Of a stretch of 64,000 bases of DNA, positions 1 to 64,000 are shown piece by piece. Origin of the DNA: an uncultured bacterium. Lineage in GTDB: Bacteria > Chlamydiota > Chlamydiia > Chlamydiales > FEN-1388. Below the pieces are notes generated by a model. The model did not search any database and had not been told where the DNA came from. It saw nothing but the letters and a program-made list of their open reading frames with translations. A program made the position numbers and the translations under genes. The stretch lies in the NCBI GenBank assembly GCA_964409235.1, contig CAYPCN010000002.1, positions 6,036-70,035 on the forward strand. Reading direction: 5' to 3'. Position 1 is the stretch's first letter, and each line of letters starts with the position of its first letter.

Positions 1-3000
1 GATTGCTAGTAGATCTTGCTTTAATCGTTTATATGGACCTTGATCATCAAACGACAAAGGCGAGATCATTAAAAAGTTCTCAATTTCAGCATCACGAACC
101 TCTGTCAGGAACTGACTAGCATCAATCTCATTCTTGCGCGCTTTTTCTTGCGCCTCTCGTATTTTCTGCCGCAAATTCTTTATCTTCTGAGAGATTTCAC
201 CTTGGAGAACATCCTTGACAGCTTGTTTAGATGAAGGAATAAGGGCTACAAGCTTTGTAGACAATTGATCAAAAGTGCCCGCGCTCTCTAAAAATGCCGC
301 CTCTATGCTCTCAAGAGAATTTTGCCCTTCTCTCTTGAATGAGAGCGGGTGGATGATGCCAAAAATTTCACTTTCTGCGATTCTGATCTCTTCAAGAAGT
401 TTCTCCTTGTTTTTACGACGTTTCTCCCCCATATCCTGGGATGGGCTTGCTCCACACTCATCATCTATTTTCTTATGAGCAGCAATGAGGCTCTTCACCC
501 TTTTTTCAAATGCCGCAAAATCCCTGTCAAGCATTGCGTCACTTTTCTTCAACTCTTCCAATCGCTCTTCGGCTTCCTTCAGAACACGATCAAATTTCCC
601 GTCTTCGTCAAAAGCGTTAACAATCTGATCCTGAGAAAGCGGCTTGTGCCGAAGAATATCCTGCCACATTTCGCATGCACCGAAGCGGAGGTCTTCTATT
701 GACTTCTGCAACTTCTCCACAGAAGCTTTGATATTTCCTCGAACTTGGCCTACAAGAGCAAGAGGAGAAGCCTCTCCTGGCTCTTCACGATAAAATGCAC
801 CACTGTTTGCTCTCACCTCCCATATCCCCTCTCGCATCTCCACTGGTATGCGACGACGCATCTCATGCAAGTACGCAAGGGAAAGAAGAAATTGGCGAGC
901 CTGAAGATCTAATGTGCGATGGAACGCCGCTTCTTCTGTTGATTTTGCAGCAGGTAAAATCGACGGAAGGAATAAAAATGAAAGCTCCTCTACAGAAACG
1001 CCATCTCTTTCAATCGATCGAACATAACTCCAAAAATTTTCAAGAAGATCGTTGAGAGGTCGCGGCGATTTGATCAACCGGATCTGCACATGCTCGTCTG
1101 TTGGCTTGGAAACACGGAGCAACGTGAGAAGAAAATCAGGATCTAGATGATCGACAAATCGCATCGGCACATCAACAGCTGGCACCCCTTGGATTCCAAA
1201 AAATTCCGCCATCCCTTTCGGGCTTGAAAGATCTCGGAGGAGCGTATCTCCCACACCACTCAGCTGCGCGCGCTCCTCGCCAGTAAGAAGATACACAGAG
1301 GCATAGACTTTCTGCCGCTGGAACACAGAAAACTCTTCGCTTTTTTCCAAGACAAGATACGCTTCATACATTTTTGTCATTCGCTCTGCTGCAGCAAATC
1401 GCTGCCTCGGCGAACCTACCAGTTCTGAGCGTTGCATTTCTTGCAGCCGGCTGACCTCGAGTAAAAGGCGCAGGTTCATGGCAAGACCAGCAGGGGATTT
1501 CAAGAGGCGAGGGGATAGAGGGAATCCCTCCTGAACTAAAGAAATAATGTGAGAAAGAGCAGCGAGTTGAGCACGATCATCAGAGGGACGATCGCTATGC
1601 AGCGAACGGATCAGTTCTTCTGCCCGTACGTACAGATCACGGGCAACATCAACATTTTTCTCCCCTTCAGCTTGGCACAGGAAGCGATAGGCCATATATA
1701 CTTTTGCAGCAACCGATCCTTTGACAGTCCCATCAGTTTCGATGGTCACAAGCTCTGGTTCTGGAAGGCGCGTTCCCTGTTCTTGCAAAGCTTCTAGAGA
1801 ACCTTCAGCATTCCGAGACTGAGGATATGGCATCATCACAAATTGAAATCCCCCTTCTACTTGAAGAGGGATGACGTACTCGTGCCAGTTCCTCCCGAAA
1901 TTCTGTTCCAATAAAGAACATACCTCTGCCGGAGGAGTTTTCAAACTTCCAATGTCCTGGCCTCGCAGGAAACATTTCCACTGATCGTCACGGCGAGCAA
2001 AGCGAATAGGAGTTCCTTTCACACGAAGCTCTACGGGAGTCTTTTTTTGAGAATCGAGGAGAACGACCACATGTTGGGAAGCAACAGCCTTCAAAGGAGA
2101 TGGTAGATCAAGGGTTTCAGAGCAACTCACAAAGGCACCATCCCATGTTCGAACCGAAACGGGTTGCCTCTTTGTGTCAACATCTATGGGGAGAACCTCT
2201 CCTAGCTTCTCTCCATGACTCTTCATTCCGTGAGGGAAGAGAAACCTCCTGCCATCTTCATCCACCCATATCCCATTGTCCATAATAAGCGCTGCTGCTT
2301 GGTTTGTCACAGCAAGAGAGGGAGGAGGCTCGTAGGTAAAGGTACACTCTTCTTCTGATGCGAGCTGCACGGTCCTCGTAATCTTGACATGCGGAGGCCT
2401 GCCGGAGAGAGTAAATTTTTGGCCTTCATGTTCCCAGGTATAGATGCTCTCCCCACCTTTGCGCTGTACCTGGGCTTTGATTGTGGGTACCTTCAAAGCT
2501 TTTTGAATGTCAGGAAGATCCATCCACTCTCTTGGAATGAGCACAGGTTGTGGAAAGGATCGAGAGCTGCGGGTATCCTCAATCTCCATCGTCGTGAGAT
2601 TGATGCGGAGATGCCCTGTAGGAAGGCGTGCTGAAAAAACAGCCGGAATATCGGAGTTTTTCTCCCAGCGTACGTTCTCGAGAATGGAGCCCGGAGGAGT
2701 TCGGTGCGCAAGCTCCTGGTTGGCAATGTCGGTCAGGAGGGCGTTTCTATCCCCTTCAGCAAGGGCCAAGATCTGTGGAAGAATGGTTTCCTTAACCCAA
2801 CGAAGAATATCAAAAAAACGCTCTGTTCTATTTCCTGGGATCGTTGTATCACAGAGTAGTTGATAGCCACGCATAATGCGGCTGAGTTCTGTTTTCTCGA
2901 GTTTTGTCGTTCCTAGTCGATACGTATCAAGGACCATCGCATACGTATCACGCCGAAATGAGACGTCAGCGATTGCATCAATCGCTGGTTTGCCACGCTC

Positions 3001-6000
3001 TTCTTTGAAAAGGGAGTCCGCCACAGTAACGTCTAATTTTTTCAACATCTCATCGGCTGTGTCTAAGCACTGCTTTACTGATTGAATCTCATGCACCAAG
3101 GGATGCAATGCCATCACTGCATCGATATCATCAGGGTTATACTTATATTCGTTCTGCAAGAACTGGGCCACATACTCACATGCGGATCCGAAAGCTCCAC
3201 CTCGTGACATAGCATAGCGAGGAGAAGCAGATATAACCCCAGAGAAAAGGCCCTGTTCTTGTAATGAAGAATGAACAAAAGCAATGTGAGCCCGCACCTT
3301 GTACAACACTCCTTGTAAAAAAAGCGCAGCCTCAAAGCGTTTTTCTTGAACCGCCTTTGCATACACCCTCGCTATGTCCTCAATGGCCATTTGTACGTTT
3401 TCCGAGCACTCAACAATGGCCTGTTGCAAAAGAAATGGGCCAAACAATGTCTCCTCAATAAACTGTTGCACTCTAGGGTCTTCAAGGTCATATAGATGCC
3501 CCTCGGCCCCAAGAAAGGATAAAGCATTGACAGCCGTTTCTGGAGCATAGGATGTGCGGTCCGACAAGTCCCTTGGGTCATCTGGCGCACGCCGCAGACA
3601 ATACAGCTCTTGCATAACCCCAGAATCGATGCGACGAATGCCCTTTCCTTGTTCTGCCAACATCTCTTCAGTGGCATATTGGCGGTACCGTGAATCAGAA
3701 ACGCGAATTCTTATATCCCTAATAAATATCTCCGACCGCTCTGTAGCAACAACAACAGGAAGAGGGGGAATCCTGGCCCGCATTTTCTGCCGTTCTTCTT
3801 CAGAAGGCCTCTGCAACGGCGTTGTAGGGTGGTATGCAAAGTTAGGGTGTCCAGAGACATGGATCTCAGCTAACTTTTCTCCCTGAGCTCCTGTGATCCA
3901 ATCTGGTCCTGTAGTTGCAAGTTCCAATGATAATTGTTGCTGATTCAACAGGAGCTCTGGGTTAGCAGAAAAATATGGTACCCCAAGAGTGGGCTGTTCT
4001 TCATACAAAGTAAAATCAGGGTCACAACATGATTGATACATCACCCATTCAGATACCATTTGATTATACTTTATATGTGCACGACCGCGCGGTGAAATCT
4101 GTAATGGCGATGCTCTTGAAGAATTGATGGGGGTACGATGCGTCCCACCTTCAACATATTTGGTTGAGAGAGAGCCCTCGTGTTTATAATCTCGAACACA
4201 AAAGCGATACACAGCCGTAAGATCCCGTTCCAGAGTACTATCCCCCGAAATCTGTGTTGTGACATCTTGCGAAAGAGCAATATTAAAAGTGTCAATATCA
4301 ACCGTCACAGTGTCGAGTATCAAGAGATCGATATCGATGTTCTGAGCCATTCCACGAAGTGCAGACTTAGGCGAGAGACTGTTAACAAACGCAGACCATG
4401 AGCTTGAAGAAAATTGTGGATCGTTCTTCCAATCAATAGTGAATGTGCCATCGGACAATGTCGTGACAAAGGGGAAAGAGGAGAGATCTTGGTGTTGCGC
4501 CTTGGCTTCCACAAGAAATGCCTCAAATTTTTTCTTCTCGGCAAGCACATCAGCCCGAACCAAAGCAACACTGATCGCCTGACCCTTTAAGAGTAAAAAG
4601 CGAGCTCTACCAGGCATCTCGGACCGTGCAAGTCTCATCTGCGTTTCCCAGATCAACTGCTGTACCTCATGGATTGACGCTGCAGCAGTGTTCCTATCAT
4701 CAGACCTGAGCTGTACCCATACAGAAAGCTCTCCGAATGCCTCTTCTGTTCCAGGAGGCGGGACCATCTGCAATATTTGCAACGCTTTGTCCTGCACCTC
4801 TTGAAACAGTGCCTTCCGAACGCTGATATCTTTCTCTGCACGAGCTGCCTGCATCAACGTTGTGCACTGTGCAGTCAGTGCAGAAAACGCTCTGACTACT
4901 TCTTGTGGGGTTGTACCATCTCCGACGACCTTCACAGCCCCGCCTTTTGGAAACGCCGAAAGAAGTGGCTCAAAATTGCCTACAAGGCGTTGTACCACCT
5001 CTTTTTGCGGACCCTCTTGTATGCCTTCAGGAACCATCCGCCACTGTTGTCGTTCAAGTTCCTCCACCGTTTCTTGGCTGATTCCATGGCGAAGTTGCAA
5101 CAGAGCATTGATCGCTTCAAACACTTTCCTATGCTTTGCAGACACCACCATTGCCGGATCTTCCATCTCGTGGAACAATGAGACCAGTTTGCCTATGTCT
5201 CTTCCAGACACGCCTGGACATTGAGGGATCAGATGTGGATACAAAATCATCTGCCGAAGAATTGAGCACGCCTTTTCAGGAGCTATGGGAGGACGAACTT
5301 TAACTAACAACCCTGGAAAATCAGGATCCTCTTCCACACACTCTGTAACGGCTGTGTTGACAAAGCCCTGTATCGCGTCTGCATCAGCAAATACATCACC
5401 TCGAGGCTTTTTATCCTCTGGAAGACGTGACAAAAGTGTTTCCGCGCGAGCATGGGCAACTGCAGCATTATGTGCCGCCCTGCTCGCTGGAGAGGTGAGG
5501 CCTTCTAGTTTCTGCTGTTTATCTTTCCACTGCGCAGAAAACTCGCTTGGAACAGATACTATCTCGGCAGTCACTGTTGGCGCAGAACCCTTTTCAGTAG
5601 GAAGTGGAGCCTCTGCAGGTGCGGGGCTGGACGCTACCTTTTTCGAAGGCAATGGTAAAGTAGTCTCCTGTGGACTCACGGCAAAATTGCCAGTAAGCTC
5701 TTGCTCATGAATGCGGATTTTTTCTTTCAATACCGCAACTTTTCTAAAACACTTTTCTTGTATTCGTTGAAATCGCTCCGGATACCTTGTTTGATCAGTC
5801 TCTTTGCCAGTCAGCGCCCACGCAATTTTATCCCCCGCATGGCTCACCATCGCCATCACAGACTCATAGATTTTTAGGGTTTCTTCGTCTGATAGCGCTG
5901 GAGAAATCCGAGCTAATTCTCTTTCCGCCCATTCAACCGTCATCGAAAAGAGGAGCTCTAATTGCTGGTCTTTAGGAAAGTCCTGTTTTGTCTTGCCAAT

Positions 6001-7167
6001 AAGATGCTGAAACCATTTTGACACTCGGCTTGGAGCGGATTCTGGCGCGCTGACGACTTCCGAAACGTTCTGCTTCTGAAGTCCTACGCCGCATCCCTCT
6101 ACAGCAACAAGCACTCCCCCATATCCAACTCCAGCAAATGAAGGTACTTGGTGGGCCGAAGCAGGTTCTGCTTTGTCCTCTTTTTTCTTTTTGCCCTCGC
6201 CCGATATCCCCGCCCCCTTCAATGCGTCCTCCTCAACACGTCGAAAGAGCTCTCTAAATCCCTTGCTTCCTCCTCGAAGGCGAGGCGCCTCTTTGGCTAG
6301 TGTAGGAGGGACAAGAACGTCGAACAATGTCGTGAGGATGGTGCTAATTTGCCCAGCATTAGGACGGGCTGAAAACTTCCATTTCTGAGTGGGGTGTACT
6401 TTCGCCCCAGCCTCGGGCGTATCATTGAAGACCTCTAGATAATATTCATTAGCATCACGGATGAACCGCACCAACAGAGGCTGCAGCACCCCATCGTTAT
6501 TGAGAAATCCGAGAGGGATGGGGCGATCGAGATTATACGTAAAATCACTCGCTATCATCTCTCCCCATTCGTCCGCCAAACCATGCAGTGCTGCAGTGGG
6601 ATTGCGAGAATGCAAGGCACGATCTATGCATGTACCCCAAGTAACAAGCGATTGTGCGCAGCTGACCTTAGAGGAGGTAGAGGATACCCACGACTGGCCA
6701 ACACGAAGGGCTTGTATCAAACTTGAATAATCTTCACGCACCGCTTTTAAAGGGTCTCTGCGCGGCTCGCCAGGAGTCTTCAATGTTTTGGGATAGAACA
6801 ATCTGATAACCGTTTTCCAAAAGGTATGTACTGAAGAAAGAAATCCTCGTTCGAGAACGGTTTCTTTGATAGCACCCCAGCTTTCCGGCGCTGGTGTCCC
6901 TTCCTTTGGTGCTGTTGGTGCTGTTTTGGCCACGTGGAACGAAGTTGTTTTATCAACACGCACGTGAAAGGTATCATCAGAGAGTTGCTTGATCTGCAGC
7001 TTTCGCCGTTTTGTCTCTGGAATCTCTTTTTTGGTAAGGAGCTCTGTGATTTTGGTCACAAGTCCTTGAGGGAGATCTCTTTTGATCTTTTTGCCCTGGC
7101 TGTCTCGTAAGGTGTACTGAAACCCAATTGTCCCTTGCTCAGGTTTGACTTCTGATGATTCACTCAT
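1..7167 (-). CDS. Giant hypothetical protein, first 2389 codons (3' end runs off the window start); candidate secreted effector
   Basis: Own translation. ATG is the complement of 7165-7167 (MSESSEVKPEQGTIGFQYTLRDSQGKKIKRDLPQGLVTKITELLTKKEIPETKRRKLQIKQLSDDTFHV...). I verified 69 codons by hand without a stop. An ORF that long terminating in the window would be in the track, and it is not, so the frame must stay open to position 1 (ends ...KQDLLAI). All listed minus-strand ORFs in 1-7167 are short and in a different frame. No catalytic motif recognised. Confidence 0.8.
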   Translation of the reverse strand, partial: MSESSEVKPEQGTIGFQYTLRDSQGKKIKRDLPQGLVTKITELLTKKEIPETKRRKLQIKQLSDDTFHVRVDKTTSFHVAKTAPTAPKEGTPAPESWGAIKETVLERGFLSSVHTFWKTVIRLFYPKTLKTPGEPRRDPLKAVREDYSSLIQALRVGQSWVSSTSSKVSCAQSLVTWGTCIDRALHSRNPTAALHGLADEWGEMIASDFTYNLDRPIPLGFLNNDGVLQPLLVRFIRDANEYYLEVFNDTPEAGAKVHPTQKWKFSARPNAGQISTILTTLFDVLVPPTLAKEAPRLRGGSKGFRELFRRVEEDALKGAGISGEGKKKKEDKAEPASAHQVPSFAGVGYGGVLVAVEGCGVGLQKQNVSEVVSAPESAPSRVSKWFQHLIGKTKQDFPKDQQLELLFSMTVEWAERELARISPALSDEETLKIYESVMAMVSHAGDKIAWALTGKETDQTRYPERFQRIQEKCFRKVAVLKEKIRIHEQELTGNFAVSPQETTLPLPSKKVASSPAPAEAPLPTEKGSAPTVTAEIVSVPSEFSAQWKDKQQKLEGLTSPASRAAHNAAVAHARAETLLSRLPEDKKPRGDVFADADAIQGFVNTAVTECVEEDPDFPGLLVKVRPPIAPEKACSILRQMILYPHLIPQCPGVSGRDIGKLVSLFHEMEDPAMVVSAKHRKVFEAINALLQLRHGISQETVEELERQQWRMVPEGIQEGPQKEVVQRLVGNFEPLLSAFPKGGAVKVVGDGTTPQEVVRAFSALTAQCTTLMQAARAEKDISVRKALFQEVQDKALQILQMVPPPGTEEAFGELSVWVQLRSDDRNTAAASIHEVQQLIWETQMRLARSEMPGRARFLLLKGQAISVALVRADVLAEKKKFEAFLVEAKAQHQDLSSFPFVTTLSDGTFTIDWKNDPQFSSSSWSAFVNSLSPKSALRGMAQNIDIDLLILDTVTVDIDTFNIALSQDVTTQISGDSTLERDLTAVYRFCVRDYKHEGSLSTKYVEGGTHRTPINSSRASPLQISPRGRAHIKYNQMVSEWVMYQSCCDPDFTLYEEQPTLGVPYFSANPELLLNQQQLSLELATTGPDWITGAQGEKLAEIHVSGHPNFAYHPTTPLQRPSEEERQKMRARIPPLPVVVATERSEIFIRDIRIRVSDSRYRQYATEEMLAEQGKGIRRIDSGVMQELYCLRRAPDDPRDLSDRTSYAPETAVNALSFLGAEGHLYDLEDPRVQQFIEETLFGPFLLQQAIVECSENVQMAIEDIARVYAKAVQEKRFEAALFLQGVLYKVRAHIAFVHSSLQEQGLFSGVISASPRYAMSRGGAFGSACEYVAQFLQNEYKYNPDDIDAVMALHPLVHEIQSVKQCLDTADEMLKKLDVTVADSLFKEERGKPAIDAIADVSFRRDTYAMVLDTYRLGTTKLEKTELSRIMRGYQLLCDTTIPGNRTERFFDILRWVKETILPQILALAEGDRNALLTDIANQELAHRTPPGSILENVRWEKNSDIPAVFSARLPTGHLRINLTTMEIEDTRSSRSFPQPVLIPREWMDLPDIQKALKVPTIKAQVQRKGGESIYTWEHEGQKFTLSGRPPHVKITRTVQLASEEECTFTYEPPPSLAVTNQAAALIMDNGIWVDEDGRRFLFPHGMKSHGEKLGEVLPIDVDTKRQPVSVRTWDGAFVSCSETLDLPSPLKAVASQHVVVLLDSQKKTPVELRVKGTPIRFARRDDQWKCFLRGQDIGSLKTPPAEVCSLLEQNFGRNWHEYVIPLQVEGGFQFVMMPYPQSRNAEGSLEALQEQGTRLPEPELVTIETDGTVKGSVAAKVYMAYRFLCQAEGEKNVDVARDLYVRAEELIRSLHSDRPSDDRAQLAALSHIISLVQEGFPLSPRLLKSPAGLAMNLRLLLEVSRLQEMQRSELVGSPRQRFAAAERMTKMYEAYLVLEKSEEFSVFQRQKVYASVYLLTGEERAQLSGVGDTLLRDLSSPKGMAEFFGIQGVPAVDVPMRFVDHLDPDFLLTLLRVSKPTDEHVQIRLIKSPRPLNDLLENFWSYVRSIERDGVSVEELSFLFLPSILPAAKSTEEAAFHRTLDLQARQFLLSLAYLHEMRRRIPVEMREGIWEVRANSGAFYREEPGEASPLALVGQVRGNIKASVEKLQKSIEDLRFGACEMWQDILRHKPLSQDQIVNAFDEDGKFDRVLKEAEERLEELKKSDAMLDRDFAAFEKRVKSLIAAHKKIDDECGASPSQDMGEKRRKNKEKLLEEIRIAESEIFGIIHPLSFKREGQNSLESIEAAFLESAGTFDQLSTKLVALIPSSKQAVKDVLQGEISQKIKNLRQKIREAQEKARKNEIDASQFLTEVRDAEIENFLMISPLSFDDQGPYKRLKQDLLAI

Positions 7168-7322
7168 AGCGCCAGGCTCCGTATCCATGCACCTAATAAT
7201 CTTTTATACGTCCATACTCTGCTCCATCAAAGGAATCAAGAGTGACAAATCCGTCTGAACACGCCTACATGTTCACAACTCTATCTACGAATCGGGGAGG
7301 AAAGCAGGGAAGTGGAGCAGAT

Positions 7323-7362
7323 GAGTCGCCGTGCCAGCCACTTTTGCGTGAAGGCTAGAGGT
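7323..7362 (-). repeat. Degenerate copy of the dispersed TIR repeat family (left-arm type)
   Basis: GAGTCGCCGTGCCAGCCACTTTTGCGTGAAGGCTAGAGG resembles GAGCCATGTGCGATAAGCCTTTTGAAGGCTAGAGG at 36408. Confidence 0.35.
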
Positions 7363-7389
7363 TTTTCCGTTCTCTAGAATTTTGTACAT

Positions 7390-7398
7390 TGCTATAAT
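7390..7398 (+). promoter_or_regulatory. Possible extended -10 promoter element (TGcTATAAT) for the symporter gene
   Basis: TGCTATAAT lies 157 nt upstream of the ATG at 7555 and sits inside a 7-bp inverted repeat (CATTGCT...AGCAATG). No good -35 element. Confidence 0.3.
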
Positions 7399-7554
7399 GC
7401 TTGTCAGCAATGAGTCTTCCAATGAGAAAAGAGATTTTTTCTTTCTCACATCTGTCCCATCTCCACCATCGACCGTAAGGTCGATATTGTCTGCATTTTA
7501 TTCTCATTTTTTTATTTACATCACAAAAAACGCGAACTCTTGCGTGGAGATGCT

Positions 7555-8880
7555 ATGATTCTCATTCCTTTTATTATCGTGCTGGCCATTTCAATAGGAG
7601 CCAGCCTCTTTGCCTCGAAAAAAGAGGGAGACTTCTTTCTGGCCAGCCGCTCCCTTCGCTGGCCACTGCTGCTTGGAACCTTCGTCGGCACCCAAGTCGG
7701 CGGAGGATTTATTCTTGGAAATACCGATGCTTCATGGAAGCTTGGAATATTTGGCTCATTCTATGGCATCGGCCTTGCCATAGGCATGCTTCTCTTAGGC
7801 CTTGGCTACGGTGCCCGCCTGAGAACGCTCGGGGTGGGGACTCTCCCCAAGCTCCTTGAACAACGCTACCAAAGCCCACTGCTCAAAAAAACCGCCGCTA
7901 TCTTATCCATTCTCTCCCTCAGCGGCATCTTGATGTGCCAAGCAATTGGACTACAAAAGTTTCTCTGCTCCATGGGCTTTGTCAGTCAATGGATCTTCAT
8001 TCTCTCCTGGGGAGCTGTGGTCTTCTACACCACGTGCGGAGGATTGCTCGCTGTCGTATGGACAGATCTCATCCAAGCCTCTATCATGATCATCATGCTG
8101 CTCATCACCTTCTTTTGCACCATCCTGCCACAATGGCCGATGATCTCGGCCCAAATGACAGCACTGGACTATCATCTCGATAGTAGTGTCCTCGCCTCGC
8201 TGATCGTCCCTCTGTGCTTTATCTTCGTCGAGCAAGATATGGCACAGCGGTGCTTTGCCGCTCAAACACCAAAGGATGTCAACAAAGGATGCCTATACAC
8301 AGCCGTGGTCTTGATACTCTTAAGCGCAATCCCAACACTCTGTGGTATCTTGGGGAGAGCCATGGGCCTCTCTCCAGACAACGGCGCTATTTTCATGCAG
8401 GTCATGCGACAAATGGCGAATCCTTTTGTCTTTGTCATGGCCTCATCAGCCGTCCTGCTGGCGATCATCTCAACAGCGTCTGCCATCCTCCTTGCTCTTA
8501 GCTCCAACGCCGCTCAAGATATGACCTCCACCCCAGCAAAGGGGAGAGTGATCACCCTCCTCATCGGCGCTGGTGCCGCTCTCGGTCCATACCTTGGCAA
8601 TGACATCATCTCTTGGATGGTCGGAAGCTATGAAATCTCTGTGGGAGCCCTCTTTGTCCCCATCGTCATCGCTGTATTTGCAAAGAGAGCCACCCTGCCT
8701 ACGCAGGCCGCTTGGAGCTCGGCAGTCCTTGGCGCCCTGGGCACCATCATCTCACACCAGGACTCATCGATCGCCGTGCGCATCCTGGCACCCTTCGTCC
8801 TGTCATCACTTGGCTTCGCCGCTGGATTGTGGATTGCTCGAAGACAGAACAAAATGCAGGCTGCAGCTGCCGTCCCATAA
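7555..8880 (+). CDS. Sodium:solute symporter family (SSF) transporter
   Basis: About 12 hydrophobic segments and Gly-rich helices typical of SSF/PutP/PanF-like permeases. The track start at 7540 is TTG. The ATG at 7555 has GGAGA 5 nt upstream. Confidence 0.7.
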   Translation: MILIPFIIVLAISIGASLFASKKEGDFFLASRSLRWPLLLGTFVGTQVGGGFILGNTDASWKLGIFGSFYGIGLAIGMLLLGLGYGARLRTLGVGTLPKLLEQRYQSPLLKKTAAILSILSLSGILMCQAIGLQKFLCSMGFVSQWIFILSWGAVVFYTTCGGLLAVVWTDLIQASIMIIMLLITFFCTILPQWPMISAQMTALDYHLDSSVLASLIVPLCFIFVEQDMAQRCFAAQTPKDVNKGCLYTAVVLILLSAIPTLCGILGRAMGLSPDNGAIFMQVMRQMANPFVFVMASSAVLLAIISTASAILLALSSNAAQDMTSTPAKGRVITLLIGAGAALGPYLGNDIISWMVGSYEISVGALFVPIVIAVFAKRATLPTQAAWSSAVLGALGTIISHQDSSIAVRILAPFVLSSLGFAAGLWIARRQNKMQAAAAVP

Positions 8881-8909
8881 ACGCTCGCAGTGCCCGGAAA
8901 TTCAGCCGA

Positions 8910-8932
8910 AAAAGGCACATCGCACATGACTC
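8910..8932 (+). repeat. Repeat-family core (right-arm type), solo
   Basis: AAAAGGCACATCGCACATGACTC, compared with AAAAGGCCCATCGCACATGGCTC at 36468. Confidence 0.6.
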
Positions 8933-8945
8933 AAAAATATGAGAT

Positions 8946-8966
8946 AGCCCTCTAAAGAGGGCTTTT
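8946..8966 (+). terminator. Rho-independent terminator after the symporter gene
   Basis: AGCCCTC-TAAA-GAGGGCT forms a 7-bp GC-rich stem followed by TTT. Confidence 0.6.
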
Positions 8967-9096
8967 ACTACAATGTACCATACCGCATGTTGAGCGTTTA
9001 AACACTTGATGTTCAGAAGCTTATGTCAGCCCCACACACATGGCATCTGGCGCGACAGCCGTACCAGAGCCTCATACAGCAAGGACCCACAGCGTG

Positions 9097-9930
9097 ATGT
9101 CGTACGAACTTCTTGACAGTGGTCATGGGCGAAAGCTCGAGCGCTTCGGAGAATTTGTCCTCAGTCGCCCCTGTTCGCAAGCGCTCTGGCAACCAGCGCT
9201 TCCTCAGGACCAATGGACAGCGGCCGACGCCTCGTTCTCGCGAATAGAGAATGAAGGATGGCGATTCGCCCGTTCTCTCCCTGATTCGTGGCAGATTGAG
9301 ATCGACGGGATGATCATGAAGGTTCATCTCACGGACTTCGGCCATGTAGGGTTTTTCCCTGAACAACGCCCCTTGTGGACGACGATTCGTACCTTGGCGA
9401 GCCAGCGGCCGTCACGCATACTCAATCTTTTCGCCTACTCTGGAGGCAGCACCCTCGCCGCAGCATTAGGCGGCGCCACCGTGTGCCATATCGATGCTTC
9501 CAAGGGCATGGTACAATGGGCCCGAGAAAACGCCGCTCTCAACAACCTCTCATCAGCCCCAATACGATGGATCGTTGAAGATGTGATCAAATTTCTGAAA
9601 CGCGAAGAGAGGCGGGGGTCGCTCTATGACGGCATCATCCTCGACCCACCCTCCTTTGGCCGTGGAAGTAAAGGGGAGGTGTTTACAATCGAGGAAGGGA
9701 TTCTCCCTCTCCTATCGCTCTGCCGGTCATGCCTGACCCCCAACCCGCAGTTCATCCTCTTGTCCTGCCATACCCCCGGCTTCACACCCATTACCCTCCA
9801 CCATCTTCTCGAAGACACCTCGTGCGGCCTCACCGGCACCATAGAAGCAGGAGAAATGGTGCTCTCCAATCCCCACAGCGCTGTTAGGGCCGTGCCTAGC
9901 GGAATATACGCTCTATGGAGGTCGGCATGA
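9097..9930 (+). CDS. Class I SAM-dependent RNA methyltransferase (RlmI/RlmK catalytic-domain-like)
   Basis: SAM-binding motif NLFAYSGGSTLAAALGGA..HIDAS and catalytic-loop motif IILDPPSFGRG. N-terminus MSYELLDSGHGRKLERFG is typical of this family. The track start at 9040 is probably too far upstream. Confidence 0.75.
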   Translation: MSYELLDSGHGRKLERFGEFVLSRPCSQALWQPALPQDQWTAADASFSRIENEGWRFARSLPDSWQIEIDGMIMKVHLTDFGHVGFFPEQRPLWTTIRTLASQRPSRILNLFAYSGGSTLAAALGGATVCHIDASKGMVQWARENAALNNLSSAPIRWIVEDVIKFLKREERRGSLYDGIILDPPSFGRGSKGEVFTIEEGILPLLSLCRSCLTPNPQFILLSCHTPGFTPITLHHLLEDTSCGLTGTIEAGEMVLSNPHSAVRAVPSGIYALWRSA

Positions 9931-31276: not shown

Positions 31277-32917
31277 TCAGGGGAGAGAAAAGGCCTCCTG
31301 CAGGGCATGGGTATCAGCGGGCATATGGTGGGCGAGAAAGGTCGTGTACAGCTCACCAACTAATTTAAAACATCGATCGAAGATGGGACGCGAAGAGAGC
31401 GGCGGAAGGTCGGGCCGCGCGTTTCGTACGCGTTCTTCGTCAGCACAAAGATACGAAGCAAGGGCCATCTGGTCTGTAGCCGACATCTCCTGGAAGAGCA
31501 GCAGAATCTCGAGAATCTGGGATTGCCACTCTTCTAATCCTCCAGCAGCTCTCCCTTCGACCTTCCTCCCATCAATATCCACTATATCAGCGATTTCCAT
31601 GTGATCGCTGCTCAACATCACAACGCGTTCGCGTCGTCTCAGCGGCGCTAGATGACAGTTGGGAAGGGTCCGAAGAATCCGGCCATTGCAAAGCCGCTCT
31701 TCCTGCACGGTAGCCGTCTCGCCATCCCTCAGAAGGACGTCAATATGCGCAAGTTGACGGCCATCGCGAAGAGCAAGATCCGTACGAGTCGCCTCTCTGT
31801 CCGCCAACAAAAGCTCTCGGTGTATCACTCGCAATGAGGTTGTGATCGTCCTCAGCGTAGCTCTGTGCATCACCGCCAGATAGGCTGTCGTCATATCCTC
31901 AACCTCATCTTTAGTGTAGAGGCGCTGCTGATGTACCGCCAGAGCCTCAGCACGCACACCGGCAATGAAACGGCGGTGAAATGCTTCGAGAATGGGGTGA
32001 GCGACCTGCACAGGGCGACCAAAGTCGCCCGCCAATGCTGCCACCACATCAGGTCTATTCATTACGTCATCCCCACGGTCTGCCACTACACGAGCCAGAT
32101 CGCCCTCTTCAATCTCATCCTCAGAATCGTCCACAAACTCAAAGAAATGGTGCTCCTGCGGCACCATCGCCACGTCGTCCTCATCATCAAAAGGCAGGCC
32201 CGCACCGCCTCTAAGAGCAGCCGCCATATCGCCCACAGGAGATGGCGTTGCTGGCACGCGGAGTACTGTATCGTCATGGCCGACAGAACGGCGAGGCTCC
32301 TCTATGTGGGGCAGTGCTGCGCGAGCCCTCTGTTGTACTTCGGCTATCGCTCTCAACCAGATGACCTTGAGGCCATCTGTTCCGGATCTGTCGGCCCCTG
32401 TATCATCGATCTGACGCATGGCCTGCATGACGATATTCCAACGATGTGTTTGATCCGCGCTAATGGCGTGGAACCATGTGCGAGGGCGGCCATTGCCCGT
32501 GGGGACAGCGCTAGAGTCTATTTGTACCTTATATATCAGACCGAGGAACAGCAAGAGGCGATGTACGCGCAGCAGGCCGAAGGTCAGCTCAGGAGTGATG
32601 ACGCCCTGTAAAGAACACAAGACCCGCAGCGCAAGAAGAGAAACCGCTAGAACAGCAGCAACACCTGTTCGAGCAACGGCCTCGGCAGACCATCGTCCAT
32701 GCATGAGGACGATCGCAATCTTCCCCGCGCGTTTCCACGAGCGCGCCACAACATCCATGGCGCCTTTGACAGTCGCCCCCAGGCTTGCCAGCCGAGCAAG
32801 CGCCAGATATCCAATGGCCTGGATCTTGGGCTGCACGCCCGGCGTACGAAACAACGATAGCGCCTCAGAACAGCACGTCGAAGCACCGGCATGCAACTCG
32901 TAGATGGACATAGTCAT
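31277..32917 (-). CDS. Inc-like membrane protein, paralog 1 (carries an acidic insertion)
   Basis: Bilobed hydrophobic region VAAVLAVSLLALRVLCSLQGVITPELTFGLLRVHRLLLFLGLIY. The N-terminus (MTMSIYELHAG) and C-terminus (RPDLPPLSSRPIFDRCFKLVGELYTTFLAHH) align with the neighbouring gene. The start at 32917 has GGAGA upstream; the track start at 33094 would overlap the upstream gene. Confidence 0.7.
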   Translation of the reverse strand: MTMSIYELHAGASTCCSEALSLFRTPGVQPKIQAIGYLALARLASLGATVKGAMDVVARSWKRAGKIAIVLMHGRWSAEAVARTGVAAVLAVSLLALRVLCSLQGVITPELTFGLLRVHRLLLFLGLIYKVQIDSSAVPTGNGRPRTWFHAISADQTHRWNIVMQAMRQIDDTGADRSGTDGLKVIWLRAIAEVQQRARAALPHIEEPRRSVGHDDTVLRVPATPSPVGDMAAALRGGAGLPFDDEDDVAMVPQEHHFFEFVDDSEDEIEEGDLARVVADRGDDVMNRPDVVAALAGDFGRPVQVAHPILEAFHRRFIAGVRAEALAVHQQRLYTKDEVEDMTTAYLAVMHRATLRTITTSLRVIHRELLLADREATRTDLALRDGRQLAHIDVLLRDGETATVQEERLCNGRILRTLPNCHLAPLRRRERVVMLSSDHMEIADIVDIDGRKVEGRAAGGLEEWQSQILEILLLFQEMSATDQMALASYLCADEERVRNARPDLPPLSSRPIFDRCFKLVGELYTTFLAHHMPADTHALQEAFSLP

Positions 32918-32933
32918 GGGGAGCTCTCCGATC

Positions 32934-34295
32934 TTAGATAGTAAATGCCGCTTGCAGCGCCCTCGTGTCCGAAGACAGATGGTGCGCCACAAATGCGGTG
33001 TAAAATTCAACGATGAGTTTGAAGCATCGGTTGATGACAGGATCGAGGGCCAGCGGTACAAGATCGGGACGCGCCGTTCGCATCCGTCCCTCATCCGAAC
33101 ACAGATGGCATAGCAGGGCGTCGCTCGTTGCCGGAGACATCCCGCGGACCAACAGGAGCAGCTCTATACAATGCTGTTTCCACGCCTCAAGTCCACCAGC
33201 AGACACCCCTTCAATGGCATGGCCGTCGGCGACGACTATATCATCGACACAGACCTTCTCACCAGCACGCAACATCCTGTGCTCAATAGTACGCGACTCG
33301 CCGATGGGAGCAACAGCTGTCTCCATTCTCATGACGTGGCCACCGGGCAGCAGCTCTTCTTTCACACAACACGGCGTCCCGTCATCTAAGAGGACTTCTC
33401 TGATCCTCACCCTCTTGTCCCCGCCAACATTCACGATCACCTCTGTCAGCTGGGGCTCTCGGAGGGTCAGCTCTCGTTCGCACAGCTGGAAGGTCTCGCA
33501 CACCGTTCGATAGGTAGCTCGATACAGTACGGCAAGGAAGGCGGTGGTCATATCCTCTACTTCATCTTGCGTGTAGAGACCTGCGTGGCAGACAGCGAGA
33601 GCCTCGCGATGGATGTTTGAGGTCAGCTTCGCTTGGAACACCTCGAGAATCGGATGCGGAACCTGAACAGCACGATTAAATTCTTCCACCACCAGGGCAA
33701 GTTCATCCGCCAGTGCCTGACCTTCTTCTGGCGCCCAGATGTCGTTATAGAATGTCAGTGTTGAAATCGTTCCATGCCGTGCTTCAACAGAATCAATTCG
33801 TCGCAGGACTCTGTCTACAATGTTCGTCCGCCATCGCAGCTCGTTGATACGAGAGGTCAGCATATCTAACGGAGGAGGCAGGATGCCAATTATGGGAAAT
33901 TGTGCTCGGTAGAGAAGCCCTAAGAACAGCAAAAACCGATGAACTCTCAAAACACCATATGTCAATTCTGGAGAAACGACTCCTGCCAAAGAACTGAAAA
34001 AGCGAAGGGCCATCACGGCTACACAAAGGGCTGTGGCAATCGCCATGCGCACGAATGAATTGCACGACAACCGCTCCGCAAAGGGGATGACTATAATTTT
34101 TATCACGCGCTTCAGAGATAAGAGAAAGACATCTGCAGTTGCCTTTGCACAGGCCGCCAAGCTACAGAGACGAGCGCCAACAAGACAGGCGATAGCTTCA
34201 AGCTTAGGGGGAACGCGTGGTGCTGTGATCGCCTCTTTTGCCTCCGTGCACATTTGCATACTGACAGCTTGCATCTCATACACGGCAATAGTCAT
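32934..34295 (-). CDS. Inc-like membrane protein, paralog 2
   Basis: IATALCVAVMALRFFSSLAGVVSPELTYGVLRVHRFLLFLGLLY, plus the C-terminus RPDLVPLALDPVINRCFKLIVEFYTAFVAHH. The ATG at 34295 is preceded by GGAGGG. Alternative starts at 34319 and 34325 lie inside the repeat TIR. Confidence 0.7.
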   Translation of the reverse strand: MTIAVYEMQAVSMQMCTEAKEAITAPRVPPKLEAIACLVGARLCSLAACAKATADVFLLSLKRVIKIIVIPFAERLSCNSFVRMAIATALCVAVMALRFFSSLAGVVSPELTYGVLRVHRFLLFLGLLYRAQFPIIGILPPPLDMLTSRINELRWRTNIVDRVLRRIDSVEARHGTISTLTFYNDIWAPEEGQALADELALVVEEFNRAVQVPHPILEVFQAKLTSNIHREALAVCHAGLYTQDEVEDMTTAFLAVLYRATYRTVCETFQLCERELTLREPQLTEVIVNVGGDKRVRIREVLLDDGTPCCVKEELLPGGHVMRMETAVAPIGESRTIEHRMLRAGEKVCVDDIVVADGHAIEGVSAGGLEAWKQHCIELLLLVRGMSPATSDALLCHLCSDEGRMRTARPDLVPLALDPVINRCFKLIVEFYTAFVAHHLSSDTRALQAAFTI

Positions 34296-34312
34296 CGCTT
34301 TCCCTCCAGCTA

Positions 34313-34447
34313 GAGCCATTTGCAATGCGCCTTTTGGAAGATGGAGTTGAATCTATCCAGAACTTCCTCACCCGTATGTCAGGGGTGAGGTAGCTCGATC
34401 CAAAAATCTCTCACCTCTCCTCTAAAAATCCGCATCGCAAATGGCTC
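34313..34447. repeat. Full-length TIR repeat element (about 135 bp)
   Basis: The left arm GAGCCATTTGCAATGCGCCTTTT and the right arm AAAAATCCGCATCGCAAATGGCTC are inverted. The interior (GAATCTATCCAGAACTTCCTCACCCGTATGTCAGGGG...GATCCAAAAATCTC) matches the reverse complement of 36704-36843. Confidence 0.75.
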
Positions 34448-34604
34448 GGATATTTCCTGCTCACACTGGATGATGAATACCAAACCAGTATAAAGGGCGG
34501 GTAAAGCATACAGACAGAGAACGCTTGGGTACGCCACAAGCCGATTGGCGCATGGCAGGCCCTCATGCTGGATCTCGCCTATTCAGTACGAAGACGGGGC
34601 GTAT

Positions 34605-36245
34605 CTACGCCGTGACCGCCTGTCTCTTCTGCTCAGACCGTACTTCCTGCTCTAGGCGGCCCACATCACACCCATCATAGTCCACAAACTGAAAAAACCG
34701 CTCAAAATGAGGGATGGCGTCGCATACGCTGCGCGCCATTTGCTGCGCCACAATCCGATAGCAGATATGGCCGGCGCTCTGTGATCGCAACTCAGTCAGC
34801 CATTGCAGCGCTCGCAGGTTGAGGGTCAAATACCAGCGAATGTTGTAGGCCATGGGAACGAGATACTGCGCCTCTTCAGGAAGTTCCGTAGAAATGATAT
34901 CGAACGCAGCTTTCGCACCCTCCATAGCAGCATGGTACTCTTTTTCCAGACCGCTTTCTACGAGCTCCTTGGGAGTAAAATAGCCATAATTGCACGTAAG
35001 GAGTTGTCGCTCCTGCGTCAGGACGCGATGGCGTTGCAAATCGCGATAGGCTCCAAAATCCGCAACTACTTCAAAGGTAAAGAACGCGTTTTCCAATGCT
35101 CTCGGAGACTTGTTACGCCGCATTTCACGATGCGCACAGGCAGCATCTAGAATCTTGCCCAGTTCTTCCTCAGGAAGCGCTCGGCAGTACTCTACAAGCG
35201 CAGCCATTCCAACATCGCAATCCTGATACAAGAGCGCAGCAGCGACCTTTACCACCGCCTCTGGATCATGAGCAAGAAGGCGGACGGAAGGCGAGGAGAG
35301 ATTCTTCTCGTCGTGCGGGACATTGGCCGCCAGTGCTTGAAGATCGGCGCGCATGGCCTCTTGGAATTGCGCGTACTGCACATGGGTTTTGTGGTGAGTC
35401 TCCGCCCTTCGAACAAAAGAGGGGATCACTTTCGCTAACTCCTCGTACGATGCCCGGCCGATCTCGCACAGCTCGGAGAGATTCTGGACCTGCAGCTTAT
35501 GCAAGAGCCCCTCATAAAAGCGGCCGTTGCCGAAAAGGCCAATATTCGTCAGCGTCGATGCTGGGAGCAGCCCTCTGACGCAATCCAAGACCTTCGCACG
35601 AATGGCAGCCGTATACGCATTGGTCGACACGTCGGGATCCTTTGGATAGCGTATCGTCATGAAGGTGGTCAGCGGTGGAATGAGCCGTGAATAGGTGTCA
35701 AACAGCATGTTACAGGTGTTGATATACAATGATTTCCATGCTGACGTCATGAGAACCGGTTCGCGATGGAACAGGTACTCGCCGTGCACCTTCTGATCAA
35801 AATAGATGTACCGTGTGGACTTTTCGAGCGGCGAACCACCAAGGCGACACTCTTCAATGGCCTTTGCTGCGATCATCGAGACATTTTCAATAGCTAAATG
35901 AGCGCCACCAAGCTCGCCTATGGAGTCATCGCCATACCCATCTAAAATGCGATCATAAAATTTTTGAGCCTTTTGTATCGCCGAAAGCTGTTCTTCAGGT
36001 CGCCTCTCACAGCCGACGTCTCTGGCATCTTCAAGGCCGGACTCCTCTTGATTGAAAAGGAACTCGCGTAAGAGCAGTGCCCGTAAGCCCAATGTCGATC
36101 TAGAATAGCGAGAGAAAAGCGCGCCTTTAACGACCTCGGGGAGATTGTAGAGAGCAAAGATAGGGCGTTTTGTATTGGTCACAAAATGGCCTAACAGCGC
36201 CTCCTGTTCAGGCGTGAACTCGTCAAACGATTGGGTCATACACAT
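34605..36245 (-). CDS. thyX: FAD-dependent thymidylate synthase ThyX (long, chlamydial-type)
   Basis: ThyX motif region YRDLQRHRVLTQ. The 546-aa length is comparable to Chlamydia ThyX, from memory about 530 aa. Confidence 0.75.
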   Translation of the reverse strand: MCMTQSFDEFTPEQEALLGHFVTNTKRPIFALYNLPEVVKGALFSRYSRSTLGLRALLLREFLFNQEESGLEDARDVGCERRPEEQLSAIQKAQKFYDRILDGYGDDSIGELGGAHLAIENVSMIAAKAIEECRLGGSPLEKSTRYIYFDQKVHGEYLFHREPVLMTSAWKSLYINTCNMLFDTYSRLIPPLTTFMTIRYPKDPDVSTNAYTAAIRAKVLDCVRGLLPASTLTNIGLFGNGRFYEGLLHKLQVQNLSELCEIGRASYEELAKVIPSFVRRAETHHKTHVQYAQFQEAMRADLQALAANVPHDEKNLSSPSVRLLAHDPEAVVKVAAALLYQDCDVGMAALVEYCRALPEEELGKILDAACAHREMRRNKSPRALENAFFTFEVVADFGAYRDLQRHRVLTQERQLLTCNYGYFTPKELVESGLEKEYHAAMEGAKAAFDIISTELPEEAQYLVPMAYNIRWYLTLNLRALQWLTELRSQSAGHICYRIVAQQMARSVCDAIPHFERFFQFVDYDGCDVGRLEQEVRSEQKRQAVTA

Positions 36246-36343
36246 CTTCCCCCGATAGGTACTAGCATTGTGGCGATGAGCGTTGAGAAGAAATTAATAG
36301 CCTTGCCAGCTCGGTGCGGGCAAGGTCCTTCAAGGACCGCAGA

Positions 36344-36354
36344 GCACATGGCTC
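36344..36354 (+). repeat. Truncated repeat core
   Basis: GCACATGGCTC, preceded by the hairpin GGTCCTT-CA-AGGACC (36325-36339). Confidence 0.4.
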
Positions 36355-36407
36355 AGTACCTATTGGTATATCAAGGAGCTGACCAATATCGCAAGAGTTG
36401 GAGACAC

Positions 36408-36490
36408 GAGCCATGTGCGATAAGCCTTTTGAAGGCTAGAGGAGGATCTTTTTGGCCGAATCTCCCTAAAAGGCCCATCGCACATGGCTC
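36408..36490. repeat. Minimal TIR repeat element (83 bp)
   Basis: GAGCCATGTGCGATAAGCCTTTT ... AAAAGGCCCATCGCACATGGCTC gives 23-nt arms with 21 of 23 positions complementary. The interior is GAAGGCTAGAGGAGGATCTTTTTGGCCGAATCTCCCT. Confidence 0.8.
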
Positions 36491-36574
36491 ACACTGTCAG
36501 GGGTTTCCGGAAATCCAGCAGCGAAAAACCGGGCTACACGCCTTATCACACAAACAAAGAAATCTCTCCGTGGA

Positions 36575-36647
36575 TGGAGCGTATCGGACTCGAACCGATC
36601 GCCTCAACAATGCCATTGTTGCGCTCTACCAGATGAGCTAACGCCCC
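36575..36647 (-). tRNA. tRNA-Ala (anticodon GGC)
   Basis: GGGGCGT-TA-GCTC-ATCTGGTA-GAGC-G-CAACA-ATGGCAT-TGTTG-AGGCG-ATCGG-TTCGAGT-CCGAT-ACGCTCC-A folds as a cloverleaf with the G3:U70 alanine identity pair. CCA is not encoded. Confidence 0.93.
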
Positions 36648-36703
36648 AGAGGTAGATTGATGGTAGGGAAGACCTCTCTTTTGTCTCAAGAGATTTTCTC
36701 CTC

Positions 36704-36843
36704 GAGCCATGTGCGATGTGGATTTTTAGAGCAGAAACGGGAGATATTTGGATCGATCTACTGTAAAAACCGACGAAGCCCCGTGTGCCCTGACATATGG
36801 GTGAAGAGGTTCGGGTAGATTCGTCCTACTCTATCCTCCAGCT
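36704..36843 (-). repeat. Repeat element (long form, with an insertion)
   Basis: Starts GAGCCATGTGCGATGTGGATTTTTAGAGCAG. Its reverse complement aligns module by module with 34336-34447. Confidence 0.7.
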
Positions 36844-36865
36844 CGCCTCCTATTGCGCCTCTCTG

Positions 36866-37873
36866 TCAAGGAGGCAACAAACCGACAGGGCGGGCCTGCG
36901 GAAAGCGCTGAAAAACGGCTGCTGCGTCTTTATTGAGGAACAGTAGCTTGAGATTCGGGCCAGCATCCATCGTACAATAGAGCTCTACCCCTTCTCTTCG
37001 AGCCTGCCATACGGCGTTCATAGCGGCCACGGTCTCCTCGCGCCAGTAGCAGATGGGTGGGGAAGCCGTCAACATGGAGGCGTGCATCATCAACGCATTG
37101 CGTTCGACCGTTTGCCCAAAATGCGAGAAATTCCGATCGTTGATGCTCTGCGTAATCGATGCGATATCCTTTGCGACCTGCTCTGGCCAGAGCGTATACA
37201 TCGGCGATGTTTCCACAGACCGACGCATCGCCTCGCGGGAGGAGATCGGCTTTTCGTCCGACGAGAGCATGAGAACAGCGAGGGTAAGCTCAGGCCACCA
37301 GCCCTCATACGGAATTGCATACGAATCACACCCATCTGCCAACACGCCCTTTTGCCATAGGACAAAGCCGGGGTAGAGAGAACGACACGCACTACCACTG
37401 CCAAGGCGGGCAAGGCAGGAAAGCGCTCGGCGGTCGCATCGCCAGCCGAAGAACTGGTTCAACGCCAGCGTGAGAGCAGCAAATCCTGACGCAGAAGATG
37501 CGAGTCCCGCAGCCGTAGGAATCGCATTGGTCGTCGACACAGAGAAGGCAAACGAAGGCGTTGGACGAAAGAGATCGAGGAACTGCACGCACCGCCGGTA
37601 AAAGGAAGAGTCGCGCGACATAGGTTGTGAGTTGGCGACCACCTCATCATGCGATAGAGCCTGGCGCACCGTTGTCGTCGTGTGAAGATCGAGAGCAACA
37701 GAGAAGCTGTCCGTCACGGGCAGGTGTAGCTCTTCGTCGCGTTTCCCCCAGTATTTTGCGAGAGCGATATTCACAGGGGCTGACGCTGTAGAGGCATCGA
37801 CAACAGGAGCCCATGATGGCGGGAGAAGACGGGCGGCCGCTTCTTGTTGGCGCGCTATGGAGGACATACGCAA
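36866..37873 (-). CDS. mvaD: Diphosphomevalonate decarboxylase
   Basis: APVNIALAKYWGKRD, AAGLASSASGFAAL and GSGSACRS are GHMP-type motifs typical of MVD. Confidence 0.88.
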   Translation of the reverse strand: MRMSSIARQQEAAARLLPPSWAPVVDASTASAPVNIALAKYWGKRDEELHLPVTDSFSVALDLHTTTTVRQALSHDEVVANSQPMSRDSSFYRRCVQFLDLFRPTPSFAFSVSTTNAIPTAAGLASSASGFAALTLALNQFFGWRCDRRALSCLARLGSGSACRSLYPGFVLWQKGVLADGCDSYAIPYEGWWPELTLAVLMLSSDEKPISSREAMRRSVETSPMYTLWPEQVAKDIASITQSINDRNFSHFGQTVERNALMMHASMLTASPPICYWREETVAAMNAVWQARREGVELYCTMDAGPNLKLLFLNKDAAAVFQRFPQARPVGLLPP

Positions 37874-38787
37874 ACCTCAACACCGGTTGTTGCTACCGCC
37901 GAAGGAAGCCGTTTGCCAATCCCTGCTTCAGGAAATGCCCCCAAGCCTACAACAGCATCGCCTAATCCAGAGCCCGAGATCTTGGCGCCGTAGATGGTAG
38001 GAGCGCTGCGCAGAGCCCAGCAAAGAGCTGACAGCTCGGGCGTCCCTACGCCAAGGGCTTCCATCAGGCCATGGGCATGATTCATCAGCCTCCCGACGGT
38101 AGTCTCATCGCGAGCCACCAGAGCATCAATGGCGGCAGAGGTGACGTCATTGAGCGCCGAAAAAAGCGCTTGATACACCTTTGGTTGCTGTTGTTCCCAT
38201 CTTCTGACACAACGGATGACCTCCGGCGTTGGCGTTTTTTTTCCCGAATAGAGGAAAACAAGTGGCAGTTCGGACAGGAGAGGGGAGACAGCGATTTCAT
38301 CAGCGCGATAGCTGATCACGCCGCCATAGATGCTTGCAGCAGCATCAGCGCCTGAGCCATACCCCTGCACATTCCGGATCACCGTACAGCAGTCACGAAG
38401 CAGGGCCTGGTTGTCGTACGAGCCTCGTATCCATGTCGTCAACGCTGCCATAAGTGCGACAGTAACCGCCGCCGACGAGGCCAACCCAACGGTGGGGTCA
38501 ATGGCTGAGGAAATAGCAACGTGCACTCCCGATGGCAATCGGCCGTTCAGCAGGCGGAAAACGCCCTCTACAAACCGCAGATTAGTACCGAGACAAGGGT
38601 TGTCGAGCGTTGCCGTGACAGTACCAAAGGCAGAGCAAACGTCGATCATGGTGTCGGAGCGAGGGGTGATGGTCACTGATAGGCGGCAGTCAATGGCCGC
38701 GGCAATGGCATGGCCTCCTCGAAGGACGGCATGCTCCCCGAAGAGCATGGCGCTGCCTGGGGCGCTAGCGACAATTGACTGTGGCAC
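37855..38787 (-). CDS. GHMP-family kinase, probable phosphomevalonate kinase (assignment against mevalonate kinase uncertain)
   Basis: [16 protein letters not shown] and the GHMP ATP motif [16 protein letters not shown] start overlapping the upstream gene by 23 nt. Confidence 0.7.
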
Positions 38788-39817
38788 CGGTCACATCCCC
38801 TTCTAATCGGAAACAAGAATACCCGTACCTCTCGCAGAGCGTCATCGGTGGAACGTCATCGGCGACGAGGACAATGCCTCCCGCCTCTCCTCGAACCGCG
38901 CCGGCACCGCAGATCTTGGCCGCTCCACCGTTCGCTTCGACAGCACGGATGAACGAGGCGACGCGCTGCGGCACAACGCCAATTTTCATGAGGAGATGGT
39001 GGTTGTGTGTAATAGCATCTCTCATGGCTTTGGCATTCTGCGCCTGCAGCGATTGCTGTACGTCGTTTGTCACAGCGCCAAATTCCTGCCAAATCGAACT
39101 GGTGGCGTAGTGGCGATTGACGTTGGCAACGCATTCGCCCGTCGTCGTCTGCGGACGGCCAGTATTGACGACCCACAATGAGGATGAGGGAATCTCGAGC
39201 TTTTCAGGCGTTCTCTCTTTCTGAAAGCGAAGGCATCCACCATGGAGGGACACATAGGAATCGACACCACTGGCTTTTCCATGCTGTAGACGTTCGACTT
39301 CTAAGATCTGGCGCTCGATCCACTCCGTGCCCTTCGTAATGCGGAAGAAATGGAGCAGGGCCTGAACAAAGCTGACCGCTGTGGCAGCCGAAGATCCCAT
39401 GCCGCAGCCAATGGGAATCGTGGAGTGGACTTTGATGTCCATGCCATGCTCCATCTCGATGGTGCAGGCATCGATGAAAGACATGAGCGCAAATTGAAAG
39501 ATATCGGCTGGAGTTTGGACGACACTGCGAATGGACAGCTCGCCATTCATGAATTGGTGGTACGCGTGCAGCAACTGATCGCGCACGGTCTTAAGGGTGG
39601 AAGCTGTGACGCGAAGCGTCTTCCGCACATTGCACAGGGTGAACAAGATTCCCAGCCCATCTTTAGCTGTAATCTCTGTCGTAGCAAATCGGGTGACGGC
39701 AAGAGCGATCGCCGGCTGACCATACACAACCGAATGCTCTCCCGAAATAATGACCTTTGCGGGTGCACGGGCTACAATAGCGCTCACATCCTCTCTCGTT
39801 TGATCCTTCAGAGTCAT
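38765..39817 (-). CDS. mvk: Mevalonate kinase (GHMP family)
   Basis: [35 protein letters not shown] and KICGAGA. The likely ATG at 39817 (MTLKDQ) lies inside a repeat-derived sequence; the track start at 39823 is TTG. Confidence 0.78.
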
Positions 39818-39915
39818 TTGCAACGTGGGTTTTTAGAGGAGAAGGGAAAGATTTTTGGTAGATTCGACCAAAAAGATCCTACGCTAGCCTCCAAAAGGCA
39901 CATCGCAAATGGCTC
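39811..39915. repeat. Repeat element whose left arm overlaps the mvk start codon
   Basis: GAGTCATTTGCAACGTGGGTTTTTAGAGGAGAAGGG...CCAAAAGGCACATCGCAAATGGCTC. The interior contains the hairpin GATTTTTGGTAGATTCGACCAAAAAGATC. Confidence 0.7.
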
Positions 39916-40056
39916 CCTTCAGTATACGTGTTTTAGGGCAATTGCGCCACAGGCAAACAACCGCGAGCAATAGTTCTCGGACATTCAATGGCTCTTCGAG
40001 GAAAGGTGTGGAGAGAAACGGAGTATTTTCGCTAGGATAGCAGTCTCTGTGTGTTC

Positions 40057-40129
40057 GCCTGAATAGCTCATTTGGTAGAGCGGCGCACTCGTAATGCGTA
40101 GGTGGTCGGTTCGATTCCGGCTTCAGGCA
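40057..40129 (+). tRNA. tRNA-Thr (anticodon CGU)
   Basis: GCCTGAA-TA-GCTC-ATTTGGTA-GAGC-G-GCGCA-CTCGTAA-TGCGT-AGGTG-GTCGG-TTCGATT-CCGGC-TTCAGGC-A folds as a cloverleaf. Confidence 0.93.
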
Positions 40130-40204
40130 TTAAAAGTCCCCGCCAGCCAGCAGTTCCTGAACCTCCCGCATCGAGAGGGGAATGCTGGCAATGGCTGTAA
40201 GACG

Positions 40205-40684
40205 TTACGATCGTGGGGTGACGCGCGATCGACCTTGGTGGCTGACCATCAGCCATACCTTCTGCCCGACGCCCATCATTGGATCTGGGCCTTGAACAAC
40301 GGTCTTTGACTCACCATTTTCTAGTGCCACGACGTATTCCATGGCATTTTGAGTTTTCAAAGCCTTCTCAGCATACGCACCGGCGACAGCACCAGCAACC
40401 GCTCCGCCAACAGTGGCCAGCGTATTCCCCTCGCCCTTGCCAATTTTTGAGCCAAGGTAGGCTCCTCCCACTCCACCGCCAATAATGCCCAGAGGGTTTT
40501 CCTCTAAATATTCCTTGTCTTCAACCGTCACTTGACGCGCACTGATGATCACGCCTGGATAGGTGGATGAAGTTTCTCCAACAGCCGAACCAGAATAGAC
40601 ATTCGAAGAGATTTGGCGCGCACAGCCACCAGCAATCAGGGCGGCCACACAGCCAATGCATACAAGTACTTTAGTATGACTCAT
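40205..40684 (-). CDS. Glycine-zipper (SlyB / 17-kDa-antigen-like) outer-membrane lipoprotein
   Basis: Lipobox MSHTKVLVCIGCVAALIAGGC. Glycine zipper GGGVGGAYLGSKIG...VGGAVAGAVAGAY. AAGGAG RBS before the ATG at 40684. Confidence 0.75.
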   Translation of the reverse strand: MSHTKVLVCIGCVAALIAGGCARQISSNVYSGSAVGETSSTYPGVIISARQVTVEDKEYLEENPLGIIGGGVGGAYLGSKIGKGEGNTLATVGGAVAGAVAGAYAEKALKTQNAMEYVVALENGESKTVVQGPDPMMGVGQKVWLMVSHQGRSRVTPRS

Positions 40685-40729
40685 ACAAAAACTCCTTATT
40701 AGATACGCCATATCTCCCATGGCTTTACA

Positions 40730-41593
40730 TTATAATTTTTTTGCCGTGTTATTTTCCATCGTTGCGCGATACCTTTCTTGGCACGATTTGAAAACAGGCA
40801 TCAGCTCAGGGCATGCAGACTCCAACCAAGATTGGAGAGGTTTCAGCCTATTGAGATCGTGGAGCGTTTGCCTCTTCCGATCTGAGAGCTGGCATAGCTT
40901 CCCTGTATCAAGCAAGGTCGCCTTGCCATCGACGAACCCAACATTGCCATTTCGAATGAGCGACCCATCTCTGTCCACCACCCCCTTCTCTCGGCACACG
41001 GTCAGCAACGTAAACAGAGATTCAAGGCGAGCTGCAGCCTCTTTGACGTTGCGTTCTGCCAGCAAGCGCATGAGCGTTTGTTTGAATGGCTGTGCTTTCT
41101 TTTGGAAGATAAAAGGGACATCCTGCAACGCAATTTTTTCGACCTTGCCTCGTTCCGTTAACACCGTCACAGTGGGTACCTTCAATGAGTGCGGCCCACA
41201 GACACAGGCGACAACGCCTGTTTCTCCCGGCAGCACCGTCCGGGCGAGGACAGCCCCCATCATGTATTCTTCGAGTTGTTTTCGCTTTTTCTTTTTGTCG
41301 GATTTCTTAAAAAGCTTGAGCACGTACTTTCCATCAGATGTCTCATAGGCCACGCACTGTTTCCCTTCGCCCAGGAAAAACAGAGGTTGCCCGAAGAGGG
41401 GCCGAAGGGCATCTAGAGAGACAGCAGGCGCTGTTTCTTTGAAAGTAACGTCCTTGAAATGGCACAGGGAATGCGAAGAGAACAGGCGCGCCTGCCTCGA
41501 TCGGAACTTCTGCCATTTGATCACAGCAAAACAACCCAAGACCGCAAGAAAGAGTATGGTCAGAAAGGCCGCCGGCCGACGTACACATGTCAT
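40730..41593 (-). CDS. Membrane-anchored protein-kinase-fold protein (Kdo/WaaP-like or atypical kinase), paralog 1
   Basis: N-terminal TM segment. Gly-loop LGEGKQCVAYE, Lys in YVLKLF, catalytic-loop-like VVDRDGSLIRNGNVG and DFG-like LLDTG. Aligns with the protein at 44101-45054. Confidence 0.55.
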   Translation of the reverse strand: MTCVRRPAAFLTILFLAVLGCFAVIKWQKFRSRQARLFSSHSLCHFKDVTFKETAPAVSLDALRPLFGQPLFFLGEGKQCVAYETSDGKYVLKLFKKSDKKKKRKQLEEYMMGAVLARTVLPGETGVVACVCGPHSLKVPTVTVLTERGKVEKIALQDVPFIFQKKAQPFKQTLMRLLAERNVKEAAARLESLFTLLTVCREKGVVDRDGSLIRNGNVGFVDGKATLLDTGKLCQLSDRKRQTLHDLNRLKPLQSWLESACPELMPVFKSCQERYRATMENNTAKKL

Positions 41594-41613
41594 AGAGAGA
41601 CTCCTCCATAAAT

Positions 41614-41736
41614 GAGCCCTTCTATGCTATCATCGAGACCGGTATCGGTGCAAGATGGAGAGAGTAGGATCTTTTCGGCCGAATCTACCCAAACCCTCCC
41701 ACTTCTCCTCCTCAAACCCTGCATCGCACATGGCTC
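41614..41736. repeat. Repeat element (internal module inverted relative to the copy at 60347)
   Basis: GGAGAGAGTAGGATCTTTTCGGCCGAATCTACCCAAACCCTCCCACTTCTCCTC matches the reverse complement of 60371-60426. It ends in GCATCGCACATGGCTC. Confidence 0.7.
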
Positions 41737-41796
41737 AACTTGCTCGAAATCTCTCTCTGTGTGAGACTATCTTCGCGTGACAGTTGAGGATTTTGT

Positions 41797-42243
41797 ATGA
41801 TTATCGAGCCGCTTGGCCAAGTACCAAAGTATTTTCCTCTCCATCCTCTCTTCGAGAAGGCATATGAATTTTGCTGCATTGCTGAACGCCATGGCATGCC
41901 AGAAGGAGAGTTTCATATTGAAGGCGATCGGCTCATCGCCATTGTCTCCACAGGAGATAGGGAAGGAGGCTCTCACCTTGAAGCTCACAGGCGCTATATC
42001 GACATGCAATATATCATGAGCGGCACTGACTGCATAGGATGGAGATCGACAGCAACATGCCAAGATATCGTGAGCGCCTACTCAAAAGAACAGGATAACA
42101 TCTTCTTCGGCGATGAGCCTGCCTCTTGGATTGAAATACAAGCCGGCTGCTGCGTTCTTTTGTTCCCAAATGATGCCCATATGTCTCGATATGGAGAGAG
42201 GGCCGGAAAGAAAATTATTCTTAAAATTGGCATCGAACTGTGA
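41797..42243 (+). CDS. YhcH/YjgK/YiaL (DUF386) family protein
   Basis: 148 aa with family-typical features: GEFHIEGDRLIAIV, EAHRRYIDMQYIMSG and FFPNDAH. GAGGA RBS. Confidence 0.75.
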   Translation: MIIEPLGQVPKYFPLHPLFEKAYEFCCIAERHGMPEGEFHIEGDRLIAIVSTGDREGGSHLEAHRRYIDMQYIMSGTDCIGWRSTATCQDIVSAYSKEQDNIFFGDEPASWIEIQAGCCVLLFPNDAHMSRYGERAGKKIILKIGIEL

Positions 42244-44198
42244 AACGACTCGTACAAATCGCGTTTTCCAAGGTAGCATACCGGTACCTTCTTCTCTTCA
42301 CTCTCATCTCTGCCTTAGGCTTTACAATTGCTACACAGCTGAAGATGTTTTCTCTTGGCATCATCACCAGAAAAGGACCAGATGCGTTTGAGCTGTTTGG
42401 GACCGGCCATCGGCCTACCACCATCAGCCATGACCAACTCACAGCGCGATGGCAGGAGTTGGATAAAGCCGGAAAAGGCACGATCGATCGCGATGATGTT
42501 GCCCTCTATATGGAAACCCACCACAAAGAGGGAATTATCGATCGAGGAATCGCCACCATCAGCCGATACTTCCCCTTAGATACAAATATCTGGGCTCTTG
42601 TGAGCGTCATTCTTTCTATCGCCTTCTTTGAAGCCATCACCCTTTTTGCCTACCGCTTTGGCACGAAGATCTTTGCCATCAGAATTGGCAAAGACATTCG
42701 CCAACAATATTTTGAACATATTCAATCGCTACCGATGAGCTTTTATCAGAGTCATAATATCGGTGCGCTTTCATCGCGCGCGGTCAACGATGCGTATATA
42801 ATTGCCGATGGCATTAATTCGATGCTCATCAACTATTTCCAAACCCCCTTTGCGCTTGTCTCGACCTTAGGCCTCTGTTTTGCTATCTCATGGCGCCTGT
42901 CCTGCGTTGTCTTCATTGGGCTGCCCATGTTGATAGGCCCTATTGTCTTTATCGCACGACGTATTCGACGACTTTCCCGGCAATTGCAGAAAAAACAGGA
43001 GGCGTTCGCATCAGTCCTTGTAGAGTTCTTAAGTGGGGTGCAAACCATCAAACTGTTTGCCATGGAGGACTTCTCCCTCAAAAAATACAAAGAAAACAAT
43101 GATGCCATGGCAGCGCTCGAGATCAGAAATGCCCGATATGATATTAGCTCGCGGCCAGTCCTGCACATGATCGCCATGGTCTTCCTCGCCACGACGCTCC
43201 TCTTCGGCCTATGGGGACTTCGCCTACCGCTGCATGAAGTGCTTTTTTTCTGTGGGCTTCTCTCTGCCGTCTATGAGCCCATCAAAAAATTCGCCGAAGA
43301 AAACGGTCGGATTCAACGCGGGGTCGCCGCCTGTGATCGGCTGTACGAAGTCTTAGATCTCCATCCATCGATTCAGGATGAGAAAAATGCTAGAGGGGAG
43401 ATTTCCTTTTCACATGCCGTGACCTTTGAAAACGTCACCTTTGGCTACGGCCAGGATCAGATAGTTCTTTCCTCGGTTTCATTTGAAGTGAAACGGGGAG
43501 AGATGGTCGCGATCGTCGGCCCGACAGGGGGTGGAAAATCCACGATCGTCTCCCTCTTTACCCGTTTGTTTGAGCCCCAAGATGGCGTCATTTCGATTGA
43601 CGGGGTTCCCATCCAACAGATCTCGCAAAAATCGCTGCGTGAATTTTTCGCCGTCGTCCCCCAAAAACCATTTCTCTTCCACGACACCGTTCGAGAGAAC
43701 ATCTGCTTTGGGCGAGCCTTTAGCGATGAAGCCGTGCGCTATGCCGCACGCCAAGCTCATGCTGAAGAGTTTATCTGCGCGCTTCCCCATGGCTATGACA
43801 CCTTCCTTGCTGAGGCTGGGAAGACGCTGTCAGGGGGTCAGCAGCAGCGGTTAGCCATTGCTCGCGCCCTTATCAAACAATCCCCTATCCTCGTGCTCGA
43901 TGAAGCCACGTCAGCACTTGACCCTGCCAGCGAGCTCCAGATAAAACTCGCTCTCAAGGAACTGAAAGGGACGTTTACGCAGATCGTCATTGCTCATCGG
44001 CTGTCAACGATCGAGAACGCCGACCGTATTATCGTGATCGAAGGAGGGAAAAAGGTCGGCGATGGCACTAAAGAAGAACTACTGCAAACATGTCCTACGT
44101 TCAGGCGTCTTTGGATGCCGCATCTGTCTTCATCTCACGATGAAGGAGTTCTTTCTTCTGGATGTAATGAGACCACAGTTCAGGATACGACGCTTTAA
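42240..44198 (+). CDS. ABC transporter permease/ATPase, MsbA-like lipid exporter
   Basis: Six-TM domain followed by Walker A GPTGGGKST, signature LSGGQQQR and Walker B ILVLDEATSALD. GTGA overlap with the yhcH-like stop. Confidence 0.88.
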   Translation: MKRLVQIAFSKVAYRYLLLFTLISALGFTIATQLKMFSLGIITRKGPDAFELFGTGHRPTTISHDQLTARWQELDKAGKGTIDRDDVALYMETHHKEGIIDRGIATISRYFPLDTNIWALVSVILSIAFFEAITLFAYRFGTKIFAIRIGKDIRQQYFEHIQSLPMSFYQSHNIGALSSRAVNDAYIIADGINSMLINYFQTPFALVSTLGLCFAISWRLSCVVFIGLPMLIGPIVFIARRIRRLSRQLQKKQEAFASVLVEFLSGVQTIKLFAMEDFSLKKYKENNDAMAALEIRNARYDISSRPVLHMIAMVFLATTLLFGLWGLRLPLHEVLFFCGLLSAVYEPIKKFAEENGRIQRGVAACDRLYEVLDLHPSIQDEKNARGEISFSHAVTFENVTFGYGQDQIVLSSVSFEVKRGEMVAIVGPTGGGKSTIVSLFTRLFEPQDGVISIDGVPIQQISQKSLREFFAVVPQKPFLFHDTVRENICFGRAFSDEAVRYAARQAHAEEFICALPHGYDTFLAEAGKTLSGGQQQRLAIARALIKQSPILVLDEATSALDPASELQIKLALKELKGTFTQIVIAHRLSTIENADRIIVIEGGKKVGDGTKEELLQTCPTFRRLWMPHLSSSHDEGVLSSGCNETTVQDTTL

Positions 44199-45054
44199 GC
44201 CAGCGTTCGAGCGGCATAAGCCGCAGGTGGGTTTCGTACCGCATCCGCTCCTTGACATCTAGGTTTTTGGCACGGAAGAAATGCCAGGTATCCATATAAA
44301 TAGCCCGGTCTTCAGTACACCCGATATTGTTGTTTGAGATGAGGTTGTCGTCTCCATCGACGAACCCTTTGCGGGCCAGCGATAGCAAGAGCTCGAACAC
44401 TTGATCAACACGTGCTTTTGCCTCGTCGACTTTCCCAGCATCCATAAGCTCAGTGAGACAAAGGATCAGCGGGGTTGCCTTCTTCTGCACGACAAAGCAG
44501 GTGTCATCGCCGCACACACGCTGCGACTGACCGTAACTATCGATTAATTTCAGACCGTGAATCTTTGCTTTCGTCCGGTTTAAGTGGACATAGATCACCC
44601 CTGTCTCTTCCTGCAGTTCATCAAAGCAGACTCTCGAGCTCATGAAGATGTCTTCGAATTTATTCATCTTCTTTCGGCGTGGTGCAGATTTTGTCCACAG
44701 CCGATCAAGCCATCCCTTCTTTTGGACGGGCTGGAAGTTGTTCAGATGAATAAACTTCACAACGTATTTTTCATCTGTGGTGCAGAAGATATACGAATGC
44801 TGCCCCTTGCCCATCCAGCGCAAAGCCTGTTGAGAGACCACGTAAAAAAATCGATCGTGATCTGGCGAAAGGCGTACCTCCCAATCTGCTCGTGAGTCCA
44901 TTGAAGACTCGATATATTTGAGATTGAACAGCCGAGAAGGCCGCGCAATCTGTTCTAATCGCTTGTCGATCATCTGACCCTTGACAATCAAAAAGACCAG
45001 CATGAGCGTGAATATTCCCCCAAACAGCACCTGAGAGAAAGTTTTGATATTCAT
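44101..45054 (-). CDS. Membrane-anchored protein-kinase-fold protein, paralog 2
   Basis: TM segment FGGIFTLMLVFLIV. MGKGQHSYIFC, YVVKFI, FVDGDDNLISNNNIG and YMDTW align with paralog 1. The 3' end overlaps the msbA-like 3' end by 98 nt. Confidence 0.55.
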   Translation of the reverse strand: MNIKTFSQVLFGGIFTLMLVFLIVKGQMIDKRLEQIARPSRLFNLKYIESSMDSRADWEVRLSPDHDRFFYVVSQQALRWMGKGQHSYIFCTTDEKYVVKFIHLNNFQPVQKKGWLDRLWTKSAPRRKKMNKFEDIFMSSRVCFDELQEETGVIYVHLNRTKAKIHGLKLIDSYGQSQRVCGDDTCFVVQKKATPLILCLTELMDAGKVDEAKARVDQVFELLLSLARKGFVDGDDNLISNNNIGCTEDRAIYMDTWHFFRAKNLDVKERMRYETHLRLMPLERWLKASYPELWSHYIQKKELLHREMKTDAASKDA

Positions 45055-45231
45055 ATAGATCACCGCATTCAAAATCGTGGACAAAGCATACTATGTTACA
45101 CTTCTACGATTTTTCGTCCTAGGCTCTCCAAATGGAGTGTTCAACGCAAAGTAAAAATGTCCCATTCTCGAGCAAAATAGCCATCTCAGATACAATACCA
45201 GCATCTAGCAGACGCATGCGATGGAAGCCAT

Positions 45232-46392
45232 ATGAAAAAGCTACTACTTCTCTTTCTGCCCATTCTCCTCCTCGGAGCTATCTCATGGATGATCGAGCTA
45301 TCCCGTGATTCTTCCCTTCATCCTCCAGCCCTTTCCAGACACGTCTTTGATCGCTCCATAGGAATGCGAGCGTTTAGCAAGAGGTTTCTCCTCCACCGTC
45401 CCCTCGATCAACACATCCGCAAGGTCGCTCACCAGCTCATAGCACGCCGAAACAAAGAATGGACCCCAACTGCTGCCTCTTCCATCCCCAAGCACATTCA
45501 TCAATTTTGGTTCTCAGACGACCCTCTGCCCGACGATCTTGCCCGTTCAGTACGGCTGGTCCAGCAGCAGCATCCAGAATTTCAATACACCCTGTGGGGG
45601 TATCAAGAGATACAAGCCCTTTTGCACGAGCTGCTAGGACCTCAAAGTCTATCTCTTCCCCAGGCGATTCTCAGGGACATCGCCGCTGCTGCGGTACTCT
45701 GGAACGACGGAGGCGTGGCCATTGACCTTGAAGCCGAATGCGTCCATCCCATCACTTCCTTGCTGACGCTCGGCGACTGCCTTATTGGCTTTGAACCTCC
45801 GCTTCCAAAGGCACAATGGAAACGAAGGCTGTTTCTTAGTCCTTCTGTTCTTGCTGCACGCCCTCACCATCCTCTCATTCAAGCATATCTTGCTGAAATG
45901 ATCCGCAGAGTACAGAGCGGTCAGGAAGAGCACGAAATGATTGATGCGCAATGGGTGTCAGAAGAAGCTCTGACAGGCGTGGTCGCCAAGCTTGGCTTGG
46001 AGATGGGCGCTCCTCTTCTTCTCGGACCAACGTATTTTTGTCCAGTCAGCCCATCACACATTCGACATCTGAAACGAGTGTTGGACAGGGAGGTGCGGCG
46101 GTCATCAGTGCAAAAAATTCTACAAGCACTTCATATCACGTCAATTCCCGCATACTCTAATGTCACGAGGGAGACAATCTTCGTTCACATGGCAGGAGGC
46201 CGAATGTCCAAAGAGGCACATGTGTACGACCCCATCACTGGGTTGGAAAGGCAAGGCAGCCAAGATGGTATGACGGTCGACGAATCAAGTACCCTCGACC
46301 AGTATCCTACATTAGCCACAGCGACTAGTCGCTTCGAAAAGGAAAGTGAGGCGAAGGAAAAGGTTTTTGAGACAAATGAAGAAAGTTGGTAA
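45232..46392 (+). CDS. DXD-motif glycosyltransferase (GT32 / Gly_transf_sug-like), N-terminal anchor
   Basis: IPKHIHQFWFSDDPLP and GGVAIDLEAE occupy the positions of the family's sugar-binding and DXD motifs. N-terminal hydrophobic segment present. Confidence 0.65.
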   Translation: MKKLLLLFLPILLLGAISWMIELSRDSSLHPPALSRHVFDRSIGMRAFSKRFLLHRPLDQHIRKVAHQLIARRNKEWTPTAASSIPKHIHQFWFSDDPLPDDLARSVRLVQQQHPEFQYTLWGYQEIQALLHELLGPQSLSLPQAILRDIAAAAVLWNDGGVAIDLEAECVHPITSLLTLGDCLIGFEPPLPKAQWKRRLFLSPSVLAARPHHPLIQAYLAEMIRRVQSGQEEHEMIDAQWVSEEALTGVVAKLGLEMGAPLLLGPTYFCPVSPSHIRHLKRVLDREVRRSSVQKILQALHITSIPAYSNVTRETIFVHMAGGRMSKEAHVYDPITGLERQGSQDGMTVDESSTLDQYPTLATATSRFEKESEAKEKVFETNEESW

Positions 46393-46426
46393 TCTTGCGG
46401 AAAAATCTTTTGCAGAAGGGACAACA

Positions 46427-47650
46427 ATGAGAAACGTTGCTTTGAAGAGAGTTTCAGCGGTGTTGCTCAGCCTATGTGCGCTGTGCATTCTTGTCCTCGT
46501 TGGGTGTAAGGAACAAAAAAAGGAGCGGCTTGGATGTTTGGCACCAATCACCGAATTGCCGTTCGACGAGTCAATGGGCAAATCTGAATCAGATTTTCGT
46601 TTTATCTTTGTCAATAGCGACGACGCTGCTCGCTACACCAAAACAAAGACGCTCTATGAAAAAAATCTGCCCTCGAAGGTTGCTCCAGGGCAAAATCCGA
46701 GAATTCCGAAGATCATCCACCAAATTTGGCTTGGCCCCAATCTTCCTCCACCATACTTCGCCGAATTTCAAGCCAAGATCAAAGCTCTCCACCCAGATTG
46801 GGAATACCACCTGTGGAATGAAGCAGAGCTCGAAGAGCTTAAGCTAGAAAACTGGGATATTGTAGAGCGGTCTCCAAATTGGGCAGAAAAATCCGACGTC
46901 ATTCGTTGCGACCTTCTCGACCGTTTCGGCGGTGTCTATATGGATGTCGATATGGATGTCCGGCATTCCTTAAACGAGCTTCATGAAAAGTACCATTTCT
47001 ATGCTGGCATGGAGCACCCTCACAAAATCGCTACCACCAACAATAGGGTGTGGGTTGGAATTTCGATCATGGCGTCATGCCCTGGCCACCCCATCATGAA
47101 AAATTGGAAACGCAGAATCCGCAACTGCTGGGATGAAGTCGACCTTCGCTTTTCATCACCCGTTGAAAGAGTCATCAACCACACATACTTCAACTTCACG
47201 CACGCCTTCATGCAAGAAGTGGACCAGCCGGGATATATCGATATGATTTTCCCAGCGACCTATTTCTACCCCATCTCGCCATCCTACGCCGCCAAACGTC
47301 GCAACAGTGGCCTTAGAGCATGGAGAGAGACGCTGTATGACTTCCTCGAAAAGATCAATCTCAAAAAACCGCGTCCCTTCTCACGCATATACCCAGAGAC
47401 CATTGCCGTGCACTATTGGGGAAATTCTTGGCTTCCTGGAGTGGATGTACAATTGAAAGAACTACAACGGCTTGTTGATTCAGCGCGAAAAGACATGTAC
47501 AAAATGCAGCAAAAAGTTCGCATGATGGAACGTCGCTTGACGGCATCAGAGATCAAAGTTGCTGATATTCTAACGAACCACACCGACAAGAATAAGAAAT
47601 TTCAAGAGCCGGACAGTGAAGAGCTGGCTCCGATTGCAGCGTCCTTCTAG
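46427..47650 (+). CDS. DXD-motif glycosyltransferase (GT32-like), predicted lipoprotein
   Basis: Lipobox LVLVGC. IPKIIHQIWLGPNLPP, SDVIRCDLLDRFGGVYMDVDMD (DXD). C-terminal coiled-coil tail. Confidence 0.72.
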   Translation: MRNVALKRVSAVLLSLCALCILVLVGCKEQKKERLGCLAPITELPFDESMGKSESDFRFIFVNSDDAARYTKTKTLYEKNLPSKVAPGQNPRIPKIIHQIWLGPNLPPPYFAEFQAKIKALHPDWEYHLWNEAELEELKLENWDIVERSPNWAEKSDVIRCDLLDRFGGVYMDVDMDVRHSLNELHEKYHFYAGMEHPHKIATTNNRVWVGISIMASCPGHPIMKNWKRRIRNCWDEVDLRFSSPVERVINHTYFNFTHAFMQEVDQPGYIDMIFPATYFYPISPSYAAKRRNSGLRAWRETLYDFLEKINLKKPRPFSRIYPETIAVHYWGNSWLPGVDVQLKELQRLVDSARKDMYKMQQKVRMMERRLTASEIKVADILTNHTDKNKKFQEPDSEELAPIAASF

Positions 47651-47674
47651 TGTTGTCCCCCCATTCTCTTCTCT

Positions 47675-47706
47675 CCTTCACTTCTGTTGCGCAACAGAAG
47701 TGAAGG
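47675..47706. terminator. Perfect 32-nt palindrome, bidirectional terminator between convergent genes
   Basis: CCTTCACTTCTGTTGC|GCAACAGAAGTGAAGG, located between the stops at 47650 (+) and 47733 (-). Confidence 0.65.
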
Positions 47707-47732
47707 GGGAAGGGACCCTCCTCATACTAGCT

Positions 47733-48350
47733 TTACTTTCGAAATCGTGATATCGAGAAAAATTCTCTCAGGGATGGCCAGAGCTTCTCGCACGCTTTTC
47801 GACGGTGGGAAATCCTCGACAACACAGACTCCGGCAGTTCAGCCAGCGTTTTGTTGTATTCGTGCTTAATAAAGATTGATACAAAGTCAAACGAAGCAGG
47901 CCCGTGCTCAGAAGGGGCTATCATCCCCTCCATCCGTGCTGAGACTGTTTTCACCACTCTTTCAGGTGTGGCAAACGCCAAGGCGCATTCGAGGAAGGCA
48001 CTTCTATCCGCCTCCTCAACATGCTGTAAATCGGCGAAAATCTGTTTGGTGTCAGGAAGTCGCTTACCGGAGGGTTGTCGTTGCTTTCTTTGCAAGCTCT
48101 CTTGGTAACCGCCGAGCACCGGAATGACAAGACCCGATTCATCGGCGACACAGGGCATCTGTAAGGCCACTGCAGCAGAGAGAGCCTTGGCAGCCGCGTT
48201 CTCACCAAAGGACGCATGGTGAAAAGTTTCTGGATGAAAATGAGGAAAATCAAGCAAGGAACGGATCGAAACTTCGGGGAGCAGCTCGCGCAGAATACTT
48301 CTAAGCTCTCGAAGCTTGGAAGTATTGGTCGTTGCAATGATCAGGTCCAT
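47733..48350 (-). CDS. rdgB: RdgB/HAM1-family non-canonical purine NTP pyrophosphatase
   Basis: MDLIIATTNTSKLRELRSIL, FGENAAAKA, ADESGL and ISHRRKA. Confidence 0.8.
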   Translation of the reverse strand: MDLIIATTNTSKLRELRSILRELLPEVSIRSLLDFPHFHPETFHHASFGENAAAKALSAAVALQMPCVADESGLVIPVLGGYQESLQRKQRQPSGKRLPDTKQIFADLQHVEEADRSAFLECALAFATPERVVKTVSARMEGMIAPSEHGPASFDFVSIFIKHEYNKTLAELPESVLSRISHRRKACEKLWPSLREFFSISRFRK

Positions 48351-48357
48351 GATGCTG

Positions 48358-50508
48358 TTATAGGTAACTTTCGATGTTGTTGATCGTCATGGTACTGCCT
48401 CTGAATTCCAGACGATTGCCGACCTTTTTGCCGATCAGACTTTGCGCCAACTTGGAATGCATCGAAAGAATATTGCGTTCAGGATTCGCATCCCAGGGAC
48501 CGAGAATCGTGAAAACAATACTCTTGCCTTGTGCATCCTTCAAGGATACCCTCGTTCCAATGCCAACAACTTTCAGCGAGATATCGTCCGCAGTGATGAT
48601 CCTGGCCCGATTCAATTGGTCTGAAAGCGTCTTGATCTCATGTTGAAGACGCGAACGCCGTTCTAGCGCCGCTTTGTATTCGGCATTTTCCCGAAGGTCG
48701 CCATGAGCACGGGCTGCTTCAATCTCTCGAGCGTTCTCGACAACCTCGACCGTCCCAAGATGCTGCAATCGTTCTTTGGTGCGGCGATAGCCCTCTTCTG
48801 TCGTCCAAATCACTGATTGATCCCACGTCTGCTCTCGTTCACCCGAGTTCCCTCCATGCACAACTTCGACGAGTGAATGGAGAATTTTCTGATCGTGGGG
48901 GCTCAGGGATTGGCATTTGGAGGCTAACAACAAGAATTCCCGAGCATAGGCCAGATCGGTCTCTTTGAGCAGAGCCCGTACAATCTTAAATCTCTGGCCC
49001 GTGAAGATAGCATGTATCTTCTTCACGAGATCTCGAGCCTCTCGCCGTTTTTCTAGCGTTGCCAATAAAATCAAGAAGCTCTCAAAAAAACGCTCTTTGT
49101 CTGCTTGCGTGGAGAGTAAAGGGGCTTCATCGGAGACAACCTTTTGAAAATACCACAAAAAGGCTTCGGGATAGGCAGCGCTCTCTTCACGTAGTCGCTC
49201 TAGCGTATGCTCCAACTGAGCGGGGGATTGTACCGCATACAGCTCTTTAAAGAGGTACTCTTTGAGTTGCACAGGTTCTGCCACGAGCATGAGCTCAGAA
49301 AAAACCTGTTCCCAGTTGGGTCGGATCTCGCGTATGGCTTGAAGGTACCGTTTTTTCAGAGCGACAATGTCGATCTTTTCCAACCAATCACGAGGATAGT
49401 CGATCGAGAGAATGATCTGGCGGAGCTGCTCGCCATAGTCATTTCTATCCAGCAGCTGTTCAAGTACGAAATAGACCTGCAGCCGCTCCCCATCCTTGAT
49501 CTGCGAATCCTCTAAAAGAGCCGTAGCCCTTTGCAACAGCTCGTGTTTTGAGTCAGCATCTCGTACCATCTCGGGAAAATCTCTGATGATGGTGTAGAGG
49601 GCGCCGATCATCTCCTCGATCGTCTCCTTGCCTCGAAGCATCTGGTCCAAACGCTCGTTGTGAGATATCTTCGCTTTCCTGAGGATAAAAGGATCTTTCG
49701 TCGTTTTAGGAGACTCTATCAGGCCATGTTTTTTTACTTTCGACCGTGCAGATTGCCACCACTTTGAATATTCAGAAGAAGGGATGATACTATCGATCAC
49801 CAACTCTTTGATCTCCCCCGCAGTTTTGGGCCCAAGATCGTGCAATAAACGCACGATACAACCAACTGGATCCTCAACAGCTTGCTTTTCTAATGCTTCA
49901 GGGTTTTCAAACCGCACCACCAGGAAATGGTTATTGGGAAGGGGGATGAGCGAGCGAAAAGCACTCTTGAAGGAGATATCTCGCGTGCAGCCACCGAGGT
50001 TTTCGAATTCAATGGTCACCTGCTCTCGTAAAAACGAGAAATCGACAATCTCACCTACACCCCAACCAGCGCCGTGGTACACAAAGTTCCCCTTCCCAAT
50101 GTGATTGAGGAGGAGGAAATTCGACAGAGCGCCTTGAAAATTCTCTTTCGTTCGAAGGCCGACGAGGCGAAGCTTTTCTTGGTACTGAGGCACCGTGCCA
50201 AACAGCGACTGTACCACCTCGTGGGCTAGGTCGAAGAGAGCTTGGCTATTCGAAGTCTCCAAATCGTACACATACCGGAGCGCCTCAAACCGCAGGGCTT
50301 CATCAGATATTGTCATGACAAGAGGCAGAATAGCCTCAACATATTGCCCAAAGGGGCGAGCTAGGTCAGAGAGCTTGACCAAGTGAAGAATCTGTATGAA
50401 CTCATCGACATCAAGTTCGTCGCTTTCGCAGTATTCCTGCCACAATACCAGGACTTTGTTGTAGTCTCGTGTTGCAAGCCGTGATCGAAACTCCTCAACG
50501 TATGCCAT
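48358..50508 (-). CDS. greA: Transcription elongation factor GreA, long chlamydial-type form
   Basis: The C-terminal roughly 150 aa carry GreA motifs (EIEAARAHGDLRENAEYKAALERRSRL..., GTRVSLKD). The roughly 560-aa N-terminal extension matches the 700+ aa GreA of Chlamydiae. Confidence 0.82.
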   Translation of the reverse strand: MAYVEEFRSRLATRDYNKVLVLWQEYCESDELDVDEFIQILHLVKLSDLARPFGQYVEAILPLVMTISDEALRFEALRYVYDLETSNSQALFDLAHEVVQSLFGTVPQYQEKLRLVGLRTKENFQGALSNFLLLNHIGKGNFVYHGAGWGVGEIVDFSFLREQVTIEFENLGGCTRDISFKSAFRSLIPLPNNHFLVVRFENPEALEKQAVEDPVGCIVRLLHDLGPKTAGEIKELVIDSIIPSSEYSKWWQSARSKVKKHGLIESPKTTKDPFILRKAKISHNERLDQMLRGKETIEEMIGALYTIIRDFPEMVRDADSKHELLQRATALLEDSQIKDGERLQVYFVLEQLLDRNDYGEQLRQIILSIDYPRDWLEKIDIVALKKRYLQAIREIRPNWEQVFSELMLVAEPVQLKEYLFKELYAVQSPAQLEHTLERLREESAAYPEAFLWYFQKVVSDEAPLLSTQADKERFFESFLILLATLEKRREARDLVKKIHAIFTGQRFKIVRALLKETDLAYAREFLLLASKCQSLSPHDQKILHSLVEVVHGGNSGEREQTWDQSVIWTTEEGYRRTKERLQHLGTVEVVENAREIEAARAHGDLRENAEYKAALERRSRLQHEIKTLSDQLNRARIITADDISLKVVGIGTRVSLKDAQGKSIVFTILGPWDANPERNILSMHSKLAQSLIGKKVGNRLEFRGSTMTINNIESYL

Positions 50509-50637
50509 GTCAAGCCTCGCAAATACCTTCAGAAGTATATAGAATGGGTCTTTTTTTTCAAAAATAAAAGATTGCCGTAGTTATGTTATCTTCGTTTATA
50601 AGAAACATTTCAGGCGTGTTTAGGGTGAGCTGTGTGA

Positions 50638-51162
50638 ATGAATGATGATGCGTCAAAGCCGCATAACATTTTCGAAGCCGCCTCTCGATTAGAAAAAGAG
50701 CGGCGAGCAAAAAAAGAGGAGGTACAGGCTCCGCAGCCGTTCGCTGGGCCTGGAGAGGATAGTTCATTATCTGCCATCTTCCAGCGATGTAGGCAGCTGC
50801 ACAAAGAAATAGCAGAGTCATTAGAACAAGCCTTTAAACGAGGCGGCATCACCTCATCTCAAGTGCAGCAGTACGTCTCGCGCCCCCAAAATTTCTCTGA
50901 AAGAGACTGGCAGCAGATTGAGGCTCAGAAGAAGAAAAACGAAGAGATGCTGCTTGCCCTCAAGGAGAAGATCGGCGGGCAGCTAGAGGGCGAACAAGCT
51001 CCTCCTCCGGAGGCAAAGAAGGAAGAACCACCACCGCCATCCCCCCCTCAACCCCCGGAAGAACAGAAGCCTTCTTCACCCCAAGAAGAAGAGAAGCCCC
51101 CCCCTACACCGCCCCGTAAAAAGCCAAAGATTGTGACGCGCAGGCACTGGATTGGCATGTGA
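50638..51162 (+). CDS. Hypothetical Pro/Glu/Lys-rich protein
   Basis: ORF with a helical charged N-terminal half and a PPPxP-rich tail (PPPEAKKEEPPPPSPPQPPEEQKPSSPQEEEKPPPTPPRKKPK). Confidence 0.5.
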   Translation: MNDDASKPHNIFEAASRLEKERRAKKEEVQAPQPFAGPGEDSSLSAIFQRCRQLHKEIAESLEQAFKRGGITSSQVQQYVSRPQNFSERDWQQIEAQKKKNEEMLLALKEKIGGQLEGEQAPPPEAKKEEPPPPSPPQPPEEQKPSSPQEEEKPPPTPPRKKPKIVTRRHWIGM

Positions 51163-51178
51163 ATTGACACACATCAGA

Positions 51179-51223
51179 CTTGACATGAGCCTAGTCACAT
51201 GTCAAGATTCGACCACGTATAAT
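51179..51223 (+). promoter_or_regulatory. Inverted repeat (possible operator) plus TATAAT -10 box upstream of the pseudopilin operon
   Basis: CTTGACATG-N10-CATGTCAAG at 51179-51206. TATAAT at 51218-51223, 39 nt before the ATG at 51262. Confidence 0.4.
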
Positions 51224-51261
51224 GGAAGCCGACGTGCCTTGTGGAGGATAGAATAGGAGCT

Positions 51262-51654
51262 ATGGTCAAAAAGCGAACGCGGCGTCTTTGTGTGACGCTT
51301 ATTGAGATGATCATCGTGATGATTTTGATCGCCACGATCACAGGGGCACTAGCCTACAACTACCAGCGATCGTTGGATCGGGGCAAGCTCTTTGCCACAA
51401 AACAGCGCGTCGAGCGACTCAAGGCCATCCTAACGCTCTATTTTTCTGAGCATCCGGAGCAAGTCGAGGCTAATACTGATTGGATCAACATTATCAATGA
51501 TTCGGGATTGGCCCCGCCAAATCCCGCCGAACTTTTGAAAGATGATTTTGGGGAGTCCTTTCAGATTGCCGTCGCTCACGACGGCGATGGTGGCCTTGAC
51601 ATCAGGGTGTCCTCCAAGGGTGCGGAGCGCGCTCTGCGAACAAAATCGCAATGA
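51262..51654 (+). CDS. Type II secretion major pseudopilin-like protein (GspG-like)
   Basis: Prepilin-type N-terminus KKRTRRLCVTLIEMIIVMILIATITGALA, including the conserved Glu at position +5. Confidence 0.65.
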   Translation: MVKKRTRRLCVTLIEMIIVMILIATITGALAYNYQRSLDRGKLFATKQRVERLKAILTLYFSEHPEQVEANTDWINIINDSGLAPPNPAELLKDDFGESFQIAVAHDGDGGLDIRVSSKGAERALRTKSQ

Positions 51655-52265
51655 GCCGCCGAGAGCGAAAGGCGTCTTTTACTATTATCGAGGTACTCAT
51701 TGCCTTGTGTCTTCTCGCCATCGTTGCGGGTGCTATCGCTCTTGGGATACAGCGGTCGGTGCAGGCTACTCAGCTGAAGACATCAAAGGAGCGCCTTGAG
51801 AGACTCTTCCTGCAGGCCTTTCGATTTTCAGCGGTTAGCGGCCATGTTGGCGAGGTGGTAGTGCGCAAGAGGAGCGACGGCATGTTCGAAGGATATGTCA
51901 ACCTGTGGGGGCAGGGCACGCAGAGCGTCTCTCTCATAGCGCAATCGTGCGGCCCTATCGGCCAGCTTGCGGGAATAGACGCCATAGCGTTCAATGGACG
52001 TACGATTCACAAGGCTGTGTTTCGCTTCTTTGGTGGTCATGGGCTAAGCTCTGTCTGCGTCTATGATCAAGACGATCGAAAGGCCGCAAATATCGAGTTT
52101 GATTGTGCCGCTGCAGACGACAGCCCTATGTCACGAGATTTGGATATGATAGTCCGACCCACTAAAGACCCAACCACCCCAGAGATCATCTCTCTAAAGC
52201 CATATCTTCTCTCTGTTCCCCATCACCTCCCTTTTCCCAATGAATACCTTACCAACGGCCTATAA
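51651..52265 (+). CDS. Pseudopilin-like protein
   Basis: RKASFTIIEVLIALCLLAIVAGAIA. ATGA overlap with the upstream gene. Confidence 0.6.
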   Translation: MSRRERKASFTIIEVLIALCLLAIVAGAIALGIQRSVQATQLKTSKERLERLFLQAFRFSAVSGHVGEVVVRKRSDGMFEGYVNLWGQGTQSVSLIAQSCGPIGQLAGIDAIAFNGRTIHKAVFRFFGGHGLSSVCVYDQDDRKAANIEFDCAAADDSPMSRDLDMIVRPTKDPTTPEIISLKPYLLSVPHHLPFPNEYLTNGL

Positions 52266-52728
52266 GGGCCTTTGCAAGATACCGCGCCGTCCCTCTGTTC
52301 GCAAACACCGATTTGCGCTTGCTGAGGTGTGCGTCGCCATGATCGTCATTGGCATTTGCCTGGCCTATGCATTCACATCCTTGCATCAGACGATCCGCCG
52401 CTATACCGCCCTTCGCCAGGAGCTCTGCTGCAATGAGTTGGCCGACGAATACCTCGCCCGCTTCATAGCGACATTCTTGACAGCGCCTCCAGAATTCGAT
52501 GCCACGCTCGAAGGAGCAGGAGCGTCGATCACTGAAAAGGGCTATGTCATCGACATGAAAGCCGAGGAATATACCAGCACTACCCCGGAGAAACGGGAGC
52601 CGAGCTCTGAGAGCAAAGAACGTGCCGCCCTCGTCACCCTCATCGTCGCTGTCCATCCTTTCGGCAATAAACAGATCTCCGCCGTGCGCACCTCCCATCT
52701 CTGCCTTACGCAGGAGGCCATGAGGTGA
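52240..52728 (+). CDS. Pseudopilin-like protein
   Basis: KHRFALAEVCVAMIVIGICLAYAF prepilin-like hydrophobic N-terminus. Confidence 0.55.
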   Translation: MNTLPTAYKGLCKIPRRPSVRKHRFALAEVCVAMIVIGICLAYAFTSLHQTIRRYTALRQELCCNELADEYLARFIATFLTAPPEFDATLEGAGASITEKGYVIDMKAEEYTSTTPEKREPSSESKERAALVTLIVAVHPFGNKQISAVRTSHLCLTQEAMR

Positions 52729-53366
52729 AACAACGCCGCAGCTTCCTGCTCATCGAAAGTTTGACAGCAGCGTCTCTGTCCGTGTTGGTCATGTTGGCCT
52801 GTATTTCTCTGTTCTTTTTCCTATGGAGAATGTCGTCGCGCCAACAACGTGATCTTGAACGCGAAAGCCAGCGGTGGCGCCGCGTTTCTTCTCTTCGCTG
52901 GATGTTAAGTCGCATCCAGCGCGCCAACCCCACAGACCCTTTTTTCCTCGAGGGCAATGACGGCGCGTCGCCACGCCTGATCTTCGTCTTTGATCATGGC
53001 GTTCACCTCAACCCCAAGTTGGCTAATGTAGATCTTGCCCAGCTGTACGTCGACCCACGAGAGGGACTCGTATTGGTGACGCGTTCGCATCCGTCGCGCG
53101 CATGCGTAGGGCAAGAGGAGGAGAGGGCCTCTGTCCTTTGGCCTGGGGTCAAGAGCATTCGGTGGAAATTCGCACTCCGACCACAGGACAAGGATGATAC
53201 AATCGGAGCAGAGCAAGATGTAGAAGACAACTGGCTAACGGCATGGCGACAGGAGTGGTCTGGCTTGCCGGCCGTCATCCAGGCTGTCATTGAAGAGGAA
53301 GATGCTGTTGAAACTGTGGTGACCGCTATCGTCGCCAAAGACATCGGCGCTATTAAAGTACGCTAA
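52725..53366 (+). CDS. Pseudopilin-like protein
   Basis: RRSFLLIESLTAASLSVLVMLACISLFF. GTGA overlap with the upstream gene. Confidence 0.55.
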   Translation: MKQRRSFLLIESLTAASLSVLVMLACISLFFFLWRMSSRQQRDLERESQRWRRVSSLRWMLSRIQRANPTDPFFLEGNDGASPRLIFVFDHGVHLNPKLANVDLAQLYVDPREGLVLVTRSHPSRACVGQEEERASVLWPGVKSIRWKFALRPQDKDDTIGAEQDVEDNWLTAWRQEWSGLPAVIQAVIEEEDAVETVVTAIVAKDIGAIKVR

Positions 53367-53369
53367 GCA

Positions 53370-54338
53370 TTGGGTGCCATGGGCCTTTTACCTTGGTCAT
53401 TTGGATTTTTGCTGATTATCTCTATTCTCTCGTGGTCCTCTGTTGGCCGCATGGTAGAAGAGACGCTCGTGGCGAAGAACATCGTTGTCTCTGTCACAAA
53501 GCAAGCAGAAGAGATCACGAAGAAGATTTCTCAGGAATCAGCAACGGTCTACAGACAGTACTGCGAAACAAAAGGGAAACAGTGGAGCGACGATGGGGAG
53601 TTTGAGGAAGACGATGAGGAGGAAGAGCCACAACGCCCTCGTACGCGACGATCGCGACCGTCGAGATATCGCAAGCGGCTGACATCAAAATTCCATATTG
53701 CCGCCCTCTTCAACAACGAAGACGTAGCACAGAAGCCAACGCAGGAAAAAATCTTTCGCAACCTTTTGAAGCAGCTGTACGATTCGCAGCCCCTCTTCAC
53801 GCCCACTGGAAGCAATGATGCCCATGTCCAACAGCTGTTTGAAGAAGTGCGTCTCAAAACACAGGAACTGAGCCCGAAGATGCCGATGAAAAAGGCGTCG
53901 TACCTCGCGAACATTGAATGCACAGGGGCGAACAAAGCAGAAAAGCAATTTATCCTTTTTCTCATCCTCAAAGGCGGAGAAGGAGAAGTCTTTCGAGGTG
54001 CGCGCTGTCACGTCCGCTCTCTGCTCTCGTATATTAGCATGGCAAAGAAGGAGACGTGCCTCAGTGTATACCTTGCGCCTGTTCCCCTTCTGCTAGCAGT
54101 GTTTGAAAATACAGATATCGTGGAGAAAATCCTCGAGACTCGAGAAGTCATCTACAAGAAGATTCACGAGGAACGAAAACGCGTTGGCGCTCTTCCAGAG
54201 AAGAGTGAGGCACGAGACATCATCGACGTTCTTTCCGACGAGTTTAAAAATCAGTTCGAGCCATGTCTTCCCCAAGGCATAGACCCTCAGTACCTCGACT
54301 TCAGGGTGAGCAGCACAAGGCCGAAGAATGGCCTGTAG
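53370..54338 (+). CDS. Membrane-anchored hypothetical protein, last gene of the pseudopilin operon (GspK position)
   Basis: N-terminal TM segment LLPWSFGFLLIISILSW, then an acidic/basic tract DDGEFEEDDEEEEPQRPRTRRSRPSRYRKR. An alternative ATG start exists at 53379. Confidence 0.5.
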   Translation: MGAMGLLPWSFGFLLIISILSWSSVGRMVEETLVAKNIVVSVTKQAEEITKKISQESATVYRQYCETKGKQWSDDGEFEEDDEEEEPQRPRTRRSRPSRYRKRLTSKFHIAALFNNEDVAQKPTQEKIFRNLLKQLYDSQPLFTPTGSNDAHVQQLFEEVRLKTQELSPKMPMKKASYLANIECTGANKAEKQFILFLILKGGEGEVFRGARCHVRSLLSYISMAKKETCLSVYLAPVPLLLAVFENTDIVEKILETREVIYKKIHEERKRVGALPEKSEARDIIDVLSDEFKNQFEPCLPQGIDPQYLDFRVSSTRPKNGL

Positions 54339-54393
54339 CACCGCTAAAGGTATTGATCAGCGTCATGGAGGGGCAGCGTTCCTGTGAGTGGTG

Positions 54394-55287
54394 TTACAGG
54401 AGCTTTTTCTCTGCCAACTCTTGCTCTACGATGTGAACAGTCTGCGCAAAATGCTGCTCTCCGCCAGGCCGATAGCCGAACTCTTCGATCATAGAGGAGG
54501 CTTGTGCCAAACCATTCTCGCCAACAGAGGTGAAGTACTTGGCTAATTCATACGAGGTCAGGGAAGGAGTCGCTCTCGATGTCATAAGGTTAAGAACATA
54601 GACCAGCTTCGGCCACGGCACGGCGCCCTGCTGTTGAAGCTGCTTCACTTCCTGAAAGACCATGCGGGGGGTGATGGGAGGGACGGATGGCAGCGGCTTT
54701 GTGCGCATCCTCCACCACCGTCGCCACTGAACGGCAATGGGAACGCAAACGAGAAGGAACATGAGGATGATCAGGATACGACGCCAGACCATCTGCCGAT
54801 AGACAGTGCGCAGCCCTTGGGATTGGTTCTGTGCCAGCAGGTCGCGCTCTGCCTGCACGTTATGTGCTCGTGGAAAGAGCGCCTTTTCGGGAAAGGGGAG
54901 CTGCAGATCTGATGCCGACGGTGTCGGCAGGCGAAGAGGGGTGACAGCATACGAAAATGCTGGCAGCAGCGATGCTGTTCCTTGCCACCGAAAGGTCCCC
55001 AGCGGAATCGTATACTGCCCAGGCTGCGCGATGCGCCCGCGCACCATAACCCTTCCGTCGTGGATCTCATACTCTTCGAGATAGTATGGCCATGGTAAAG
55101 GGCGGGCAAAGGATATCCCTTGGAGATGCAACTGTAACGCAGGGTACGCAGCTTCTGGAAGCGCGAGGTCAGCTGACGCGGTGACGACCTGCCCTTCTTC
55201 GACGACAGCGGCATCGTCAACAGACCAGGCGCTGCCCCCAACACAACAAAGCATCAACCATACTCGTACCCACATACCTATGCTCAT
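54394..55287 (-). CDS. Membrane protein of the MoxR operon (BatD/DUF4381-like)
   Basis: Signal peptide, one central TM segment (ILIILMFLLVCVPIAV) followed by RRWWR. The start at 55287 forms an ATGA overlap with the DUF58 stop. Confidence 0.5.
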   Translation of the reverse strand: MSIGMWVRVWLMLCCVGGSAWSVDDAAVVEEGQVVTASADLALPEAAYPALQLHLQGISFARPLPWPYYLEEYEIHDGRVMVRGRIAQPGQYTIPLGTFRWQGTASLLPAFSYAVTPLRLPTPSASDLQLPFPEKALFPRAHNVQAERDLLAQNQSQGLRTVYRQMVWRRILIILMFLLVCVPIAVQWRRWWRMRTKPLPSVPPITPRMVFQEVKQLQQQGAVPWPKLVYVLNLMTSRATPSLTSYELAKYFTSVGENGLAQASSMIEEFGYRPGGEQHFAQTVHIVEQELAEKKLL

Positions 55288-56150
55288 CGCCTTAACATCC
55301 GGCATCGGCGTTCGAAAAATGCTCTCAGCGTCTTTACTGGGTCTTGTCCTTCAACGATTTCAACACAATCAATACGATGATGGGACGTGAACCTGATCAA
55401 CTCCCGACGCTGCTGCTCACATTGACGGCGCATCTCTTCGCTCAGCGTTTGGTCGCACTTTGCCAAGCGGCATATGCCGGTCTCGGGATCTTCAGCATAG
55501 ATCCACCCCACAGGGGGAGGGTCTTCTTCCCATTTGTCCACCACACGCAAGGCAATGAGGTCATTGTCCACTGCCAACGACGACAGCGCTCGCTTCCACC
55601 CTGGATCGTCAGAGATAAAATCTGAGATGACAAAGATGACCCCCCGCTTCGGGCCATGACGAGCACCGATGGCGTGAAGACTTTTTGCTAATAAGGTCCG
55701 GCGCTTGCCAAGCCCTATGCTGGTCATCATTTCCACAAGACGCCCTGCTTGTGACAACCCTCGCCTCGGGGAGACAAACTTCTCAAGACCTTCAGAAAAC
55801 AGCGCTAAGCCAATGCGATCTCTGCTAACAGCGGCAGAGAAGATGAGAATGGCCGCTGCCTCAAGAGCGAGTCGCGCCTTGTCAGGGCGAGCCCAGAAGA
55901 CAGATCCTGACGTATCTAACGCCACCATGACGGACAAATCTCTTTCTTCGAGGAATGTCTTCACATATGGTTCTCCAAGCTGTGCGAGCTTGGCCCATGC
56001 AAAAGCCTTTGGGTCATCGCCAGGAGTGTATTTGCGGATCTCATCGTAATCGATTCCTTTTCCGCGGAAGAGCGAGCGATATCTTCCCAACACCTGTCCA
56101 AGGACATGTCGCTTGACCTGGAGTGTAAGAGCAAACCGCTTGTCAATCAC
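55284..56150 (-). CDS. DUF58 (vWA-like) protein
   Basis: EIRKYTPGDDPKAFAWAKLAQLGEPYVKTF and a vWA-like core (VALDTSGS). GTGA overlap with moxR. Confidence 0.85.
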   Translation of the reverse strand: MIDKRFALTLQVKRHVLGQVLGRYRSLFRGKGIDYDEIRKYTPGDDPKAFAWAKLAQLGEPYVKTFLEERDLSVMVALDTSGSVFWARPDKARLALEAAAILIFSAAVSRDRIGLALFSEGLEKFVSPRRGLSQAGRLVEMMTSIGLGKRRTLLAKSLHAIGARHGPKRGVIFVISDFISDDPGWKRALSSLAVDNDLIALRVVDKWEEDPPPVGWIYAEDPETGICRLAKCDQTLSEEMRRQCEQQRRELIRFTSHHRIDCVEIVEGQDPVKTLRAFFERRCRMLRR

Positions 56151-57130
56151 GGCGATGGGATCTCTTGCAGAAGTTTCTCAACAACGGCATCTGGCGTGAG
56201 CCCTTCTGCCTGCGCTTCGTAGGTTAGGATCAGCCGATGGCGCAGGACGTCCTTGGCGATCTGCTTCACATCATGCGGCGTGACGAAATCCCTCCCTTCT
56301 ATCATCGCTGCTGTCCTTGCTCCTCGCAGCAGCCACAGCGTAGCCCGAGGAGAAGCCCCCCACTGGATAGCAGCGCCAAGCTTCATCGCCGACAGCTTCT
56401 CCATATCCCTCGTTGCCACCACGAGGTCGACAGCATAGCCTACCACCTTGTCATCGACGTGAATCCCATCGACCTGCTGCTGCATTTCTTTGATATTCTC
56501 TCTGTTGAGAAATGGCGTTAAAGGCGCTGGCATCGCCTGGACCATGCTGTGCGAAGCGATGAGCGTCTCTTCAGTCGCATTGGGGTATGGCATGAGCAAT
56601 TTAAACATAAACCTGTCAAGCTGTGCTTCTGGCAGCGTATACGTCCCTTCCTGTTCTATAGGATTCTGAGTGGCCATCACAAAATAGGGGGTGTCGACGA
56701 CAAATGTCTGCCCAAAGATTGTCACCTGTTTTTCTGCCATGACTTCCAACAGCGCTGACTGCACCTTGGGAGGCGCCCTGTTGATCTCATCGGCCAAAAT
56801 GACATTTGTGAAGACAGGCCCTTTTTCCACGACAAACGTACCTTGATCTGGGCGGAATATGCTCATGCCCGTGAGGTCTGAGGGCAACAGATCGGGCGTG
56901 AATTGAATTCTCTTGAACGGAAGCCCCGCAAGCTGCGAGACCGTGGATATCAACAGTGTCTTGGCAATGCCCGGCACTCCCTCTACCAACACGTGGCCGC
57001 CAGCGATCAACGCAATGAAGATCTTGCGTACAATTTCTTGTTGCCCAACGATCCTTTCGCTTACACGGGAAAGACATCCGTCTACAATCTGCTTGACCTG
57101 TTCGATCTCCACAAAACCTCCAGTGAACAA
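56147..57130 (-). CDS. moxR: MoxR-family AAA+ ATPase
   Basis: Walker A GVPGIAKT, Walker B ILADEINRAPPKVQSALLEVMAE, and ATQNPIEQEGTYTLPEAQLDRF. Confidence 0.92.
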   Translation of the reverse strand: MFTGGFVEIEQVKQIVDGCLSRVSERIVGQQEIVRKIFIALIAGGHVLVEGVPGIAKTLLISTVSQLAGLPFKRIQFTPDLLPSDLTGMSIFRPDQGTFVVEKGPVFTNVILADEINRAPPKVQSALLEVMAEKQVTIFGQTFVVDTPYFVMATQNPIEQEGTYTLPEAQLDRFMFKLLMPYPNATEETLIASHSMVQAMPAPLTPFLNRENIKEMQQQVDGIHVDDKVVGYAVDLVVATRDMEKLSAMKLGAAIQWGASPRATLWLLRGARTAAMIEGRDFVTPHDVKQIAKDVLRHRLILTYEAQAEGLTPDAVVEKLLQEIPSP

Positions 57131-57136
57131 CTATCT

Positions 57137-57193
57137 GAGCCATTTGCGATATCCATATCACAACAGTACAATTTTCAGAGCCATTTGCAATGG
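57137..57193 (-). repeat. Two repeat-family cores in the moxR/secA divergent intergenic region
   Basis: GAGCCATTTGCGAT at 57137-57150 and GAGCCATTTGCAATGG at 57178-57193. Confidence 0.55.
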
Positions 57194-57312
57194 AAGCGCA
57201 GGCGCTGGCTCTCTTCCGTTGCCACGAAACTTTTCAAAGCGTATGATTTTTTCTCTCTCGCCCTCAGTAACGGACGCATTGTCCGCACCGACCTAGATGT
57301 TGAGGTATGCGC

Positions 57313-64000: not shown

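Follow-up and report, generated by a model that had tools for sequence, protein, structure and literature searches.

A dispersed family of intergenic palindromes

The 64-kb stretch of DNA analysed here (the window, taken as a whole), from an uncultured chlamydia-like bacterium, carries a short motif that recurs in its gene spacers, which raises the question of what kind of element this motif belongs to and how its copies came to be dispersed. An earlier, sequence-only reading listed about 16 occurrences of this core and proposed that they belong to non-autonomous repeats bounded by terminal inverted repeats. Using the 15-nt core CATCGCACATGGCTC as query and allowing up to two mismatches, we retrieved 14 matches in the window against 0.12 expected, a count reached by none of 100 shuffles. 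The positions agree with those previously listed (8918, 19977, 34313, 34433, 36340, 36408, 36476, 36704, 39901, 41722, 57137, 57178 and 60436). The degenerate arms at 39811 and 60347 proved to be real in searches with arm HMMs (E ~1e-13); the one reported at 7323 was recovered neither by nhmmer nor by local alignment. A core match at 32471 falls within coding sequence and was rejected as a chance match.

Imperfect palindromes of a single family have this core as their terminus. In HMM searches, the family amounts to about 13 loci in the window, either copies or remnants, of 15–145 bp each; these comprise six larger elements (E1 to E6, 83–145 bp) and seven solo arms or relics (Table 1), with the relics at 11352-11382 and 51230-51263 having been missed before. 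As first noted, every copy is intergenic or at a gene end: all loci lie inside the 7.5% of the window that is non-coding, of which they take up about 18%, and the copies at 11352 and 39811 are the only ones touching the end of an ORF. None of the loci in the window involves an ORF or a Pfam domain and, being smaller than ca. 300 bp, non-coding and present in multiple dispersed copies, the elements have the size and copy number of MITEs.

Table 1. Elements, solo termini and relics of the repeat family in the 64-kb window.
Feature	Position	Strand	Structure and support	Genomic location	Predicted fold
E1	34313-34447	-	135-bp long variant, both termini; central nested hairpin CCTCACCC...GGGTGAGG	Spacer between thyX stop and start of next gene	-66 kcal/mol, z -8.4, transcribed (minus) strand
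E2	36408-36490	.	83-bp short variant, B-type arms at both ends (23 nt, 91% complementary)	Between thyX start and tRNA-Ala 3' end	-47 kcal/mol, z -9.2
E3	36704-36848	+	~145-bp long variant (nhmmer E 2.5e-23); A terminus and body intact, B terminus lost	Between tRNA-Ala and stop of mevalonate-diphosphate decarboxylase gene	No significant overall hairpin left
E4	39811-39915	+	Canonical 105-bp element, A and B termini; left terminus carries ATG in frame with GHMP-kinase ORF	Divergent spacer, GHMP-kinase gene/tRNA-Thr	z -4.0 and -7.0 on its two strands
E5	41614-41736	-	A terminus and body (41657-41736) well conserved (E 2.6e-25); far end (41614-41656) degenerate	Divergent spacer	Weak
E6	60347-60450	+	Canonical 104-bp element (E 3.9e-33); left terminus degenerate, GGCCAGCTGTGATG	Nearly all of 115-bp spacer between convergent secA and 153-aa ORF	-43.4 kcal/mol, z -4.4, secA-sense strand
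Solo B-type terminus	8910-8932	+	AAAAGGCACATCGCACATGACTC; B-arm HMM E 2.9e-4	30 nt past stop of sodium:solute symporter gene	
Solo A-type arm	11352-11382	+	GCCATGCGCGATGCGGATTTTAGAGAG; A-arm HMM E 0.0022	TAG in arm is stop codon of RluA-like ORF (10678-11376)	
Solo terminus	19977-19991	-	Plus strand reads GAGCCATGTGCGACA; core match	10 nt past stop of UvrD/PcrA-type helicase gene	
Solo terminus	36340-36354	+	CAGAGCACATGGCTC; core match	Upstream of thyX, faces E2	
B-arm interior relic	51230-51263	-	Minus strand CTCCTATTCTATCCTCCACAAGGCACGTCG; E 0.011, arm HMM E 0.027	Overlaps ribosome-binding region of gene starting near 51263	
Two solo termini, direct orientation	57137-57151 and 57178-57192	-	Both the CAAATGGCTC variant	Between start of MoxR-like gene and conserved secA promoter	

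Structure and variation of the elements

At one end of a full copy is the terminus GAGCCATGTGCGATG and at the other the inverted terminus, CATCGCACATGGCTC; between them lie sub-terminal arms that are purine-rich and read TTTTTAGAGGAGAAGTGGGAGATTTTTGG and CCAAAAAGATCCTACTCTCTCCTCCAAAAGGC. There is a long variant of 135–166 bp with a nested central hairpin, and short variants of 83–105 bp without it. Once turned to the same orientation, the six larger elements align collinearly (6/6), so that their interior modules are not shuffled between copies, as had been thought; their differences in length correspond to the central nested hairpin, of 44–65 nt, in two copies and to a deletion in one.

Inverted pairing of the arms, described before for five intervals, holds for E1, E2, E4 and E6, which form long hairpins and have terminal inverted repeats of 15–23 nt (87–91% complementary in E1 and E2). 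E5, in turn, has a single good arm, and its supposed left arm has little beyond GAGCC in common with the others. The match at 36704, formerly taken for a mere copy of the core, is the end of the unrecognised 145-bp long variant E3. Pairwise identity among copies is 75–88%, and no near-identical copies were found in the window.

Occupancy of sites and distribution among related genomes

Occupancy of orthologous spacers differs between related species at the sites of E1, E6 and the copy found in the relative L005. In the relatives compared, whose SecA is 82–88% identical to that of the window, sites are empty where the window has elements; these are comparisons between genera or species, not strains, and the precise junctions are resolved for L005 only. 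For instance, the E1 site is empty in L009 and L010, where the flanking spacer aligns, and E6 is missing after secA in L002, L006 and L012. Conversely, L005, an independent sample, contains a diverged homologue in the secA 5' leader, right after CTCAGTA (nhmmer E 5e-7), at a site that is uninterrupted in the window, L006 and L013, and that reads CTCAGTAAC in the window and L006. The palindromes that L002, L005 and L006 carry in this leader differ from one another, and neither the window nor L013 has one there. With one copy in ca. 91 kb of relatives versus 13 loci in the 64 kb of the window, the family is expanded in this genome.

Short direct repeats of unequal length flank three of the copies: CCTTCA (6 bp) is present at both junctions of E4, ACAC (4 bp) at both ends of E2, and CAGTA/CAGAA (~5 bp, imperfect) around the L005 copy. 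E1 has no flanking direct repeat, and the flanks of E6 are ambiguous. A search of the plasmid collection with a 116-bp segment containing E4 gave no match.

RNA folding and known signals

The long hairpins of E1, E2, E4 and E6 fold with z from -4 to -9. The transcribed strand was the better folder in the 4/4 assessable cases (E1, E2, E6 and the L005 copy, the latter with -60.4 vs -39.2 kcal/mol), although this asymmetry comprises four cases only and is partly compositional. We did not find a sigma-70-like promoter consensus or an intrinsic-terminator site on any element in the window, and T runs are absent after the termini. Likewise, no Rfam family matched the elements, either at gathering thresholds or at E up to 1; the only credible matches in the window are the two tRNAs, and the sub-threshold ones, Plastid-ycf2 (antisense of tRNA-Thr) and sR30 at 38062-38118, lie off the elements.

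Origin of the family

We consider it likely that the family represents lineage-restricted, non-autonomous, MITE-like transposable elements of this uncultured bacterium, a member of the PVC group and most likely of the Chlamydiota. The intergenic location, the hairpins, the variable occupancy of sites and the decayed ends all support the initial proposal of mobile repeats of the Correia, REP or MITE type. A putative transposase, whose gene would lie in another part of the genome or have been lost since, would have recognised the terminal inverted repeats of ca. 15–23 bp and put copies into intergenic DNA, generating duplications of ca. 4–6 bp, while intragenic insertions would have been purged by selection. 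As already reported, the window shows no transposase, none of its 50 ORFs scanned with Pfam encoding one. With regard to a cognate insertion sequence with the same termini, genome and metagenome collections yielded chance matches only when scanned. Copies would later have decayed, to 75–88% identity and to one-armed elements and solo termini, and because of this decay the family looks old and is probably inactive. Where a copy lies in a 5' leader, at a 3' end or in an operon spacer, it would be co-transcribed into an RNA hairpin of -36 to -66 kcal/mol, with a probable effect on the processing or stability of the mRNA, like that of Correia, ERIC and REP elements.

A broader reading, which we regard as unlikely, is that the clade hosts a rich, fast-turning-over set of unrelated long palindromes that recolonise the same spacers and nest in each other's loops. 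If so, a hairpin-targeting installer undescribed for the Chlamydiota, RAYT-like or another single-strand DNA enzyme, might be at work, and the palindromes might be kept because their RNA hairpins tune essential genes where transcription factors are few.

It is rather improbable that the elements are REPIN-like doublets, that is, inverted REP-type pairs moved as single-stranded hairpins, with no target duplication, by a single-copy RAYT, an IS200/IS605-like tyrosine/HUH transposase. The overall architecture would suit such doublets, since each element is one long hairpin with two inverted arms of ~45 nt and a short loop, solo arms are common, and in the long variant a further hairpin sits within the loop of the first. 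It also speaks for them that GTAG-N17-CTAC (GGGTAGATTCGGCCAAAAAGATCCTAC) occupies the centre of E4, E5 and E6, and that GTAG repeats are described from the PVC superphylum (PMC3733652). However, GTAG was found only at the centre of the elements and not at the ends, where REPs carry it, and the single arms are not self-palindromic REPs. RAYT/IS200-type transposition makes no flanking direct repeats, whereas these are present around E2, E4 and the L005 copy. Moreover, no Y1_Tnp or RAYT (Y1/HUH) domain appeared in the 50 window ORFs scanned, and, relative to the GC skew, which is uniformly negative, the elements show no orientation bias (E3, E4 and E6 on the plus strand, E1 and E5 on the minus strand).

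Still more doubtful is that the family is not mobile DNA but a cis-acting element selected by the host and maintained at certain genes for regulatory purposes, whether as a protein operator at the palindromic core, as a bidirectional terminator or attenuator, or as a target of RNase III. Many termini do point toward neighbouring gene starts or tRNA genes, five elements are grouped near the mevalonate operon and two tRNA genes, and the hairpins have a very high stability, which is greater still on the strand that is transcribed. Yet the copies occur in tandem, divergent and convergent spacers, 5' and 3' of genes and in both orientations; the hairpins have no U-tract, nor do the elements carry a promoter or terminator consensus; and the orthologous spacers of relatives either lack these elements or contain unrelated palindromes. 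One-armed elements and solo relics are also frequent, indicating decay and not conservation. Finally, an assembly or binning artefact, or a short motif recurring by chance, is effectively refuted, despite the probable origin of the contig in a metagenome assembly, by the excess of core matches over shuffled sequence, the divergence of the copies, set in unique syntenic housekeeping context, and the homologue in the independent sample L005.

Comparison with known systems

The MITE-like family of the window is best read as one more case of a type of element that is already well known, and not as new biology; its resemblance to the Correia and REP families is architectural only, and it does not belong to either by sequence or by diagnostic features. 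Like Correia/NEMIS elements, these are imperfect palindromes of ca. 100–155 bp with terminal inverted repeats, mostly or strictly intergenic and often abutting gene starts or ends, with long and internally deleted short variants, no coding capacity and a co-transcribed hairpin RNA, which is a prediction for the window family (PMC3733652). The sequences appear unrelated, with termini GAGCCATGTGCGATG in our family. Correia elements show a TA target duplication, whereas the window family is flanked by repeats of 4–6 bp; neither an outward promoter consensus nor an IHF site was found on the window elements, their host is a PVC/Chlamydiota bacterium, and their copy number is counted in 64 kb.

With REPs and REPINs, the family shares intergenic hairpin repeats, inverted doublets together with singlets, GTAG/CTAC near the centre, and an abundance that is high relative to the quantity of non-coding DNA. 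In a REP, the palindromic unit is short and has GTAG or CGTC as a tag at one of its ends (PMC3733652), whereas the arms in the window are not short self-palindromes with terminal GTAG or CGTC, some copies are flanked by direct repeats, and the window contains no RAYT. Other comparable families are ERIC/IRU, RUP, the Rickettsia RPE and the Cardinium MITE (PMC9769881), imperfect palindromes of ca. 100–130 bp with internal indel variants. As with the MITEs of intracellular bacteria, these are small non-coding elements expanded in a host-associated bacterium. Rickettsia RPEs, nonetheless, insert in frame within genes, whereas all window copies are intergenic. Sequence similarity to these families was not seen either, given the lack of Rfam hits and of plasmid matches to the E4 segment.

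Chlamydiae live as obligate intracellular bacteria; their genomes are compact and, in the general view, contain little mobile DNA. Our full-text literature searches retrieved no small non-coding transposable repeat family for the phylum Chlamydiota. The family, which may cause expression to differ from one lineage to another, occupies leaders and operon spacers of genes that are essential (secA, thyX, the mevalonate operon and tRNAs). It would also be useful as a strain-typing marker, in dealing with problems of MAG assembly, and as a handle for locating the responsible transposase. In all, the family changes no concept and takes its place beside its well-known counterparts from Neisseria, enterobacteria, Rickettsia and Cardinium.

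Repeat family and anatomy

The core CATCGCACATGGCTC occurs 14 times in the window at two or fewer mismatches, against 0.12 occurrences expected, and none of 100 dinucleotide-preserving shuffles reached this number, which confirms the dispersed repeats noticed in the sequence-only reading. A repeat finder independently clustered the arms, long inverted matches joined the sites named in that reading, and inspection of the spacers together with alignment of the copies yielded a single family of imperfect palindromes, with the canonical copy GAGCCATGTGCGATG-YGGRTTTTTAGAGGAGAAGTGGGAGATTTTTGG-[GTAGATTCG]-GCCAAAAAGATCCTACTCTCTCCTCCAAAAGGCR-CATCGCACATGGCTC. The termini are distinguishable as an A end (...TCTCCTCTAAAAATCCRCATCGCA...) and a B end (...CTCCAAAAGGCRCATCGCA...). 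Thirteen loci emerged when the window was searched with HMMs of the complete element and of the individual arms: six larger elements, designated E1 to E6, and seven solo termini or relics. Most of the occurrences listed previously were recovered; that at 7323 was found neither by HMM nor by alignment, and those at 11352 and 51230 are new. A match at 32471, intragenic and without extended similarity, was discarded as fortuitous.

Positions of the palindromic features in the window and in contigs from related genomes (L numbers), with folding free energies (kcal/mol)
Feature	Position	Description	Spacer	Transcribed strand	Other strand
E1	34313-34447	larger element	co-directional	-66	-52.9
E2	36408-36490	larger element	co-directional	-47	-43.3
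E3	36704-36848	larger element	co-directional		
E4	39811-39915	larger element	divergent		
E5	41614-41736	larger element	divergent		
E6	60347-60450	larger element	convergent	-43.4	-32
Solo termini/relics	8910, 11352, 19977, 36340, 51230, 57137, 57178	arm HMM/core matches			
L005 homologue	141-306	long variant, nhmmer E about 5e-7	secA 5' leader	-60.4	-39.2
Window palindrome	22960-23118	unrelated, about 159 bp			
L002 palindromes	9803-9970, 22842-23005, 2417-2525, 2708-2833, 2843-2960, 20035-20200, 54-136	unrelated			
GAGGCTTTTGCAAAAGCCTC palindrome	L004 9747-9762; L006 2740-2755; L007 1738-1753	perfect, 20 bp; similar sequence in L008, about 5760-5880			

Pairwise identity among copies is 75-88% over the aligned parts. 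When brought into the same orientation, the six larger copies aligned collinearly, so that the shuffled and inverted interior modules proposed earlier were not borne out. E1 and E3 contain a central insertion of 44-65 nt, itself a hairpin and also present in the L005 homologue; E2, in which the A-arm interior is largely missing, carries a B-type arm at either end; and E3 and E5 have each lost one terminus. The pairing of inverted arms holds for E1, E2, E4 and E6, and not for the one-armed E5. Position 8 of the core is polymorphic (T/G), separating E1, E4, 57137 and 57178 from the rest. This polymorphism marks two sub-lineages and not compensatory evolution, because arm-to-arm identity is no higher within elements (12.5/15) than between elements (12.2/15).

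Genomic context

The window is a segment of bacterial chromosome with a G+C content of ca. 52% and housekeeping genes, including secA, smpB, a uvrD/pcrA-type helicase gene, uvrB, groEL, a class I tRNA synthetase gene and psd; it also encodes mevalonate-pathway kinases and decarboxylase, a tandem-domain ThyX of 546 aa and a GreA of 716 aa. SecA and ThyX show 65-68% identity to proteins from MAGs labelled Verrucomicrobia and 61-65% to their named relatives from Chlamydiales, Parachlamydiaceae and Protochlamydia, on the basis of which the host is an uncultured PVC bacterium, most likely of the Chlamydiota. Genes for a UCH-type ubiquitin hydrolase, a PARG-like macro-domain protein and an RHS-repeat protein (29483-31111, 61068-62387 and 11426-13861), which are eukaryote-like or effector-like, are consistent with a host-associated, chlamydia-like lifestyle; the macro-domain gene is missing from the syntenic locus of L002. 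The first 7540 nt have a far lower ORF density, with only ORFs of up to 141 aa, mostly on the + strand, four of them without a Pfam match, and a G+C content of 47-49% versus about 52-55% elsewhere; it may represent the decayed remains of a large gene or another non-coding region.

Coding sequences occupy 92.5% of positions 7540-64000, and the remaining 7.5% holds all 13 loci, in agreement with the intergenic or gene-end placement claimed before. The family makes up ca. 18% of this non-coding DNA, with copies in both orientations, and five elements lie within 7.4 kb around tRNA-Ala(GGC) and tRNA-Thr(CGT). At gene borders, solo A arm 11352 supplies, with its TAG at 11374-11376, the stop codon of an RluA-like ORF. 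Likewise, an ATG in the left terminus of E4 (39815-39817) is in frame with a GHMP-kinase ORF, whose start may therefore lie within the element, 10 codons further upstream. The core ATG was rejected as a start codon at E1, because the orthologue in L009 starts at a downstream ATG.

Occupied and empty sites

Comparison with ca. 91 kb of DNA from relatives, whose SecA and ThyX are 82-88% and 81-82% identical to those of the window, retrieved exactly one further copy with the family HMMs, in the secA leader of L005. This copy lies downstream of a promoter-like TTGCCA-N17-TATGAT, common to the secA upstream regions of the window (57219-57247), L005, L006 and L013 (TTGTCA in L002), and immediately 3' of CTCAGTA; after the element the sequence continues CAGAAC, and these flanks are compatible with an imperfect duplication of ca. 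5 bp. The same site is uninterrupted in the window, L006 and L013; in the window and L006 the leader has the sequence CTCAGTAAC there. Conversely, both flanks of E1 in the spacer downstream of thyX can be aligned with the L009/L010 sequence, but E1 itself occurs in the window only, and E6 is absent after secA in L002, L006 and L012. Direct repeats flank E4 (CCTTCA) and E2 (ACAC); E1 has none and the flanks of E6 are ambiguous. Taken together, the empty and occupied sites and the flanking repeats support a family of transposable, non-autonomous elements. The family either predates the split between the window organism and L005 or was exchanged between them; it expanded in the window lineage and has decayed since.

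As stated in the sequence-only reading, the window holds no transposase: none of the 50 ORFs scanned contains a transposase or a RAYT domain. The 23-nt arm had a single match in the GTDB genome collection, an exact B-arm copy located between genes on a Thermodesulfobacteriota MAG contig (L001 1217-1336). Extended similarity to the element is weak there (nhmmer E about 6e-4), and we judge the match, without proof, to be a chance 23-mer, because the neighbouring GlgB shares 85% identity with proteins of Deltaproteobacteria. The only JGI metagenome match of the arm is intragenic and was also attributed to chance. Viral contigs yielded no match to the arm, nor did the plasmid collection, searched in distant mode, to the 116-bp segment containing E4 (39805-39920).

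Folding and RNA signals

Unlike the one-armed E3 and E5, the elements E1, E2, E4 and E6 each fold into one long hairpin (-36 to -66 kcal/mol; z -4 to -9.2). From their positions (co-directional pair, thyX upstream, secA 3' end and secA leader), we infer that E1, E2, E6 and the L005 copy are all transcribed, and in these four cases the putatively transcribed strand folds better by both free energy and z-score. With n=4 and a compositional component, this asymmetry is a weak hint that the RNA strand tolerates G·U-compatible changes, i.e. that the RNA hairpin might matter. Structural covariation was dismissed, since RNAalifold on seven copies gave essentially no signal and arms are not more alike within elements. 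No element matched Rfam under gathering thresholds, nor when E values up to 1 were admitted, the only credible matches in the window being the two tRNAs. A role as outward promoters or terminators was likewise rejected: no consensus for a sigma-70-type promoter or an intrinsic terminator coincides with an element, and the region as a whole contains such sites about as often as shuffled sequence. A promoter-like site at 36689-36660, between E3 and tRNA-Ala, is outside the element. The attC, dif and CRISPR readings were ruled out on anatomy, and an inverted repeat flanking E6 (60325-60353/60447-60475, 72%) is no better than the many pairs that arise by chance.

Unrelated palindromes in the clade

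Directly after the phosphatidylserine decarboxylase stop codon, the window contains an unrelated palindrome (63-nt arms, 78% complementary; 33-nt loop) that occurs once. L002, with a SecA 83% identical, has many long palindromes unrelated to the window family, among them a perfect one with 57-nt arms in the secA 5' leader and another inside a called RecC-like gene; in several, (C)TAG opens the palindrome and CTA(G) closes it. The palindrome GAGGCTTTTGCAAAAGCCTC recurs in spacers of relatives and is absent from the window, and upstream of thyX in L008 the sequences GAGCCTTTTGCAAAACTAG...CTAGTTTTACAAAAGGCTC form an inverted pair. Different palindromic insertions occupy the secA leader of L002, of L005 and of L006/L007; the window and L013 have none there. 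The leader looks like an insertion hot spot. Possibly, many long palindromes of unrelated kinds come and go at the same spacers throughout this clade.

Comparison with known repeat families

REP sequences are defined by a terminal GTAG (PMC3733652), a definition that does not cover the window family because its GTAG is central. REPINs resemble it in part; REPs and REPINs are associated with RAYTs, a domain missing from the scanned ORFs. Full-text literature on Chlamydiae yielded no description of a MITE or REP-type family, in line with the earlier remark that none was known for this lineage. The inverted termini, hairpins and differences in site occupancy support the proposed interpretation as non-autonomous elements bounded by terminal inverted repeats, with an architecture like that of Correia/NEMIS, ERIC, RUP and other bacterial MITEs, although the family belongs to none of these and Correia elements differ from it in termini and flanks. 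A comparable MITE has been described in a Cardinium endosymbiont (PMC9769881).

Follow-up and report, generated by a model that had tools for sequence, protein, structure and literature searches.

Gene layout and transcription units

All six open reading frames reported by a first-pass annotation are present in the window, a 64,000-nucleotide stretch of a Chlamydiota genome. They encode two kinase-like proteins (K1 and K2), a YhcH/DUF386 protein, an MsbA-like ABC half-transporter (ABC) and two glycosyltransferase-like proteins (GT1 and GT2). A glycine-zipper lipoprotein gene that was absent from the original finding lies 9 nt downstream of K1 and is the seventh gene of the set (Table 1).

Table 1 Features of the neighbourhood, in window positions
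Feature	Position	Strand	Evidence
Glycine-zipper lipoprotein (Rick_17kDa_Anti / SlyB-like)	40205..40720	-	PF05433 4.6e-08; lipobox in N-terminus ...ALIAGGC
K1, N-terminally anchored protein-kinase-like, K1 clade	40730..41593	-	Paralogue of K2; GxG, VLK, DRD...N, DTG
Divergent intergenic region, K1-lipoprotein versus YhcH-ABC units	41594..41796	.	Gene coordinates
YhcH/DUF386 family protein	41797..42243	+	PF04074 7.2e-31
MsbA-like ABC half-transporter (TMD-NBD)	42240..44198	+	PF00664 and PF00005
K2, N-terminally anchored protein-kinase-like	44101..45054	-	Alternative TTG start 45084; AF2 and Foldseek
GT1, divergent GT2 paralogue, N-terminal signal/anchor	45232..46392	+	E 4e-17 to GT2
GT2, lipoprotein GT-A glycosyltransferase, GT32/Och1-like	46427..47650	+	PF04488 1.9e-11; PF05704 1.7e-08

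The gene coordinates define four transcription units (K1 to the lipoprotein, YhcH to ABC, K2, and GT1 to GT2), which rules out one operon for all six genes. The YhcH stop and the ABC start overlap by 4 nt, and ABC and K2 are convergent, with 3' ends overlapping by 98 nt. Promoters presumably lie in the divergent intergenic region, in which a promoter scan found sites no more numerous than in shuffled sequence. K2, reported as 44101-45084 on the minus strand, likely starts at M11, matching the 317-aa database entry P0001. GT2 is started here at M28, with an alternative GTG start at 46346. The GC content is 0.48-0.51 across the neighbourhood and 0.50-0.56 in its flanks, a comparison that gives no sign of recent horizontal transfer. 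A gene for a eukaryote-like UCH hydrolase lies nearby in the window.

A chlamydial family of kinase-fold proteins

K1 and K2 are paralogous, with 29% identity across 242 aa (E 2e-29), and the kinase motifs picked out by the first-pass annotation are the conserved columns of their family: among 39 distant members, G94 of the glycine loop, K110 of VxK and D265 of DTG/DTW are invariant, and in the catalytic loop D245 and N253 reach at least 90% conservation. The predicted structure of K2 (AF2 pLDDT 92.2) is a minimal protein-kinase-like fold, with Foldseek matches to RIO2, RIO1, WbdD, PRPK (Bud32) and AceK at an E of about 1e-4 and a probability of 1.0. K1 and K2 share with these best structural matches the Gly loop, the beta3 Lys, the catalytic Asp/Asn and the metal-binding Asp, but identities are 8-14% and TM-scores 0.3-0.5, the cellular context differs, and the RIO wing and flexible loop are missing.

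The proposed membership in WaaP/KdkA did not hold up. Neither K1 nor K2 matches any Pfam or NCBIfam model, Kdo/WaaP (PF06293) included; a PF06293 search of 39 diverse relatives was equally negative, with one weak PF01163 match as the only Pfam or NCBIfam signal, and no Pfam domain was found among 88 close K2 homologues. The WaaP/KdkA kinases are alike in being membrane-associated, with a protein-kinase-like fold that lacks an activation segment, and the proteins here are encoded beside a Kdo/lipid A export operon. However, K1 and K2 carry an N-terminal hydrophobic anchor and belong to a large, undescribed, chlamydia-specific family that is hugely expanded and partly linked to type III secretion system (T3SS) genes. 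The family numbers at least 2,331 clusters (50% identity), which fall almost only in Chlamydiota, and tandem arrays of up to eight family genes are frequent.

The genes for the closest relatives of K2 are part of the type III secretion operon, flanked by sctS and sctT; the order sctS-K-sctT occurs on one strand in twelve loci, with gaps of about 100-170 nt, and sctT is near a kinase gene in four more. In a neighbour-joining (NJ) tree K2 is nested within the sctS-K-sctT clade, and K1, never T3SS-linked, falls in a separate clade. K2 is a recent lineage-specific duplicate of the T3SS-operon copy. This origin and the tandem arrays, both atypical of lipooligosaccharide (LOS) kinases, argue further against the WaaP/KdkA reading, and they are easier to reconcile with host interaction or control of secretion than with LOS chemistry.

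K2, like its sctS-K-sctT relatives, might act on or regulate the type III export apparatus independently of the glycosyltransferases and ABC, its position being a relic of an ancestral layout in which the ABC and glycosyltransferase genes bordered the T3SS operon. The twelve loci, the four with sctT close by and the nesting of K2 speak for such a reading, as does one locus (L081) in which ABC, three glycosyltransferase genes and sctT-K-sctS...sctJ stand side by side; the L001 MAG, too, has another member of the clade besides its K2 orthologue, and that copy lies beside suf genes (L002). We nevertheless consider this reading unlikely, given that K2 is kept beside GT1-GT2 down to 59% identity (L087, L088) with no T3SS genes near, and that K1 shows no T3SS linkage at all.

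Eukaryotic secretory-pathway kinases of the Fam20C type and bacterial CotH may be alike in logic, if in K1 and K2 too the kinase domain follows a signal anchor, beside anchored glycosyltransferases. The Fam20 and CotH Pfam models gave no match to K1 or K2, and neither appeared in the top 50 fold matches.

The exporter operon and the glycosyltransferases

YhcH was correctly named: besides its PF04074 match it scores 60.6 bits against TIGR00022 (cut-off 45.5). It shares this clear DUF386 membership with the N-acetylneuraminate anomerase YhcH/NanQ but falls below the NanQ equivalog (44.5 versus 160 bits), and it is found in a setting of Kdo/lipid A export instead of sialic acid catabolism. YhcH has been described as a Neu5Ac anomerase (PMC8141875). 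Non-chlamydial DUF386 homologues accompany KDG aldolase, PfkB and UxuA.

For ABC, MsbA is the best NCBIfam match, at 396 bits, which bears out the likeness originally proposed, but the equivalog cut-off of 602 bits is missed (also 351/867 bits). The half-transporter architecture is that of the MsbA lipid A flippase, from which ABC differs by a conserved insert of ~70 aa between TM1 and TM2. In three relatives (L083, L084 and L088) the DUF386 gene is followed by the Kdo-8-phosphate phosphatase gene kdsC and then by the MsbA-like exporter, and the KdsC proteins of L083 and L084 score 128-148 bits against a TIGR01670 cut-off of 107; the gene is absent from this window, L085 and L087. KdsC in relatives connects the exporter operon with Kdo and with LOS, the latter link having been suggested by the first-pass annotation.

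GT2 carries HQIW, an intact DxD (DVD) and, when read from M28, a lipobox (LVGC), in line with the lipoprotein predicted by the first-pass annotation; by its sequence it is a true PF04488 enzyme. Among homologues D173 is invariant, and D175 and the lipobox Cys are each at least 90% conserved. Given this conservation of the Cys, GT2 is almost certainly exported. Its predicted structure (AF2 pLDDT 88) has a long C-terminal helix and matches YeGT (3e-9), Och1 (2e-8; 382 columns, whole length), PaToxG, SetA, Lgt1 and LgtC. Like fungal Och1 and GT32, it passes both PF04488 (Gly_transf_sug) and PF05704 (Caps_synth) and is anchored in the membrane by its N-terminus, its catalytic domain lying almost certainly on the non-cytoplasmic side; unlike them, it is a bacterial lipoprotein. 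The HQIW and DxD motifs first reported for both glycosyltransferases do not extend to GT1, which has HQFW and DLE (DxE) in their place, stays under the PF04488 threshold (13.1 versus 23 bits) and is recognised only via GT2; its orthologues have DVE or DPW at the DxD site. GT2 is 55-63% identical across lineages, on par with ABC and GreA, and single or low copy, which points to a housekeeping-like constraint.

The same structural matches would suit an export of GT1, GT2 and the kinases to the inclusion or host, where they might modify host proteins or lipids, with YhcH-ABC an unrelated housekeeping operon alongside. The predicted GT-A retaining fold of GT2 is that of toxin and effector glycosyltransferases, and the Rho-modifying toxins YeGT and PaToxG rank among its top matches, together with SetA and Lgt1 of Legionella. 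The first-pass alternative of secretory-pathway-like enzymes or effector-like glycosyltransferases may thus still apply, since toxins and fungal Och1 are mixed among these matches. A weak signal for PF12919 (TcdA/TcdB), the arrays of a Chlamydiota-specific kinase family, the T3SS-operon position of the K2 clade and the UCH gene close by point towards a host-directed role. Yet the PF12919 signal stays below threshold (19.5 bits versus 23.6), and GT2 lies outside any toxin and away from T3S or T4S context. Its conservation across distant lineages is unlike that of fast-evolving effectors, its signal is of the Sec/lipoprotein and not the T3S type, non-toxin Och1 matches its whole length, and the adjacency of ABC and glycosyltransferase genes survives rearrangements. 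We regard this host-directed role as improbable.

Classical modification of the LOS core in the cytoplasm, by WaaP/KdkA-type kinases and core glycosyltransferases before MsbA flipping, is very unlikely. The linkage of KdsC with the MsbA-like exporter would agree with it, as would the glycan-terminating kinase WbdD among the fold matches and a strongly positive stretch after the hydrophobic segment of K1 (4.9 K/R in 12 residues), a possible mark of a cytoplasmic domain. However, GT2 as a conserved lipoprotein is extracytoplasmic, which rules it out as an ordinary core glycosyltransferase of the cytoplasm. Lipoprotein or AxA signal peptides occur on some kinase paralogues, PF06293 matches are missing from K1, K2 and 39 relatives, and arrays are not expected for core kinases.

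Conserved gene order and a putative envelope role

The layout K1–lipoprotein | DUF386–(KdsC)–ABC | GT1–GT2 is conserved across distant environmental chlamydiae. The full set of six recurs in L001, L087 and L088, with K2 identity down to 59-63%, and all three blocks recur without K2 in L083, L084 and L085, in which GreA, our yardstick of divergence, is 42-58% identical. This recurrence shows that the arrangement is not due to chance. K1 orthologues (38-71% identity) always adjoin the lipoprotein gene (L083, L084, L085, L087, L088), and GT1 orthologues precede GT2 in L001, L084, L085, L087 and L088. Of the first-pass interpretation, the kinase fold, the synteny in relatives and the LOS link stand, whereas a WaaP/KdkA assignment and ordinary core glycosylation in the cytoplasm are not supported.

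We tentatively favour, at somewhat less than even odds, a cell-envelope biogenesis module of separate but linked transcription units in environmental Chlamydiota. Its Kdo link draws on KdsC, MsbA as the best model of ABC, the neighbours of DUF386 genes and the YhcH anomerase precedent; the synteny, the constraint on GT2, its lipobox and the conserved catalytic residues of the kinases and GT2 argue for the envelope role as a whole. Against it count ABC falling short of the MsbA equivalog cut-off, the missing KdsC here and in L085 and L087, collinearity, the kinase expansion and the T3SS link of the K2 clade. Ordinary bacteria are also not known to have the extracytoplasmic nucleotide-sugar donor that an exported GT-A enzyme needs.

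In such a module, the YhcH-ABC operon would be part of the Kdo/lipid A (LOS) pathway. In relatives, Kdo would be produced from Kdo-8-P by KdsC, and the DUF386 protein probably interconverts anomeric or open forms of Kdo, a 2-keto-3-deoxy sugar acid, much as its relative NanQ acts on sialic acid. Flipping of the finished lipid-linked product, the lipid being a presumed one, across the inner membrane to its outer face would fall to the MsbA-like half-transporter. GT1 and GT2, as putative retaining-type GT-A enzymes, the latter almost certainly and the former by assumption outside the cytoplasm, would glycosylate an exported acceptor with a presumed donor; LOS, another envelope glycolipid or an envelope protein are candidate acceptors. 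K1, probably co-transcribed with the SlyB-like outer-membrane lipoprotein, and K2 may be membrane-tethered minimal kinases that phosphorylate a membrane-proximal substrate, with both substrate and topology conjectural.

Alternatively, adjacency could reflect nothing beyond conserved gene order in this region of the chlamydial chromosome. Ham1 and GreA, functionally unrelated, are equally conserved neighbours, which leaves part of the synteny to collinearity alone; the four transcription units are separate, and the presence of K2, KdsC, an LRR gene and a 415-aa gene varies from genome to genome. That no functional link exists is still quite unlikely: K1 and the lipoprotein gene, and likewise DUF386 and ABC, are tightly coupled, and ABC orthologues (58-82% identity) adjoin GT2-type genes in 9/9 genomes examined despite inversions and differing flanks (L081, L086).

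Locus layout and its conservation in relatives

All six ORFs of the first-pass annotation are found in place (see table) and the cluster itself stands, with two corrections: the motif and family of GT1, one of two paralogous GT-A glycosyltransferases, and the arrangement, which comprises four transcription units instead of one operon. A scan of the locus for promoters and terminators gave sites no more frequent than in shuffled sequence. The convergent genes of ABC, an MsbA-like half-transporter, and K2, one of two anchored kinase-like proteins, share their last 98 nt (44101-44198). Directly downstream of the cluster lies a chlamydia-typical GreA fusion gene (716 aa; NF004969, 802 bits versus a cut-off of 697), and related loci derive almost exclusively from MAGs of Chlamydiia, Chlamydiales or Parachlamydiales; hence, the window belongs to a member of the Chlamydiota. 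GC content dips slightly across the cluster (0.48-0.51 versus 0.50-0.56 in the flanks), and nothing suggests a recent horizontal transfer.

Features of the cluster and of a type III secretion operon example (window positions unless prefixed by a locus)
Feature	Position	Strand	Remarks
Glycine-zipper lipoprotein	40205-40720	-	PF05433; 9 nt downstream of K1
K1	40730-41593	-	Kinase-like; same unit as glycine-zipper lipoprotein
YhcH (DUF386)	41797-42243	+	4-nt overlap with ABC gene
ABC	42240-44198	+	MsbA-like; same unit as YhcH
K2	44101-45054 or 45084	-	Kinase-like; own unit, converges on ABC
GT1	45232-46392	+	Upstream of GT2, same unit
GT2	46427-47650	+	Start is the Met giving the lipoprotein signal
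sctS	L004:7574-7849	same as K	Type III secretion operon example
Kinase K	L004:7956-9044	same as sctS, sctT	Between sctS and sctT
sctT	L004:9218-10096	same as K	Type III secretion operon example

The loci used for synteny were retrieved with GT2; those retrieved with K2 alone showed the cluster in one close relative only. Contrary to the lack of synteny in relatives that the first-pass annotation had allowed for, the layout is whole in two further loci (L087 and L088; K2 identity 59-63%). Three others (L083, on a 1.54-Mb chromosome, L084 and L085) hold lipoprotein-K1, DUF386-(KdsC)-ABC, GT1/GT2 and Ham1-GreA without K2, and in some of them the DUF386-ABC block is inverted. Shorter arrangements consist of ABC, three GT2-type genes and Ham1-GreA (L086), or of ABC, three GT2-type genes and sctT-K-sctS...sctJ (L081); the latter suggests a possible route by which a kinase of the type III secretion (T3SS) clade ended up between the ABC gene and those of the glycosyltransferases. 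A rival explanation for all of this is pure collinearity of neighbouring genes, and part of the synteny is indeed plain collinearity, given that Ham1 and GreA are also conserved neighbours and have no plausible functional tie. ABC adjoins GT2-type genes in nine of the nine genomes examined, through inversions and changed flanks, and GT2 is as conserved in distant genomes (55-63% identity) as ABC (58-67%) and GreA (42-58%). Some relatives carry extra genes: an LRR protein is inserted between K2 and ABC at L088:10938-12086, and a protein of approximately 415 aa without a Pfam match lies between K1 and DUF386 at L085:4925-6172 and L087:15221-16474.

A kinase-like family of the Chlamydiota

K1 and K2 are paralogues (29% identity, E 2e-29) that match no Pfam model at E <= 1 and no NCBIfam model, and sequence and profile searches of PDB sequences with K1, K2 and the family alignment returned noise only. 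The AlphaFold (AF2) model of K2 (alignment of 45 sequences, pLDDT 92.2, pTM 0.82) has a long N-terminal helix (residues 2-46), within which the hydrophobic segment lies, and after it a bilobal kinase fold. Foldseek against the PDB gave 1,012 matches, 31 of them at E <= 1e-3, and the best 50 of the 1,012 are all kinases. The closest folds are RIO2 (3.7e-5, probability 1.0), RIO1, the WbdD kinase domain, PRPK/Bud32 and AceK, all of which are minimal kinases without an activation segment; the best matches have E values of about 1e-4, probability 1.0, TM-scores of 0.3-0.5 and identities of 8-14%. The model and its matches thus bear out the kinase-like fold first proposed for K2 from its motifs, as opposed to a non-kinase fold. 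Over 39 distant family members G94, K110 and D265 are invariant, and the columns of D245, N253, Q86, F197 and Q200 reach a conservation of at least 90%; K1 retains the Gly-rich loop, the beta3 Lys, the catalytic-loop Asp/Asn and the metal-binding Asp. The motif columns picked out at first pass are the conserved columns of the family, and both fold and catalytic residues agree with membership of the protein-kinase-like (PKL) superfamily. Because the catalytic columns are conserved, the proteins of the family are probably active phosphotransferases.

The more specific WaaP/KdkA-like identity did not hold: PF06293 (Kdo/WaaP) is absent from the Pfam matches of K1, K2 and 39 diverse relatives, the latter searched at E <= 0.1. 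Fam20 and CotH models have no Pfam match in the same proteins, and Fam20 and CotH structures are absent from the best 50 of the 1,012 Foldseek matches of K2. RIO1 (PF01163) matches one of the 39 members weakly (E 0.024), the resemblance otherwise being structural only. With no significant family-model match, we rejected membership of WaaP/KdkA, RIO, Fam20 or CotH, and by sequence K1 and K2 appear to be kinase-fold proteins outside every curated family among those tested.

An exhaustive profile search at E <= 1e-3 recovers at least 2,331 sequences, each representing one cluster at 50% identity; 2,068 of them reach E <= 1e-10. This defines a large kinase-like family that has no Pfam or NCBIfam model, is almost confined to the Chlamydiota and has three genomic habits, namely beside an outer-membrane lipoprotein and MsbA-like operon, at the sctS-sctT junction and in tandem arrays. 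Two or more copies occur in 34 of 80 genomic loci and three or more in 16; four loci (L028, L032, L054 and L063) hold eight head-to-tail copies within approximately 7 kb, and arrays of seven are found in L073 and L074. Many array members share an ERFCHxQTxGF motif straight after the short hydrophobic N-terminus.

Beyond its own clade, the closest proteins to K2 (38-56% identity) are encoded inside a T3SS operon, with the order sctJ - unknown - sctL - sctR - sctS - K - sctT on one strand and gaps of approximately 100-170 nt. The sctS-K-sctT arrangement, a trait of many environmental Chlamydiota, is present in 12 loci (L004-L007, L010-L012, L014-L016, L055 and L081), and sctT lies near a kinase gene in four more. 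In other bacteria, adjacency and translational coupling of sctS and sctT are reported to be important for export-gate assembly (bioRxiv 10.64898/2026.02.19.706803). A rough neighbour-joining tree separates K1 orthologues, array and singleton genes, and a T3SS-linked clade in which K2 is nested. The MAG of L001 has a K2 orthologue and a second T3SS-clade copy, which adjoins suf genes (L002); K2 is therefore a lineage-specific duplicate of the T3SS-linked clade. These observations bear on a rival explanation, in which the kinases are T3SS-related and their adjacency to envelope genes is merely a relic; the pairing of K1 with the lipoprotein gene is constant among relatives. In the literature we found no description of the kinase family, the sctS-K-sctT arrangement or chlamydial GT32 enzymes. 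We regard this large, uncurated, Chlamydiota-specific family, together with its T3SS-operon link, as the most interesting element of the locus, followed by the conserved exported glycosyltransferase.

The DUF386-ABC operon and the glycosyltransferases

YhcH belongs to the DUF386 family, as first annotated, with scores above the cut-offs of PF04074 (107.6 bits versus 26.5) and TIGR00022 (60.6 versus 45.5); the NanQ equivalog level is not reached. The MsbA-like label of ABC holds insofar as MsbA is the top-ranked NCBIfam model, but scores under both equivalog cut-offs (TIGR02203, 396 versus 602 bits; PRK11176, 351 versus 867 bits) led us to reject ABC as an MsbA equivalog. An insert of approximately 70 aa between TM1 and TM2 (window 42375-42590, residues ~46-117) is conserved in eight orthologues and, given this position, is probably periplasmic; it includes a weak EF-hand-like stretch, ELDKAGKGTIDRDD (PF13499, E 0.22).

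In relatives with a DUF386-KdsC-ABC operon (L083:8520-9606, L084:7417-8526 and L088:14062-15083), a HAD phosphatase gene lies between DUF386 and ABC, and in L083 and L084 its product exceeds the subfamily cut-off of the Kdo-8-phosphate phosphatase KdsC (128-148 versus 107 bits). No KdsC gene was found within the 64-kb window. KdsC in the operon of these three loci supports a putative role of ABC in lipid A-core flipping. The YhcH homologue search on which our narrow context survey is based returned 11 proteins only. The gene of a non-chlamydial homologue sits with KDG aldolase, PfkB kinase and UxuA, and YhcH of E. coli acts as a Neu5Ac anomerase (PMC8141875), so the DUF386 family recurs in connection with 2-keto-3-deoxy sugar acids, the class of compounds to which Kdo belongs. 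From the KdsC linkage, MsbA as best model and these sugar-acid ties, we infer that the DUF386-(KdsC)-ABC operon would serve Kdo supply and Kdo-lipid export. Given the operon in relatives, the DUF386 protein could supply CMP-Kdo synthesis by acting as a Kdo anomerase or mutarotase; Kdo anomerase is a concrete role that is cheap to test.

The initial description of two GT32-like transferases with DXD motifs applies to GT2 but not to GT1. GT2 passes PF04488 (44.9 bits versus a cut-off of 23), also matches PF05704 and has 298 homologues, many at 50-70% identity. HQIW and D173 do not vary, and the column of D175 is conserved to at least 90% (D173-V-D175 being the DxD). GT1, a paralogue that has diverged from GT2 (24% identity, E 4e-17), stays below the PF04488 threshold (13.1 bits versus 23), and the DxD position is degenerate in GT1-type proteins (DLE in GT1, DVE or DPW in orthologues); GT1 may work as a variant enzyme or, without catalysis of its own, as a partner protein. 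In the GT2 model (pLDDT 88) a long C-terminal helix comes after a GT-A fold, and its best Foldseek matches are YeGT (3e-9), fungal Och1 (2e-8; 9n3s, 382 columns), PaToxG, SetA, LgtC, Lgt1 and TcdA/B. Similarity to the Och1 fold is the basis of a putative assignment to CAZy family GT32 and of a putative retaining mechanism. A rival explanation sees the glycosyltransferases or kinases as host-directed toxins or effectors. Because toxin and Och1 matches are mixed, structure alone does not separate the glycolipid module from the secretory-pathway or Legionella-effector-like enzymes that the first-pass annotation had weighed; the clostridial-toxin model PF12919 stays below its cut-off in GT2 (19.5 versus 23.6 bits) and covers only residues 172-203 around the DxD.

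The N-terminal hydrophobic stretch of GT2 is closed by the lipobox LVGC (Cys27), in a Cys column that is at least 90% conserved. Of 114 homologues, 62 fit a strict PS51257-like pattern, and on visual inspection G/A/S-Cys stands at this point in nearly every full-length homologue. The n-region, h-region and a lipobox Cys kept in orthologues are those of an SPase II substrate and predict lipidation. Given the conserved Cys, GT2 is almost certainly a lipoprotein outside the cytoplasm, in line with the predicted lipoprotein noted at first pass.

Possible roles at the chlamydial envelope

In most kinase-family members the N-terminus is short and basic and leads into a hydrophobic run of 15-20 residues. 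Five paralogues (P0133, P0148, P0149, P0152 and P0220) have textbook lipoprotein signal peptides and one (P0092) an AxA-type signal peptide, which suggests that the kinase domain can function outside the cytoplasm. The positive-inside rule does not discriminate the orientation of K1 and K2, given that the exported control, the GT2 lipoprotein family, has the same bias (more K/R after the hydrophobic segment in 63 of 99). In K1 the stretch behind the anchor is unusually basic, a possible sign of a cytoplasmic domain. Topology evidence thus appears weaker for K1 and K2 than the lipobox evidence for GT2.

The best-supported reading, which we hold tentatively, is an envelope biogenesis neighbourhood of a Kdo/lipid export operon, glycosyltransferases with export signals and membrane-tethered, chlamydia-specific kinases. 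The operon would export lipid, GT2, whose export is well supported, and GT1, whose export is assumed, would act on the exported acceptor, and K1 and K2 would be tethered kinases, K2 having been recently recruited from the T3SS-linked branch. The components are of known kinds (kinase-like, GT-A, ABC and DUF386 proteins). The lipooligosaccharide (LOS) or glycolipid module of the first-pass annotation is in this way partly supported, by the KdsC-linked operon, and partly not, as the kinases fall outside WaaP/KdkA; the same findings bear on the rival in which a WaaP-type modification of the core takes place, as in the classical case, in the cytoplasm. Little is known about the envelope glycolipids of environmental chlamydiae, and the locus is a candidate for their difference from those of Chlamydia.

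As an exported GT-A enzyme, GT2 would require a nucleotide-sugar donor outside the cytoplasm. Host ATP must cross the chlamydial periplasm to reach the nucleotide transporters. UDP-glucose reaches the inclusion lumen of C. trachomatis (PMC4829429), and an extracytoplasmic donor is conceivable in chlamydiae. On these grounds a further reading, which we consider rather unlikely, is that the kinases and glycosyltransferases act extracytoplasmically with host ATP and nucleotide sugars, decorating exported LOS or envelope proteins, with one kinase branch wired into the T3SS operon. The GT2 lipoprotein, the N-terminal signal or anchor of GT1 and the lipoprotein or cleavable signal peptides of some kinase paralogues argue for it. 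It would draw on ATP and nucleotide sugars that an intracellular energy parasite, unlike free-living bacteria, has available in its periplasm or in the inclusion lumen, and, if true, would make the system of the window a bacterial equivalent of the kinases and glycosyltransferases of the eukaryotic secretory pathway. An exported nucleotide-sugar-type glycosyltransferase conserved in a housekeeping-like manner is hard to explain without usable donors outside the chlamydial cytoplasm, and the conservation of GT2 makes a specific idea on parasitic envelope biochemistry testable.

Elsewhere in the window, three mevalonate-pathway-type genes (36866-39823; one resembling diphosphomevalonate decarboxylase and two encoding GHMP kinases) represent a pathway unusual in chlamydiae, in which the MEP route is the normal one. 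A eukaryote-like ubiquitin C-terminal hydrolase (29483-31111; PF00443, 2.7e-24), a candidate host-directed deubiquitinase, is followed by two large ORFs without a Pfam match (31277-34325). A very long ORF of at least 2,396 aa (1-7188, minus strand) continues beyond the window edge. ThyX (34605-36245; 546 aa) has two matched stretches, the best at residues 323-513, so that the protein has either a long extra N-terminal part or an internally duplicated one.
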